Shown here: positions 1 through 64,000 of the stretch, piece by piece | How positions within the stretch are numbered: the stretch's first letter is position 1 | Layout: each line of letters begins with the position of its first letter | Source of the DNA: Marsupella aquatica | Taxonomy: Eukaryota; Plantae; Marchantiophyta | NCBI GenBank assembly: GCA_973895155.1 | Contig: OZ316891.1 | Coordinates: 2,161,324-2,225,323, forward strand | Direction: 5' to 3' | DNA length: 64,000 bases | Translations under genes and position numbers: made by a program | The notes under the pieces: generated by a model | What the model was told of the DNA's origin: nothing | The model's input: only the letters and a program-made list of their open reading frames with translations | Databases searched by the model: none

Positions 1-1986
1 AGAGAATAAAAAGAAGAAAAGGAGCCCCATGTTTTGTAACGCCACCCTACTCTATCAATGATCACACCCACCGTCTCCACGTTTGCTCCCCCACCTTCAC
101 TAAAGAAACTTATGCTTAAATGACCCCTGGACATGTTGGATTATGTTCAGAGGTTAGTACCTTGCAACAAGAGAGTCTTCCAATCAAACCCTTGTTGGTG
201 TTCTTCATCCAAAATGCCCCTACGGACTGGGTTGTTGGGATTGACATCCACCAGCAACCAATAGAATATCGCTCTGCAAATCTTCCTAAACAATGATGAT
301 ACTTTTGGGGGTCCACAGTCTAGAGTGAAGCCTCGAGAGTGTAACTTTGTGCCAGCACTGAAGTTGGGGTGGGAGTGGAAAATTAGTGGCTTGAATGCAG
401 TCCTCACTCGACTAGTCGACTGACGTTCAAAGAAGGGGCGCTAAGCCTACTGTAGTTTATAGTAATCTTGGAAATTGTGTTCAAGGTCAGAGTAAACTTT
501 ACTTTGACTCCTGAATTGAGGCCTCCCTAGAGTCCCAATACAGCCACGTCTATCCATCTATCTACACAATTTGTTCATTGTGATTGAAACCTAATATATT
601 TGTCGTCTATCTATCCAGTCCTTAATAGAGTCTTTATTAGTTTGCACTGTGGTCCGTGTGGAGTGAATGTGGATCCCTTTTTAGCACATGACCCTCATAC
701 TCTACAATGCTACGGGACCACACCAACAAGTACAAGCTACCAACCAATGCTTCAACCCTAAAGCACCCCCACAAGAGTCTAGTCTAAGACAGGATATGTG
801 CTGGAATGTGCTGTGGTAGTTTCCTTTGCTGTTAACGACTCGGACCGAATCATCATCTGAGAGGCCAATTTTTAAAATATTCTAGGTTCCTACCCATGGA
901 TAGCTTGGCTTACTACTAGGGGACTAATGAACGGTAACTACTGTACCTATATCTTGGCTATCTGGCTATTTTGGCAGTATTTAGTCTGTGCTAATAAGTA
1001 GCCACAGACTCTTATTGGTCCTAATCTTGTGCCAAGTGCCACTATTTACTGCCACATTCAGATACAAGAGTATGACACTACCTGACGGATGGTGTAGTGA
1101 GTGTCACTCAAAGTCGTTGTAGTCACTTCAAAAATATAGAATATAAAAAGTTGTTGTCACTTGCAACATAACTCTGGCGACACAAATAGATTTTGGGAGA
1201 CACTAACCATACTGTAAAGAGTATACTTTATTCTTGGCATTTGGATTTAGTGAAATCATTACCCACTCAACGAAATCAGACAAGATTGCAGTACTTTACT
1301 TAGGCCTTAGGGACATCAAATTTTATCTTTTGTATATTGCTTGATTTTATGGTTTGTTGCATCTTTATGAAAATTAGAGCCAGCTCTAAACTTGTCCTTC
1401 TCTCTTCCTCTGTTCCTCAGGATATGTTCGTTAAAGGGAAACTTTTTGCATGCTCGGGATATGGGTTTGTCCTTTCCCCTGTTGGTATCTTTTGGCACTA
1501 GCGTCCTTGGCTCATTTTATTTAGCTCCCTTCACCAAAGCTTTTCGTCCTCTTCCCAAGCCAAAAGTAGGCCCGAAAGTAGGTGACTAAACTTGTGTTTT
1601 CACGACCATACATTGCACAAAGTAGTCACTACAGAAAATTCTCAAAAGAAACATTGCACTTTGTTTGGCCCTTTCTGTAAAACTTTTGTCCGCTTTTTGG
1701 TTGCACTTGGAAAGAAAAACAAGGACGTTATATTTACAAATAGGGCCAAACAAAGTACAATGAAAGGACATCGAAAAGGGGTCCAAAGGGGACAAATACG
1801 AAACTCAAAATAAGTGAGCAAAAGGAAACCCCAAAACACTAGAAAATTAAGAGGAAAAGAAAGGATATTTGAAAGAAGGCATGAGTTGAAGATAGAGAGG
1901 AGAAGTCAATTTTGCACGAAGGGGAGTCAGAGACAACAGGAGTAACATAGAGACGAAAGGTGAAACTAGCATGGACAAGGGCAAAA

Positions 1987-2107
1987 GGGGTCATCCAATA
2001 AAATTGGAACGATACAAAGAACTAAAGAAGATTAGCTTGGCCCCTGTGCAAGGACGACATCCACAAATAGAGAAATGGTCCAAATTTATTAAAAATAAAA
2101 AATAAAA
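1987..2107 (+). pseudogene. U6: Retroposed U6 snRNA pseudogene (5'-truncated, A-rich tail)
   Basis: GGGGTCATCCAATAAAATTGGAACGATAC...AGAAGATTAGCTTGGCCCCTGTGCAAGGACGACATCCACAAATAGAGAAATGGTCCAAATTT follows plant U6. The ACAGAGA box is altered and has an ~8-nt insertion. A-rich tail at 2088-2107; ATGGACAAG direct repeat at 1971 and 2107. Confidence 0.9.
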
Positions 2108-2489
2108 TGGACAAGAGTTCAAAGAGAAGGCACAAGTTGTGAAAATGGGCAGGAGAGTGGATGACGCCAGCCTAGAACTTGGACAACGTGTGGTATGTTG
2201 TTATACCCTTCCAACATCATAACTTTGGACACAATCCAGGCTCAGCTTGGGGTTGATGATGTAAAAATGACTCCATATTTTTCCACCCCCAAGAGGGACC
2301 ATAAGTAGGAAGCTGAGCTCGAAGCTGAGACATCTTAAAGATTGCATGTCATCTGGACCATGGGTGAATTGACAAGCATTGCAATGCCATGTCTAAGTCT
2401 AAGGGAACAACGTATACTAACGTCTTCTACTATTGCATTTAGTGTAGTAATGCGAGATGAGATCTCACATAATTTCAGTCATAGTGGCA

Positions 2490-3467
2490 GGAGGGATATG
2501 CTTAATAGACTCACTCCTGGAGATAGTTTGCTTGATCAGCCCCCTGGAAACATTTTTGCCCCAATCAACCCCCTCTTTATGATCCATAACCTTTGTTCTT
2601 CTATAATTTATTATAAAGAGAGTTTTTGCCTTACAAAGACCAAATTGGGTCACTTGTCATTGTAGCCATTTCAACCACGAACCATGCTCAGAATCATAGT
2701 GACTGAGCGTTGTCAAGCCGCAACTGTTCCCGGGCCCTCGCCCGGACCGCAAACTGAACTGTAGGCGTTGAATGTTTGCGCCGCTTATACATCGACATCA
2801 TTCCACATTTTTTTGATATCCTCCCATTCTGTTTTTCTTGCCCACGCTTGAACGGTGACGACTTCTCAGCGGCTTTTCATGAGGGGCATGGTTCCCATGT
2901 ACAACTGAAGTGAGGTTTAAGGAATGGGAGGATATAAAAAACCCTAAATACCCCTTCATATGGAGAGTTTCTATAAATTAATTGGTAATGTCCGATCATG
3001 ATTCAGTCATGATTGATATGAATGCACTCAGCAAAAACCAGGGCTAGCTATAAAGTAGTAAGACAATCACATGAAAGGATAATAAAAAAATCTGGATATC
3101 AAAAAAATGTTGAATGATGTCTATAAAGCAAAGACATTCATGTCAATGTCTTTGCATGAGAATAACCCTAATGTTGATGTATAAGCGGCGCAAACGTTCA
3201 ACGCCTACAGTTCAGTTTGTGGCCCGGGAATGGTTGCGGCTTGAAAACGCTCGGTCACTGTGATTCTGAGCATGGTTCGTGGTTGAAATGACTACAGTGA
3301 CAAGTGATCCAATTTTGTCTTTGTAAGGCAAAAACTCACTTTATAAGAACTTTTAGAAGAACAAAAGGTACGGATCATAAAGAGGAGGTCGATTGGGGCA
3401 AAAATGTTTCCAGGGGGCTGATCAAGAAAACTATCACCAGGAGAGGGTCTATTGAGCATATCCCTCC
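2490..3467. repeat. Long inverted repeat (fold-back), ~330-370-bp arms and ~270-bp spacer
   Basis: 2490-2821 is the reverse complement of 3094-3467 (e.g. CAGCCCCCTGGAAACATTTTTGCCCCAATC vs GATTGGGGCAAAAATGTTTCCAGGGGGCTG). ORF-track peptides on opposite strands mirror each other (DQPPGNIFAPI). Confidence 0.9.
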
Positions 3468-6400
3468 AGTGGCAGTCTGGACAACCTCTACAAGGTGACC
3501 TAGCGCTGGTACGTGAGGAGGGGAACAAGTGACTACAGTGAGGGCAGGCGTAGGAAAAGTCATGACCAGCGGCATATGTCCACTGCCAGACCATGGCTCC
3601 CAAAGAGTAGGGCTGAAACCAATTTGCAAAAGATCTTCAGGGATTTGCAATATGTTTTCTCCCACTTTGTCGGGATGGGAAGGCCATGCATGACTTTGAG
3701 TGTCAAGGGGGAAACTACGAGATGTATGACAAGATTTTTGCAGTAGGGCGTCTCAATACTTGGCCATACTTGCTTGGATAATGTCTTCCCCCCTTAACTC
3801 AAGACTTACAGAAACTCCTGTAAAAGTTATTGGAGACTATCTTTGGCTACCGTAAGGAAAACCAGCGGGCTCAAAACTTCACCAGTAACCTTTACAAATT
3901 TCTTGTAACTTGCAGGACAAATCTAAATATCCAGAAATCCGGAAAGCAGCAATTGAACCCACATGACCTTTGCTCCTTATTTAATGATGGTGTTTCACCG
4001 AGAATGAAAGAAACAACATAATATGCTATGAGACTAAGGTGAGGCTGTAACTCCTGCCTTATCAGGTGGGTCAATGCTACCTTCTCCCATATTTAAAATT
4101 CCTTAGCAGGGTCCTATAACTAGAGTTACAAGATAGATCATAAATTTGTAACCTTCAGCACGTCCTAGCTTTGAGATGCATTAGTAAGGACACAGATTTC
4201 TGAAGAACATGAACTCCAGTGACATTGCAAATCTTCCCATAGGTGCAGGAAGTGAGTAGGTCCAGAAGGAGTGAATGTGATAATCCCACACAAAGAGTTG
4301 ATTGTCAAGATCTTCAAACTTATTTAGGATATCCACACATGAGGGCTGGCAAGATTGGCTTCTCTGCTAGGTACACATTTATAGACTTTGCCGATGGTTG
4401 TTTTAATTTTTCCAACCAAAAAGTTTTCAGTGATACTTAGCCAAAACATATCTTCTGGACTTGTTTCAACACACACCACACTTTCCAGCCTCAAATAAAA
4501 TGCACCTCAAATAAAAAGTTGTTTAGACTACAGTGTCTGGAATTTTGTATTTTGCCCCATTTGCCAAAAGTGCCACGGTATTGTTCAGGCCCAGAGTTTT
4601 TGGCAGGTGTAACTTTTTGCTCTGGGCGCCAATTTTTAACAATTCTTTTGTTCGAGCTAAACTAAGAGTAGTCTATTGCGAAGGATTAAAAAAGTGATGC
4701 CGTAGGTCTCAAGTTTGGGAGCTCAAAACTAAGAGAGAAAAAACAAATCATTGTACCAACTATCTTTGACTTGTTGCCACCTAGATATGTACATATGACG
4801 TATAGATGTACCGTCTCTGCCAAATTTGTGCGAGTCGTGAAAGAATCATACCGAACACATTTCAGTGTATCTTGTTTCTTGGATTTGTCTAACATGTGAC
4901 TTTGTGGGGTACTGTACTTTTGAGAACATGAATATTTGCTGGCACCTATATCATGTACATAATTCTTATGTAGGTTGTGATGGTGTCAGTGTTCCTGCTC
5001 GAATCTAAGGCATTCAAACCTTTCGTAAATTCACAATGACAGCGTTTTTGTACAAACCAACCTCACACTATGTTGCATCAGCCATTTAGTGCGCCAATAG
5101 TGGTGGGTCAAGGAAATTGTTTGGCCATGCTCCTGATAACTTTAGAGACTTTAAACTACCGGCAACTACAGTAGTATTTCCAGTTGGTGCATCCCTTCCG
5201 GTTGGTGCATCCCTTCTACTGTTCACACACTTTTTCAGAGCACCTTTGTTGTGAGATGGGCGGAATGGCATAGTAAGTGATCGAACAGCACCTAGGGCTG
5301 AAAATGCGAGCGCTGAGTGACCCTGCAGCAGCACAAAGGTTGGGGGCAGGGAAGGCAAGTGCTTGCAAAAGCATGGTCAATTGGGTGGTGGTTCTCCAAG
5401 TTGAAAGTGATTCATGGAGTTCCATCATGTACTCACTTGTCGTTGTCTTTGCCGAGTTTCTTTCTTTCTGATTTGGTTTGTTTGGGAAAGAAGTTGACAG
5501 GCCGGGGAGCACACCTTTTTTGTTTGAAAAGACAATAGTTCCCCACAGAATTCAAACTACCATTGCAATGAAGACCAGCAGTGAAAAGAGAAAGTAAACT
5601 CAAAGGGCCAAGGCACACATCAACCAAAATTAGCCAGATTCCACCTCCTCATAAATCCTTGACCACTTCTTTTTGGGTCTCATTAGCTACAATAGGTAGT
5701 TTCACATCACACCAAAGGGTCCATTAGTAACAACTTGATGGTTCTCATTGAATCTACTAAGTTTACACAAGGAATATTCTAAGCATCTACGGCTGACACA
5801 AGTTACCATTTGTCATTGTGTAAGTAAAGCACTCTCAAGACCTACCTCATACTTTGCTCTCAACTTCATGGTTTCATCAACAGCTCATTCTTCCTATTTC
5901 TCTGGGGATTTTGGGTTACTTCCATTGAGAGCATCGCACATTTGACATTTTTGGGAGCTTGGCTGCCATCTCATTGCTGGCTGATCACTAGCTACAGGTT
6001 GCATTTCTAAAAACTTTTGTCTCTTATGGAGGTTGAGGCGGGTTCCCTTCCATTTCAGGTTCATTTGCAAGAGGTGCGATCATCACTATATTCAGATCCC
6101 ATATATGAACTACATTGCCTTTATTTCAGGAGTTTTTATCCTTGGACCCTATTAGTCTTCAGGCTAACCTTGCTAGGCATATGCATGCTTTCACCCTCTC
6201 TAGCATCCTCGCCAAAACACCTGAAATGGACTGAGCTTGGATTCTTTCGTCTGGAGGGAAGGGTGCAGGAAGGTGGCTTTCGGCCAATCCTACCATTCCT
6301 CAAATGTCTGCAGAGGAGTTCTCAACAGCCATGCATCTTCATATGCTTGATGGTAGGTGACTTGAGTCATTGCTTGATTCAAAAACTCTGCAAACAAGAT

Positions 6401-9400
6401 GGACAAAGGATTTGAAAACTCTTCAATCCATATTGGCTACATTCTTTGATCGAGCTCACCGGACCCCCACTATCTCTTTGGACCACGCATTTTTGTTAGC
6501 GTATTTCAGTGACATTATAGTGTCATCAACGATGCCTGGGAAATCTATCGTGAATCTCTCATAGTGAGTGCTAGTGTGCCTCCGCTGAGGCTTGCCCCCC
6601 GAGTGAACATTCCTGTCCCACGTGCCAATTTAGTGTTGACCCTTGATGTGGACCATTAGCTTTTGCTACATTTGCTAAGTTTGATAAGGGCATCAGTCTA
6701 TTTAACTTGGTTTTATTTCCTTTTTCTCATCTTTTTGTTGGGTTTTTGGGGTTTGCTTTTGCTCAGTTCTTTTGAGTTTGGTTTTTTTCCGGGTTGGACC
6801 TCTATAGTTTATATTTCATTGTACTTTTTTTGACCTTTCTTTAAAATATTTGTCAGCTTGTTCTATTCAGGGTTATTGTGAAATAGAATGTAGCCTCTAG
6901 ACCCTGACTCTAAGGGGGTAAGTGAAATAGATACAGAAAACAATAATGAGACACAGGAAATTATGATAAAGATTTTTTTTACTCATTTCTATTTACATTC
7001 AAGACATCTGTAGTCAGGTTAGTTATGGCAATCACTAAATCGTTAAAGATTACTATAATTATTATATGCCAAGTCACTGTTTAAGCTACCGTTAATTTAA
7101 GGTCGATACACTGTAGAACGGGCCGTGAGTATTCATGATCGAGTTCCCATGACCCTGGGACTTGGCTCGTTAGCTCTGGAGCATTCATAACCTACCTGTT
7201 GAGGTTTCATGACCCATGATGTTTTACGACATCAATGTACATTTGAACATTGGTGGAATTAATTAACGTTCCATAACTGCTTACTGGACATGTCAGATAT
7301 GTGTTCCGTGTTCACCGTATTTTGTTGGGAATTAAGGTAACCACTCTCACCTCTTAACAACTCTTGCATTACACACGTGGAATTGTTAGGTTTTCTTGAT
7401 TTTGGTGACATAGCATGATCATTTTGAAGGGTGATCATAAGAGCACTCGCTAGGTTATTTTGTGATATTACTATTTATCATTAGATTTCCTTGCATTTAA
7501 GGATAATTATTTGGGGTCTCACCAACTACATACAAATTGACAAAGTTTTGTCACATTTGGCATAACTTTTCAAATGGAATTGCAAATGTTTGTCACTAGA
7601 GAGATCCACAAGTTAGAAGGACAAAGCCAGCCAAGAGTGATTGACAATCACAATTGGCTCTCTCACTTTTGTGATCTCTTTGCAGCTGCTCTGGCAATTA
7701 CACTTTAACTATTCATGTGGCTGGATATTACTGGTTACTGTGAAAAGTACGCCTAGTGGGGAACCATAAGCCACCTGCAGGACTCCGGATGTGAGGGCGC
7801 CTCACCAGCTAGCTAATTTAAAAAAAAAAATTGGAAGGAAAAGAAGCATGACTCAGGAAACCAGCTAGCTAAATATTGACTCTTTGATGTACAATAATGG
7901 GAGTGCTCTAGTGGTTGGCCTGAATAAGGTGGTAAAATTTATGTGTCAATTTGTATATCAAAATGTGATAAAATATAGTGTATTGTATCATTTTATACTA
8001 TGATAAATACAATTATTTTCTTTGAATCATTTAATGTTGATATTAATACATGGATCAAGTGTTAATTTGTGACGTGCAATTACCATAACAACTAGAAATT
8101 GTACAAAGACCCTGCTGGCCTGCTGGCCTTGACCGTGTAGAATTGTAGATGGACCCCACAGACTTATGGTATTCATCATATAATAAGATACCAGCCCTCC
8201 ATAGTCCATATCGTATTTTAATCAAAAAACAACGGTGCAGCATCTTGATGAAGAAACTGACACATCCGTGCAGAAATTATGGGTCTCTCCAACAATAATC
8301 ATGACCGGTCGATTCCCGGATAAACGTCAGCGGTCAATGGTTTTGAGCCTTTGAGGCACAGAGTTTTGTCTGTAATTATTTAATAACTACTATTTAGGGA
8401 ATACTGTCTGTACGTATTACACTACACAAATACTGTATGCCGTCTTGCAATATTCCGAATGGCGTCTATATGCTTTTGTCGGTATTTGTATTGTCTGTCT
8501 TTGTGACGAGAATGTTTCTCTGTAAGATTCTGCATGTTTTGGGCAGCTCGGGCAGCTACGGCTGTGGCCCGTGGGTGAAAAGAAAATCTAACGACATGGG
8601 CAAGGTCAGTATGAAGAAGTTACCCTGGTGACAATATTTTGGGTGAAGCTACACAATTTATTGTCCCTTTTGTTTGGTCGCCTGCTTTTGGGATCTTATT
8701 TCTTACAGTAGTTATTTTTGGGGTGACTTTACAAGAGCTTGTGAGTAGTTTGAGTGGTTTCTTTCACAAAAGCTAATCTTTTTGGCCCTTTAACGATAAA
8801 GAATATATGTGTACACGGCTAAAGGAGTTTGGAATGATCTTCTGCCCCCATATGTCTATACCTGTAGCAAACGGTATTAGAATAATTTGATAGAGGACAA
8901 GTTGGGGACCCACTCCACCTAAAAGTCATACAGTTGTTTGGCTACGGCCCTTCCGCTAGGACATCTGGGAGGGCATACCGTGCCACTTTTAAGGCTCAAA
9001 ATAGGAATGGACCAAGCCGCCACATGAAGAGACTTCCACGAGAGGTGGTCTATATATAGTCTTAGACTAAAATGTGCTTCACATAAGCAAAATTGGGGGC
9101 CCACTCCATTCCATGTAGGATGGGCAAGAGTTTAGAAGGAAATGACTCCAAGCACCTAGCAACTGTTTCTCCCCAATGGATGGCTGCTATCACATTTTGG
9201 ATGGCAAAAACATTGAAAGTGCTCCAGCTTCTTGTAAAGCCACCCTTAGCTAGGGCCGTGGGGTCTCTGTTTTTAGTCTGGGGCCAAGTAAGGAGAGGTG
9301 ACAAGTCACTTGTGATAGTGCCAGGTTAGCACAGGGCACATGTCATTGTGAGGAGATTTGAGGAACATTTTTGAATAAGAAATGCATGGCTTCCACCCAA

Positions 9401-9594
9401 ATCAAAAAGTGTAGATGGAGATCAAAGTCCATGCTCTTACAACCTACCCTTTTTCGAGAGAGATAAAATGCCTTCACAGAAGAAAAAGGAAAAAATAGAT
9501 GAGAAAAAATGCATCCTTATGAGTCTTATTTTGTATTTTAATTTGATCAAGGTTGTGGGTATCATGTGCATACACATTGTGACACAACATACAT

Positions 9595-9726
9595 CGCTTG
9601 TCACACACTACCATACATAGGCACCACCAACATAAGCAAATGAGATACAAATGAAACTCTCGCTTGTCACACACTACCATACATAGGCACCACCAACATA
9701 AACAAATGAGATACAAGTGAAACTCA
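9595..9726. repeat. 66-bp tandem duplication
   Basis: CGCTTGTCACACACTACCATACATAGGCACCACCAACATAA...TGAAACTC occurs twice head to tail. Confidence 0.9.
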
Positions 9727-10531
9727 TGTCTGTACACACATGTCCAAAATTCACAATAATATTCATAAGAGTTGATTAGTGATTGTAGTCAACAATACAC
9801 AATTGATCTGATGACACAAAAATGTTGAGCCAAATGCACCTTGCGCTTCAAGGAATCCACATTACATACACACAACCTAGTTGACCACACCATAGCCGCC
9901 GACGCTCATGTTAGAAGGCTTAACATTGAAAGATGAGCTTTCAAGCCACCACAAAGGGATAATTATTCAACTAAACATGTGATCTGGGGTTTCTGTGACC
10001 AGGAAGTGAACAAAATCTGACCGGCAGCAGCAGCCGTGATACTTTTATGAACTGTCCTGCCTAGACATCCATTGTAGTATGTAATTATTGTCCAGAAATG
10101 TTTTACTTGTGGGTAAGAGATTGAGAATACCCAAACCCTCCCAAAATTGGTAACACACCCGTAACCTATCTGTACATAAATTATGCAACTCACACCATTT
10201 GCAAACTGTATACCATCTACGTATTTGCCTAGTCACATTTAGCACAACTGTAAAAATGCAAAATTATGCACCTCACACCCCAAATTGTACCCCAGCTGCC
10301 TGTTTGCCATTCAACACAACATTAAAAATGAAAATGCTTTTACGCCCCGTTACCGTTCCTGCCCAAAGCGTTACCCTACACGTATAGAGTGCCGAGGTGA
10401 TCAAAATTCCCAGAGAGCCAACGGTCCCCGCCCACGGCGTCCTGTCCCCAGTAAGCTGCCCACCGTCGGCCCTGCCCCACCGCAGGGCCACCCCGTCTCG
10501 TGGCTCCTTTCCACCCTGCGCTGATGGCAGA

Positions 10532-10586
10532 CCATGCCAGGCCAAGCCATGCCAGGCCAGGCCAGGCCAGGCCAAGCCAGGCCAGG
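10532..10586. repeat. (GCCAG/GCCAA/GCCAT)n pentamer microsatellite upstream of HMA gene 1
   Basis: About 11 pentamer units read directly. Confidence 0.9.
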
Positions 10587-11903
10587 ACAGCCCGCAATCT
10601 TTGCTGGCTCTCTCGTTGGCTCCCTCGGTTCCGGTTGCATGCGAGAACCGGAGCGCAAGCGCGTTGGGCTTGACTTGAAGAATTTATTGAAGAGAAATTG
10701 TGTGGCAGAGAGACTGCTCATTTCTCGCAGTCGGCCTCGATTCGCGAGCTGATGGAAGTTCCTTTCTTTGGCTTCTTTTTGCATCGGGATTCGATAGGAG
10801 TGATCTTCTGGGAGCTGTGATTATTATTAAATCCTTATTTTCCCGAACTACCACGATAGAGCAGAAATCCTGATCCAAGGGGTGGTGTCTTCCTGCCCAC
10901 TTCGGAAGGCAGCTAATTGGAGAAAGAGGGCTGACAAGTGACTACACTACTACTGGCTCGTCTTTCGGCAATCCCCCCTCTTTTTCGCCATTACGATACC
11001 ACTTTGGGAAGCTCGTTGATCAATATCACTCTCTCTAAAGATTGACTCACGGTAGGGGTACTTTTAGTCTTCTGTCTGCATTCTGTGCAAGCTCGAGGCA
11101 ACTACCGTTTACTTCTGTGCTTCGGGTCTGACACCAATGTCGATCCCTCATATGGAGGTGAGTATCGCAATTAAAGAAAACTGCAGCTCATCACTCGTTT
11201 TGGGGGTTGCCATTGGTGGTTCTTCTGCATGTTCCCTGTTCTACAGTCGTTAATGCAACTGTAGAGCTGAGGACCTTCAGCTTGGCTTGTGTATTTGTGT
11301 CATTGTGGTACTGTGAAGAAGTTGGGTTGGGCTTGAGTTTACATTTGGGGTGCATGACCGGTGGAGTTTCTGCTGCCTGCATGCCTGCCTATAAAGTTAG
11401 CAGGACATGTGTTGAGATCGAGGGTTTGACTGTAGCAATTGAATGAAACGGTTTGACACGTATGTCAGTAAAGCCCTTGGACAGGTTTGGGTACTTCTGA
11501 CCATTAGCGCAAGTTGGGCTTCGGTTGGAATTATTCTGTTCACCTAGTAATACGACTATTTTGGAGCTTTTCCTCCTGGTCTTGCGGCCCGCAGCTCTAC
11601 CCTCCCCCCACTCTGGCTAACCCTGCCCTGGGGTGCTTGTGATTAGTCCTTTCCTTTTTCGTGTTCACGCTCAATTGCTCCGTTCGCAGCACATTTGCTT
11701 TCTCTCAGTTTTTCTCTGCAGCCCTCCTTTTCTCTCTACACGTTTTGCTTTCTATCTCGCCTTTTCCCGGGCCTCTCGCTTTCTCTCTCCTACTCATGCA
11801 TCTCCAGCGCGAACTGGATTTAGACTTCTGCTCGAACTTGTATCCATTGCTCTGAGTCGACTCCAGCTTTCTGGGTGTTCTTTCCCCTTGCTGACATAGG
11901 AGT

Positions 11904-12835
11904 ATGGCTCAACCTGTGCAGCTGTTCTACGAAGGGTACGACCCGACGTGGGTGTTGGGCAGGGACAAAGGGCCTCCAGTCGAAACCAAGCCGAAGCCAC
12001 CTGCACCTAAGGAAGAGAAGAAGCCAGTAAATACTATCCCGACCCAAATTGCATGACGAGCTTCTTTTTCTCGTTTGATGTGAGTAGTAGAGGAGGTAGA
12101 TGTGATTGGATTCAACAAGCCGTTGTGCATTGCTTTCTGGTTTAGTGTTCCTATCTATCCCATTCGAGCTTTGTGTGAAGTGTCTTTCGTTGGTTGTCCT
12201 TGATCGTGAATCTCACCGAATGGTTCGTCAAAATCTGTCACAGCCGGGTCCCATCGAATTGAAGGTGCCTTTCTGCTGTGAAGGATGCCAGAAGAATATT
12301 CAGTCTGCTCTGATTGAACTGGAAGGTTTGTGATGTTGCGACTTTTTCCATTGCTCCAGGACTAATTAGTTATTCCCTGCTCGGCTACTAATTTTGTTCA
12401 CTCGGAATGTTTGGTCAGTTGCAATACGTGAGTCTGATGATGTATTACAGGAAACACGAGGTTACCAACCCCTGTGTGAAAACTTTCTCTGGTTTTTTGC
12501 GGCTGAATGTCGAGAGTAAAATTTGTTGATGAACAGTCCAGAGCGTTTCAGTGATGTGGCGTGAGGTTTTAGGACCCCCCTGTCAAGTCAGGAAGGCGGA
12601 CGGTACTGGCCCTCTTCCCGTTATGGAATTTAATGGAGAGCTTGATGGTGCGATTGCAGGCGTGGATTCATTGAGATTGGATCCTGACGCCGAGAAGGTG
12701 ACCATCACAGGGAAGGTGAAGCCGGAGGATGCGCTGAAAGAAGCCAGGAAGGTTGTGAAGCGGTCTGACTTCTGGCCCAAGAAAAAGGAGGAAGGAAAGA
12801 AAGACGAAGGAAAGAAGGACGACAAGAAAAAGTAA
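11904..12835 (+). CDS. Heavy-metal-associated (HMA) domain protein, HPP type (no CaaX), ~126 aa
   Basis: Exons 11904-12026, 12244-12325 and 12660-12835 with GT-AG introns and consistent phases (0, 1). Protein MAQPVQLFYEGYDPTW...PGPIELKVPFCCEGCQKNIQSALIELEGVDSLRLDPDAEKVTITGKVKPEDALKEARKV...KKDDKKK. A likely 5'UTR exon ends at 11157 (GTGAGT donor). Confidence 0.85.
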
Positions 12836-13980
12836 TGTTAGCCAGCCGCCGTTGACAGCCTCTACACTACAGTGTGTGCTGACTCATTCTGGGGATGATG
12901 AAGGCTTATTATGATGATAGTTATTGAGGGATATAGGTTTGTTGGAACTTGAGATTTTCAGCTGGTGCGCATTCTTTTGATTTGCTGTTGGATGGGAGGT
13001 CTGTGGGCTTGAATCTGCCGGCGAACAATCCGTCCTGAGACCCTCAAGTGACGACAGTTTTGGACCTCGAACATTCGTGGGGGGCGATTGCTGCTTTAGA
13101 TTTAATTTCTTCTGCTGTTCATATAGGAGTCTTCTGCTAGTTCCTGGGATGGTAGCCTCGGATGCCCCCCAAGGATTTGGTGACTTCTGCTCTTGGGATC
13201 CAGTACCGGTGAAGAGCCTACTTATGATTTTGTAAATAGATTTGCAGGGCCAGAAGCCCCGGATTATACGTAGGGCGTTGTTCAATTTTACTGGATCAGA
13301 ACCCCAGCTCCTCATTTCCCTAGCAACGGACGTATCCGTGTATCCTTTCTAGCCATAGACAGCTGACGTTTTGTCCTTGCTTCTTGTCCATCCCTTACAC
13401 TCCTGGTAGGAACTTTGGTGCCGATTAGTTGGTTGTTGAGGGTGTCTACACGGAGTTCCGTTCCGGGGTTCCGTTGGACATGACATCGCTAGGCATCTCA
13501 GTTTCTGAGTAGAATATACATATAATGTAATTATGTAACGGTGATACTGCTACTAGCTGTGGTTGTGGTTCGATTCCATATGTACCCATTTCGTGAGTGC
13601 AAGGATTCGCTTTGAATTTGCATTCCTTACTTTCTCCTACATAGACTCCAGGAGTGCTCAGTTACTTTATAAATTTCACGCTCAAGTATTGAGAGGACTC
13701 CCAGGTCTACCTGGCTAGAGTAAGGTCAATGCAAAGCAATCTGGATTCCGAATCAGATGGTAGTGGTTGATTTATTTGTATTCGGGGCATTCCTGTCTTC
13801 CGCTGATAGCCATTTTAGCTGACGGGATTTGTTTGCTATTAAAGTTATCCGTATGTCTCAACCAGGTCAGTTGATCAGCGTAGTCGTTTGGAAGTCTTGA
13901 CTCTTGATTGGGTTTGTAAAATGGCACCCCATTTCCCACAAATCCACTCAGCAAGAATTATTGACGTGTTTAGTATGCTT

Positions 13981-14194
13981 GGATACCTGTGGAGGGGACT
14001 GTCGTTCACCCACATAGCCACTCAGCGTACTTTGCCTCTTCAAGTACCGACATCTTTATTCCCTATGGATTGTTGTGGTGGGGACTCTTGTTCACCCACA
14101 AATCCACTCCTCAGCCTAATTCGCCTCGTCAAGGACCGACGTGCGCCATGTGGATTGTTGTGGAGGGGACTTACGTTCACCCGCAAATCCACTT
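13981..14194. repeat. Degenerate ~85-bp minisatellite (3 units)
   Basis: GGATTGTTGTGGWGGGGACT..GTTCACCCACAAATCCACT starts at 13981, 14067 and 14152; the intervening segments are also homologous. Confidence 0.8.
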
Positions 14195-16726
14195 CCAAGC
14201 TTAATCGTCGTTGACAAGTCTTTCTTGGATCATTGTGGAGTCATGTTCATCATTGAGCAAAGATCCTGGAATTGAACATTCTCTAAAGATGTCGCGTTTC
14301 CCACAAATGCACCGTTCTCAGTTTTTAGTTTCCGCCTGAAATTACAGATGTTCGTCCTAATTGGATTACCATTGTGGAACGGGCTCATTTCCTCCATAGA
14401 ATAAGATTCTCGAGCGTAAAGACCTGTCATAGAGCTTGATCAGGGCCCGGCCTTGATTGATGTCGTGGGTGGTCTTTCGATGGAGCAATCTCGATGAGCC
14501 TTCTAGAAGCCTGTCCTGTGCTGTCCTGCCCTTTCATAGCAAACCGTTCGGGTAGAAGGGAGTCAAATTATTGTTACAGTAGTATGTGCCTCTGCCCGTG
14601 GCCGTGGTGGTACTAATTCGAGCTCTAATCATGCGATTCTTGCCGACGCCCGCGCGCTTTCTGACCAGAAGACAGACACATGCAGTAGTTAATTTCAGTC
14701 ACGTCTTGGCAGCATCATTCTGTTCCTGGTTACTAAGGCGGTTCGACCTTCCAGACAACTAATTTCAACACTTCTAAGCAGGCTGTATTGCGATGCACTA
14801 TACTGTACTGGAATTAGGAGGAGGGCAATGTCCATACATGTATCCCAGTTTTATCATACTGTATGCCGTAGTTTTCTTCCGTACATTCATCCAGTTTCCA
14901 AAGATTTAACGCTCAATGAGGATTTGCACTTTTGGAGCGTATGATCTCGTATATAGCTTCATGTGCAGCTCTGGTGCCTGAAGCTCCGAACGTCCAAATG
15001 GGAGGTGAAGGTGAGTGGATTAGCAGCGCCTAGGTGGGTTTTGTGGAAACTCTCCCAATGCAGCAGATGTCAGCAAAATAAGAGGAGAATGGATTGGCAT
15101 AGCCTTCCAGGTGACCCTGATGGGTCATAATCCTCTCGCAACGCCGCACATCTCACAGCCAGGATGACAAAAAAGTCGTCTGTACATTAAAACGTTTGCT
15201 ACAAAGCAGTCCCCTCACGCGTCGTCTCTCTGATTATGTCAACACCTAATTATCTGCTGGTGCAAGCCACAGATCATAGTTTTATCCAAATTTTGTCCCT
15301 ACCTCCGACATTCTCTAACGACGGATGGATTCTTTGCTCTGCGGGCAAGTCCTTCCTATCAGCTTGCCGTAGTTTGATCATCATTATGATTCTGAAAGCA
15401 AGATTTTGTTTCCGTGCCTTGTAATCAGATACATAGTGCACTGAAAAGTTTCCCCTCTAATCCCGTTTCCCAGCGCCAAGTAGAGCGCAGTACAGTCCTC
15501 TTCAAGCCCACAGTTTGGCCTGTAGTGTCCTTGAAGCATTTTCTATCTCTCCTTGTCGAGCTACGTCAAATCATTGAGTCGGTTGTAGATTGCCTAGCAA
15601 GGCAGAAGAAGACAGACTGCCGTAGCCGTCAGGTAAGTGTCTTGATAAGGTCGTCTAACAGGACATAGGAGTATGTGGTTGTAGTTTCTCCCACTGAAAA
15701 CTCTTACACGCTGCCCCTGTGCTCCCACAAACCAGCTAAGCTACGTTGAATTTCAGTACGGGTAAGCAAGTGGGGATAAAGGACCTTCGACTGGACGTCA
15801 TTTGGTCGTATTGTATGAAAGGTAAGTAAACTCGGGTTCGCACTTCACAGCGTTGATTGATTCAGGCTCTCGAAGTGGAGCCACTAGACTTCTGCATTCT
15901 AACTGGGTTTCCTGGCATTGAGTTAGGTTTGGCATTACTATGGGCCCCAGATGTGAATAACAGCGGTTTGACGCTGGATGGAATCAACATTATCTCGTGA
16001 CTTCTGTCTCGATTATATGATGACAGCCATTGTCGGTTCCACATCTGGCGTAGATTCAACCATAATTCAATCTGATTCTCTTGTTGATTTTATTTTCACA
16101 TTTGAGGTTTGATTACGTGTATCGCGTCATCACAGATTAGACCACTTAATTAGACTTGCTCGAATGATCATACGGGGACTGCGATCGAAGCTGTTGGTCC
16201 TGAGGTAAGACCACTCTCAGCCGCACCTTTCTCCGGCACAATACTGTACTAGCAGGAGGATTTGTCTTAGAGCTTACACCTAGCTAGGGGAGGGACGATC
16301 CGGTAGAATTTTTTGAGGCCGAGGGGGAAAGCACGACTTCAACTGCACGGGATCGCAATCGCAATCGCAATCAATTACAATGATTATTTTAGTGTTACCG
16401 GTGGGGTTTGTCTCTCACATTGGATACCTGCGGTAGTGCTCCCAGATAAGCATATGCAACTGATTTGTGTTGCACAAATCAGTTGCATAGTTAAGAACCT
16501 AATAAGTTGGCACAAGTAAATCCACAGACCTGTACAAACACACCACAGGCCTCATCATGAGAATCTGTTCGTAAGGATGGTACGCAAGTTAATTGCTTCA
16601 TGAGTGATGGTCTGGTCTGGTCTGCGGTGCCTGCATGCCTGAGTACTCGCCTGCTTATCTCTGACGTTGTTTAGTCCCCTTTGTAGATCGTTCACCATAT
16701 TGTACTGTACCCACTTTTTGTTGATG

Positions 16727-16942
16727 AGTTGATAGAAGTACGATGAACTATTGGAATCTCTAGTTGAACGCATTTTATGGTAAATACCGTCTTAGCTCAT
16801 AGCGACATAGCATGAAAGCATCTGCGTTTACCATTTTGTAATTCTGTACTGTGCCCACTTTATTATAATGAGTTGATAAAGTACGATGAATTATTGGAAT
16901 CTCTAGTTGAACGCATTTTATAGTAAATACCTCCATAGCTCA
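16727..16942. repeat. ~143-bp-period tandem duplication
   Basis: AAGTACGATGAAyTATTGGAATCTCTAGTTGAACGCATTTTATrGTAAATACC occurs twice. Confidence 0.85.
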
Positions 16943-19900
16943 TGGTATGAAAGCAGCTGCACGGCCTGCAAGGCAGTTTCCTTGAAATGTCTCAGCTAGA
17001 GGAACGAGTGGAGCACAGAATGTCCAGCACCCAATGGGTAGGGGCGTCTCCTTCGCTTGGAAGCAAGGAGTTTAGTTAGACACCGAGGTCTCTTTGAATA
17101 CATAGCATGAGACTTACACAGCCGAATCTAACCCACAAAGGTACTGTAATGTATGTTAGCTACGGGTCTGGTAATCACCTGCTTCCAATTGATTTGAGGG
17201 TCGCCCAAAGAGTGGTTGGGACTATCCCAAGCCTACAAATTCGTACTCCTCTCAGGCGAAGTTCGATCCGTCGCATATCCATCGCTAACTTTAGCGCACC
17301 TGTGCAACCAGGTTCATCTAGTTCCTGGCCACTTCTAGTCGTTGCAGAAGTTTCGCTGTGTCTGCCTACCCAATATTTGTGTTGCTGGTGGTCCCATCCC
17401 GCGTTTTCGAACTTGCCATTATGATGGCTTCAGGATTCTTGGCGCGAACGCTCCCGACATAGCTACGAAATGATTAAGGCGATGCAGAATTACAGAGTAC
17501 GATATCTGTAGTATGTCTTCCAGTCTTAAGTTATTCTCTGTCCTTCTGCTCTGCCGTAGAACGAGTTTACCACCGAATTAGTTGTATGTACCGTAATTAA
17601 TTAGTTTCCAATCGCTGTGCGTAAAGCGCTGGTTGTTTCGTACCCATGAAGCGTGGTACAGTCTTCCGGATTGGATGGCTCTAAGTCACCAGGGTCCAGA
17701 GGGCTCTGCAAATTCTGTTCTCTTTTGCTGAGTAACTCAGTCATTAATTTAGGTTGAAGCCAAATTAGATCTGACCTCAAGGCTTCTGGCTCCGTGCACT
17801 CATTACGGTACTACCTCTCTCACTGGATGGAGCATAGTCCACCTCTGTTTTTCGTATTGGACAAGTCGTGTTTACTTCTGAATGATGTGATGAGGTCGTC
17901 GAGGTCTAGTTTTGCATGCTTGATAAGCATATGACTCTGTAACTAGCAGGAACTCTTAGTTTTTGAACTCTTAGTTTTTGAACACTTCGGTTACCGTTCT
18001 TAGTTGTGGTGCGTTAATCGTTCCTAACGTTGCGATAGGCTTTCGAGTTCCTCTCACGTGGAGAGATATGTCTGCGGAATTGGGCCATTATAATTTAGTA
18101 CTGAGTACTTCCGTTGCGTTAACTAACAAGCTGCGTCCCGTGGCTGTACCACTCTATTTTTTGTTGTTCACTACGTCGTTCTGTTATGTTCCTTGCGACT
18201 TTTCCAGTAACAACGTATGCACCACCCCAATTGATAATGCGCCTTTGTTTTAGAGAATTTCTGGAAGTTGGTTTAATCATGAGGGTAGTCTGTTATTATG
18301 ACGTTGGATCCCACTCCCGTTTTCCCGGTGGTGGAAGATCCGATCACTTGAAAGAATCAACAGGAAACTGACAAAGAAATCGTTTACTCTAATTGGGATG
18401 AAGTAAGGAGTAGTATTTATTGCAAGTAATTCATTGCTATAGAAATTTGAGTCCTTTCCTAATTCTGATCATTCAAAAGTAGAAGAGAAGTTTAACATGG
18501 TGGGGAGGGTCCTTCCTCTATCCCATCGGAGCCTGACATAGGTCTTGCTCAATGATCTTGCTTTTCTGAACTTTTATTTGATTGTGTTTTACTGTAGCTG
18601 GAATAGAGTGACCCAACCCACACTGAAAATTCTAGGCTCCAGCTCCTTCAGCTTGGGCCTGAATTGGTGGCCGTATCTAGATTCAAGCTTAGGAATGCAC
18701 GCCGAGCAGACTCGTAGTACAGCCTGAGGGACGCAACTTTTCAGCTATGTCCACCGCACATACTCGTGGCGTTGGAGAACAGGTCCTTTAGCTCTCCTGT
18801 CGTTTTGTTGTTGTTGTTCCGCCTTGAAAATCCAGCTTCGTAACCATAATGGAGAGTAATTTAGGTCCTAAAGCTCGCCTCTCTTCTACCTCACAAGATG
18901 CACTGATGAGTAGTTTTTCATCCCTCCATGTCTTGAACGACAATTTTTGGCCATCTTCATAGCATTGGGACTGGGCTTGAAGAGTCCCAACACTTGCTCA
19001 AGACAGATTGGAGAGATTCTAATAGTCAAAATCATGCTGATTCATGTTTATTGTTTTAGTAAGCATTGAATTGAATTCTTTGAGCCAGGTAGGCCAGTTT
19101 GTAGAGCCTTGGGACTCATGCTTGACACAAGTTGTAAGCTTTTGTGGTTCCTAGTATTTTTTGAGGCTTTCCATCCAGGGTCAAGAGTTGAGTGCTTCCA
19201 AGATGGGCGTCTGATGAGGACTCTGACCCTCATTATTCCCTTCCAATACTCCAGCATTTTAGGAGGGATATATGAAAATGGGCATTTGCCTTGTAAGGGC
19301 ATTTGTACGACTCAGGACGATAGGCAGTCCGTTGCAATTTAGTTGTAACAAGGTGATGATTTTCTTCGTAGAAACCCAGTTCAAATGCCTTTCTACATCC
19401 ATCTTGCCTTACTCCATCCATCTTGATACACCATGGAGATAGTATATGCACCTCTATTTGGGCACGACGGACATAATTAACAGATACATAGCCGTGATGG
19501 AGAAGACGGGGGGATGCGAATATGCTTCTTCTGCCTTCATGGGATATCCATCGTTATGAAAGGCTTTGCATGTTGTACGCATGTAGTAAATGCAATTGAC
19601 GTCATACCGATATCGTACGTCGAAAGCATTCTGTCCGAACAAATCAAATCTGTGTTTTCAGAAGTTAGACTCATTACGGGTGCCAGACCAAGGGACTACG
19701 TAGTACGTGTTCTCTGAATATGTGCAGACAAAGTGAGAACTCAGTTCCGGCTGTAGACTCCTTCAAGATTGATCATACCCTTGGACCTCCTGACAAAGTC
19801 GCACCTTGACTGATGAGAGTCACGCCAGGATGCTTTTGCTTGAAAGGCAGGTCTCTCTCTTGATATTCTGTTCTTGCAGCTGGATTGAATATGGAAGGCT

Positions 19901-20533
19901 CTTTAGGATTTGTAGCTGACCTGTTTCACTCCAGTCATTGAAGCTGACGTGAGGCAGTAAAGACGGTCCTAGTTGTTTAGTTGGGTGTTCGAATTCGGAA
20001 TTCGTAGGAGAGAACGCCAACGAGTCTGTTCCCGACGCTGCAATTCTTGGTAGTGCGTAGCTCGGTAAACATTTGCCCTTGGCATTGCTGCGAAATATTG
20101 TCGTAATCAATTGGGTCGATCAATTTGTGAAGCTTCCACTTTTTAAGGATTTTCTCATGCGAACTTCCGCTTCTCCTACCGGTCATTGAGGATTTTAATA
20201 GCAGAGCGAGGGTACTGTGGAGGACTTCGGTGTTGGTTATCTTGGGTGATATTGAAGATTGGAATGAAGCTGCCAGGTTCTGTTTGCTGCTCTCCTGTAT
20301 AAGTTAGAAGCTTTGGGACAAACTTTAGTAGTTACTAGGGATTTATCTTTTGTCCAGCCCTTTCACAAAAGTAAGGTTATGGTTTTCTGTAGCCATGTGT
20401 AGATCCTTAGATATCTGGTGAGTGCACTGGTGGTCATAGAAGCTGAAGGTCGAGGCCGTTTTCATCACATGTACATCTCATAGGCTTTGATCGATAGACA
20501 CCTTTCTAACGAAAAATTGCTTTGCATACACAG

Positions 20534-21611
20534 AGACGGGGCTGGTGGTGGTGGTGGTGGTGGAGGTGGTGGCGGGGGTGGTGGTAAGAAAGAAGGCGGT
20601 GGCGGTGGCGGCGGTGGTGGCGGTGGTGGTGGCGGGGGTGGTGCCAAGAAAGAAGGTGGTGGTGGTGGTGGTGGAGGAGGAGGAGGAGGAGGAGGAGGAG
20701 GTGGAGGAGGAGGTGGCGGAGGGGGTGGTGGCGGTGGAGGGAAGAAAGAAGAGAAAAAGTAAGTATGCGGCTAGTTATTCATGTAGAAGCTCAAAGTGCG
20801 TGCAATGACAATCTCCTCTTTTATTTTGAGTAAACCTGCTTCTAACGAAATGGAATTGCATACAGAGATCCTGGTGGTGGTGGTGGCGGTGGTGGTGGAG
20901 GTGGCGGTGGCGGTAAGAAAGACGAGAAAAAGGAAGAGAAGAAAGACGTAGGTTGAGGGCCATTGTGTCCATTGTGACAAATGTCGTTTTGGCATATCAT
21001 TGGAATACACGAATTGGAATTTTTGGCATCAATGTTTGCTTTTGCTATGACCTGCGGTCCCCCATAAAGCGAAAGTTAACGCCTGCTTTTGGACAATGCA
21101 GGGACCTCCACCTCCAATTGAGTTGAAGGTGACAATCTGCTGTGAAGGATGTGTTTTGAGGGTGTACAGTGCGCTCAAGAATGTTGATGGTGAGCAATCA
21201 CGTAAATTTTAAATAAGCAGTCATAGAATTCCTGGGATTCCTCATCTATAAGATAAGTGCTGTCTTCGAACACCTCAAGCGATTTACACTTGTGATCCTG
21301 GTCGCAGTTCAAGTCGTTGAAGTGGTTGTGGAAATGTTCGTAATGAATGAATCGAGTCACAAGTAGTAATTGTGTAATTGCTAGCCTTTTGGGCCACGGC
21401 AGATTGCTCAGTCGCTGTTGAAGCAATACCCACAATAACTGTGGCAATAACAATTTGTTTGAAATGATTTGGTGCAGATGTTACTGAAGTTAATGTGAAC
21501 CCTACTACCGGGAAAATTACAGTCACTGGAAAAGCGAAGCCTGAAAAAGTCTTAAAGGCAGTGAAAAAGGTGAAACCAGGAGCAGAACTGATTGCTGGAA
21601 AGAAAAAGTAA
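20534..21611 (+). CDS. Gly-rich HMA-domain protein (HPP type), paralogue of gene 1; first coding exon not resolved
   Basis: Exons 20534-20758 (poly-Gly/KKE), 20866-20947 (DPG15KKDEKKEEKKD-like), 21102-21189 (GPPPPIELKVTICCEGCVLRVYSALKNVD) and 21478-21611 (VTEVNVNPTTGKITVTGKAKPEKVLKAVKKVKP...KKK*). GT-AG introns with phases 2, 0, 1; same phase-1 intron in the HMA domain as gene 1. Confidence 0.8.
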
Positions 21612-23936
21612 CCGATTCTCATTTCACCCGGGAGGAGCGTAAGAATGAGCACAAGGTCAACTGGTTTGGGACCACTGCTGTGTGAATACCTAAACTGGCT
21701 CATACCCTTTGTTCCGGCAAACTCAAGTGGATGGTAGGCGTGAAGCAGATCACTGTGTTGCACATATCTGGAAAAGCTGTTGGATTCCCTGCGAAAGGAA
21801 AGCGGTTCAGGCTCTCCATCAATGTAGACGTCGCTCAATTGTCCATGCAGCCGGAATCACAGCAGCACAGATTTTATGGTCCGTCGCCCATCCGACCTAT
21901 CCCAAATTCACAGTAGAAACGAGGCATTCCCGAATTTTCAGTAACCATGGGGCCCTTGAGGTTGTCAGATAATCTGCAAATTTGAGGCCTACCCAGCTGC
22001 CCACGAGAATTTCACTCCAGTTTTGACGAGTTCATGTTGATTCATGATCACTAGAATGCAACTTTTGCTGAATAGTCGTCTGGGCTACTTATAATTTTAC
22101 CAGGAGCCCCCATCTTCTAGGAAGGTTAGACAACCTTCAAGTGCTCCTCAGAATTTTACTTCACATGACCTCGTGTTCCGATCACGCCTTGTTAAGAGAA
22201 GCGAAACAGACAGGGCCAGTTTTGTAAATGTCACGCAGAAGTCCTACCTCCTAGTCCACCAGCCTCGTGTCAACTCTTCCTGTTTCTATAACAAATCATG
22301 TATTGGATGCATGCTGTCTTAAACCATGGATGTGGCGGTATTCGCCCTCGCTGGTCCCTTGGAGTGTTTGATAGGAAGCCTTAAGACACTGTACCGCTGC
22401 TGAACTGTACACCTTTCAACAGGATTGTACCAGAAACAACCTCTGTTTCTGAGAGTGCTGCCCCGTATTTTCTTTTCCTTTTATCATGGCATGTTCAGCA
22501 AGCATGCCATGAGTGCTTTCCAGGTCGCCCTATGGTGTAACCTTTCGAATGCAACCTGAAGGTGATAGGCTCAGCGTTTCCGTTGGTTCTAAGTATCAAG
22601 CAGACAGTACCCCCCAAGGACTAGGGAGCTCAGTCTTAAAATTTTGACCGCATAGTGGCTGCTGATACTATTCCATGTACTGTTGAGGAAAGAACTTCAA
22701 ATACCATGCAGCCATTTAGGTTTTTACTAAGGCATTGATAGCGTTGTTGATTTAGGAAATGTGGTGATGAGCTCATGGATATCTACAGTGCTTTACTCAC
22801 GATGTGGAAGAATGCATAGGAATCTTCAACCACATCTACTGTTGTTCGAAATAGATGGTAGGAGCTGCTTATGAGTTGCAACCATACTTCAATAGGAACA
22901 ATTCAAATAAAGCCTCGTGGATTCAGAAAATACAAGGAGGTGCATGATTTATCTCTCTAGATGTCTAATTGTACAGCTCTCTCATTTTTTTCTCGACGAG
23001 CCGATGCAGTTGTCTATCCCTCAAAGATTTCTAGCACTTACCTCTGGCATATTGTCCTCTGAATCTGAGTGTTCATTTCGAATTGTTGTCCAAGTTATGA
23101 CGACTGATAATAGCGCTTTCTAGAGTTGGTGGCATATTTGTATTGCTCTCTCATATTCAACTATTCTTTTGAGACTTCAATATATCTGACTCATTTGATA
23201 AACAGTGAATTTCGTTGTATTGGACTAGAGAATGTGATATCCATCGTGACACACGACTAAGACGACCCAGTTCAATGAAAGATGGCTCAATTTTATTGTA
23301 TCCAAAGAATCAATTGTGCAACATTTGACCTCAAAATTGATTGTTTCGAGCTTCTTGACTTCATCATTTTACCCAATTTGATTTTGTGTCTGATTTAACT
23401 TCTATTTACACGGCCGATCGTTTCTCCTGTCTGGCTTTCCGATTAGATTTTATAGAGTTGGAACTCAGCTACACAATTTTCTTGTGCTTGAGGCAGATTG
23501 CGTGACATCCTCACGCTGTGCAACCGAAGTTGAAATGATATTCTTTACGGGGGTGCCCCACGAAATCACCCCGAGTAAAGCTTGCGGTACACTCTTCGGC
23601 AGAACAATGAATTGTAACGATATCAAATTAATGCGATTTGACCATAAATTACATCAAGAATGACGCTTGACGAATAGGAACTGCAACAACAATGTATGCA
23701 CATAGTTCACTTCTACATTGTTGTTTATGCATCAACTGAATTCCTCACATCTCACTACATATCATTTACATATGGACACCATCTGAATTCTCAAGTCGTG
23801 TTCACAGGCGAAAAACACTGCCAGCTTTGTCAAGAACATTACACAAAGCGTTTTCAAAGTTATACCAAACAGACTTTCTGTTCCGCGCAGAAACCTAGGC
23901 ATCCATAGAGTTTTGCGGGACTAATTGTTTTTGAGC

Positions 23937-25415
23937 TTAGAAGTACCCGAAGGGATTCAAGCCGGGATTAAAGGAAGAGAGCAGCCACAAATTGTCCCAC
24001 GTAGAACTTCCAAGGGGAGGACCAGTGAGCAAACTCCACTCATCAGCGAGTGGGTCGTATTCAAGCAGTCGATCGCGTTTACCTTTCTCCCGGAATGTTA
24101 TGCAGTTACCATCACTGACTGGTGGAGCATAAATCTTCCCCACCTTGAGATCAGCAGGGGGGCCATCAGCCAATTCCAATAAGCTTAGCGCCTCGAGATC
24201 AATCTTGAAAACAATAATCTCATCATTTGTGTGCTCCCGCTCAGCAGAAGAAAGTGGATCAGCACTACTTAAAACGACGAAATGGAGATTAGCATTGCAA
24301 ACCACGAGGTACATAATCGGATTATTATAGATCTCTTCAGCAAATCTTGGGTAGTCTAACTCCAGCACCTTCAAAGTCTCTCCCTCCACGTCGATGGCCA
24401 GGAGGTAGACAGTGTCACCACTCCAGGGCCACTTCAGCACATAGAGTACGCCATCGAGAAACGCATGTTGCTCACCCTGTGGATCTTGCGGCTCACCACA
24501 CACGTGGTCGTACACCAATGAATCTTCCTTGGAAGCGACAAACCTCTTGACACTCCAAGCATTTGATTTGCAATCGTAGACATTTGCCCAACAATAAGTG
24601 CAGTTACGCAAGTAATCAGTAGCAACCTCTCCTCCATAGAACTCCCCAAAAAACAGGATTAGCGTGCCTCAAGAGGTGTCACTTACTAACTTGTGATAGA
24701 CTGCGTCACTTAGACCTCTTTTCGGACAAGGTGGCAAGCGTTTCCAGTTCCGGGTCAAGATGTTGGCAATGTAAAGTTCGTCCTTGCTGTAACTCAAAAA
24801 CAATATAGCTCCTTTTCCTTCTATCTGCAAATGTATTGTATCCCGTGAACTGTTGGGAAGAAAAGAAAGCCCTGGTAACCTTTGCCAAACGTGCGATACT
24901 CTGCTGTAAGCGAAGGAAGTCTCCTTGCCAATACAAATGGGGTAGAACGTGTCCCAACTGTTGGAAAACTCACGGACTTGCTTCTGGAAAGAGATTCCAA
25001 GGTGCTGTCTGGCTCGAGGTGAAATTAACGAGAATCTGGCCAGCCAAGCTTTTGAGAGGCCTCGAAATTTGAACAGAGATGGAAATGACACTCTCGATAC
25101 AATCTTCTCCACCAGGTGCTCTGGTAAGGCCGTACTCTCATCTGCCCCCTCCAGATTAATACGCTTGCCGCGACCAAATGAAACAGTGATCTCTTCGTCA
25201 CCCGTTCTGACCTCCATCTTAACACATTTGTCGTGATGAAACGAAACCAAGTGTTCTGGTAAAGCCTTACTCTCCTCTTCTCCCTTCATTTTGATAGGTT
25301 TGTCGCTACCGAACGAAGCAATGACCGTTTCGCCCTCCACTCTGACCGCCATGTTGATCCGTTTGTCGTGACGATAGGAAACGATGACCTCTTCTCCATT
25401 CATCCTCACCTCCAT
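23937..25415 (-). pseudogene. F-box protein with C-terminal kelch-like/beta-propeller region; one in-frame TGA at 24669-24671
   Basis: ORFs 24669..25415 and 23937..24611 share one frame. F-box motif LPEHLVEKIVSRVSFPSLFKFRGLSKAW; ANILTRNWKRLPP, VYDCKSNAW, FLDGVLYVL, EYDPLADEWSLL and FNPGL are typical of plant F-box proteins. Confidence 0.8.
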
Positions 25416-28400
25416 TCTGACGACCTTTCTTCAGTGATCTGTGCCAGTTGTGAGAGACCTGGCCATTCGCAGACGAGAGCTAGGCCACGAGAAACAGAAA
25501 TGCTACTAACAAATTTGTTCAACTTCTTGTATTCATTCTAGACTGGCAGATTTCCGCTCCATCCGTCCCACTCAATCTAGTTGAAGTAGAAGGGAATGAA
25601 ATGCGATCCGAGCCCACCGTAGTGGAGCTTCCTGCGCTCCCTATCTTAGTCTATTCGAGCCACTCGCATTAATTTGCAGTTAAGTGCTGTCCGAACTCGT
25701 CCAGCTCGCGCTCATTTAGGAGTAGGAACCGTTTGGGGGCGTGACAAGGACTTTTGGGAGCTTGGCATTGGGGAAGGAGTTTTGGGGGCGTAACGGTACT
25801 GCTTCCGCGGGCTCCCGGTGCAGCAAGGTGGGAGGGAGAGTGACAAGATGGGAGAGCGAGGTAATGAAGGAGGGTTGGAAATGCAGAACGTCGGTTTCCC
25901 TGAGAAGCCCAACTAACAAGCTCTTGCGTATCTTTGACCACATTGCATTTATTTTCAGCTAGCCGAAGCTTTGTTGTATACTGTGGGAGGCCGACGAGGA
26001 AGCGATAATTTTTGTGGTTGGAAGAGGGGCGGGTGATGATGACTTGGTAGGAGGCAGCCATACATCTGTTGAATCCTGAGCTTTTCAGTTTCGTGTTGGC
26101 CTCGGTTTCTTGAAGCTCTATGGTATGGATTAGTGTGTTGGGCATGATCACGATCAACCTTCCGATTCTGCGTTTAACTCAATTCAAACCCTGAATTGTC
26201 AATGGCTCTTGGCTTCTGAAGCTTCAAGTTTTTTGTTCCGTGTATTTGCTTGGTGTTCTCGTGTCATTGTGGGACGATCTTATTGCGTTTTCCAATCACG
26301 CGTTGCAGATTGCCGAGGACAGGTTCTTTCGGCGATTCCATGGAAGGAGTTGTCCTTATTTCGAACAAGACATACTGATTGACTCTGTTTGAGAACCAGA
26401 CCATATCCTCTCCCCATTGATCAATTTTGATGTACCGATTTATTTCGGAGGAGGGGTTGAGGGCGACAAGGGAACTGAAGAAAGTGGCACCTAAGATGAC
26501 TGTCGGGATAGCTAGAAACAATCAATGTTTTATGGGCAGCGGTTGTCTTGAGCTCAACAAAACAAGTTTTGAGAGTCATCTGCGGATGACTAATGGTCGA
26601 GAAGCACTGGGCACCAGGTACGGATCCGTGAGGCCTTTTTTTGTTTGGGTCCTTCTCACTTGATTGTAACCTTAGCAAAATCGTGTTGTTTTTCTGCCAA
26701 GGTTCTTAGAATTCGTTTGGAAAGATTCTCGTCCTGGAGTAGGTCTTCCCATCATTGTACATCCTGTAGGTATTGATCCTTGTCTTCCCGTCACGGGCTC
26801 CATATAGTGTCACTTTGAGAAGAATGCCTTGATGTGACTTTCGTATGTGTTGACGCCGTGGCCTCTGTTGTCGATCTGCTGCAGGGCGTCATTCTATTGA
26901 TTTGCGGTGGGAGTTGCAACAAGTTCCAAGGCTGAAGATCTGAAGGTCTTCTGCAAAACCGAGTTCAGGCACAGCAGTTCTACCTCCAATGCTGATTGCG
27001 GGCTTTCGAAATGTATTCAAAATGGCTAAATAACAGACTCTGATTTTGGCTTACAATGTACAGTTTGCCAGTCTTTCAACCTGTGTGATGATTTTATTGA
27101 ATGTTGAGGATCTGATAGCTGTGTTTAGCTTATCTGTGTTCTTGTCGGTGAATTCCGTATTGCGATGATGCGTGCATCACCCTTATCCGTGCATGATCTT
27201 TGATTCCTAGTACTTTTAAACTAATTTTGAGAAAATGTTTCCAAAACTGCTCAAGTTATTCTGAAATTGTTCATGGTTATCCATTGAAGAGACCCTTCCG
27301 AATAATCAGATCAAGAACAATTTGGCCGGTTGGACACATAAAGTTCAAAGTTGATTGTTCGTTTGAGAACACGCTGCATGCTGCACATGAATGTTTTCAC
27401 TTTACCTTTGGGTTGGAATGGATTCAGTTTGTAATTTCCTTTGAGATGTTCCTTTCTTTCTTCCTCCTAGTTAGTGGCCAAATGATCCAGGAAGGGTTTA
27501 TCCACGTATATCACCTTCAAATTGGAAAAACTGCAGAGGGAAATCTTCTATGAAGGATTTCTTCACTTTGATGGGTTTGTGTGAAAGCACGCTGTGTTGC
27601 AAGTTTATTCCTGTCAGGGCTTGAAGTTCTTTACAAAAGCTTGGACCAACATTTCATCTCAGTCCACCCATTTTTGCTCTAGATCAATGTCTCCATTTTT
27701 CTCTACAAATCTGGTGACCAAGGCCTCATCTCAGTCCCAGGCACAGATGACAGATTAGACAGATGTCTTCAATCAGAACTTAGTAGAATTATTTGCAGGG
27801 CACTCCTTGAGCTTTCTGTGGTGACCAAGCCGCTTCACGAAGTTAAAAGTTGTGGTTGGTGGTCATTTTGTTTTTTGGAGGGGGGGGGGGGGGGGTGGTT
27901 TGTAGATTTGTGAAGGGTCGAGCATTGAATTTTCGTCCAAAGTTGAGGTGTTCTTACAATCTCCCTTGTCTTTTTTGGTGTGTCCATCAATTCAAGTTAC
28001 CTGTCTCTTGGGAGTATGAACAAAAGTTAGAGCCATGCCTAATGAGTTGCTTCGTTTCAGTTGGCCCAAAGTCCTGAGCTTTTGCGAGAGAGGAGCCAGC
28101 GCACAAACATGACCTGGACATCAATGTTAATCAAAACAGTAAATAACACACGACCGTTTTGGGCTGCTGCTCAAGTCACAATGAGGTTAATTAGGCTTCT
28201 GATCAGAGCAATGAGAGTCTGTCAGGTAGATGGCCTGCGGAATACAAATTCAGTCTGCGCACACTGTAGGCAACCAAATATCGTAGACAAACTTAGAACC
28301 AAATCGTGAAGAGTCTCTTTAACCATATGTAGATACCGAGGGAAACCGAGGGAATTCTGTTGCGTTCGAGACATTTATGGTCCAGTTTGACTTTCTCGAT

Positions 28401-29446
28401 TCAGCCAACTATGAAATTTTCATGATTCAGCCGTCGGAAGTCAGCACTCAACATGCTGTCAGCTGTTCATTGAACGAGACAGCTACTGTACAGGGAGTTT
28501 TGTCATCATCGATTGAAATCGATCGAACGAAGTAGTAAGTCTTTGTAGTATACAGTGGAGGGCAGATTCCATCCGAAGCTCAATTTCAAATGTCGGAAGC
28601 AACGTTTGTATTGTTCATTAAACTTGACTGATTGTACGTACAAAGTATTCAAAATTGTCTGCATCATGAGAAAGGTAAGTAGTCGTGGAGCATATCGGAG
28701 TCAGATTAGCTTTAAACAATGAGGAGCTCCACATGAATGTGCAAGCACTCATATTTTCTTTGGGCAACAAGAGTCCATTCTCTTACATCGCGAGACTCGC
28801 AAAATTGACTCCATTTGTCATCATACCAATTGTTTCCGAGCACTCTGTGATCGAGAATGCTCTTCTGTTCTCTGACAAGGCCACCGGATGAGTGTGGAGG
28901 AAGCCTAATTATGAAGGAAACCAGGTTTCGTGGAAAGACTCTGCAATCCCAGCTTCGTTCATCTTACTGAGCTTGCCTACAAAGACAAATTAAGCTCTTT
29001 GACCTGGAGAATAGCGGACTGTCCAATAGGATCTACTGGCAGTGTGAAATTGACTATGTCCTCTGAAGTGTTATGAATTCCCGCAGAGATTGGATTTCAT
29101 GTTGATTGTGTCCTCTTAATGTCATAAACTACCGCGAACTCTTGGATTTCATGTGACTGGATGTATGTTTCAAATAACAGAAACCCATTTTCACAGACAG
29201 TTCCTTCATTACTGGACCCAAACATTGCTGGCATAATTTAATCCGGCTCCATCCCGGTCAGGTGGTCCCCTTCGTCAGTTTCTCAGAGTGGAACGGAGCC
29301 AGCAGCTCCTCCTCTCGGGCATCGATCATTCAGTTTAAACGCTAAATTAGTTTTACAAGGTTGGTTTCGGGCCAATCCAATCATCTTTCATACTTGGACG
29401 TGTTTTGAGGAGTTCTTCTCAGTAGCCATAGTCTTTGAATGAGGTA

Positions 29447-29620
29447 GTCAAAACCATTTCTTGTGCCCAGAGAGTTTGCATTGCTGTGTGGTAACTCATA
29501 GGACTTGGGTAAGTTCAAATGCTGTGTCTGACTTGGGTTCAAGTGAGGTCAAAGCCGTTTCTTGTGCCCAGAGAGTTTGCATTGTTGTGTGGTAACTCAT
29601 AGGACTTGGGTAAGTTCAAA
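29447..29620. repeat. ~101-bp-period tandem duplication
   Basis: TTTCTTGTGCCCAGAGAGTTTGCATTGyTGTGTGGTAACTCATAGGACTTGGGTAAGTTCAAAT occurs twice. Confidence 0.9.
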
Positions 29621-30207
29621 TTTGTGACGGACTTGGGTACAAGTGTTGTGACTGACTGTTCCCTTTTTGTGGGGTTTTCACACATTTCCCCTTGAATTAA
29701 AAAAAAACCAAAAAACATTTATTGGGTAATCACCTACTTAGTGCACATGTGAGAATACTTATGATTTTAGAGGGTTAATACTCTTAGGTGAAATATAGGT
29801 GAAGAAATCAAATTTGTTCATGATGCAGTGAGAGACACGGCCAAAGTTCTCTCCAGGACTTGAATTTGTACAAGTGAGACGAGAGGTGCTGCTTGATTTA
29901 CGTGGTCCTCTGCCTGGTCCTATGTCACCAAGACTAAGCATTGATTTTACCATGGTATGAATTGACAAGGGTACCCTGGTTGATGTTGTGATAGCCAACC
30001 CTTGGCAGTAGGACATCATTGGACAACAACATCACAGTCAGAGTAGCAGCAACACAAGTGACAATGGCAAAAGACTGAGAAGAAATATGCAACACCAGCA
30101 ACATCAAATAACATCAATCTCCTTGCTAATTATGTGGTATTTGAAAAACCATTTCATCAATTTGAAGGGTTGCTTTGATAAGCGATTTGGGACACTCATC
30201 TTTGGCT

Positions 30208-30315
30208 GGTTCCACTGAGCCACCACAATCCATCAATCCATTTTGATGACGTAATTCTGTTGGTTCCACTGAGCCACCGCAATCCATCAATCCATTTTGA
30301 TGACAAAATTCTGTT
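30208..30315. repeat. 54-bp tandem duplication
   Basis: GGTTCCACTGAGCCACCrCAATCCATCAATCCATTTTGATGAC..AATTCTGTT occurs twice. Confidence 0.9.
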
Positions 30316-32766
30316 AGAGCGTGCTCAAACCCGAGCAATCCATCATAAATCTCTAGATGTGGGGACTAGTGTGCCTCAACAAGGGCTTGTTGCTTAGTGG
30401 GCATACATGCATGTCCCACTTCTAAATTTAGTTATGACACTAGATGTGGGCCATTAGATCATCACACTATTGCAATGGTAGAGAGTTTTCTTATTTTATT
30501 TTATATTGTTTTATTCTTAGTTTAGGAGTTTAGTGTTTGTCCTTGCCTGCCTCTTGCTTTTACTCCTTCAAGCTTTCTTTGGCCCTCTGTTTCTCTTAGA
30601 AGGAGAACTGGCAAGGAAAACTTTGCAATCCAGCATGTGTTCCATGTGCTACAGAAACTTACCTAGCGTCCACTTACATAGGTAGTCACCAGACTGTAGA
30701 CCAGGTGGCCTGAGTAGGTAGTTGAGGACATTAGTAAATGAGAGTTTGTTGAAGTTGGTACTCGAATAGACCACAACGTTGGACCCAAATGGACCGAGCA
30801 GCTCTTGACACCCAAATAGGTGAGCATTGATAAAGATGAAAGTTGCTGTTTGAGTAATAAGTAATGTTCCAAGATGGTCAATGGCAAGTTGGGTAGCTCA
30901 TCTGAGCATCTTGTCAAACATCATGGTCCCTCTGGCTTAAAGTACCACTTGCTTTTGTCTTGTTTGTTTCTGTACTTTATGGAAGGGAAGATCAATCACA
31001 GGCTGTGCGGGGGCATTTTGAGATTTGTCCTCTATTTCTTTTTTGGTGAAAGAAAGTCAAATCTCAACTGGCACAAAATTTAATTTCTCCAGTGCAGAGA
31101 AAGGGAAAGAAGGAAACCTTTCAGGCCCAACTCCTTTGTTACCAGGGTATTATGAACAAAAACTTTAGCTCAAAACTTGGTTTAAATCACTGGTCTGTGG
31201 AGTCATTATAGCTCACAATGCCCTGGAAACAAACAGGGTATTACTATATGCAAATGTCACCTCAAAAAGGGCGGGGTGAGCTCAATAATTCCATGTCAAG
31301 TTGTCAAGTTCTTAGGCCTGTGTGAGAGCTTATTGAGTTTGTGACTTGAGGGTAATCGTGACTTGAATCATGTGAATACGTTTTGAGAACCTGGAGAGTC
31401 CCTGGTCTGCTTAGAGCTAACGCTCTGATGGGATTTTTGGAAAAGTCTAATTGTGCTTGTGGTATAGTCTTTCGTGACTCTAACAGTCTGGACTCAAAAG
31501 TCTTTCTATGGAGGTTTGTGGAGCTTCCCTGCCTTCTTGCTGCAAATGACATAACTGCCACCTGGATCCATTTTCCACATTTATAATAGCCTAGTTCAAT
31601 GATTATACCACACCCATGCTGGATGGCTCCATAATGATTCTAGCAAGTAATTCTGGCGATGTACAGTTTTTTGGATGTCCAGCAACAGCTCTGCAGCTGT
31701 ACTACTCGCAGTGCGCAGGCTCTGAACCTTAGAAACGATGTGAAATTCAGCACGAGAGGCTACAGTAGATAGTCTGAGCGAACCTGTATAACGTTCCTCA
31801 AATGTTGGCGAATGAATGCAAACCAGTCACAGAACTATATGACTGGTGGTGATAAATTTGGAATGAGTCAATTCAAAGTCCATAGAGACGGACAATGATG
31901 TTCAGAGCAGGTAATTAACCGCGTGCGCGATGGGAGGGGAGTCTCTCGAGAGGCAGGTTGCTCGATAGGAATTGTAGGTTGAGCAAGATTGAAGGTGGTA
32001 GAAATTGTCCTACATGTCCTAGACAACATTGCCGAACTTATCCAGGAAATCATTGGGACGAACTAGTCATGAACTGCACAACTTCCCAGGCACCTGATTG
32101 AATGGCAATTGTCCGGGCAATTGTCAGGGCATCTATACAATGCACGCGATCGTCGTTGTGGATGCACATGCTGGGCATCTCCCAAACTACAAGGCCTCCG
32201 GTTCTACAGTAATCGCAAAATGACCAATCGATGGACGTCCAAGACAAAACCCGAGGAAGGAGACTGGAAATTGTGGCTTGCGAAACTAGAGGAGCTGGCG
32301 AGGGAGATGGTAGGTTGACAGAGTCGATCTCCGTAAGGGACCACTACGCGTTAGCTTAGGTGCTGATATAGAGCGACATTCGCTTCGGAAGCTAGTTGGA
32401 AGTTACTTAGCAGTGATCGAGTCAACCTGCAGTCAGTTGGCCATCTATGGTTTTTTGAGCCTTGATTGACATCGATCATTGATCGAACCAATCCCTACCT
32501 AAGTCTTCGAAAGTAAATCAGCTCGAGGGTAGTAAGTTGTAGGATCCAACGATCGGAACTTCAGTTTATCCAAATGAAAATTTGCCAAATACTAGTGGCG
32601 AGATTCGACATATACTATGCATATCCTTGTTCTTCTATATCGAACCATCAAACAGGCAATGCAAGGACGAGGGGAAGGACAGTTTGGACAATCTGGACAG
32701 AAGGGACTGTCAATACTGTAGTACTTTGCCTTTGGGACCTTGTCTCCTGGTTTGGCGTTTTTGCCC

Positions 32767-32883
32767 TTGGGCACTGTGTGATATGTAGTACTCAGAATAA
32801 ATTAGCTTTAGATTGACTTCGTTTTTGCACTTGGGCACTGTGTGATATGTAGTACTCAGAATAAATTAGCTTTAGATTGACTT
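32767..32883. repeat. ~64-bp-period tandem duplication
   Basis: CTTGGGCACTGTGTGATATGTAGTACTCAGAATAAATTAGCTTTAGATTGACTT occurs twice. Confidence 0.9.
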
Positions 32884-34947
32884 GGCACATATATCAAGGA
32901 GCTATATTAGTATTGCACTTGGTTGACAAGAGTCTGTTCGCTTTCGTCGCTTGACTGCCAAAATTGACTCCGTTGGACCCTTTTGCCAAGCCAGCTGCCC
33001 TTCTGCTATATGGTCAGGCCACCGGATACGTGGAAAAGACGGAATATAAGTTTCTTGAGAACCTGCGCTCCTTCCTCGGTTGAAACCGTGGGACTCAAAT
33101 ATGACTTGGTATTAGAAAAAACCTAGTAAACCGTAGAGTAACTTACGCTGTTGCTTAAGAAGAGGTGAACATCAAAGACCGAAGCTTTATTCACCTCGGA
33201 CCTGACAGTGTTCGGGACCGTGTCCTACTGAAAACCGCCGACAACAATTTTGTATTCACCAAATGCTTTGCGTCTATCTACTCATCTTGACTCAGGTCAA
33301 TGTTTAATCTTAAAAATAGTTGAATTTACTCACCATAAATTGGGGCATGGAAGGACTTTACAGTCCTCCGGATCGGCAATTTCTATCCCGTAAGGCTATG
33401 ACAAAGATTAATTCTTTGAACGAATTGGTCCACCTGTTCTGACAAAATTGGACGAGGTTGAATTGAAGTTGCGAGCCGCCGTGAGCCCTCAATCGAAGGG
33501 GGCGAATGATCGAAGCTCAGGCAGAAATTGTTCAGTCTTCTTTCCCCACGAGCCCATTTTGTCAACTGCAGTAATCCTGATTCCAGCTGACGCCGGAATT
33601 CCTGACTTCTCGCCCAGCAGCCTTTTTTTTCCATTACAACTAGCTGCTACCGCTGCACTCCACTCGGTGGATGCCACGCTCTGGCACTAAAGCAATTTGC
33701 TTCAACTGCGATGTAATTTCTCGGTTGATCGAGTTCACGGGAGGACTGTACGTCAGCCACCTATCAACGGTGTTCGTTCTTCCTTGAAGTCTCCAACAGC
33801 TGTCAAACTTGCAGGATCTACGGTCTCACTATCACTCAGGCATTGCATTGTTCATGATTCTTCACAGGCTGGGTCTCCCGATTCGGTTGGTGTTTGATTC
33901 TTGAATCCCAATGCAGTACATGACGTAAATTGCATTGGGTTTGTTAAGAGTCCGGGGCCACTTAGTCCCATCCCGGTGGCTACTGTCAAACAACCAGCAA
34001 GCCCTTCAGCATAGTGCAGTCAACTGTTCGTCCTCTCTGGGTTCGGTTGCAATTGTTTAGCAGGGACTAGAGGGGACTGGCAATTACAATTTTCACAAGT
34101 CACGAGGTGTCCGACTTGTTACAATGAAATGGACTTAGAAACGCACTTCAGAAGACCATACTACTCAGAAGACCATACTGACCCAGAACATTCTTGGAGG
34201 TCGTGCATTTTCCACACCGTTCTCTGTGGAATGCTATGTGAAGCAGTACGCTTGATTAGTTTAAACTGCAAGGAAAGGAACGCATTTTGCGAAGCAAGGC
34301 TTTTGAGTAGGAGTTAGTGTTCCACCATTTAGTGTTCATTAATAGTTGATTACAGAGTTGTCTACTTCGTAAAGTTCAGATGTTAATGACCAATGATGCA
34401 CTTTTACCATCTACTTAACTGATTCTAGAGCTCAGATGTTAAGAAATAATCATGAAATACCAATTACGTAACTGATTCTAGAGCTACAAGACTAGGAGAA
34501 AGCCTACTCTAGCACTAAGCTAGGACATTTTTACAACAATAAAACAGAAACATAGGGTGTGAACCACATTCTTTAGGTACAAATTTGAATGTTTATGTGA
34601 GGATGCTTTTTTTTTGTTTTTTTGTTTGCCTTGAAAAATCTTTTTGAATTCCATAAAAAAAAACAGCATACAAAGAGGGGCCACAAGGGCAACACCAGGG
34701 TGGACCGCAAAGGTCAGAAGTGCCAGAAAACAAAAACCGGTGGGGCCGGCACCAGGAAAGAAACTAAGGCCCCCCAAAGGGGCAGCTAAATAAGACATTT
34801 AACTACTGCAGCAGGAGAAGCACACTCCATAAGGCTGGCCAGTGCTCAGGTCCCGGCAAGGTTCCATTCAGTGGGTCCGTGATAGGCTTACATATCTATC
34901 GGTCAACCTGTAGTGAAGAATCTAGTCCTGTGAGACTAACAAGGGAT

Positions 34948-37900
34948 TCATGGCGGGCGGGGTGGGACAGGTGGGACTTGAAGTCTGTCCAGATGATAGT
35001 CCCACAAGCCAGCATGCTCCCCATAATCAAAACACATATCCATGTAGGCCTTCTCCATGGTGGACTTCCCATCCCTGACCCTTGCACGATGTCGGGCCCA
35101 GTCAATCCGAAGGTAAATGCCCAGCCAGTGCCAAGATTTTTGAATTACTACATGTGGGTTAGACCTAGTGTGCTCAATGAAGTGGGAGCTCCGGTCTTTC
35201 CAAATATTCCAACACACAATGGCCCTCAAGATGTGCCATAGTTTACCAGGGACATTCCACTCCTCTGGAAGCGGGTCAGCCACAAAGATGTGAATCGGCT
35301 GCAGATTGAAACTTCCAACACCAATATATGGCGGATGCCAGCCCGAGAGTGTATTGTACCCAATTCCAGATCAGCTGTGAGACAGGGCAGGTCCAAATGC
35401 AATGAATGATGTCTTCTTGCTGCTACAGATTGCATCTGGTACACCATGTTAACTCATCGAACACGGGCAGCTGAGGGTTCCTCCAGTGTTGTACGTGTTG
35501 CCGGAATCCTGTAGACAAGTTGCCATAAGAAGCAATTCTCAGAGGCTGCACGATAGGGTAGCCAAGTGTTGCGCCAAAGAGTCATGAAATCTGGCCGCCA
35601 ATCAAGACTTTCAGCCCACTTGGTCAGGGCCTTATGCATCCTAGTTCTGGATTGCCCTTGGAGTCTCCGTAGATGTGCAGTGCATGTGTCTTGGAATGGA
35701 GTGCCATCACTCCAAGTGTATTGCAGTAAATATTTAGCCAAGTCCCCTGTGGGATTTCCAATCCGCTGCCTGGTTGTCACCTTGGAGGTAGTGACCCTGA
35801 TCAGTACCCGATTGAGCAGGACATCTGGAGGAGGTGTAGATCGGACCGATTTGTACAGAAAACCATTTTGTACCCTGAAAGTATTAACTGGTTTGGATAT
35901 GTCATGAAATTGCTGCCAATTTGTTGTGATGTGCTTACGCTGAACCTCAAATTCCCAAATCCAATGGGAATTATCAGGAAGAATAGCCTCCATAAATACA
36001 GGATCCCGTTGTTCTCTGCATGAGTCTAACTTAGGTACAGTTCTAAGGTTGGCTATCAACTTCCTATACGCATGCGCACAATTCCTTGGAAGGGATTGCC
36101 CTGGGCCCTCCTCCCAGGACAGAAAGTCTCCCTCCGTGTTGAGGACATCCTGCATAGTCACAAAACCAGCACGACGAATTCGGCGTTGCGGATTCGAGAG
36201 GCACTTAGCTTGATTGTCATGTGTGTGATTAAGGTGCGGTCTCCACAGGGGCAAGTTACGCCAACCCTCCAAATGCCCAGGGGCAGAAGGCCGCATGTGG
36301 CCCTTGATGACATTCCAGCCGGTGCATATGTTGGACCAGACCACAGACCCTCCAGATGGACACGTGTAGCATGGAGTGAAGACCCAAGTGAAGTCCTCCA
36401 CCCCCCATTTCTTCCCTGAGAGTTTCCGAAGGTACATCTGAAGAATCCTTCTGAGCGGGTGATCAACATCTGCCAATGCCCACACGATAAAGCTGCCTGC
36501 CAAAGCCCTGAATTGAGCCTGTATTGAGATAAGTCCAAGTCCACCATGACACTTAGGTCTAGTAATAGTGGCCAGATCTACTCGAAATCTAGCCTTCTCG
36601 TTCTGGCCAGCCCATACAAAGGTAGTGATCTTTTTTTGCAGAGAATCAAGTGTCTTAGGGTGCCCTGCCCACACAGTAAGGAAGTACCAAATAGTGCTCA
36701 TGATTAAATGGTTGGCAACCGTGACCCTAGCAGTGAGCGACCCTGACCTCTTCCGAATCCGATCAAGTCTGGATTCCAACCTATCCGATACAAATTTCAC
36801 CAGTTGTGGCTCAGAAATACCTTGTGCCATGGGGATGCCAAGTAGCTTCGTTGCTGTTGAATCATTTTCCCAACTCCACGGCAGACACTGGAATTCCGCA
36901 AGGATCGGGCCATCCGGAATCAAAGCTGCCTTAGTCTGCTCCCAAATGCAGTGGAGCCCGGACGCAGCCCCAAACAATTTCCAGTTTTCTATGGCTAAAT
37001 TCCACAAATCTCATGTTGGCTCTGAGGAGTAGCGAAACATCATCGGCATAAAAATTATGTACATTGTGTACCCCGATTTTGGTCATGTTGACTCCTACTA
37101 GGTCCCCTTGATCCACAGCCTTCAGAAAAATATTGCTAAGTGCATCAAGGGCAATTATGAAGAGCAATGGAGAGAGCGGACATCCCTGCCTCACCGAGCG
37201 CTCCAGGGAAAAGGACTCAGCCATTTTCCCATTCAGTAGAACTGCCGATGAAGCGGAGTGAAAGCCTGCACGAAGAAATTGCATGATAAGCCCGTCAAAT
37301 CCAGCCTTTTCCATAACTCTGAGAAGGAAGTGCCACTCAAGCCTGTCGAATGCCTTGGAAACATCAAGCTTCATAAGAATGTATTGCAGTCCCGATGCTT
37401 CACCATGGTGGAGGAGCTCATTAAGGAGGAGCAAGGAGTGGTGGATGTTACGGCCAGGCAAAAACACAAATTGCTGAGTAATGAAATGCTGTAGGATTGG
37501 TATGAGACGCAGTTGAAAAGCCTTGGCTCCAATCTTATACATTACGTTCAAAAGCGTGATGGGTCTTTTATTTGTAAGCCTACGCTGGTCATTCTTTTTG
37601 CACAAATTAAAGAATGATAAACCCCCGTGTGAATTCCACCGTGAAAGTACCCTGCTCCATTCCATGGAGAATTGCTTTGTGGAGCGAGGGCCCCACTGTT
37701 TTCCAATGAGCCACAAAGAATTCAATTGGGACCCCATCTGGGCCGGGACACTTGTTAGTCGCTAGCGCTTGAGCAGCTCTGCCAAGTTCATCCACTGTCA
37801 GGGGCAAATCCAATGCAGTTCGATCAGCTTCCGTTATCACCTTTGATTGCATAGCAAGCAGTTGTTCCAATTGATCAGGTTGGCAGCCCGCTGATGTACC

Positions 37901-39253
37901 CAAGGTATCCTTAAAAAATGTTGTGGCCGCCGTTGCCATCTCCTGCCACCTAGACACCAGCCGTTCCTCCTGGTCAAAAAGCTGACGGATTTTGTTGCTC
38001 ATCGCCAAGCCTTTGAAGGTCCAAAAAAAAATCTTGGAGCATTTTTTTCCATCTGCAATCCACCGCGATTGCAAGACATAATCCATCCATTTTACTTGCT
38101 CTCCATCAAATTCGTGGATCAGTGACTCAACCTCTCTAACCATAGCCTGCGCCTGGCTGTCCTGAACGTGAGATTCGAGATACAGTTGTGCCCGGGCCAA
38201 ATTCTCCCGAAGGATTGATTCCCTCAGCCGTCTCTCAGCTGCTCTTCGTTTGCCCCAGCACCTGTCCATCTTCCTTGCGATCTTGATGCAGTGGGATAGA
38301 GTGTCGTCCGGTGTCAAACTCCTCTGTACACAACCCGCCACCTCCTCTGTCCACATATGGGTAATTTGATCCTGGTATGTTGGTTGGTGTTGGTGTCCTG
38401 TGTTCATCCTGTGTTGGGAAAAATGTTTGATGGCATTAACCGGGTACATTGTTGCACACACAGGAGCATGATCAGATAGGGGAATGTCGAGCAGAATAGT
38501 GGATGTGATGGTGAACTTGGAATTCAGCTCCCCTACCATGGAGTAAATCCGATCAATTCTCCTGAGCACTCTGTCTCCCCTGGGCCCCGTCTGAGTTCTT
38601 GGGTTGTGACGATGCCTCCTCTTGCTATCCCAGCTGAACCGCAGATGTCCAAGCTATTGCTGGAAAGTGTCTTCCCAGTGGAAACGCCTCTTCAAATGTC
38701 TCCAGGCCCTCATCTCAATTCCGGCTACAATACTGGTGGTCCCACCCCGTTGATCAGCTCTACCTTCAATCATATTAAAATCCCCCATGACAATCCAATT
38801 GCAAGAAGGGTCAAGCCGATTGAAAATCTCACGCCACAAATCAGTTCTCTCCCCAGGTGAATTTGGCCCATATATCCCCAAGAACCCAATCTTCCCAGTG
38901 ATGGTGTGGTTGATACACACCCAAACCGCCCATTTACTGGGTAGAACCCCTTCCCCTGTGATGAATGGCACCAATGAATTGTGAATTCCCAATGCAAGAC
39001 CACCCAATCCAGCCACGACCCTCTGATTCCGAATGGCGTGGACGCCATCCACAGCAGGAGCATAAACCCAATGCGCGGCAGGCCAGACCTCATGTTGAAT
39101 TTTTTTCACCTGGCCCTCCCTGAGTTTGTGCTCCTGAATGCACAGGATATCGGGTCTGCATTGGAGCCCCTCCAAATTGGATCAGGCTTGGAGGCGACAA
39201 CTCCGCGATGCCAGGCCCCTCAGGTTGTAAGTTGACAATGTTAGATGGGCCAT
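34948..39253 (-). pseudogene. LINE ORF2: AP endonuclease + reverse transcriptase + zinc finger, broken by stops and frameshifts
   Basis: Starts MAHLTLSTYNLRGL. EN motifs DILCIQEHK, MGDFNM, RRIDRIY, SDHAPV. RT motifs KCPGPDG, RPITLLN, KLDVSKAFDR, RQGCPLSPLLF, FYADD. C-terminal CTRC..HCIWTC and WNIWKDRS. Confidence 0.92.
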
Positions 39254-40913
39254 AGTCTAGTAGGTCACGTCGAATGGATGAAACCTTTGGGTAGATCTTA
39301 TCGAGGGATCCGTGGTTCTCAGCCAAATCCAAGTCCGCGCGAAATTCAGCTGCCAGTGGGTCAGTTTTGGTGTCAGATGATGCCTTCGGTCTGGGGCGCT
39401 TACGAATGGTTACATTCCCCCAGTCCAACAAGATGCTGATAGCGGTGGGAGTCACTGTAAGTGGTGCTTCAATTACTGTGGGATTTTCTTCCACTCCTGT
39501 CTCCACTAAGGGATTGATTGACACTTCTAAAGGAATGGAAAGGGCTGGTACCTCTACTGGTGGTTTCGGGGCCCACACTTTCTTCGGCGGCCTTCGGGGG
39601 TTGCTCTTTGGAAGTTTGGGCTTGGTGCTGCCAGATGAGGGTGTCGAAGTGTCGGTTGAGGCATAGGCCGGACCTGTGTTGCCCTTGCCAACCCCTCCCT
39701 ACCTGGAGTGGCTCACAGTGGTCCTAATTTGACCTCCTGATGGAGCAATAGACGTCGGTGCCCATTTGAATTCTTGCTCTGATTTAGATGTTAGTCTCTT
39801 CCGATGCTTTTTGTTGGTGTAGGTGTCGTCCCGGGTGTCGTGTGCCTTGGATGTAGCTCGGTGTGATGATGAGGTCGTCCTCAGCTCCCCTTGTGTGCCC
39901 TGCTCCTCCGACAAGTCCTTTGAACATTTTGCCAAATGTTGCAGATCCTCTACTTCCCTCTGTTGTTGCTCCTCGGCTCTCGCTTGCCAATAGTCAGCTT
40001 CTTCTTGTGCGCAACGAGCCTCAACTTGGTATTTATGGAAGACCTCGTGATCCAGCCGTTGTTTCTTCACGACGGATGTGAGGGCCGGGTAATGATCAGC
40101 TCCACCAGGGACGTCAGAGAAGAATGCTTGATTACGTAGTGCTTGGGGCCTCGGCTGTATGCAGCTAGACGCCAGATGTCTGTAGGAGAAGCAAAAACAG
40201 CAGCGTAGATTCCGACCAATATAATCAAAGTGAATGGTAGTGACTCTTTGACCACTCAGGCGGAAATTACCTTGCGCCGAGAACACCTTCAGCGTGGATT
40301 CCACAATTGCTGAGATGTGATGTTTTTTAGTGCCCGGTGCCAGCTTCGCGCGTACAAAAGTTCCCACAAGAGCAGTCACGAATCGAATGTATTCATAAGT
40401 GTCTGGGCTGCCAAGCTTGATGTATAGAGTGGCCAGATGTTTGAAATCCACTTGGTTGCAGGGATCAAAAAAGGGAGTGTAATCGTTGACCAACGCAAAA
40501 CGATCCAGTGCCTTGAGAGGTGATGTTTTCAGGAGATTCGCCTTGATGTCATCCCCTGAGTTAGTATCAAATTGCACCACAAATAGCGCATTTGGCAATT
40601 CATCATGTAATGCCAGTTTCGTGTCATTCTCCTGGTTGTAAGCTGAAATCCAGTCCCTAGCCTTGCAAGAATCGAATTCCGATTCGAAACCCAGCACCAC
40701 CTTGTTGCCAAAGATTCTTCGGCTACCGGATTGGAGGATCTCCTTTGGGATGTAGTGTATCACGTTGTTTTCCATTGTGGGATTCACATTCAGTCTTTCC
40801 TTGCCCTTCCGTAGCTGGTCACCGGAGGACGCAGAGATCCTGACATTGCGTGTGGAGGTTGTCGATTTGGCTGATGTTGAGCCCGTATTTCTGATTGAAC
40901 GCTCACTAGCCAT
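39090..40913 (-). pseudogene. LINE ORF1 (gag-like, zinc knuckle)
   Basis: ORF 39699..40913 has CX2CX4HX4C (CCFCFSYRHLASSC) and probably continues in 39090..39578 after a lesion; lies upstream of the EN domain. Confidence 0.75.
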
Positions 40914-41799
40914 GTGGTGTGGACGTGTAACGAAGGACCTAGTGAGACGTTTGGAGGCGATGGCGTGACTGGAGCAACAGAGTTGTATGTGTAGTGTGAG
41001 CTTGATGATACAACTCAGAATGAGACTTCCACGGGTGGTTCAAACACAGCAGCTTCAGTTGATCGAGAATTTTCAGATTAATATTCTGTCTCCTCCAACT
41101 GGGTGCCCAACATTGACAAAAAAGCCACCTGTGGGAAGCGGGTGCAAGCCATGATGGGTACAGCAGTCACAGAGTGTCGCCTTGGTCGAAGTGTGGTGGA
41201 AGGATTGATAGACGATCAGCGTCTCAGGTTGATGGTGACTGACAGAACCTGATGTTTGAGAAGCGAAAACGCAACATCCATTCAAATAGGGCCAAAAACC
41301 TTAGTAAAACATTGAGTTTGTAGTATGCGGGGTTTACTGAACGTTGCACTGCTAAGAGTCGCAGGGTGTGTAATTTTCCAGATTACCCTACTTACTCTCA
41401 AATAGCTATTAATATAAGACAAACTGCCTGGGTAATCCCAAAGGAGCGGTTGGGGACGCCCAGGACCTATTTTGGCACAAAAGGCCAGAGAATTTTGAAA
41501 AAAATATCGTGAACGGTCTGGCAGCCTGTCAGATGGGTAAAAGTCCCCCAGCATTCACTCTTTCTCCCCTGTAGAAAAAGCTATCGCAAGGGGACGTAAC
41601 AACTCTCACTCCCCCCTCTGTCCCCCTTCTGTCCTCCCTTCGTGAACTACGGAGCGCTACATCGCTCCCGCTCTGTCTCTGTCTAGCTATAGTAACTAGG
41701 ACTTGATCTTCGATTCTTCGGTACAATACAGTACGTATGTGCGGATGCTTTTGCTATTAGAGCTCATGGTGAGTGGCATTGAAGAGAACTAGATTTAAA

Positions 41800-42083
41800 C
41801 TCGGAGGTCTCACTATATGGGGACCTCCCCATCACCTGCAATGTTTTTGGGTCTCGGACCCCCTAAAATGTAAGAAAAAAAGTTTATTTTTTAACCCCTA
41901 TAAAGATGGAATTCCAAAAATTGGATTAAAAAGACCCTAATATTCTTATAAGTCTCAAAATTGAATAAAAAAGACCCTATTTTTCTTCTGCAAATTTTTT
42001 TAAGTCTTCTCTCAGAACCAATAAAATGACCCTATCCTTCGTTGCACGTGATATGCCATTTTTGTGGAAGTGAAACCCCTGAG
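41800..42083 (+). mobile_element. MITE, copy 1 (284 bp, 8-bp TSD)
   Basis: Imperfect TIRs CTCGGAGGTCTCACT...AGTGAAACCCCTGAG; exact TSD GATTTAAA at 41792-41799 and 42084-42091; homologous to 61963-62292. Confidence 0.85.
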
Positions 42084-43887
42084 GATTTAAAGTGAAATTG
42101 TGTCATGATGCACTATCAATCTCTTTCTCAAAACTATAGTCTATACCATGACACTATTTGCTGAGTTTGTTTCACCAAGTAAAGGGAAAGGAAAACTTTT
42201 AATGGGAGGGAATAGTCAAACTCTTGGATATGGAAATAGTTGTTGAGCAAATGACATCTCTTCAAAGACATCATGTACAATCATGATTGTGCAATATCCA
42301 ATGAAGAGATACGTCATTTAGCTCTCTAGTGGCTACTTCCACGAGAGAGCTTTCTTGAGCTTTGAGCTCATGCATTGCCCATGCAAATTAATCCATGGAC
42401 CCCATGTTATTTTAGAGGCAGTTATCTAGAAACTGAAGCCCAGATGGACCTCCAAGTTGAAAGAAAAATAAATTCAAAAATGGACAAGTCAATGCTTGAC
42501 ACTTGAAACAGTTGCCAAACTTACCAAGCCAACCATAATTAACATCAATCACAAAATCAGTTACAATGTGAACTACTGTTTAATTAATGTGTGGGTAGCT
42601 TAATTGCCCACTTCAGCAAAACGGTGCTCGACGGTTTCCTCCATGGTATTGAAGGGATGTCGGATGCACTCAAGTTGCATCAAAAGTAATCACTTTTCAA
42701 TTCCTACACGCAGAGAGACGAAGAGAGAGAAATCATCAGTGTCATCAAATCACTCACTTCACAAAATTGTTTGAAACAAAAAGTTTCATGGAACAAATCT
42801 CCAATTGTAAAATTTGGAATTGATCAAAAGCTAAACAAATTTAGAAACTGATGACCACTTTAGTACTTGATAGAATCTCTCAATGCCACACTCATTGGAA
42901 AGCTAGAGAAGATTGGAAACTCATAATCTCCTTGGAACTCAACTAAATCTATCTATGTTAATTTCATTAAAAAGCTAAAAAAATTCTAAAACTCATAATC
43001 TCCTTAGTACTCGATAAAATCTGTCAATTTTAGATTTATTCTCATGGAAGGGATCAACATTTCAAGGATTGTGCAACAAAGATTTCTATTCATGTTAGAG
43101 ATTATAAAATCCCGGGTACTATATATTTTTCAAATTACTTACTCAATTCTTATCGAACAGTAACAATCCTGAGCTCATTAGGACCGATCACCCTATTCAT
43201 TAAAACTGGAATTTCTCTAGTCCAGAAGTTGACCTTCAAATTTCTTATTTTACCCCCAAAAGTTCTATAACTTGTTCCCCAAAAACATACATTTTAGTGG
43301 CCAAATATACACTTTTTGAGGTCTAAAATTATAATTCTAATGCCCAAATTATTAATTAAATAATTCAGTTATCAATTATAAATATTTATTAATTAAAAGA
43401 TAATAAAGTGTTCTTATTATATATAATATAAACAATGAAAAAATAGAATAAGACAATATAATAAATTCAAATGACCCGTGATAACCAAGTTACACAAACA
43501 CGAAAGGTAAACCGGTAATGTATTATAAAAGTAAAAAACCTATTTTTATAGGGTCGAGACCACGTCTGCCCCAATGCAGGCTCTAGATGGTTTTGACCGG
43601 TTGTTGAATGTATATCAATTACTATGTAAAAATCTATGTCAAGATTATCTCGACCCAAATGTAGGGTCCACATAATTTTGACCCGTTGTTGAATCTATAT
43701 CTCTAGCTATTCCCTTTGTATAGGGTCAAGACCCAATAACCTTTTTCTGAGAACATATCTACAAGTAAAAGAGGATCAACAACATCTAGACTCAAATGGA
43801 TAGTACGCATAGCTTCACTTTTTTTTGAGTAAGAATATGTATACCTACAACTCACATTGTAACTGTTCAGTGTAGGGTCGAGATAAT

Positions 43888-44945
43888 CTAGACCCAAATC
43901 TCATGCTCCTCCACCCCGCAGAATTCATTTGAGCAAGTAAATCTAGACCCTGACGGGTCATATTTCATATCGCGATTGCAAAAATCGAGAGGCTTCCTAT
44001 TCCAGAACTTCATGGTGAGGTCCCTACACCTCAAGACTTCCAAAACAAATCCCCGATGATTGTCTCTATAGGGTCCTGTGTACTGATATCCAATTAACGT
44101 CTTTGCAAGGTCGTTGATCGCCTCCTCCGTCAATTCCTCCATTGGTGGTAATTGTTGCACTTCATTCTTGACATCCCAAGGAATTTCGTCCGCTGTGACA
44201 TCCAAGACTGTATGGATAACCGAATGAACCCATACCATACTACCCCACCGCTCCGTCAACAACGCATAAATGGCAGCTTGTTGATCTCTGTCCGCTAAAA
44301 TATTTATCATAGACCACTTTGGATGATTGATAAAAAGGTAGTGCTGAAGATTGAAGGCATGATACAATTTCCTGAGCAGAGGCCATAGTATTTCTGGAAA
44401 GAATGTATCATCCGTGGAGTGATGCAAAAATGAGGAAGGAAACAACCCACAATTCTCTGGATTTGCAAATGCCTTCATTGGAGTGTCATCAAGAAGGAGT
44501 GTATTAGTTTCGTTGTATAATCCACCATAACGTTTTCAAACCACCCTCAAATCCTTCAAATGAATATTTGCCTTCCCATCGGTAATGTCAGGCCTCTGGA
44601 TTCCAATATCGAATGTATCTTCTTGTGTGAGAATAAACTTGAATTGCTCTCGCTCTTCTTGACTAAAGATCAAATGAATCATTTCATCCGTCCTGGGTTT
44701 CCTTGCACAAGTCCAAATGGCAACATCAAATAACGAAAAAGCTACGATTAAGAACTCGTGAAGATGGGGTCGCTCAACATACATAAAGTTAAACCCTCCA
44801 CGTCTCCCCCAATGGACACCCTTGACACTTGTTGCACTACAGCGTGGTCCGGAACTTGGCGTTTTGACAGAATCCCAACACATTTTGTTGAGGACAAGAA
44901 TCAATAGCTTCCGTCTGATCGGACCGTGAAGTGGAGGCAAGGGTC
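43888..44945 (-). pseudogene. FCP1/NIF (HAD-fold CTD-phosphatase-like) domain; last exon of the cargo gene
   Basis: RKLLILVLN, ERPHLHEFL..AFSLFDVAIWT, HLKDLRVV*KRY, NTLLLDDTPMKAFANPEN. ORFs 44536..44940 and 43888..44478 share one frame with a single TGA. Phase-1 intron 44946-45050 (GTATGA...TTTGCAG) links it upstream. Confidence 0.8.
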
Positions 44946-46466
44946 CTGCAAAGAAGGAACTCCAATGTTAGAATTGTGGGAGATAAAACAAAGGAATGCT
45001 TGAGATGATCTCGAGCATCACAAGTGAATGAACAACAGTCAACGTCATACCTATTGTTGGTTGAAGGTCAGTAGTTGAAGAAATCTCAAGGCATCTTTGG
45101 AGATTATTGTCGACGCACTCCACAACTGGTAAGGGCCCGCCTATTTCTGTGAAGGTAGACATAATCATTTAGACGGTTGAATTTCAGGACTGTTCAAACT
45201 AACTTGGGTTTCAACCTCACGTGCTGAAAGACCCAAATTCATCTAGAAGGTTATCTCCTAGTTGGTTTTGGATGTCCAAATTTATCCCTCCGGGAAGGGT
45301 CTCAACAAGAGCTGGCTCAGACCAAACTGACAATAATTTGAACTTATCCTTCCTATACTTTCTAGGTCGAATAACCTTCTCAGACTGCTCTATAGAGACT
45401 TGTTGACCTTTTGACGGTCCATCAGTCCAAACATAATGAGTAGCACTTGCTTTGAGTGATTTGTAACCAGTTCTACCAATTTCAGTCCCCGGTTTCCTAA
45501 CAAAAGGGAGAATTACGGGGCTTCCAGTAGAAGAATCTGTGAAAACAAGCTTATTCTCTGAAGCGCAAAACATTTGGTCCAAGGGAGAGGACGATGCACC
45601 TGCCTCATCCTGAGGGGGAGTATGGCAGCCACTAGCTTTCTTAGTAGAGAAAATCTCATCCAATTGAGGAGGGCTTGGAATTGGTTGGCTAATTGCATCG
45701 TGCAAGGTGGATTCCTAGCCAACATCCAAGGTTGAAGACTGTTGTTCACGTTGTGCATCCCCAAGGTCACCCGATGAAGGAACACCTGGAACGTCGAGAT
45801 CATCTCGAGCATCATTTCCAAATTCAGGCAGTATTTCACCCTCCTCTTCCATGTAGCTTGTGATTTTTGGGCCCTCCGTTTTGCGATGCTCTAAATTCTC
45901 CGCAAATACTTCCTCATAAACACTGGCTTCCACTGGAGCTATGTCTAAGGCCGCCTCTTCTATTACAACGAGGGGACCGGCAGTAATTTCCTCAGATGGT
46001 AACGGCTCCTTGGGTGGCACATATAAAACCTGCTTGTTGTCATGAAGGAGCTGAGCAAAGGCTTCTGTGAATTCCATCTCTTGAGCTGTGTCCGAATACA
46101 CAAAACAATCCCGACCAAGAATGACACAAGCTTTCAATCTCTGTCCTCCAGAGAAGAAATCCAACACTGTATGACCTGGGCACGAGAAATAATCAACAAG
46201 ACGCTTTGTCATTCGCAAAGGCTTTGCTCTCGCATTTACAAAGCCACCACACCGACCGACCATCTCATAGGATGGGGCCATCTTCTTCAAAACTTTGACA
46301 TCAACAGTGGATTCATCAAGCTTCTCTTTCCCCTTTGATTGGTCTTTGTTGTTCCCAGTAGGGGCCTTCAAAGGCAAGACTGTGAAGTCTTTGTCCCACT
46401 TCTCACTGTAGTTCCAAAACGCATAAAAGTCATCAAAGAAAATTTGGGACCAGTCTGGTTCCTCTT

Positions 46467-49400
46467 TGTCGCACCCCTACCCTGGGCCTTAAATCCGGGT
46501 TAGTGTTGTGGTGCGACCTCGACCACCAGTAGGGGTGAGGGTTCGGGCAAGGAGGTGTGTAGTGACCTTCAATAGCCCTAAGTTGGGCTAAGCCGCTATA
46601 CTTACTGGTATAACACTCGCATAATTCGTACTTGACATAGGTATATTTATTTTCCACCGCTGGAATTTTCCCTCAGTTAGTGACGCGGACTAACTCCCGA
46701 CTTGGGGCTTTTCAAGCCATCGACGTGACAGGACCTTGTGACATGCAATGAGTGGAAATCCCTACCATTAGTCCGCACCCGGTACATCCCTTAAAATGGC
46801 GCCTTTGCCCGGACAAAGCATACACACAACACCAGTTACTCTCAGAAACATTAGGGGGAAAAGACTACATTTACTCAGCGAAGCATCAGTTTACATGGTT
46901 GACTCGACTTCAAAGGGGGTCAGCAGGCCCAACGGCAGTCGATGCCCAGTCTCTACGAGGCCCTGCCTCGCACTTGCCCAGCAAGCTCGACTCTGGCTCT
47001 CACTCCTTGGTACGCTCTGACCCTACTCAGGCCGGGACTCCCCGTGCCTCGCCTTTCTTCTGCTGAGATAACTAAGCCTTCTCCCCCTTCCCATCGTGGA
47101 AGGGGAAGCCTAAATACTACCATAGCGGAAGAGAACCGGAGGATACTACCTTCCGGGGCACTACCTACTGACTAACTAACTGCTGACTACTGGTCGCGCT
47201 GCACTGACCGGTTGACCGTCGACTACGAGTGTGCCAACCGGAATGGCAGCGGCCAAGCCTACTGACAAACTCTAGTCCGTTGATGGACTCCATCCTACGT
47301 TGGCTGATCCTAACTGATCGGCCCTAATTCTTCCTACTGCCGCTAATCGGCGCCTAATGACAGTCATTCTGTCGTTACGCCTAACTAAAAGATGCCGCTG
47401 ACTTAACCGCCTCGCGCGACGCCTGCTTCTACCCTTCGCTAACTACCCCTTACGTGTGTGCAGTGGTTGGACCAGGGCTGGTCCCCTTGTCGGGGCGAGA
47501 CCTCGAGCCGCCTTGATCAGAGGTGGGCCCAGGTTTTCCCCGCTGGAGGACGAGCAGGGTGACGCGGTCCTGCAAAGCCTTGTTGTCCCGTAATGCTTCC
47601 TCCGCCTCGTTTGCAGCTTCATCGGCTTCAGTCTGGAGCCGCGCCACCTCCAAGTTGAGCTGGTCGATGGCGTCGCGATGGACCTGGTCCTGCGCTAGCA
47701 ATTTATCTCGTTTGGCGGAGAGACCAACCACCTGCTGTGCTGCCTGCAGGAATTGTTTGTTGAGGTCGGTCAGGCTGGTAACCCGAGCCGAAGATTTTGA
47801 GCGTAATTGAAGCATGGTGTCGTCCAGCTTCTTGAGTTTGGCCTGCGCTCCGCTTAACTCCTGGGTTAGTCCGTCCCTCTGTTCGACAGTGCGGACTAAA
47901 TCCTCGCGGCGGGTCGTTGCCTCCTCCTCGAGGTGCTCTACCAGCATCTGGAGACGCCCGATCTCATTCCCCTTCGCCATGAGTTCTTCCTCCAAGCGGC
48001 TGACGATCCGTGGTTGGTGCTCTAACATGAAGAAGGCTGGCTGAAAGTACGCCGAGACTTGTTGTCCGATGTATGTCGCCAACTCCCCAGACATAGTCTG
48101 GCTAAACTTCTGGACCAGGTCGTAGACCATGGTCCCCGGGGCTACTTGGTAGTCCTCCATCCTCTCGGGTACCGGTGGTTCCTCGGCAGGGGCAATGAGC
48201 TCCTCCGTAGTCAGTGCTGGGGAGGGGAAGGTTTCTTCAGGTGGTGGAGGGATTGGGGGTGGTTGTACTGCAGGTAGCGGAGGCTCAACGGAAGGAGGCG
48301 GTGGAATTTCCACAGGGGGCGGTTGCGGAGTATTAGTCGGGGCTTCCGGCTTGGGGTTTGTCCGAGGGACAGTAGTCCGCGTAGTCGGGGTTGCCTCCTC
48401 TTGGGCGGGGGTGACATTACCCGGGGCTGAGGTGGCCGTATTCTTTCCTCTGGCCTCCCGCCGTGCCTTGTACCAGGCGAGGATAATGGCGATATGACTT
48501 CCCAAGTAAGTCTTCCCTCCAATAGCCATACCACCCTGAGCCCGCTTCAGCTCCCTCGAGAATCTTTGGTAGAAGAATTGGGCCCAGTTTCGTCGTTTGT
48601 ACTGTTCCACCTGCACGATCGTGCAGAGGGAAATCTCAGATCGTGGCTCAATCATGTGTAGGGTAGTCCGTATGAAGTTAAGCCGCTCCATACAGGTTAA
48701 GTTGGTGCACGCCCCCTGCTTGTATCCGTTGTCCGTCTTACCCTCGGGTTTGAAGTGCGCGGCGTATACTTCTTATCCCGAATTCGGATTTCCACCGGCG
48801 CCGGTCTGGTTGGTAGGCCAAAAATTTGCGTTAACCGATGCTCTATGAGTGATAAGGTCTGCCCCGAAACCTTGGTGGTCGACGCATCAGTGTCGAAATT
48901 GGAGATGAACTCACAAATCTCCTTCGGCCCGGTGGCGCACGGCCTCCATAGTAAGTGGGCGAACCGCTCCAACTGATGCTCCTTGAGATAGTCCACATGT
49001 TCGAGTTTCTTGATCGCGATCCAGACTACCTCGGGGACGCGGATTACCTGTAATAAGTTGGACTTCGGGTTATCCGGGGGCCGTCGGGTCTGGTTGGTCG
49101 GGGGGTTTGCTGGGGCAGGTGCAGGCGCGGCGTCGGTCCGTGTTGATTCGGGGGCCATCGTAGTCCTTGACCGCTTACGAGGACGCTGTTCGAGTTGCGG
49201 ACTAGCTCGCTCGGAACCCGAAGAACACTCCGCGTTGATTACTGGACGAACTTGGGACTGGTTTGGCGGTACTCCGGTGGTCATCGGTTGAGGCGCTGGG
49301 GTAGCCATATCCCAGTTGAAGGCGTTGGAGCTTTCCCCGAGGAACGTGAGATTACGCGCCGCTTCCCGTTGTTTGCTGATGTCTTCTTGGCGCTTTTCGG

Positions 49401-50303
49401 CTGCGATCTGCTGGTCTAGGTACCCCGGAATCTTGTCGAACTCCGCTTGAGTAAGCCGCTGGTTGCCCTTCAGCTTAAAGAACTTAGCTGGAACCTCAAG
49501 AATCGCCTCTGCTACCGATCTAAGCCCTTCCTCGCTGAGATATAGTTCGGTGATGTAGTCTCGCAACTCGTTATAGCTAGAATCCCTGGTGATGGCTGTC
49601 CTTTCGCAATTAACCAGTGCTACCTTGGTTACCAGCTTCGCGTACCTTCGTTCGTAAGCGGCTTTCTCGGGGCAAGAGTACCAGTAAGTCTCGGAGAACT
49701 TAGCACCTACCTCGCCAAACAAGGTCCAAAATCCCAAGGCTGTGAGGGTCATACTAACCTCGTAGTCCGGTTTGTTGCGTCCACTTTCCCACCTGGCTGG
49801 TCCTTTTTCGCGGAGGCCTCGCTCGTCCTGACTAAATCTGGCCACATTCCGCTCTTCTCCCTCGATAATTTCCTCGTAAAGGTCGACTGGATTCAATCAA
49901 AAAGGCGAGCGGATGGCAGCGTCCGTGAATTCCAAAAAGGTAAACATGAGTGAATGGCCCACAGTGCCATCGGCTCCTCTCTTATGGGGGTGCCAGGATG
50001 AGCCCGAGCGTGAGAAGGTCAGGCCGTTTGGTCATTGATAACGAGTTGAAGTCGGCGCCTCGGTCCAAGCGTGATTCTTCTAACTGATTTTTACTCCGCT
50101 GCCGCCACCATACCTCGGTCGTGCGTAATAATCCCTTTCCTGAACTCGTAATTATTCGGTTATCTTAACCTACTCCTAATCTAATCATAATGGCAACTTG
50201 GCGGCTATACGTGCTATTCTACGCTATGGCTACGGTCCTAATGACCGTATAAGTCCTAATCTTCGACCTGGGTTTGGTCAAGTGACACGTTACCCGTGTC
50301 ACA
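46467..50303. mobile_element. LTR-retrotransposon-derived insertion (solo-LTR-like, 3837 bp)
   Basis: Ends TGTCGCAC...GTGTCACA (TG..CA); exact 5-bp TSD CTCTT at 46462-46466 and 50304-50308; no second LTR copy and no gag/pol seen. Confidence 0.85.
47450..49896 (-). pseudogene. Retrotransposon extra ORF (~810 aa, one frameshift near 48770)
   Basis: ORFs 48697..49896 and 47450..48691. EICEFISNFD..TKVSGQTLSL..LTQIFGLP and NWAQFFYQRF resemble Gypsy accessory/plant-mobile-domain-type ORFs, followed by Pro-rich and coiled-coil regions. Confidence 0.65.
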
Positions 50304-51081
50304 CTCTTCACAACAAATTCCCCCAAAGATGATTGAGTCTCGGGCTCCAATGAGAAAATCTCCCTCCTCCTTGGGCAGCTGATCACGGTAGTAGCTCCCG
50401 TACTCCAGCTTCGTGTGGAATTTCTTCTCACGACGAATCTTTTCAAAGGCACTATGAATCTGGCCTATCAATGGGCCTTGACGGACAAAAAAGATTACTA
50501 AGAGCTCCGTCGAGTTCGCCATCTGCAAACAATACTCCAGCAAGACAAATTTTTTGGCATCTGTCCATTGCCGTTGTCGAAGACGACCAAAATCGACAAT
50601 GGAGAGTGGGCACGTCCTTTGCACCGAGTCAACAATCTCAGGCTTCATTGTCCTCATCAAATTATTGCTAAAAAATGTGCGATAAAGAGTATCCTCCATT
50701 GAAGGCAACCCGCCAAATACCTTGCAATATATCTGCTCAAGCCTAACAATGAGACTTTGCGGAAATGGGTCTTTTGGCTTATTTCTTTTTAGGAGGTTGG
50801 AAATCCAAACCTCTCTAGCAAGTTGTCTAAGTTTTGGCAACTCACCACGATCCATAAATGCAGGCAAAAATTGAGTTAGCTCAAACCAAGTGAGTGAATT
50901 GGCAAACCGATCCGGATACTTCAAAATGAAGTACTCCACAATTTTTGCCCTCAGCTTGGTCATGACTTTGAAAGTATGAGCCATATCACTCATTGATTGA
51001 ACATCAGATTTGTTGGCTGGGTCTTTCTTCAATAAAACCTTCTGTTGTTGAACGGTAGTAAAAACTTTCAGAATGTCATCA

Positions 51082-52463
51082 CTACTCGATCAGGTCTCCT
51101 TCAAAGCATCTAAACAATGCCGGCGTAATCATTTTTGTTGTCCGGGATTTCCCATTTATTTTTGAACCTAACTCCCCTAGACCATCCGGAAGAAGTCCCT
51201 TGACCCAATCGATGCACATTTGTCTCCAAGTTCGGAAGAGGTTCTCATCCGAAAACAACAACCAAAAAATATTCCTCAGATCGGATTTTCCAGTTGTTAT
51301 TTTGGCAAGGGCCATAAAATCCTGATCCAAACAATACAAAGAAAATCTGAGGCTCAAGACAATCTCGAGGTAGAATTAAGGAACTATGGTAAAATTTATG
51401 GGAGAATACATGAAGATAAATCAAATACAGAAACTTGACCTCGAGGCTCGAGACAATCTTGAGCTAGAAGTGGATTTGAGTTTGAATTTACCTGGAACTT
51501 TTGATGATCCGTTAGTCTATTGGACCCAATCACGGGTCTCTCCGGACGGCCACACTCGTCAAACTATCGACGGGCATGGACCATAGTATCAAGAAAACAG
51601 GACTCATACTCCATGGTCTTATTAACAATATTTGCCCTTTGTGAGTGTTGAGCAAGTATTGTTCTTGGAGTTCTGTCCGAAAGAATTTGTGACTTTTGAT
51701 ATTGCAGACTCTTTGCGACCTCCTTCAACTTTGCATCGCTCTTAGCCCAACCTATGATCCAAACAGCTGCCTTTGCCGAGTGTTGTCCACTGATTGCAAG
51801 GAACTGCACCTTCTTATTCTTAATACCCCACTCAAACTTCTTTCGATCCTCAGTAGTATTCTCATAATGGAGCAACTGCAAACTCTCTCTTGAATACGGA
51901 ATTAAATCCGCCACAGCTGGTACCATTCCAGGGTTTCTAACCATGGATTTTGTGACCTCCATGGCATGGTCTTTATTGAACATCCTATATACCAAAACTG
52001 CAGACGACGAATCTATACTAGTGATAGGAATGTCAAAAGTTTCATTCATGCCAAATGTGTAATACTCCTCAATCTCCTTAAGAACTTCGGCTCCTTCCTT
52101 AACGCTCTTTTCTCCCGGAGCATCTCCTGGAGTGCCATCATCATCAGTATGTGCATTCACACCCGAGGAAGATGCCGGAATGAGATCTACCTTGGGCGGC
52201 GCGAACTTTTTTTGAGGTGGAGCCTTCTTCGCTTTGCTTTCGGGTTTCTCATCTCTCTTCCTCTTTTGAGACACCTTTGCTTCCTTTTTGTCCAAACCGG
52301 ACGTCTTGTCTCCCGCAACTACAGATTTCAATTTACCTGTTTGTCTCCGATGAGACAGCACCCACTTTTTACAAGCATCCTCATCAAATTCTCTGGCTCC
52401 AAACACAAAATCAAGGGATATGGATTCAAACTCCCCCAATTTGGATTCCGACATTAGTCTCAA
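51082..52463 (-). pseudogene. ParB/Srx-like N-terminal domain of the cargo gene
   Basis: DIPITSID...YRMFNKDHAMEVTKSMVRNPG...FLAISGQHSAKA...AQHSQRAN follows the ParB pattern (ipi..I / R..f...l.el..Si...G / y.ii.G..R..A / ...EN). TAG at 51564-51566; phase-0 intron 51322-51491 (GTAAAT...GATCAG). Confidence 0.6.
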
Positions 52464-54005
52464 AACCTTCCACGTGAAAGAGTTGTGAATGCATCATCAC
52501 GATCAAACCCATACTTTTGACAATAAAGGAATCCAAAAATTATGTCCGCTCCAGATATAGGAGTATCTTCTAGCAAATTACTTGTAGTAAAACCCTCGGG
52601 GAAGAACCCCATTGATATCACGCTCAGTTGTTTCCTGGCTGCACGTTCAATGTTAAGATCGCAAGAGTAGTTTTTGGCGTGAAGTCTAATTAGAGCCCAC
52701 TTCCCTATCTTGTGGTTCTCCACCGTCAAAACCATGTCCTTACCGTTACTCGTCACAATAGAAACAACAGGCCCTAGAAGGCTGCACACTAGAGGATCGA
52801 CTGATGGAGACCTCGTCTTCACACAAATAATAGTTCCTTCCATGTCTTCAGTTTCAGCAAGCTCAATGGCCCAACAGAATCCAAATAAACCCTATCCAGG
52901 GCAGGAAACCTCAATTGCATGTTCATCTTCGACTACCAAATTAGGCGATCCCAATTTTGCACCTGGTATAGCCAAAATGTAGCAATTGTCAGAAATATGT
53001 ACTACAAAACCAAAAAACAAATAGGTGGTTCGAGATGATCTCGATCTTCCTTTTAAGTTTAATAGTCTGACATGTTCCAATGCCATTTCATCCGTGGAAT
53101 TTAAAAAGAGATTTCAAACCCAAGAAATCTAAAAAGATAACACAATAGTTAGGAAACACAATAGGCTCGAGATGATCTCGAGCCACCATCTGTTTAAAAG
53201 AAAAAGATAAGGGCTCGAGATAATCTCGATCCTCATATATATCAGTTGAGGTTTTATTCCATTGCATATCATGAACCAGTCAAATTTAACGAACAACATT
53301 TTCAAGAATGATCCAATGTCACCTATTCGACCACATTCAAAACCCTCTAACTCAGTGGTTTGTCATCTTCACAAACGAGTTGGAGGACTAAGAAAGTGGT
53401 CCAAAAGGCAAGCTTGGATCACAATGAAAAGGATATTAGTAATTCAAGTAGACGACATGGAGTCCTTCCAACTGGAAGAAATTGGCCAAGGGATACGAAT
53501 GACCATAATGGAAGATGGTGAGGGATATATTTGGCTTGAGACGATCTCGAGCCTAACATGTCAAACGAGTGATCCAAATATCATATTCAACAATGAACAT
53601 CATATTCAATCAATGATTAAAATTCACTTTCTCCATTGACTTCTAATACCCACAAACCCGTTCGGATGTCAATGATCAGAACGAGTTGGAGGGTACAGAA
53701 GTCCTTGGAGGAAGGAAATTTTAGATATTTTGGATATATGATGTTTCACTTTTGAAGGATAAGCTAAGGGTTTCCAACTTGAAAAAACTCACTAGGTCAC
53801 ATGCAGGAATTGCATATTGGCTCGAGACGATCTCGAGCCTCATGCCACTTACATCAAATGCAAAATCAATTGATAGATCACAACTTTTGAAGCAAAGTAT
53901 TGCAAAAAACATCAATAGGCTCGAGATGATCTCGAGCCTCAACTGCATCCAAGGAATCCAGAAACAAGTGGACCAATTGAAGCTCAAGACGATCTCGAGT
54001 TAAAC

Positions 54006-54150
54006 CTGAACAGAACAAAGATGATGAATTACGTTTAATGGTGCGATGGATCTGATGCGCTGAGTCTAGATGGGTCTGAAGCTCTTCGCCAACGGTTGCA
54101 AGATTGTACTCAACGAAGTCCTCCTTGGAGAAATCTACAACAGTCGACAT
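54006..54150 (-). pseudogene. Probable first coding exon of the cargo gene
   Basis: GCCATG start, MSTVVDFSKEDFVEYNLATVGEELQTHLDSAHQIHRTIKRNSSSLFCS, then a CAG|GTTTAA donor followed by motif-rich intron-like DNA. Confidence 0.45.
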
Positions 54151-54197
54151 GGCTGGTGAAGAGAGGAACGTACTACGGGCTGAGAACTTAAAAACAA

Positions 54198-54356
54198 ATC
54201 TCGAGCCTAAACAGAAAATCTCGACCCTATCGAAGCTTGAGCCTAAACACAAAATCTTGACCCTATAAAATCTCGAGGAAGAAACCTAATCTCGACCCTC
54301 TGCAATCTTGAGGCTAATACAAGGATCTCGAGGCAAGAGCGCGAAACAATCTAGAG
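54198..54356. repeat. Array of nine ATCTCGAS half-sites
   Basis: Starts at 54198, 54218, 54234, 54254, 54270, 54289, 54305, 54325 and 54349 (mostly alternating 20/16-bp spacing). Confidence 0.8.
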
Positions 54357-55518
54357 GCAAGGAGGCAAGGGATGCGAGGAGGCGAGGAGGCAAATGTGAA
54401 AATGGGGAATTCAAAACCCCTGAAGCCACTATAAGCCCCTCGGGGGTCGGCCTTGGCCGTGCCAAGTGTGCCAGGGCTCGTGCAGGCTCAGGCAGGCTGC
54501 AACCTGCTGGGTGCGTACAGTCATTATTACGGTCACACGTGTTATCATTATTGTTATCCGTACTTCAGCCCTGCCGCGAGTTTAGCCATGACACAAGTTC
54601 ATCCAAGCCGTCTTAATGGCCTTTTTGTCTGTCAGGGTTTTATATATTGCTTCTCTTTGGTCTCCAGCGGGTCATTCTTCTCATTTCGTTTCATTGCTCG
54701 CTCGTTTCTCCCTCTGCCTCTCTCTGCTCTCTCTCTCCCTCTCCCTCTCTTTGGCTCTAGATTTCTGCTCTGATCTCTTTCTGTTGTTCTTTTCAAGCCT
54801 GGTTGTGGACTCTACGTTTGTGTTTAGGATATTTTGAGAAATTCTCATTTTAAGCCCTGAAGGAGGTCTAAAATAATTGAGCTCCTATCTTTTAGAAAAC
54901 CAAACCTTTTCAGCTTATACTAGTGTCGGTCAAAATCCATTTGGAAGCCTTTTCCCTCTATTTGATGGCCTTTTAGAAGCTATTTCTCAGTGTCTGGAAG
55001 TAAACTAGGAGCCTACTTTCTTAATTGCACCAAATCATTCCTCTAGATCATCTAGAACCATTTATATGTTCTTATTTTGGGTGGCTTATTATTCATGATA
55101 GTTTCTTTGTCAAATACAATGTCCTTTTTGGCTTGAGATCATCTCGAGTCATAAGTTTGATCCACAAACTTATTCACTTTTGCCTTCTTTCTAATGGTGC
55201 ATTCAGTTTTCCTTCTTATAATTGAGTTTGTAGAGAGTCGGAGGTATAGAATCTGAATTCAGTATTTAGTGAGATTTCATATTTTACCTCGAGATCGTCT
55301 CGAGCTATTTAATACTTCTGAATTTTTACATATTGGAGTTTTTGGTCCCTCTTCTACCTCGAGATCGTCTCGAGGTAGAAGAGTTTCTTATTTTCTCTAT
55401 CACACAATTTTGTGGGATAAATTTCTACACTTGGGTTTTTTGGTTTGTTTTTGTAGTCACTTTACCTCGAGATCATCTCGAGGTAACTACATCCAACAGT
55501 TTGGACCACGTTTTCAAA

Positions 55519-58500
55519 ATGGGGATTTTCTTTTGAGGGGACAAGGTTTGCCTCGTAATCGATGGAGTGGAAGTTGCTTGCGGGACCGTCCTCAAGGTTG
55601 ACCCGGGTGACTCAGTGTGTAATGTTGATTTGGGAAGTAATCGTATAGGAGTTCTCATTGAGAAGTGCTATGAGGGATCATGGGAAATTCCTTACCCTTT
55701 GCCGCCGATCAGGACCCTGTTTGATGCTGTCGACTCCTGCATTATTTGGGATGCGTCTTTTGCATATTTGAAGTCACAGTCAACTCCAGCAACAACACAA
55801 ATGGATGCCTCTTGTTCTACAAAGGATACGGTTCCCGGTTTTGTACCAGACAAATCTTCGGTGGGAAGTTTTGGAGACTTGATTATATCTGGCGATGAAG
55901 TTGAGCTATGGATCGGCAATCAGATTGTGGCTCGTGGATTTGTGTTCAAGACGAATCCCGATGAGACCTGTCACAATGAAAGACTTGGCACTTCTAGGAT
56001 TAGTGTGAAAATATGTGAAGTTTTTCAAGGAAGGGAGAGGTTACCCTTTCCTCACAATGGAGCCGATACCGTTCAGGAAGCATTGGACACTTTTGTATTC
56101 TGGAATTTAAAGGATGTTACTCGGAGGAGTTCTTCCCAGGATATACTAAACGACCTGTCCACACGGGATGTTTTTTCAAATTATAATTTCAAGGATTATA
56201 GTTTGCGTTCTAATTGGATGACCGAGGAGGTGGAATTGTATGCTGAGGATAATTGGACCAAAGTGGGGGTTGGCATCATCACAGTTCCTTTCGAGTCAGG
56301 TGCAATTGATGATGATGTTCTTGGACCAGATCACGTTGGGGTTGCTGTCACACGCGTGATTGACCCTCTATTTTTCCCAAATATCTCCCCAGGAGTGCCT
56401 GGTCTTGTTAGGTGGGCCGTCCGTTCACTTCTGCTAATATCAAGGGGTATTTTTCTTCTGGATCTCATTGAAGAGGTTTCTCCAAAACCAATTATTGATG
56501 GTCGAGATCATCTAGAGGTAGATATGAAAGGTGACACTGAGTTTTCGAAGCGCCCGTATAATTTCATCAAGAGAACGAAGGTCAACCCAGATGAAAAAAG
56601 GAAGAAGCACTTGGAGTCTCGGGCGATACTGAAAATCACAGAGGAGGAAATCGACTCCATCCAAAGAGAAGGTCACTTGTTGTAAGTTGAAGTGTTGCCT
56701 CAGCATGCCGAGAGAAGACCTACAGGCGATAAGGAGGGAATACCATGGGATGTCAAGCGACAACAAAACCAGTCACATTCTCACTCTTTTTGGCTGTAGG
56801 GAGAAGGAAGTGGAGACAAAAAGATATTTCGTTGTAAGAAGTAGACTTGTTTGCAAGGGTGCTATTATTAAAATGCATGAATTCAGCACTGCCAAGTATT
56901 ATGATTACAAAAATCAATATGAAGCAGGTTGCACGGTTGGATTCCACGGAAACAAGGGTTCACACAAGACACGGGGAAGCACCTTGCATGCTCGTGCTTT
57001 GTTGGAGTCCATTCTAACCCAAAACGGAGAACCCATGCCACATCTTCCCTATGGAGGGTCTCACAGGACTGACACGGTTGAGTACAGACTTCCATCTTGT
57101 TTCACGAAGAAAGAGATTTTTGAGGAGGTATACTCAAAAATGGAATCAGATGGCTACGTGAAGGTGAGTGAAAAAACTATGTATAAACTCTGGAGTGAGT
57201 CCTTCATGAATTTTGACTTTCACAAGGGAAGTGCATTTGCAAAGTGTACACTTTGCACTGATTTCAAAGATCAGTTGATGCGGGAGAAGAGAAAGAAAGA
57301 GCGTTTAGAGATTGAGGAAAGAAGAGCTCGCCATCTTTGTGAGCAAATGTCTAGGAGATATGTTTACTATGCTCATAGGGTTCTTGCGAAGAAGGATCCT
57401 GAAAACTATCTTTGCATTATACATGACAAGATGGACCAGGCCAAGACATGGATCCCTAGGTTGGTCCCCACTCCTAAATCATTGTCTGGTAGTGGTCAAC
57501 CGCTCCCCATTGCGCTCACTGGGATGTTGACCCATGGAAGGGATCCCGGAGTGTATGCTCACTTCAGTTTCACTGGGCTTTGGCCGGGAGATGTAGACTT
57601 CACAGTGACATCATTGGCCAAGTGCCTTAGAGATCTGGAGGATTACAAGGGGGACAAATCTGGAGACCTCCTTGAAGGATTATATTGGGCTGCAACGAGG
57701 CCAATTTTTCAATCTCTTTTGGACTTTGAAGCGTTTCTCGCAGGTTACTTAGAACCCAAAAAAGTCTCAATTGCTAGATTTCAAGGAGCTGAAGATGACC
57801 AAGACGACTTTGGTGTTGATCCCAAGGCTACGTCTACCTCTTTCAAACCATTGCCAAGGCACCTGACCTTGCAAATGGATAATTCAGGGAAAGATAACAA
57901 AAACCAGTACGTGATGGCATTTTGCAATGAGCTTGTTAGTAGAGGGATTTTTGAAACAGTGCAGATGTCGTTTCTCATGGTTGGTCACACCCATGAGGAT
58001 GTCGATGCATTGTTTTTGAAAGTATCCAACCAAGTGAAGTACAAGGAGGTTTCTACCCTCTTGGGATTGATGGCTGAGGTTTGGGAGTGTGAAAGCATTC
58101 ATCCTGTCCCACGGTTGATCCAAGAGGTTGAAGAAATCATCCCATTCCTTAATCGTTACATTGAGTTTTTGAAGAAGAGTTGTAAGGATGAGACCTCTAC
58201 AACATATCGTGAGCGGTTTCCTTTGGTGAAATATTGGGAGATGGTGGTGCAAGTATTATCTGGGGAGCTTACAATTGAAGGGGAGGTAGAATACAATTAG
58301 CATTGACATATGAATTCTGGCCAAAAACCAACCACGGAACTGGTAACAAGGTTAATAATACAAGAACCTCTGAACCATTGGGGGAGCCTAGTAGTAGTAC
58401 ACAGAATCCACAAATGGTGGAGCTTCAGAATGAGTACCTGGAAGAGATGGAGGAAGAGTTAGGATGTTTCCGACTCACAATATAATCAAGCTGCAACATT

Positions 58501-58996
58501 TGTTGGCGCTCGACACGAGCGAGAACTTGCACGTTGGATTCCTCTGCAGGACATTCAAGAGGGTCACTTTGTATTTCTCCTTCCAGAGGATGAATGGGAA
58601 AAGAAGAATGGGAAAGAACGTTTCTGGTTGGTGAGAGCTTTGGGTGTTGTGGACCCAAACCATGAAGTTCCTTCAGGAGACTTGTAATGCAATGAGAATT
58701 CTCCTACTAGTACACGGTATGCTCCTATGTTCCAAGTGCAATGGTGGAGGCCTAAACATGGTAAGCATGATGCATCGGATCATGATGTGTGATATTCACG
58801 TTGCTTTCAGACCACTAAGACTTGGGAGGTGGATCCTGGGTTTGATAGTGCCACTGAACGTTGGAAATTTGCTAATTCTGCTATGTATGGATTCAAGTCA
58901 CGCTCAAGAGAAGAAAATATAATTGTTAGAGGTTTGACCATTCCCAAGAATGTTTTGAAAACACTCAAAACCTACATGGAAGGGATTGTTGAGTAA
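55519..58996 (+). pseudogene. DDD-type transposase (Sola1/DUF7869-like) with three N-terminal Tnp1/En/Spm-like domains
   Basis: ATG at 55519 (TGA at 55534); frameshifts near 56680 and 58300. Motifs AKCTLC, IHDKMDQAK, LQMDNSGKDNKNQY, FLMVGHTHEDVDALF. C-terminal FWLVRA...FQVQWWRP; stop at 58994-58996. Confidence 0.8.
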
Positions 58997-59022
58997 GTCA
59001 AATGTTTTTTAGTAGTCACTCT

Positions 59023-59118
59023 GTCAGAGTGAGGGAGTCTATGTCATTTAGTTTGGAATTAGACATGTCAGAGTGAGGGAGTCTAATTATGTCAATTAGT
59101 TTGGAATCAGACATGTCT
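59023..59118. repeat. ~43-bp tandem duplication
   Basis: TGTCAGAGTGAGGGAGTCTA..TGTCAwTTAGTTTGGAATyAGACA occurs twice. Confidence 0.85.
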
Positions 59119-60954
59119 TTAGTACTTACTGTTGGTTAGTACTAAGTAGTATATCTATTTAAGTAACTAATTATTATAATATTTTGGGATACTAGTTTGT
59201 ATAGGTGGAGGTAATTGGACTTGGATGCCTTTATAATATCAATACAGACTATATATTACATGAAGTCTTAATATCCATGATAGGATGTGAGTGCCTCTTA
59301 GTACTGTCTAGTAGTAAACCTTAGTTTCAACTCAAGTTGCTTAGAATGTAACAAATTACTTGTCTGAATGGATAGTAAGCCAGGTATCATTCAAATTTAA
59401 TATATTAAATGCTCTCAATTAGTAACTAAGTAGAAGGTTAATTTAGCTAGCTAAGGGTAGAGATCATATTATTTGAAGCTTTACTAGTTATATGGGTAGA
59501 GATCATATTGAAGCTTTACTAGACACTTATATTCTATTAGTCAAATTGAATCAATGTAAGTAAGTTCTACTTCTTATCCAATATATTTTACATTATTATC
59601 ACCCAAATGTTTTTCTTTAGAATCCAAATTAATATTTAAATTTCTCCTATGTTCAATCTTGATCCCCCAAATGTACAACTCCCACTGCCCAAATGTACAA
59701 CTCCCACTGCCCAAATATATATTTTTTGGTGCCTAAATGTCCAAAGATCAAAGAATTTTCCAATTTTAATGAATAGACTGATACCGTCTCTTCGAGATCT
59801 TTCCAATGCCATATTATATGTGAGTTTTCATTATGATTTGACTCAACAATGTCAAATCAAAAATTGCTGCCAGGAAATTTATGTTTTGAATAAAATCAAA
59901 ATGTAAATTAAATTGTACGTTACTAGGAGCAGTTTTACCTCAATCTTTTTGTCTTTTGATTTGCATGTCAGTTTTTTTACATTCTTTTTTACGGCACGAC
60001 GTCCCAATTTTTATAGCAAAGTTTCCACAAACACGAATGCAGAAGTTAATTTTATCCAAAAAAGAGTCTCTTCCTGTTTGCAGCGTGCCATGATCATGTG
60101 ACATGCTGTGGACCCTGGAATTTTGGAAATGACATGTTAGGCATTACCACGTGTACTGTTCACATGTTCCAATGAAGAATTCATGTGTGAATCAATAATA
60201 TTATGTTTCATATTTATTATTGCAAGCACTATATGATCTTCAGTTGGGGGATGACTACCAAGACCTGTAGGAGCCAAGCTCTATCCAAAATAGGTGTTAT
60301 CAACGGAAATGAGATACAATTGTAAAAATCAAACTATGAGGTGAAAGAAAACATTATAACCTCAAATTTATAGAATATTGTGTCATAAATATATTCATTC
60401 TTTAAAGTAAATCAGGTCATCAATATTAAAATAGAGAATATTCCTAGAGTAATCTATTTGTAAACTAGAATTATTTATATTATTTAGTCTAATATCACAT
60501 GTGGCACCTCAAAATATAAACTAACTTAGCCTCCAAAAGATGTCATCCGTTTTGTCTAACATGCCCTGCTTTTGAACAACCCTTCTTACTTATAAAACTA
60601 CATTTGTATAATTTTGTGGTTGTTTCAATTAATTAAATTACAAATATTAGTCACAAATTGATAAATAGTACTTTTCCTTGAAATGATAAATAGTACTTTT
60701 GAAATGCATGCATGTGTTTTGGGGTTTCATTAAGGTGTGCTAGACATCTACCCTAGGGTCTAGAGCGGGTCTCGAGTTATTATGTAACCATAGTTAGTCT
60801 AGTCGTAGTTAGGTACTTGTCGATCAAGTTAGTTTGGATAGTTATGTTACTTTGTATATGGACAAGTCTGCACGTAGGAGTTAAAGAGCTTTGTATATGG
60901 ACAAGTAGGAGAGCTTGTGATCCAGAGACTTGGTATGATCTACACATCCTCGTA

Positions 60955-61058
60955 CACACCTAGATTGCAATAAAACTCTAGGGTAGCCACAAAGGGGAGG
61001 ATACCCACACCTAGATTGCAATAAAACTCTAGGGTAGCCACAAAGCGGAGGATACCCA
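60955..61058. repeat. 51-bp tandem duplication
   Basis: CACACCTAGATTGCAATAAAACTCTAGGGTAGCCACAAAGsGGAGGATACC occurs twice. Confidence 0.9.
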
Positions 61059-61756
61059 GGAATCCGACAGGGACCCAAACCAGGTGAGGAGGGAGAGAGG
61101 GTTGAACCAGGGCCCCAAAGTGGGCCAGCCAGGGGCCAAGGAGAAAACAGTAGTCTCCCACAATTGCACCTCACCCACACATTCACACACATACCCTCCA
61201 CACCCCTAAGCTTATGTGTTAGTGGAGGGGGATTGAACATGGGACATTTAGTGATGAATGCTATGTCAACAGTAATTACATTTTGCATGTATTTGCAGAT
61301 ATCTCACCAAGACATAACTATTCAGAGCCTAGCTTACTACTCTAGCGTCAAAGTGTGCAATTCTAAGAACTAAGGTCTAGAATATGACAATTCCCTGCCC
61401 ACCCCCATCAAATTACAGACCACATAAACAGTCCAATGTGGAAGAAGCACTCCACTCTGTATTATAACCTCGCGGTCAGGGGTAAGGCCCATTTGAGGCT
61501 GGGAATTGTATGCTGAAAAGGGGCTTTGGGATCAGTGAAAACATGTTCCTCCGAAGATGCTCCTCTGGGAAAATCTTTTGTGAGAGAGAATGAGTGAATC
61601 ACTTTGGAGTCTGGTCACGGTAATAAGTAGGGGTCGGCAAGGGACTTGGACGCTCTTGTTAAACGAGGGGCCAGGCAAGGGACGAAATTGGATTCTACGA
61701 AAAGGCAGACACTTTTAGTAGTCGCTTCCCAGGCTCGGTGGCCTTGTGTTTTTAAA

Positions 61757-61833
61757 AGTTATTTAGTGATTCCTTTCGAATACAATGTTGTTTTATCTAA
61801 TTTGGGTATAGGTGTTTTCTTCTGGATCGCAGT
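61757..61833 (+). pseudogene. ndhA: Plastid ndhA fragment (NUPT, ~77 bp)
   Basis: Encodes SYLVIPFEYNVVLSNLGIGVFFWIAV, matching the NdhA SYLVIPF...IGVFFWIA segment; AT-rich codons embedded in unrelated DNA. Confidence 0.8.
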
Positions 61834-61962
61834 GGTTATAATAGCTAGGAGTCCGCTGGCCTGGAGAGATGTTGCAATTAAACAGAGGGGATTGTACATA
61901 CACAAATGGGAGAGACAGGTGGTACTATTGGTCATCCATTTGCTTGACAACTTGCCCCAACT

Positions 61963-62292
61963 CTCGGGGGGGGTCACTATGTGGAGGGCCATACATCGCG
62001 TGCAACGTTTTAGGGTTTGACCCCCCTAACTTATAAGTGAAAAAAAGTTTTTTGCAAAACCTTTTCTTTCTTTAAATTTTGTCATTTTTTTAGTAAAAAA
62101 CCCCTAAAAACTTTAAACAATTTTTTTTTGGCAATTAAATAGGTCTATGTGTTCTTTAAAGTTGACCAGTCAATAAAACATGTCCTATGTGTTCTTACAC
62201 TAAACTTTGGAAGCCTTTCGCCACACGCATTTAAATGGACCTATACTTCGTCGTACGTGATGCGCCACTTCCGTGGAAGTGACCCCCCCGAG
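61963..62292 (+). mobile_element. MITE, copy 2 (330 bp, 8-bp TSD)
   Basis: TIRs CTCGGGGGGGGTCACT...AGTGACCCCCCCGAG; exact TSD CCCCAACT at 61955-61962 and 62293-62300. Confidence 0.88.
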
Positions 62293-63704
62293 CCCCAACT
62301 CCAAGGAAAATTTAGAATAAATTAGAAATTACAACACCTGTGCCAAATGAGTAGATGAGAAAGAGGCAGGGAAGGGTAAAGCTTCTCACAATGTAGTAAC
62401 TCTGGATCTATTTTACTGAGATACCTGTGGGACATTTTGGATGACATATTGGGACATTTACTGCAGGGTGGTAGTTGTTGATTCAAATTAATCGATTAAA
62501 CAAGAAAGTCCTAGCTAGAAAGTAATGTAAGCCACAGACAATACTATAAGGAGTCTCAGTGAGTAGTAGCTGCTGGGAATCTACTGATCTTTAACTACTA
62601 ATCATGACGGGTGATGTTTAATGGTGAGGCAATGCTGAGATTCGTGACCATGCATTGAAACAAATTGAAGGATCTACTGATGTTCCGTGCAGCATCGTAC
62701 TGAGTCTAAATTCATAACGCTTAAATTCCTCAGGACACATTGAGGTCAAAATCCTCCCTGTACTAGCTGGAAATCTGGCAATGCAGAATGGCCTGATTAA
62801 CATATTGAATTTGAGTTTTGTCAAGTGGCCTCACAATAAGCTGGTAAACGATGAAAAAAGCTAGTGGTCTTAATCGACTTCTGTGCACTCGTGTGTCTTG
62901 TTATTGACTCTGAATCTTTCTTGCTGAAGGCACTGGATGATCCTTTACCAGCTATTTTGAGACTCAGCTACAGCAGAGGATGACATAAGAGAGAAAATAC
63001 ATAAGCCTCCAAGTATATAAGAAATTGGAGGAATCCAATGTAATTTCTACAGCTCGGGAAAGACAAGTTCCGCGAAGGAATTTGCACACCTTTTCTCACA
63101 TTGAATCCCGGATCAGGTTCGATAGAGTAGCTGGCAGCAATGGGCTGTCAAGCCAGCAGAGGAGCGCGCGCATCCTTTCAAAGATTGGACCTCCAACTTT
63201 ATCCAGCAAGCAAGACTGAGGTCTCACAAGCACGTTTGATCCAGCTGAGACACAGAAATTATTCAATCTTCTTTCCACATCAGCCCCCTTTCACCAAAAG
63301 AAATTCACGGTTTGATCCACGTGCCCAGAATTAGACACAATTTTTGCCCCATGCATCAGCCCAATTTTTCAATTACCACTTACTACCAGTATGCATTACA
63401 CTAGTGTTGTAGTGGGATTCGCTGTTGTAGATCTCATTCACTCAATGGGGGCGGCAAATCTGTCGTTCAAACACCACAAGGTTGTAGCTTCAGATTGACT
63501 TATTGAAGGACTCTATTTGGAAAATCCAAGTTGTTGACTTTCAGCGCATCCGTTTCGCTATTCCCAGAATTCATACTCCAGAATCCGACTTTTTCAATGT
63601 CAACTCCAGGTTCCATCTGCATTAAATTTACACCTGTTGCTCCATCAGCGCACTTTTGGAATTGAAAGTTCTGCTGACAATCTTCCCCTGGCGTTTCGTT
63701 AGTT

Positions 63705-63854
63705 TACATTTCCACCACTTACCCATTGGAGGAGGCATTAAATTACTTGTATTCAAGAGTTTTTTTTTTTGTTGTAACAGAAATGGGGAGTAAATACATT
63801 TCCACCACTTACCCATTGGAGGAGGCATTAAATTACTTGTATTCAAGAGTTTTT
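63705..63854. repeat. 90-bp-period tandem duplication
   Basis: TACATTTCCACCACTTACCCATTGGAGGAGGCATTAAATTACTTGTATTCAAGAGTTTTT occurs twice. Confidence 0.9.
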
Positions 63855-64000
63855 TATTTTGTCTTGAACAGAATTGGGGAGGAAATACAATTAGACTCCC
63901 CCATCCCAATGGGACAGGTCCCTGTCGGATCAGTTGGGGCTCACCCTGGTCTGGGTTCCCTATTCAAGAGTTTTACAATTGTGAACAACAAAGACTCATC

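What the first reader, a model, noticed from the sequence alone, without database searches (positions are those of the whole stretch)
43500..59000. Candidate self-regulating transposon system: transposase, chromatin-enzyme cargo and cognate palindromic sites
Seen: head-to-head transposase and ParB-like/MTase-fold/phosphatase genes around a ~1.4-kb intergenic region, with an element-restricted palindrome family. Established: bacterial ParB loads at palindromic parS sites and spreads; Arabidopsis VANDAL transposons encode VANC proteins that bind motifs in their own non-coding DNA to counter silencing. Inference: the cargo protein binds the palindromes and marks or protects the element and/or modulates Pol II, a parS/ParB-like anti-silencing module I do not know to be described in plants. 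This copy is dead (many stops).
Basis: partly seen in the sequence, partly recalled or inferred. Interest (0 to 1): 0.9.

Follow-up and report, generated by a model that had tools for sequence, protein, structure and literature searches.

The report
Liverwort transposon with ParB-like helper gene
A broken copy of a 12.8-kb cut-and-paste jumping gene, likely from a liverwort, carries a second gene whose protein is predicted to fold like the bacterial DNA clamp ParB, plus about 19 copies of one mirror-image DNA word that this protein likely grips to keep the element switched on, a design already proposed for seaweed transposons but untested.

Summary
The element is real. It spans 43187-59782, with 25-bp inverted ends, a 4-bp target duplication and an empty-site joint in one run.

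A DUF7869 (Sola-like) transposase lies head-to-head with one fused gene: ParB/Srx fold (AlphaFold plus fold search), beta-class methylase-like domain, NIF-like domain. Riccia sorocarpa has the same fusion; 6 of 38 such gene models lie within 3 locus tags of a DUF7869 gene (0.6 expected).

The palindrome CTCGAGAY-N-RTCTCGAG has 14 near-perfect copies in the element and 0 in shuffles; 18 of 20 looser sites are non-coding. Related transposase lineages carry their own palindromes.

No helix-turn-helix was shown. Moss-type relatives have palindromes without detectable cargo, so the transposase may be the binder. The ParB-methylase accessory idea is already published for Ectocarpus Sola1-1 and red-algal Plavaka.

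Verdict: a land-plant variant of a known but untested kind, with likely dead enzyme domains. Binding and function are untested.

The parts
43183..43186 (.). Left 4-bp target-site duplication (ACCG)
   Evidence: empty-site joint 43184 to 59786 in run X3, table 5c
43187..43211 (+). Left terminal inverted repeat, 25 bp, 22 of 25 matching the right arm
   Evidence: (I11)
43550..43960 (.). Left subterminal cluster of variant palindromes and half-sites (GGGTCGAGA...TCTCGACCC type; sites at 43638 and 43877)
43888..44943 (-). Accessory gene, 3' part: NIF/FCP1-like phosphatase-fold domain (44335-44943) with the catalytic motif degenerate (LILVLNK at 44884-44904; Riccia ILDVEG); one stop at 44536
45217..46461 (-). 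Accessory gene: second half of the beta-class methylase-like domain (motif I-like DFFSGG at 46144-46161), then an acidic linker; one stop at 45715
46467..50303 (.). Nested 3,837-bp insertion, TG...CA ends, 5-bp CTCTT duplication, 55% GC, no internal terminal repeats (solo-LTR-like; inferred); absent from other copies
   Evidence: joint 46461 to 50304 in 4 of 4 runs
50304..51321 (-). Accessory gene: helical region after ParB (fold unassigned), then first half of the methylase-like domain with degenerate motif IV (IVDFGR at 50583-50600; Riccia FLDLTHP/FLDVTHP)
51322..51491 (-). GT-AG intron holding two palindromes (51353, 51447); position supported by the Calypogeia gene model P0111
51492..52100 (-). 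Accessory gene: ParB/Srx-fold domain (ISGQHS motif at 51777-51794)
52463..52984 (-). Accessory gene: conserved N-terminal beta-rich domain; only weak PH-like matches (Z up to 4.7), unassigned
52985..55527 (.). Divergent intergenic and leader region, about 2.5 kb, with 12 palindromes (53029, 53166, 53214, 53535, 53821, 53920, 53983, 55041, 55132, 55288, 55358, 55466) flanking a GC-rich core (about 54340-54760; likely bidirectional promoter, inferred) and a half-site array at 54197-54340
44999..45015 (.). Palindrome in a non-coding stretch (likely intron) upstream of the NIF exon
45793..45809 (.). Palindrome within the acidic linker of the accessory gene
55528..58996 (+). Transposase: three N-terminal repeats related to Transposase_23/PF26133-bearing homologues, then CxxC (57245), HDKMD (57422), MDNS (57875), GHTHEDVD (57983) of DUF7869, and a C-terminal domain; frameshifts near 56673 and 58289, stops in the last part; one palindrome at 56501 in a linker
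59758..59782 (-). Right terminal inverted repeat
59783..59786 (.). Right 4-bp target-site duplication (ACCG)

Best explanation
This is a dead copy of a cut-and-paste transposon, likely of the Sola superfamily and likely from a liverwort, whose fused accessory protein is predicted to have a ParB-type fold and would likely load as a dimer on the element's own palindromes to keep the shared promoter region open against host methylation, likely as a scaffold because its methylase-like and phosphatase-like domains lack their catalytic motifs. Shown: element ends, layout, fusion, linkage, predicted fold, palindrome family and its non-coding placement, degenerate motifs. Inferred: that the accessory protein is the binder, that it dimerises or spreads, and that the effect is activating. 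The pseudo-methylase may still bind DNA or SAM and the NIF-like domain may dock on Pol II or another phosphoprotein; both are guesses.
For: Cargo and transposase travel together: in run X1, near-identical contigs over cargo (depth 305-377) and transposase (426-439) stand against a unique flank contig at 11 (the tool warns that depth is no copy number). In Riccia sorocarpa 6 of 38 cargo models lie within 3 locus tags of one of 40 DUF7869 models, null 0.58, p about 1e-5, and three of those transposases fall in the window's clade (100/99). ParB/Srx fold. A palindrome implies a two-fold symmetric binder, and ParB, Noc and KorB bind such sites (established knowledge, recalled; also stated in 10.1101/2025.02.11.637652). 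18 of 20 sites are non-coding although only 35% of the element is, p=6e-7; 12 flank the divergent promoter, and others sit in introns of the cargo gene, the placement reported for VANC21 motifs (PMC5735166). The same palindrome leaves peptide traces in the read-through of the same intron in P0102, a cargo relative at 54% identity (3 traces in one protein; 0 of 300 shuffled sets reach 3). Catalytic motifs: none of 14 motif-IV matches is DPPY/SPPY-like, 5 of 5 NIF motifs read DVEG, the window reads DFGR and VLNK. Printed precedent for the same hypothesis in algae.
Against: No helix-turn-helix or other DNA-binding domain could be assigned in the cargo (Foldseek no match at E<=0.001; VIA-align best Z 4.7; inconclusive on a 691-residue model). 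The ParB arginine patch (recalled as GxxRxxA) reads ISGQHS in 50 of 66 motif matches, so CTP clamp chemistry is not assured. No cargo was detected in any of 30 related transposase loci (best iE 1.4 against 2e-99 for the window control), although several carry palindromes, among them the moss-type L021/L022 (8 sites; 4.2 and 3.0 kb upstream held) and L014/L015 (2-6 degenerate sites; 10 and 7 kb upstream held); these are decayed copies. Palindrome type follows transposase lineage, which fits either binder. 32 of 38 Riccia cargo models have no listed transposase within 3 tags. In this copy 7 of 24 mismatches in the sites are CpG-decay type, so the sites were methylated at some time. Nothing here shows whether binding activates or represses.
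Confidence: 0.4

Rival explanations
1. The palindromes are binding sites for the transposase itself, which activates or assembles on its own element as AtMu1 transposase and Spm TnpA do; the ParB-fold gene has another job.
For: Palindromes lie upstream of, or inside, related DUF7869 transposases in loci without detectable cargo. Motif type tracks the transposase tree (2 changes for 3 groups, 0 of 200 shuffles as low; near-copies inflate this). Transposases can be sequence-specific activators (10.64898/2026.08.24.746577, abstract and sections 4 and 6). The N-terminus is 39% identical to a Calypogeia protein bearing Transposase_23.
Against: The sites do not resemble the terminal repeats and are absent from the right subterminal 780 bp. 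Most intact relatives are on contigs too short to show cargo (at most 2.8 kb upstream for L001-L011), and the long ones are decayed. Sites occur in introns of the cargo gene.
Confidence: 0.25
2. The accessory protein binds the palindromes but acts as a KorB-like repressor of the divergent promoter, or as a clamp that helps pair the ends or tether the excised element, not as an anti-silencing factor.
For: KorB is tied for the best structural match (Z 8.0, rmsd 2.8, 94 aligned). Sites flank a divergent promoter like operators, and a cluster lies inside the left end. The similar fungal family DUF3723 rides on Starships with unknown function.
Against: The fused domains (methylase-like, NIF-like) and those reported in algal relatives (methylase, 2OG oxygenase) point to chromatin or transcription. 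The right end lacks sites.
Confidence: 0.2
3. The accessory protein is an active 4mC or 6mA methylase with an unusual catalytic motif that marks the palindromes, as proposed for Ectocarpus Sola1-1.
For: Beta-class methylase homology (M.RsrI, profile E=2.8e-4); the motif I-like TVLDFFSGG is kept in 16 of 20 matches; liverworts have functional 4mC enzymes (10.1101/2021.02.12.428880).
Against: No DPPY/SPPY-like motif in 14 of 14 homologue matches or in the window, whereas MpDN4MT1 has TSPPY.
Confidence: 0.1
4. The palindromes are neutral by-products of local duplication and bind nothing.
For: Some lie in short tandem units (46-bp array in L021).
Against: In the window the flanks differ between sites while T..AGAY is invariant over 38 arms; the same core occurs twice in L002 at 59-62% protein identity; other lineages keep other palindromes.
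Confidence: 0.05

Closest known systems
Sola1-1_Ec32 of Ectocarpus (PMC12477816; passages; supplement rows)
   Same: Giant Sola element, 4-bp target duplication, one accessory gene on the opposite strand fusing a ParB-like domain to an N4/N6 methylase; self-binding and self-modification proposed; its best transposase match is listed as Sola1-1_PPa (by its name a Physcomitrella element; recalled).
   Different: Here a land plant; an extra NIF-like domain and an N-terminal domain; methylase motif IV degenerate; 25-bp rather than 282-bp inverted ends; dispersed palindromes (the word 'palindrom' does not occur in that paper's main text). Direct sequence homology to the Ectocarpus proteins was not tested.
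PAG3 and PAG2 of red-algal Plavaka transposons (10.1101/2025.02.11.637652; passages)
   Same: ParB-like accessory protein, inverted-repeat units beside it, proposed to bind and modify its own element; a PF01555 methylase in the same cassette.
   Different: Different transposase superfamily; PAG3 effector is a 2OG oxygenase; repeats form tandem arrays there and are mostly dispersed in introns and leaders here.
VANC/VANDAL of Arabidopsis (PMC5735166; passages)
   Same: Element-specific motif at high density in introns and intergenic DNA; lineage-specific motifs.
   Different: No protein homology seen; VANC motifs are non-palindromic and arrayed in one orientation; VANC function is demonstrated, this one is not.
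Spm TnpA and AtMu1 transposase as activators (10.64898/2026.08.24.746577; abstract, sections 4 and 6)
   Same: Clustered family-specific motifs in plant DNA transposons; the transposase here has Transposase_23-related repeats.
   Different: TnpA motifs are terminal and non-palindromic; no ParB-fold gene.
Bacterial ParB/parS, Noc/NBS, KorB (structures 6sdk, 7ol9, 8qa8; biology recalled)
   Same: ParB/Srx fold and short palindromic sites in several copies.
   Different: GQH in place of the arginine patch, no helix-turn-helix shown, no ParA partner found.
Fungal DUF3723 of Starships
   Same: Language-model features of the ParB-plus-helical region score 0.95-0.96 to DUF3723 clusters; both are conserved accessory genes of large mobile elements.
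   Different: No Pfam DUF3723 hit in 47 members; Starships use a tyrosine recombinase.

Membership tests
Sola superfamily (Sola1) | 4-bp target-site duplication | tested here: met
   ACCG on both sides, empty-site joint; 4 bp listed for Sola1-1_Ec32
Sola superfamily (Sola1) | Terminal inverted repeats | tested here: met
   25 bp, 22 of 25 match
Sola superfamily (Sola1) | Transposase homologous to curated Sola transposases | not testable with these tools
   No Repbase sequences held. The protein is DUF7869; the CxxC, D, DN..NKN, GH..D layout resembles Sola from recall only; no PDB match; atlas blank outside DUF7869
ParB-methylase accessory proteins of algal transposons | ParB-like domain fused to a PF01555-type methylase on the strand opposite the transposase | tested here: met
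ParB/parS system | ParB/Srx N-terminal fold | tested here: met
   pLDDT 91.6 model; Foldseek E=6.4e-4; VIA Z 8.1, rmsd 3.9, 113 aligned
ParB/parS system | Arginine patch GxxRxxA for CTP binding (motif recalled) | tested here: not met
   ISGQHS in 50 of 66 motif matches, none with the arginine; closer to the DGQHR/DndB type (weak DndB hit E=0.04 in 2 of 47)
ParB/parS system | Helix-turn-helix DNA-binding domain after the ParB domain | tested here: inconclusive
   Helical region predicted with good local confidence but unassigned in a 691-residue model
ParB/parS system | Several cognate palindromic sites | tested here: met
   Sites present; that they are cognate is inferred
ParB/parS system | ParA ATPase partner | tested here: not met
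   No ParA family in the Pfam scans of the element's frames
ParB/parS system | Nucleotide-dependent loading and spreading | not testable with these tools
   Needs biochemistry
Beta-class N4C/N6A DNA methyltransferase | Domain homology and motif order (IV before I) | tested here: met
   Pfam N6_N4_Mtase weak hits in the window and in 14 of 27 Riccia models, M.RsrI E=2.8e-4; all below Pfam's cut-off
Beta-class N4C/N6A DNA methyltransferase | Catalytic motif IV (D/S/N)PP(Y/F/W) | tested here: not met
   DLTHP/DVTHP in 13 of 14 matches, DFGR in the window; position of motif IV inferred from alignment
FCP1/SCP (NIF) phosphatase | NIF domain | tested here: met
   Above cut-off in the window (29.6 bits) and 4 of 27 Riccia models
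FCP1/SCP (NIF) phosphatase | DxDx(T/V) catalytic motif (recalled) | tested here: not met
   DVEG in 5 of 5 Riccia matches; VLNK in the window
VANC anti-silencing system | Dense element-specific motif in non-coding DNA | tested here: met
   18 of 20 sites non-coding
VANC anti-silencing system | Mutator-type element and VANC-type protein | tested here: not met
   Transposase is DUF7869, no MULE family hit
VANC anti-silencing system | Sequence-specific loss of DNA methylation in trans | not testable with these tools
   Needs transgenic methylome data
DUF3723 | Pfam PF12520 match | tested here: inconclusive
   No Pfam hit in 47 members; atlas feature score 0.95-0.96 with 175-190 shared features

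The most novel reading that the evidence does not exclude
Land-plant Sola-like transposons carry a eukaryotic ParB clamp that loads on lineage-specific palindromes (CTCGA...TCGAG arms with a 6-, 7- or 8-base spacer), slides over the element and uses dead methylase and phosphatase domains as decoy readers to block host silencing; it would be the plant branch of one ancient site-and-clamp module shared with algal PAG3 and fungal DUF3723, and a liverwort would let it be tested genetically.
Probability: 0.2. Interest if true: 0.85.

Novelty: new variant of a known kind. Interest (0 to 1): 0.55.

Why it matters
ParB-fold accessory genes of eukaryotic transposons have been proposed in print to recognise and modify their own element, but I found no test of it. 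This family gives a defined candidate site, a recently expanded family with near-identical copies, and lineage-specific site variants for swap experiments, in a plant group with genetic tools. The loss of catalytic motifs suggests that the conserved function is binding, not marking. If the module spreads from short sites, it would be a programmable way to shield DNA from silencing and might explain fungal DUF3723.

Tried and rejected
No whole genome is held, so copies could not be collected directly.

Searching long proteins with the methylase piece found nothing (85 candidates). Cargo-based locus searches found no relatives in metagenome, viral or prokaryote contigs. The ParB profile found only low-complexity hits in PDB sequences. 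The transposase profile had no PDB match and no atlas hit outside DUF7869. Rfam found nothing in 42000-61000. No RNA holder was listed, which is no evidence on expression.

The N-terminal cargo domain gave only weak PH-like matches; a UniRef label 'BAH domain' on P0194 was not reproduced by Pfam. Two Trichinella DNase II hits are chance repeats and were dropped from all alignments. The first HMM scans of the loci printed no rows and had no working control; one search is the valid one.

A link to Marchantia DN4MT1 was considered and not supported: DN4MT1 has TSPPY and no DN4MT1-labelled protein appeared in my searches; no direct comparison was possible.

The two papers that define Sola features were not held. 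Earlier-finding look-ups by place and sequence were blank.
Full report
Element boundaries. The window holds a 25-bp inverted repeat pair at 43187-43211 and 59758-59782, 22 of 25 bases matching, each flanked by ACCG. Contigs of public runs laid on 41500-61499 include one joint in run X3 from 43184 to 59786 (table 5c), the empty site expected for a 4-bp duplication with one base changed. The flanks are themselves a higher-depth repeat, so the element sits inside another repeat. A 3,837-bp insertion at 46467-50303 has TG...CA ends and a CTCTT duplication. It is skipped by a joint in 4 of 4 runs. Without it the element is 12,754 bp. No genome is held. The nearest named homologues are from the liverworts Riccia sorocarpa and Calypogeia fissa, so a liverwort source is likely, not shown.

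Family state. In run X1, contigs that differ from the window by about 1.5% cover cargo (depth 305-377) and transposase (426-439), while a flank contig with no difference has depth 11. Read naively this is about 30-40 similar copies with both genes; the tool warns that depth is not a copy number. The frameshifts at 56673 and 58289 are absent from much of the laid sequence (3 of 4 and 4 of 4 runs), so other copies are less broken than this one. Whether any is fully intact is not shown.

Transposase. The + strand gene (55528-58996) matches DUF7869 (E=8e-38) and has 99 homologues, mostly Riccia and unnamed contigs. Conserved columns include C205/C208, D265, D416, N417, N422, K423, N424. The N-terminus holds three repeats, 39% identical to Calypogeia P0028, which bears Transposase_23. 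I file it as Sola-like from the 4-bp duplication, from a recalled motif layout and from the Ectocarpus precedent; homology to curated Sola proteins could not be tested.

Accessory gene. tblastn with Riccia P0184 places five collinear segments on the - strand: ParB region, helical region, two halves of the methylase-like domain on either side of the insertion, and NIF. P0184, P0189 and P0205 carry methylase-like and NIF domains in single gene models, so this is one fused gene. The 178-residue ParB piece has 69 hits among 1.84 billion representatives, two of them chance DNase II repeats. Its AlphaFold model (pLDDT 91.6) matches Noc, ParB, sulfiredoxin and KorB. The motif is ISGQHS in 50 of 66 matches, without the arginine of bacterial ParB (bacterial motif recalled). 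The atlas places the ParB-plus-helical region next to fungal DUF3723 (0.95-0.96), but Pfam gives no such hit. A model of the N-terminal and helical regions gave no assignable fold. The methylase-like part matches M.RsrI (E=2.8e-4), keeps a motif I-like DFFSGG, and lacks DPPY/SPPY in 14 of 14 matches. The NIF motif reads DVEG in 5 of 5 Riccia matches and VLNK here. Both domains are therefore likely inactive enzymes; this is inferred from motifs.

Linkage elsewhere. Of 38 Riccia cargo gene models, 6 lie within 3 locus tags of one of 40 DUF7869 models; chromosome-wise and local-shift nulls give 0.58 and 0.53, p about 1e-5. The other 32 do not; both lists are incomplete and orientation is unknown. 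Three of the linked transposases group with the window's in a 12-row clade (100/99; 29 rows, a chosen subset of loci and proteins, midpoint root).

Palindrome. CTCGAGAY-N-RTCTCGAG has 14 matches at one mismatch or fewer, all inside the element, against 0.00 in 100 shuffles. At three mismatches 20 lie in the element and 1 outside (60760); 18 of the 20 are non-coding although 35% of the element is, p=6e-7. Twelve flank the GC-rich centre of the 2.5-kb intergenic region and two lie in the intron after the ParB exon. None lies in the right subterminal region or in the insertion. Seven of 24 mismatches are CpG-decay type.

Palindromes in relatives. Among 30 metagenome loci with related transposases, the closest, L002, has two sites with the same core. 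L003 has 7 of TTGGCCA-NN-TGGCCAA; L004, L007, L008, L009 have 1-4 of CTCAAACT-NN-AGTTTGAG; L021 and its near-copy L022 have 8 of ATTTGGC-N4-GCCAAAT, mostly in a 46-bp array. Allowing CpG decay, CTCGA...TCGAG arms recur with a spacer of 7 (window, 12 sites), 8 (L004 group, 1-3) and 6 (L021, 3); this pattern was defined after seeing the data. Most of the other loci show no family above simulation. Peptide traces of the window's palindrome occur three times in cargo relative P0102, twice in the read-through of the same intron, and Calypogeia P0028 reads RDGLD where the window's transposase linker site reads RDHLE (could be plain protein conservation). Against my reading, none of the 30 loci gave a cargo hit. 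L001-L011 hold at most 2.8 kb upstream. Seven loci hold 7-10 kb upstream, about four distinct places, all decayed and in the clade of the Ceratodon protein or near it; L014/L015 still show degenerate sites. So the binder could be the transposase.

Mechanism. I give 0.40 to the accessory protein binding the sites and keeping the element active as a scaffold, 0.25 to the transposase as binder, 0.20 to the accessory protein binding as repressor or transposition aid, 0.10 to an active methylase, 0.05 to neutral repeats. Binding, dimerisation, spreading and the sign of the effect are all untested.

What is known. Earlier AI notes pointed to two papers, which I then read in passages. PMC12477816 describes Ectocarpus Sola1-1_Ec32 with an opposite-strand ParB-plus-N4/N6-methylase gene and proposes self-binding and self-modification; its supplement lists a 4-bp duplication and best match Sola1-1_PPa. 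10.1101/2025.02.11.637652 describes PAG3 with adjacent inverted-repeat arrays and the same proposal (its supplements are closed and may list further lineages). Also seen: PMC5735166 passages; 10.64898/2026.08.24.746577 abstract and sections 4 and 6; 10.1101/2021.02.12.428880 passages; PMC4738411 passages; 10.1101/2021.12.13.472469 and 10.1101/2025.02.28.640899 passages; PMC5751038, PMC10294476, PMC5199201, PMC4455052 passages. Iyer 2011, cited there for green algae, was not seen. Searches for DUF7869 (0 papers), for ParB with transposable element, liverwort and cargo (0) and for ParB-like accessory methyltransferase transposons (5 papers, only Ectocarpus relevant) found no land-plant report; subscription journals are not covered.

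Verdict. The system is a new variant of a published but untested kind: new host group, added NIF-like domain, likely dead enzymes, and a defined, lineage-specific candidate site. Interest 0.55.

Noticed in passing
window 46467-50303: High-copy 3.8-kb TG...CA insertion with a 5-bp duplication and no internal terminal repeats; it holds two long minus-strand frames (440 and 399 codons) without a convincing Pfam hit. Looks like an unusually long solo LTR or non-autonomous retroelement that encodes protein.
   Followed up: partly
window about 41900-43186 and 59783-60060: The element inserted into another, higher-depth repeat whose ends I could not define; it has a 72-bp tandem array at 42826-43037.
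   Followed up: partly
window 35454-41039 (- strand): Decayed LINE with ORF1, endonuclease and reverse-transcriptase-like frames (recognised by eye; not scanned).
   Followed up: no
window 23937-25430 (- strand): F-box/Kelch-like host gene frames (recognised by eye; not scanned).
   Followed up: no
L003 1929-5141; L007 1596-5048; L004 821-4048: Apparently intact 1,070-1,150-codon DUF7869 transposases, each with its own upstream palindrome family; good material for testing transposase binding.
   Followed up: partly
L021 2083-2857: 46-bp tandem array in which two different palindromes alternate (TTGGC-type and CTCGA-type), upstream of a moss-type transposase.
   Followed up: partly
P0181 residues 290-640 (Riccia homologue): Atlas features tie the ParB-plus-helical region to fungal DUF3723, which suggests that the Starship accessory protein is ParB-like; the two Starship papers searched do not use the word ParB.
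   Followed up: partly
window 58995-59782: The right subterminal region has no CpG at all (o/e 0.00) and no palindrome, unlike the left end.
   Followed up: no

Follow-up and report, generated by a model that had tools for sequence, protein, structure and literature searches.

Dispersed 17-bp palindromes in a Sola1-like DNA transposon of a liverwort: candidate docking sites for an element-encoded protein

The window analyzed here, 64,000 nucleotides of the liverwort Marsupella aquatica (GCA_973895155.1, contig OZ316891.1, forward-strand positions 2,161,324 to 2,225,323), contains a Sola1-like DNA transposon with two divergent genes and a set of dispersed palindromes (Table 1). The element is 12,754 bp long without its insert, is a decayed copy of a multi-copy family, and sits in a higher-copy repeat. 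Read depth steps at either element end, and the empty-site joint (43184->59786) was found in one of four runs. Alternative ends with GAC/GTC termini have no TSD and do not fit this joint. Sola DNA transposons are defined by a 4-bp TSD (PMC10741241), and ACCG is found on both sides of the element. The length of the TIRs lies in the Sola range of 11-1124 bp. With regard to the DDD transposase of Sola elements, DUF7869 and three candidate Asp motifs (HDKMDQ, LQMDNSG, and GHTHEDVD), which could form the acidic triad, were seen in the transposase core. DUF7869 and these motifs would link the transposase to Sola1.

Table 1 Features of the transposon and its palindrome sites (window positions; a dot marks features without strand)
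Feature	Position	Strand	Evidence or remark
Sola1-like DNA transposon	43187..59782	.	TIRs, 4-bp TSD, empty-site joint, depth steps
Left TSD ACCG	43183..43186	+	Right copy 59783-59786
Left TIR	43187..43211	+	25 nt, 88% complementary to 59758-59782
Right TIR	59758..59782	-	Sequence
Later TG...CA insertion	46467..50303	.	5-bp TSD CTCTT; palindrome-free; joint 46461->50304 in 4/4 runs
NIF/FCP1-like phosphatase frame	43888..44967	-	PF03031 E 6.7e-7, over cut-off
Methyltransferase-like segment	46000..46461	-	VLDFFSGG, degenerate motif I; PF01555 E 3e-4, under curated cut-off
Accessory middle region	50304..51321	-	Frameshifted in window copy; homology to P0113 and P0169
ParB/sulfiredoxin-fold domain	51492..52106	-	Near-invariant GQHS motif; one in-frame stop in window copy
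Accessory N-terminal domain, family unknown	52463..52990	-	Common to homologs, 43% identity to P0103
GC-rich and CT-repeat region, putative shared promoter	54380..54780	.	Sequence
Transposase N-terminal part, three TNP1/EN/SPM-like repeats	55519..56682	+	38% identity to P0028, E 8e-75
Transposase core DUF7869 and broken C-terminal part	56633..58976	+	PF25273 E 8e-38; C-terminal extent from sequence
Palindrome copy	43638..43654	+	Beyond 3' end of left gene; polarity exception
Degenerate copies/half-sites near 43638 copy	43551, 43581, 43723		
Palindrome copy	43877..43893	-	Across stop codon of NIF-like frame
Palindrome copy	44999..45015	-	In predicted intron 44946-45050
Palindrome copy	45793..45809	+	In frame, acidic linker (ARDDLD); polarity exception
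Two palindrome copies (51353, 51447)	51353..51463	-	Intron 51322-51491, directly after ParB-like domain; homology
Seven palindrome copies (53029, 53166, 53214, 53535, 53821, 53920, 53983)	53029..53999	-	Upstream of left gene's conserved coding start; leader or first intron
Lone half-site tandem array (sense SSSTCGAGATY)	54198..54356	-	8 sites >9 bits and one weaker
Five palindrome copies (55041, 55132, 55288, 55358, 55466)	55041..55482	+	Upstream of transposase ATG at 55519
Palindrome copy	56501..56517	+	In frame, variable transposase linker (GRDHLE)

The right gene encodes the transposase, for which 99 homologs were collected; their named sources are liverworts, a moss, and a bivalve and include Riccia sorocarpa, Calypogeia fissa, and Ceratodon purpureus, and a scan of viral contigs found none. 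The N-terminal frame of the window gene has no Pfam match itself, and its homolog P0028 matches PF03017 (E 2.2e-8). The left gene encodes an accessory protein, and a structure model of the segment 51567-52106 (pLDDT 93.7) shows a predicted ParB fold. The model matches PadC (Z 8.2) and KorB (Z 8.0), as well as Noc and ParB by Foldseek. The scores are modest, with an rmsd of 3.4 for PadC (100 residues) and of 2.8 for KorB (94 residues); the top structural rows all belong to the ParB/sulfiredoxin superfamily, and the N-terminal fold of ParB clamps is present in the model. The GxxR arginine motif of CTP binding is absent. GQHS occupies its place in 50 of the 70 homologs, while 14 lack the motif, 6 carry other variants, and none has GQHR. 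The replaced arginine presumably corresponds to R117 of KorB. Passages of a KorB study describe a role of R117 in CTP binding (PMC11790492).

Family searches identified neither a helix-turn-helix nor another DNA-reading domain in the accessory protein. The middle region has no family match; longer relatives were sought without success, and the Atlas gave no usable match. A profile search of PDB sequences returned low-complexity matches only. Scans for the ParB-like domain found no locus in metagenome or viral contigs and one weak match in prokaryote genomes (L062, E 7e-4). The methyltransferase-like segment shares 34% identity with P0160, a homolog in which a ParB-like and a methyltransferase-like part belong to the same polypeptide and whose single-sequence model was unusable (pLDDT 32.9). 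The NIF/FCP1-like frame lies downstream on the accessory-gene strand and may be fused to the accessory gene.

All 19 palindromes of the form STCGAGA-N3-TCTCGAS that the sequence-only reading had listed are present in the window. Seven are perfect matches, a form that occurs in none of 100 shuffles, and the others are recovered by mismatch search or profile. At up to two mismatches the window holds 19 matches (shuffle mean 0.35, maximum 3), namely 18 of the 19 listed copies and one unrelated-looking match at 60760, outside the element; the copy at 55041 needs three mismatches. In a profile built from the 19 copies, and therefore circular for them, these copies score 20.8-35.1 bits and are followed by 54340, 43581, and 59496 at 11.8-13.7 bits. 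The resulting 22 element sites rank above every outside site in the window, the best of which reaches 7.8 bits. The absence of copies from the LTR insert and the rest of the window, noted in the sequence-only reading, was borne out: all 19 lie inside the transposon, none lies in its 3.8-kb insert (best site 2.8 bits), and the 47 kb outside are free of them. The longer arms described at 55349-55383 are likewise real.

Twelve of the 19 copies and the eight lone half-sites fall in 53029-55482, between the two genes. No helical phasing was found among the 12 central copies. The last 3.2 kb at the right end contain no copy at up to two mismatches, and only two copies lie near the left end. The half-sites of the tandem array, which the sequence-only reading had not described, are spaced 16-24 bp apart, share a single orientation throughout, and build a 36-bp tandem unit. 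The earlier placement of most copies in introns or leaders holds in part. The intron at 51322-51491 is supported by homology, while that at 44946-45050 is predicted only from its GT/AG ends and frame; the copies at 45793 and 56501 lie in coding frames, and the copy at 43877 straddles a stop codon. Clustering at the putative promoter and in leaders would also suit the recruitment of a host transcription factor by the sites. However, no copies lie near host genes in the 47 kb outside the element, and the word differs between transposon clades, so that we consider this explanation extremely unlikely.

The palindromes were also compared with other genomic copies of the element, which hold more perfect versions of them. 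Among 24 majority differences in these copies, 6 fall in sites, and all 6 change toward the consensus; positions 51356 and 51361, for instance, are restored. The ancestral word is CTCGAGA-TCR-TCTCGAG. The palindromes might nevertheless be a functionless by-product of slippage, tandem duplication, and gene conversion acting on one founder palindrome. The 36-bp unit, the flanks shared by neighboring copies, and the longer tandem units that contain the palindromes in relatives L003, L005, and L023 are consistent with this possibility, as are three changes within the 55288 copy in one diverged contig (run X1). On the other hand, the flanks of most copies are unrelated while the word itself is retained, and high-depth contigs hold two palindrome copies with unrelated spacers. 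The relative L001, whose transposase is 64% identical over the best segment, contains two copies of the same word at a different place and in a different reading frame, and the constraint therefore acts on DNA. Since these observations argue against a mere by-product, we regard it as quite improbable. Independent micro-elements (MITE-like) with their own TSDs, which the sequence-only reading had named as the finding that would overturn it, were looked for: duplications of at least 4 nt occur at 7 of the 19 copies versus 31% of random positions, and duplications of 5 nt at 1 of 19 versus 12%, no more than chance.

The sequence-only reading also claimed that the loops are polarized by transcription direction. 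The loop pattern holds in 17 of 19 copies (the exceptions being 43638 and 45793), with a naive p of 7e-4 that is too small because neighboring copies share flanks. The tie to transcription is weakened by these shared flanks and by one of the two L001 copies, which has the opposite polarity. The polarity is real, but a functional meaning for it is weakly supported; most likely, it would reflect copying from few founder sites together with the asymmetric central base pair. RNA stem-loops in leaders and introns would account for polarity along the gene direction as well. Individual copies reach folding energies of -16 to -28 kcal/mol, one copy (55041) has a two-sided stem change, and within-copy flank pairing amounts to 46/76 versus 37.4 by permutation (p 0.03). 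This excess wanes past the core (p 0.08 at offsets 1-4 and 0.41 at offsets 5-10), and the arm changes comprise 4 wobble-compatible versus 5 disruptive ones, many of which are post-insertion decay. The triloop hairpins offered earlier fit poorly because the eight lone half-sites share one orientation and thus are unable to pair, and because there is no Rfam match; with the reversed L001 copy as a further objection, stem-loops appear very unlikely.

Methylation target sites were the other suggestion of that reading. The element would then methylate the sites with an N4-C or N6-A methyltransferase of its own, which would mark it as self; the PF01555 similarity and the presence of TCGA and GATC in the palindrome would permit this. 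Passages on an Ectocarpus element likewise predict a methyltransferase in its accessory protein (PMC12477816). An active enzyme of this type carries motif IV (D/N/S-P-P-Y/F/W) and an intact motif I. No DPPY-type motif IV turned up when both parts of the window gene were read in three frames, nor in P0160, and motif I is degenerate; the check covers these two sequences, both possibly decayed. The methyltransferase-like part probably has no catalytic activity. The CpG retention proposed as a check also speaks against methylation targets, since motif CpGs decay at least as fast as the others (4/33 versus 3/47). We therefore consider self-methylation highly unlikely. The motif CpGs being unprotected in the window copy also counts against the docking reading discussed below.

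The palindromes are likely to be sites at which a protein encoded by the element docks on the DNA, most probably the ParB-like accessory protein, a reading to which we give about an even chance. The dimeric protein-binding site is the best supported option of the sequence-only reading, although binding itself is predicted. The copies are confined to the element, cluster between the genes and in the first confirmed intron, are better preserved in other genomic copies, and are replaced by different palindromes in more distant transposase clades. The match of the predicted fold to ParB, Noc, KorB, and PadC and the algal parallels described below also speak for this reading, as do the changes toward the consensus and the recurrence of the word in L001. 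We infer that the accessory protein binds the sites; it would do so as a dimer on two inverted TCGAGA half-sites. Local tandem duplication may have raised the number of sites, which came to lie where the sequence is free, in leaders, introns, and variable linkers. Binding around the shared promoter could regulate the element or guard it against host silencing, as VANC does for VANDAL.

Alternatively, the sites may be bound by the product of the transposase gene or by a TnpA-like splice variant, which would activate or autoregulate the element as Spm TnpA does at clustered motifs; this seems possible but rather unlikely. Each of four palindrome classes lies on one side of a branch of the transposase tree (3 changes versus a shuffled mean of 7.1, reached in 0/200), although the class labels were given after the loci had been seen and the label of L009 breaks its class pattern. 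If the two genes were inherited together, both would follow this tree, which therefore cannot separate the two readers. In the distant group L012-L030, palindrome arrays occur in 10 of 12 scanned loci and flank the transposase on both sides. The ParB-like profile gave no match across L001-L030, even at loci with as much as 10 kb of flank, and TIRs were sought but not found in the decayed L012-L030 copies. These arrays without a detected ParB-like gene favor the transposase as reader and count against the accessory protein; GQHS in place of the arginine motif and the lack of an identified DNA-reading domain also count against the latter. The N-terminal repeats akin to the TNP1/EN/SPM domain also favor the transposase, and passages of a study on Spm describe transposases and TnpA as sequence-specific regulators at motif clusters (10.64898/2026.08.24.746577). 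However, TnpA binds termini according to the same passages, whereas the window sites are central and not subterminal. No locus that we obtained had the accessory gene together with flanking DNA, so that sites and accessory gene are seen together in one element. The exact 17-mer has 31 single matches in viral contigs without clusters in the fetched loci, which we read as chance.

A more elaborate version of the accessory-protein reading, which we think unlikely as a whole, is a bacterial-style ParB/parS system that the element runs on itself. Oriented parS-like operators would load the accessory protein, which would spread over the shared promoter, while an inactive methyltransferase fold and a module resembling CTD phosphatases would shield or license the element against host silencing. 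This would be a sequence-specific anti-silencing system unrelated to VANC and TnpA, with a site that differs by clade.

The closest known arrangements are found in algal transposons. Sola1-1_Ec32 of Ectocarpus carries an opposite-strand accessory gene with ParB-like and N4/N6 methyltransferase domains, whose product is proposed, in passages of PMC12477816, to bind the element that encodes it and to modify it. By this description it resembles the window element in being a large Sola1 with a 4-bp TSD and an opposite-strand gene of ParB-like and methyltransferase(-like) parts. Its TIRs are 282 bp versus 25 bp here, and unlike it, the window element has a methyltransferase part without motif IV, a NIF-like frame, TNP1-like repeats, and a plant-like host; 'palindrom' is absent from the main text of that paper. 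PAG3 of Plavaka (EnSpm) in Bostrychia is described, in passages of 10.1101/2025.02.11.637652, as a ParB-like accessory gene with adjoining inverted repeats proposed as binding sites. These repeats form tandem arrays beside the gene, whereas the window sites are scattered through both genes, in leaders, introns, and coding linkers; the partner is a 2OG-oxygenase rather than a methyltransferase-like part, and the transposase superfamily differs.

Other systems share single aspects. In VANDAL of Arabidopsis, the accessory protein VANC recognizes short motifs that are specific to a family, lie in introns and other non-coding stretches, and were multiplied in tandem (PMC5735166, in part). The window element likewise has motifs specific to its family that sit in non-coding stretches and were amplified as tandem repeats. 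The motifs of VANC measure 8-9 nt, and that part does not call them palindromic; the window motif is a 17-mer. VANC acts in anti-silencing in Arabidopsis, whereas this role is only proposed for the window element, and no protein kinship was found. Spm TnpA shares clade-specific motifs and a TNP1-like domain in the transposase gene, as far as passages of 10.64898/2026.08.24.746577 describe it. KorB-OB of plasmid RK2 combines a palindromic operator of asymmetric center with action near or far from promoters (passages of PMC11790492); KorB-OB and ParB-parS would share with the window system the predicted fold and a palindrome with an asymmetric center. KorB and ParB carry the CTP-binding arginine motif, which distinguishes them from the accessory protein.

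Our literature search, which did not extend to most subscription papers and preprint supplements, found no description of this palindrome, nor of any Sola element from a land plant with a ParB accessory gene. Since ParB accessory genes, once with inverted repeats, are known in algal transposons, the window element is a land-plant-type variant and not a new kind. The algal papers propose that ParB-like proteins bind their own transposon, and their passages report no test (PMC12477816; 10.1101/2025.02.11.637652). The window element gives an exact candidate site, natural variants, half-sites, and clade alternatives, so that a straightforward binding assay could address the proposal in a plant-type system. 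Should the transposase read the sites, TnpA-like self-regulation would extend to Sola-like elements. Should the accessory protein read them, a prokaryotic partition fold would have become a means of self-recognition, and possibly of anti-silencing, in a eukaryote.

The 17-bp palindrome STCGAGA-N3-TCTCGAS is a real feature of the window. Seven perfect matches were found against none in 100 shuffles, and 19 matches at up to two mismatches against a shuffle mean of 0.35. These 19 comprise 18 of the roughly 19 copies claimed by the sequence-only reading and one at 60760; the remaining copy, at 55041, matches only when three mismatches are allowed. The claimed absence from the insert and the rest of the window was borne out: with a profile built from the 19 copies, 22 sites within the element, a decayed Sola1-like DNA transposon, outrank the best site outside it. 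In a blind scan for spaced palindromes that recur, the 17-mer came up 18 times in the element; neither the insert nor the right flank gave a word with three copies, and the left flank (43 kb) gave just two. Read in gene sense, the loop is TCA, TCG, TTG or TTA in 17 of the 19 copies, which points to an ancestral CTCGAGA-TCR-TCTCGAG, since worn by CpG decay.

The ends of the element fit the 4-bp target-site duplications and short terminal inverted repeats given for Sola elements in PMC10741241. One contig of run X3 carries an empty-site-like joint (43184 to 59786). Since contig depth rises outside both ends, the element sits within a more abundant repeat. The high-copy repeat split by the transposon spans about 42000-43186 and 59783-60060, with a short tandem repeat at 42827-43037. 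The insert, about ten times deeper than its host element in run X1, holds two long minus-strand frames (47450-48772 and 48697-49896), for which a Pfam search returned no convincing match. The insert has no long terminal direct repeats and may be either a non-autonomous element or a solo LTR of unusual length.

Features of the element and placement of the palindrome copies
Feature	Position	Remarks
Terminal inverted repeat, 25 nt	43187-43211 and 59758-59782	ACCG flanks both sides
TG...CA insert	46467-50303	5-bp duplication; contigs skip the insert in 4/4 runs
Palindrome copies, n=7		Upstream of the accessory gene's conserved start
Palindrome copies, n=5		Upstream of the transposase ATG
Palindrome copies, n=2	51322-51491	Confirmed intron of the accessory gene
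Palindrome copies, n=1		Predicted intron
Palindrome copies, n=2		Variable coding linkers
Palindrome copies, n=2		At or beyond the left gene's 3' end

Elsewhere in the window, a broken minus-strand LINE-like element (35454-41039) has a 446-aa frame ahead of its endonuclease (PF03372) and reverse transcriptase (PF00078) frames, and a minus-strand F-box gene (PF00646, 23937-25430) is parted into two frames by a stop. A long inverted repeat at 2490-3467 (247-nt arms, 91%, shorter arms nested) may be a fold-back element or a hairpin RNA locus, and inverted repeats at 1730-1836 and 6744-6849, 4.9 kb apart, are possible ends of another TIR element. Two short plus-strand regions (12533-12835, without a Pfam match, and about 20500-20950) end in similar lysine-rich tails, one being preceded by a long glycine-codon repeat; presumably they resemble heavy-metal-associated protein genes.

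Most copies lie in leaders or introns, as the sequence-only reading had it, with 12 upstream of the two gene starts and three intronic. The element's last 3.2 kb contains no copy at up to two mismatches and a degenerate palindrome at 59496. Lone half-sites number 18 per 12.75 kb of element versus 18 per 47.4 kb outside, with three in the insert, and a tandem array at 54198-54356 comprises eight on the same strand. No helical phasing was detected among the copies. Target-site duplications, which would mark the copies as ends of an independent micro-element, were not found around them beyond chance level.

Of 50 differences between the window and other family copies, 40 were considered; 24 were retained, each with a majority of the depth in three or all of the four runs, and 16 discarded, including three within the 55288 site (one low-depth contig). 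Among these listed differences, six of the 24 retained lie within sites or half-sites, each of them a shift towards the consensus; other copies show two further consensus-ward differences, at 51356 and 51361. Retention of CpG had been proposed as a check on the sites. Since decay after insertion affected 4/33 CpGs in sites versus 3/47 outside, those in the sites are not spared. High-depth contigs carry two palindrome copies with unrelated spacers between them, suggesting that the word is common to putative sister families.

A transposase scan gave 30 relative loci (L001-L030). In L001 the 17-mer word occurs twice, within an open transposase linker and in a different frame, one occurrence having opposite polarity. 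The polarity noticed earlier stands as a sense-strand loop rule but requires no special function, because neighbouring copies share flanks and L001 violates the rule. A 20-nt GCTCRAAC palindrome lies upstream of the gene in L003 (two copies), L004 (two), L005 (three) and L007 (one), and L006 has nine copies of TTGGCCATATGGCCAA (shuffle maximum 0). L002 and L008-L011, with little upstream DNA, showed no repeated class pattern. Of 12 loci scanned in the distant group (L012-L030), 10 hold between 3 and 11 copies of CTAGYGGCCRCTAG, where shuffles give 0-2; element ends were sought in this group and not found. Upstream 46-bp tandem palindromic units occur in L023 (2071-2860), L012, L013, L019, L028 and L030, along with ~113-bp units close to the right shared limit; the L023 46-bp unit also holds TCGAGA-type half-sites. 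A degenerate telomere-like CCCTAAA array lies upstream of the element in L013 (4340-5920). On a 32-row tree (window, 12 proteins and 19 of the 30 loci, the 11 left out being mostly near-duplicate or fragmentary), which carries a long-branch warning, the four palindrome classes each fall on one branch side, with three changes versus a shuffled mean of 7.1, for patterns and labels picked post hoc after the loci were seen, labels common to kin, and an L009 label given by a single palindrome failing its class pattern.

The right gene has a DUF7869 transposase core, tentatively of Sola1 type, and three N-terminal repeats with 38% identity to the homologous protein P0028, itself matching the TNP1/EN/SPM domain. 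The homologs with a named source are from liverworts, a moss and a bivalve, which suggests a bryophyte-like host. Stops and frameshifts interrupt the transposase and accessory genes alike. The minus-strand accessory gene has an N-terminal domain common to its homologs and a 180-residue domain (model pLDDT 93.7), whose predicted structure best matches PadC (Z 8.2), KorB (Z 8.0), Noc and ParB; the Atlas lead was to ParB_N and DUF3723 clusters. GQHS replaces the arginine motif in 50 of 70 homologs of this ParB-like domain. The confirmed intron is supported because many homologous frames end at one common point there and the homolog P0113 reads continuously across. Downstream lie a region that matches no family, a segment resembling a methyltransferase (PF01555, E 3e-4, under the cut-off) and a NIF-like frame whose fusion to the gene is putative. 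In the homolog P0160 a single chain contains both a ParB-like and a methyltransferase-like part; motif IV is absent from that second part and from the corresponding segment in the window.

Confinement, frame-independent sequence constraint, unpaired half-site arrays and clade-specific words favour the protein-binding reading, and an element-encoded protein probably recognizes double-stranded DNA at the sites. The accessory protein is the favoured reader, at about even odds: its predicted fold is that of proteins reading dispersed palindromes, the sites are concentrated in its leader and first confirmed intron, not at the element's ends, and inverted-repeat arrays adjoin the ParB-like PAG3 genes of Plavaka elements, whose transposase superfamily is unrelated. 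That the transposase itself reads the sites is a serious, if rather unlikely, rival, since arrays are present at loci where the accessory gene was not found; a ParB-like profile matched none of L001-L030, of which L001-L011 have short upstream sequence and L012-L030 are themselves decayed.

Literature searches yielded no description of this 17-mer word or such a land-plant element. Sola1-1_Ec32 shares the gene layout (PMC12477816), and KorB-OB is the structural analogue (PMC11790492). Unlike ParB clamps, the ParB-like domain lacks the CTP motif, and thus the system would work like an operator system and is not classed as a ParB clamp. By analogy with VANC (PMC5735166) and with TnpA, binding at the sites would serve element regulation or anti-silencing.

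Follow-up and report, generated by a model that had tools for sequence, protein, structure and literature searches.

A Marsupella aquatica DNA transposon with a decayed cargo gene of ParB-like, methylase-like and probably phosphatase-like parts, and with dispersed palindromes

The transposon and its cargo gene

The window, a stretch of 64,000 nucleotides of contig OZ316891.1 from the liverwort Marsupella aquatica, contains a DNA transposon (Table 1). Its terminal inverted repeats are alike at 22 of 25 positions, ACCG flanks both ends, and in two of four sequencing runs contigs pass directly from 43151 on the left flank to 59785 on the right. We dropped an alternative placement of the ends at GGACCG, which resembles a Sola1 start, because no duplication flanks that sequence and the joined flanks fit ACCG. 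The element holds a transposase-like gene oriented away from the cargo gene. It is broken by frameshifts near 56673 and 58289, followed by stops, and the indels are visible in other copies represented by contigs. Its motifs presumably resemble those of Sola; the family assignment obtained here is DUF7869. No Rfam match was found in 43000–60000.

Judged from the sequence, the minus-strand region is a decayed copy of an accessory cargo gene inside this transposon. The preliminary description had reconstructed it as a single fusion of a ParB-like domain, an amino-methyltransferase and an FCP1 phosphatase. The ORF fragments are indeed collinear when sequence and frames are checked, and the joining of the ParB-like and methylase parts is borne out; the phosphatase fusion is likely. 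The three single stops described earlier, ending at 51564 (TAG), 45715 (TAG) and 44536 (TGA), are all present. Close homologues have Gln at 51566–51564, the ORF homologue P0087 aligns on both sides of 45717–45715 with 42% and 47% identity, and UBLCP1 has Trp at the position matching 44538–44536. An additional TAG at 52894–52892 had been overlooked, and contigs of all four sequencing runs carry a sense codon there. Of the 92 collected proteins, most of which were retrieved with exon-2 queries, 16 align without interruption across the frameshift near 52480 (previously put at about 52470) and 4 across that near 51085. Intact homologues span the breaks as far as the C-terminal linker.

A third frameshift, proposed at about 45170–45235, is unneeded. 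Both sides share one frame, a contig covers 45112–45606 without a gap, and the region reads better as a GC-AG intron. Removal of this intron eliminates the in-frame stops with no frameshift, and the P0087 match ends at the same point. The count of introns is thereby corrected from two to four, three GT-AG and one likely GC-AG, and the exon phases agree at all of them. The annotated Calypogeia protein P0015 matches the intron 2 junction, none of the collected homologues crosses the junction of exons 1 and 2, and exon 4 is matched by 0 of 104 collected proteins.

Exon 2 encodes an uncharacterised N-terminal domain, a basic linker and the ParB/Srx-fold domain, and contains the stops at 52894 and 51566 together with the frameshift near 52480. 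The first part of exon 3 comprises a helical region, where the 51085 frameshift lies, and the N-terminal half of a beta-class methylase fold. The second part supplies the C-terminal half, an acidic linker with the stop at 45717, and, from 45609, a conserved domain of no assigned family.

The two parts of exon 3 are separated by an insertion, and its empty site is present in contigs of all four sequencing runs. It had been described as a removable LTR insert. It is a removable later insert with TG...CA ends and a 5-bp duplication, but no LTR pair lies inside. It contains no internal repeat of at least 14 bp, and its two overlapping ORFs match no retroelement family of Pfam. A complete LTR element is ruled out, as there is neither a direct LTR pair nor a gag/pol domain; the insertion may yet be a solo LTR.

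Table 1 Features of the transposon, in positions of the window.
Feature	Position	Strand	Details
Whole DNA transposon	43187..59782	.	16,596 bp; 12,754 bp minus insert
Left target-site duplication	43183..43186	+	4 bp, ACCG
Left terminal inverted repeat	43187..43211	+	25 bp
Exon 5	43888..44945	-	UBLCP1/HAD-IIID-like domain and uncharacterised C-terminal part; stop at 44538
Intron 4	44946..45050	-	GT-AG, 105 nt; 1 palindrome
Exon 4 (likely)	45051..45146	-	96 nt, phase 1-1
Intron 3 (likely)	45147..45224	-	GC-AG, 78 nt, phase 1
Exon 3, second part	45225..46466	-	P0087 alignment, Pfam N6_N4_Mtase
Later insertion	46467..50303	-	3,837 bp; TGT...ACA ends; 5-bp AAGAG duplication
Exon 3, first part	50304..51321	-	P0015 and P0087 alignments
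Intron 2	51322..51491	-	GT-AG, 170 nt; 2 palindromes
Exon 2	51492..52962	-	Intact single-ORF homologues P0001–P0006
ParB/Srx-fold domain	51567..52088	-	Conserved YR and ISGQHS motifs; model pLDDT 91.6
Intron 1	52963..54032	-	GT-AG, 1070 nt; 7 palindromes
Exon 1 (inferred)	54033..54150	-	ATG at 54150; 118 nt; phase 1
DUF7869 transposase-like gene, decayed	55537..58996	+	Pfam DUF7869 E 8e-38
Right terminal inverted repeat	59758..59782	-	25 bp
Right target-site duplication	59783..59786	+	4 bp, ACCG
Dispersed palindromes, 19 copies (<=3 mismatches)	43638..56517	.	43638, 43877, 44999, 45793, 51353, 51447, 53029, 53166, 53214, 53535, 53821, 53920, 53983, 55041, 55132, 55288, 55358, 55466, 56501

Domains of the cargo product

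Structure prediction and fold searches recovered the proposed ParB-like fold. With the domain model, the first 12 Foldseek matches comprise only entries for Noc, ParB, KorB and sulfiredoxin (Noc E 9e-4; ParB probability 1.0). In the VIA structure comparison, all eight matches at Z of at least 5 are of ParB/Srx type (PadC, KorB, serine kinase, Pnob8 ParB-N, SbnI, Srx and Atu1540), entries which we take to be one superfamily. The best of these, PadC and KorB, reach Z 8.1, near the caution line of the tool (KorB rmsd 2.8, 94 aligned). Profiles failed to recover the family: Pfam ParB was found in neither the window piece nor 61 homologues, where one weak DndB match appeared (E 0.04), and comparison of the ParB profile with PDB sequences yielded nothing but low-complexity matches that lie outside the domain.

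ParB CTPase clamps are typified by a GxxR motif. The GQHS noted in its place, at 51788, is present. In an alignment of the window piece with 49 homologues (P0001–P0006 and further matches picked by coverage), GQHS occurs in 45 of 50 rows, its His in 50 and an upstream Arg in 43, and the Arg of GxxR in none. As intact homologues share GQHS, it is a family trait and not a sign of decay.

The amino-methyltransferase fold was likewise recovered, as a beta-class N6/N4 fold, by structure prediction and fold search of homologue P0087. The model of its residues 1–273, built from five rows (pLDDT 58), has a permuted Rossmann fold that matches M.RsrI (E 1e-6) and M.MboIIA (Z 15.1, rmsd 3.7, 186 aligned), and the top 11 VIA matches (Z 12.5–15.1) are N6/N4 DNA methylases. 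The profile test for N6_N4_Mtase stayed below its cut-off, with Pfam E 3e-4 for the window piece and 21.2 and 24.7 bits against 26.7. DFGR does replace DPPY at 50594. DPPY/SPPY is missing in all four rows covering the strand (DFGR, DFGR, DFAR and DL), with the register of motif IV set by strand position. Intact homologues share DFGR, which is therefore a family trait as well, and we reject decay as the source of either divergent motif. DFFSGG at 46161 is a candidate for the FxGxG SAM-binding loop, one residue shorter than that of M.RsrI.

ParB-like and methylase parts are united in a single protein in P0065 and P0080, both annotated in Riccia, and the overlapping homologues P0015 and P0087 agree. 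P0065 (820 aa) terminates after the acidic linker. The family forms about 76 clusters at 50% identity and includes liverwort proteins annotated just as hypothetical. Two of 78 protein matches (P0056 and P0079) are chance matches to Trichinella DNase II and were excluded from the alignments. None of the pattern matches to possible relatives was confirmed, be it in metagenome contigs (172 with the exon-2 alignment as query, 22 with P0087), prokaryote genomes (33) or viral contigs (55). A search of sequencing runs listed no RNA run, a result that does not bear on expression. The ParB-methylase(-phosphatase) architecture was not found in the literature searched, a search with most subscription papers and Repbase entries outside its scope.

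Exon 5 carries a NIF-type HAD domain (Pfam NIF E 6.7e-7; 29.6 bits against a cut-off of 21.8) and matches PDB 3shq (E 3.7e-9). That much of the proposed FCP1-phosphatase domain stands. The assignment to the FCP1 subfamily is rejected, as TIGR02245 HAD-IIID (E 1.8e-12) is a far better match than TIGR02250 FCP1 (E 0.019), neither reaching its cut-off. The domain is thus closest to UBLCP1/HAD-IIID and only weakly FCP1-like, and therefore the inferred action on the Pol II CTD is unsupported. VLN is found where DxD was expected (44895, codon GTC), so that motif I DxDxT is absent in the window copy, which reads VLNKM.

The HAD domain is probably fused to the ParB-methylase part, on the basis of phase-matched splice sites. 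It is rather improbable that the ParB-methylase gene stops near 45217 and that the UBLCP1-like piece came from the host by a separate capture and is not translated with it. Consistent with two separate pieces, an in-frame TGA lies at 45219–45217, P0087 and P0090 each end seven residues beyond the same point, and continuity would require a GC donor at intron 3. No fused protein was found among those searched, neither among 2,282 longer candidates (a weak search) nor in the 104 collected proteins. Against this, only some 50 bp separate the stop from the next ATG, probably too short for a terminator and a promoter, and both downstream introns hold phase 1 with good acceptors. ORF calls of this family that cover an exon only usually run on into the intron for a few residues before they stop; P0001 and P0002 do so at intron 2. 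The palindromes described below also run on through intron 4 and beyond the last stop.

Dispersed palindromes and a possible role of the cargo gene

The element contains a dispersed 17-bp palindrome, CTCGAGAT-N-ATCTCGAG, which is two-fold and holds two CpGs; its consensus was derived post hoc from this single element. The palindromes were absent from the preliminary description, and we consider them the feature most telling for mechanism. At up to two mismatches there are 16 copies in the element, none in the later insertion, none in the 47,416 bp outside the element and none in any of 40 simulated sequences. When three mismatches are allowed, 17 of the 19 copies lie outside coding sequence (p 7e-7). 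Ten are in the cargo introns.

We tentatively propose that the cargo product is an accessory protein for self-recognition and anti-silencing, a possible role argued by analogy. With predicted ParB/Srx and beta-class methylase folds and a likely UBLCP1-like fold, it would likely bind the palindromes of its own element. A putative dimer would read the two-fold site. The methylase fold, given that DPPY/SPPY is missing, may be a sequence reader or a base-flipping shield and not a standard enzyme. The ParB fold, with GQHS as a site of its own, could switch loading or spreading in a nucleotide-dependent way, and the HAD domain lacking the Asp could be a docking module. Seated on the dispersed palindromes, the protein would sustain the activity of the element in the face of host silencing.

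It is common for transposases to bind motifs that are repeated inside their elements. The palindromes may thus be internal binding sites of the transposase, as synapsis enhancers or regulatory sites, the cargo gene being an independent passenger with another role. Five copies in the interval that separates the cargo start from the transposase ORF, and a sixth within that ORF, would suit such sites, but the ten in the cargo introns would not, and the motif is unlike the terminal repeat and has no copy less than 400 bp from either terminal repeat. Even with a preprint that, in its available part, reports a transposase alone activating cognate copies (10.64898/2026.08.24.746577), we regard this as unlikely.

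More doubtful is an addiction or drive module akin to restriction-modification, in which an active atypical N6-adenine or N4-cytosine methylase marks CTCGAG palindromes as self and a ParB-fold nuclease or NTPase harms unmarked DNA: the beta-class fold retains the Asp of motif IV together with an FxxG-like loop, and the accessible portions of the literature describe nucleases or NTPases in the ParB superfamily (PMC10853773), a bacterial-type 4mC methylase used by Marchantia (10.1101/2021.02.12.428880) and active C5 methylases carried by retrotransposons (PMC5890265), yet PPY is missing in four of four rows, the SAM loop is shorter than in M.RsrI, the adenine methylase domains carried by DIRS1 transposons are regarded as inactive (PMC4738411, as far as available), and the host tolerates decayed copies.

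Should the anti-silencing role hold, the element would be a second candidate system of this kind, unrelated to VANDAL/VANC and built from bacterial folds, with one 17-bp palindrome as a ready target. To our knowledge, the known cases of transposons that encode sequence-specific antagonists of silencing come chiefly from VANDAL/VANC. A bolder and improbable extension is that DNA transposons of land plants harbour a ParB/parS-like system, in which the spliced ParB-methylase-phosphatase-fold protein would load on its own palindromes, spread as a nucleotide-gated clamp, and shield or re-mark DNA, with DUF3723 of Starships as a distant version. If true, ParB/parS-like logic would operate on eukaryotic chromatin, and this might account for DUF3723 in fungal Starships.

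Comparison with known systems

The element shares terminal inverted repeats and a 4-bp duplication with Sola1 DNA transposons, whose target preference is AWWT in the part of PMC3845634 available to us, compared with ACCG at the one site seen here. Exon 5 has its best sequence match in the UBLCP1/HAD-IIID phosphatases, with motifs II–IV aligned (PDB 3shq; PMC5451543, in part). It differs in that no ubiquitin-like domain is seen, motif I is VLN in the window copy, and an extra C-terminal region is present.

With the beta-class N6/N4 methylases (M.RsrI, M.MboIIA, CcrM, M.PvuII, rotifer N4CMT and Marchantia DN4MT1) the cargo product shares the fold and the permuted order, the motif IV strand preceding the putative FxGxG loop. 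It differs in the replacement of DPPY/SPPY by DFGR, DFAR or DL, in the shorter SAM loop, and in being transposon-borne and fused. MpDN4MT1, compared with the cargo by description only, has TSPPY in the available text (10.1101/2021.02.12.428880). Both the association of ParB with methylases and likely inactive, transposon-borne adenine methylase domains are described in the accessible part of PMC4738411, for methylases of phage ParB-terminase loci, chlorophyte Dam fused to a ParB-HTH, and inactive DIRS1 methylases. Those in chlorophytes and chytrids combine a ParB-type HTH with a group-2 methylase, whereas here a ParB catalytic fold is joined to a beta-class methylase in a land-plant DNA transposon.

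Bacterial and plasmid ParB, Noc and KorB with parS-type sites resemble the cargo product in the ParB/Srx fold and in several palindromic sites in cis. The element protein has GQHS in place of GxxR, is eukaryotic and intron-containing, and is fused to a methylase fold, and the element has no ParA partner. The first-ranked Atlas look-alike of the ParB-fold domain (0.94) is a cluster in which 31% of the members carry DUF3723. DUF3723 is, in the available portion of 10.1101/2021.12.13.472469, conserved as an accessory gene in a mobile element of eukaryotes, the Starship; unlike the present element, Starships are fungal and tyrosine-recombinase elements. Kinship of DUF3723 with the cargo, which share 163 of 256 features compared without alignment, is a lead only.

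The nearest working model is VANDAL/VANC of Arabidopsis (PMC5735166, in the part available to us), where a DNA transposon also encodes an accessory protein beside its transposase and element-specific motifs also concentrate in non-coding DNA (introns, intergenic stretches and terminal parts), which VANC21 binds in its own element. The transposase family is another one and the protein folds are unrelated. VANC targets are often tandem repeats, compared in layout alone with the dispersed 17-bp perfect palindrome found here.

The host transposon and its palindrome

The window is repeat-rich eukaryotic DNA, and the cargo gene sits within a DNA transposon whose inverted ends match at 22 of 25 bases, with ACCG flanking both. 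A decayed DUF7869 gene (Pfam E 8e-38) is directed away from the cargo gene, and we take it to resemble Sola transposases. The element's duplication, ACCG, differs from the AWWT target reported for Sola1 (PMC3845634). In 4/4 sequencing runs, contigs numbering in the thousands and 80-100% identical cover all 30 bins. This suggests a multi-copy family, with the provisos that contig counts are not copy numbers and that the four runs come from two studies possibly including the source sample. In two of the four runs some contigs run directly from the left flank into the right one, as expected of an empty site. The surroundings of the transposon look like another repeat into which it inserted.

Not mentioned in the preliminary description is a palindrome, CTCGAGAT-N-ATCTCGAG, of which the element (12,754 bp without the insert) holds 16 copies at <=2 mismatches. 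At that threshold it is absent from the insert and from the 47,416 bp outside the element, and none arose in 40/40 first-order simulations. Allowing <=3 mismatches gives 19 copies, 17 of them outside coding sequence (p 7e-7): 10 in cargo introns, 5 between the two genes and 2 past or on the last stop. Since the consensus was derived from the element itself and the copies may have spread by local duplication, we regard the palindrome as a real element-specific motif whose reader is not thereby identified. That the copies, including those between the genes and in cargo introns, serve the transposase is unlikely, though the foremost alternative to recognition by the cargo protein.

Splicing, breaks and domain linkage

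The cargo gene is predicted from its sequence to contain three GT-AG introns and one GC-AG intron, the frame being kept at all four junctions; GT-AG introns had been recognized before, but only two. The GC-AG intron supersedes a frameshift formerly placed at 45170-45235, because both sides share one frame, a contig over 45112-45606 shows 8 substitutions and no gaps, and the match of the stored homologue P0087 ends at the GC donor. A script-built cargo model (1,666 positions, X at each break) was compared with 92 stored proteins, a set biased towards exon 2, counting as a crossing one single alignment that spans the break (Table). P0087, a single 539-residue ORF, matches both sides of stop 45717 (42% and 47%), and UBLCP1 aligns over stop 44538 with Trp there. 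The stop at 52894, previously overlooked, is a sense codon in 4/4 runs. The only named homologues belong to two liverworts, Calypogeia fissa and Riccia sorocarpa, which suggests a bryophyte-like host.

Riccia P0065 and P0080 carry the ParB-like and methylase parts on one annotated chain, and these parts very likely belong to one protein. The HAD domain probably joins them. P0065 ends past the acidic linker and has no HAD domain, and our search for a homologue fusing this domain to the upstream parts found none; of the three-domain fusion gene proposed earlier, the ParB-like/methylase linkage is supported. An account in terms of architecture only, with the HAD piece unfused, seems doubtful to us.

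The insert splitting exon 3 is removable, its empty site being present in 4/4 runs. It had been called an LTR insert; no internal LTR pair was found, and the insert could be a solo LTR of great length or belong to some other type of element. It has ~55% GC, a CpG observed/expected ratio of 0.9 versus 0.58 in the host element, and a contig depth far above that of its host.

Table. Features of the window; crossings are single alignments among 92 stored proteins, a set biased towards exon 2
Feature	Position	Strand	Observation
MITE-like 1-kb element	2490-3467		inverted arms 247 bp, 91% complementary; nested inner arms
Glycine-codon-rich repeat	20534-20952		Lys-Lys-Glu codons interspersed; probably from a gene for a glycine-rich protein
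Two adjoining frames	23937-25430	-	one stop between; F-box/kelch-type gene look by eye
Decayed LINE-like element	35454-41039	-	ORF1-like 39699-41039; endonuclease domain (Pfam Exo_endo_phos E 9.3e-8); reverse-transcriptase-like frames with YADD
Transposon surroundings	42000-43186, 59783-60500		contig depth rises on both sides; joined form in 2/4 runs
Inverted ends	43187-43211, 59758-59782
Intron 1 (GT-AG)	54032-52963	-	crossed by 0/92
N-terminal domain	52960-52330	-	conserved, ahead of ParB fold; without Pfam family; matched by 16/104 stored proteins
Stop	52894	-	crossed by 4/92
Frameshift	near 52480	-	crossed by 16/92
ParB-like domain	52088-51567	-
Stop	51566	-	crossed by 50/92
Intron 2 (GT-AG)	51491-51322	-	crossed by 8/92, including annotated P0015, P0057, P0065, P0077
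Frameshift	near 51085	-	crossed by 4/92
Insert	46467-50303		3,837 bp; TGT...ACA ends; AAGAG duplication; site crossed by 2/92
Insert ORFs, overlapping	49896-48697, 48772-47450		399 aa; 440 aa, with proline-rich part and coiled coil
Stop	45717	-	crossed by 0/92
Domain past acidic linker	45609-45225	-	conserved, ~125 residues; 47% identical in P0087; no meaningful match in Pfam or NCBIfam
Intron 3 (GC-AG)	45224-45147	-	crossed by 0/92
Intron 4 (GT-AG)	45050-44946	-	crossed by 0/92
Stop	44538	-	crossed by 0/92
DUF7869 gene	starts 55537	+	decayed
Frame upstream of transposase core	55537-56685	+	382 residues; without Pfam match; three similar beta-rich units suspected by eye; self-BLAST finds none

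The three domain folds

Pfam returned no ParB family for the ParB-like domain, and the ParB assignment of the preliminary description is supported by structure prediction. The AlphaFold model (50 rows) has pLDDT 91.6. Foldseek ranked Noc (E 9e-4), ParB, sulfiredoxin and KorB at the top, and a wide VIA search was led by PadC and KorB (Z 8.1), with serine kinase, Pnob8 ParB-N, SbnI and sulfiredoxin also present; unrelated rows scored Z 4.4 or less, beneath the ParB/Srx-type matches. The VIA Z values are modest, yet both searches agree on the predicted fold. The reported divergence from GxxR to GQHS is real: the GxxR arginine occurs in 0/50 rows. Because GQHS is present in 45/50 rows with an invariant His and an upstream Arg in 43/50, we regard it as a conserved site of its own and not as decay. 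A HMMER search with this domain returned 78 clusters, of which two are chance DNase II matches. The domain's top Atlas look-alike is a cluster in which 31% of members carry DUF3723; DUF3723 is described as an accessory gene conserved in fungal Starships (10.1101/2021.12.13.472469), a link we treat as a lead only.

The N6_N4_Mtase profile stayed under the Pfam cut-off (E 3e-4 for the window, 2.6e-5 for P0087), and the methylase assignment made earlier draws on the homologue model instead. The model of P0087 residues 1-273, built from 5 rows, reached a low pLDDT of 58; it matches M.RsrI (E 1e-6), and its top 11 VIA matches are N6/N4 DNA methylases (Z 12.5-15.1). The DPPY/SPPY position reads DFGR, DFGR, DFAR and DL in the 4/4 rows covering it, and relative to M.RsrI the SAM loop lacks one residue. 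An active methylase marking self in an addiction-like module is improbable, the weakest of the alternatives. For P0087 residues 15-270, unnamed Atlas clusters (81-109 members, score 0.94, 193-194 shared features) outrank the named N6_N4 methylase clusters, a hint that the family of such methylase folds is larger.

Exon 5 is above the Pfam NIF cut-off. It had been identified with FCP1, which lies far behind (E 0.019) its best matches, UBLCP1 (E 3.7e-9) and HAD-IIID (E 1.8e-12). The claimed Pol II CTD link is weak, because UBLCP1 is reported to be a phosphatase of the proteasome (PMC5451543). In the window copy motif I reads VLN, and a single base separates its Val codon, GTC, from Asp, as had been noted.

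Proposed role and comparison with known systems

From the observed element, folds, ParB-methylase linkage and motif, we tentatively propose that the cargo protein recognizes its own element at the palindromes and keeps cognate copies active, a mechanism that as a whole we hold possible with some doubt. A dimeric cargo protein would read its own element there, the methylase fold acting as reader or shield at the CpG-containing palindrome, the ParB fold as a nucleotide switch and the HAD fold docking on host proteins, so that cognate transposon copies would stay active.

Earlier reports describe phage loci that associate ParB with methylases, an algal methylase fused to a ParB HTH, and DIRS1 methylases that are inactive (PMC4738411), C5 methylases carried by retrotransposons (PMC5890265), and bacterial-type 4mC methylases in Marchantia (10.1101/2021.02.12.428880) and rotifers (PMC8885841); ParB-superfamily proteins may be nucleases or NTPases (PMC10853773). 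The cargo domains lack the defining motifs of the ParB CTPase, active beta-methylase and FCP1 families and hence are not members. A literature search over titles and abstract starts, with Repbase and most subscription journals outside its scope, found no description of the cargo architecture. The closest likeness is to VANC21, whose binding sites in VANDAL21 lie in introns and in intergenic and terminal non-coding parts (PMC5735166), a layout matched by that of the palindromes. The cargo protein is not a VANC family member, and by analogy we infer that its gene may work like a VANC-type accessory system. In sum, the cargo gene is real though decayed, one copy of a transposon accessory gene that seems not to have been described before and for which the palindrome is a candidate target.
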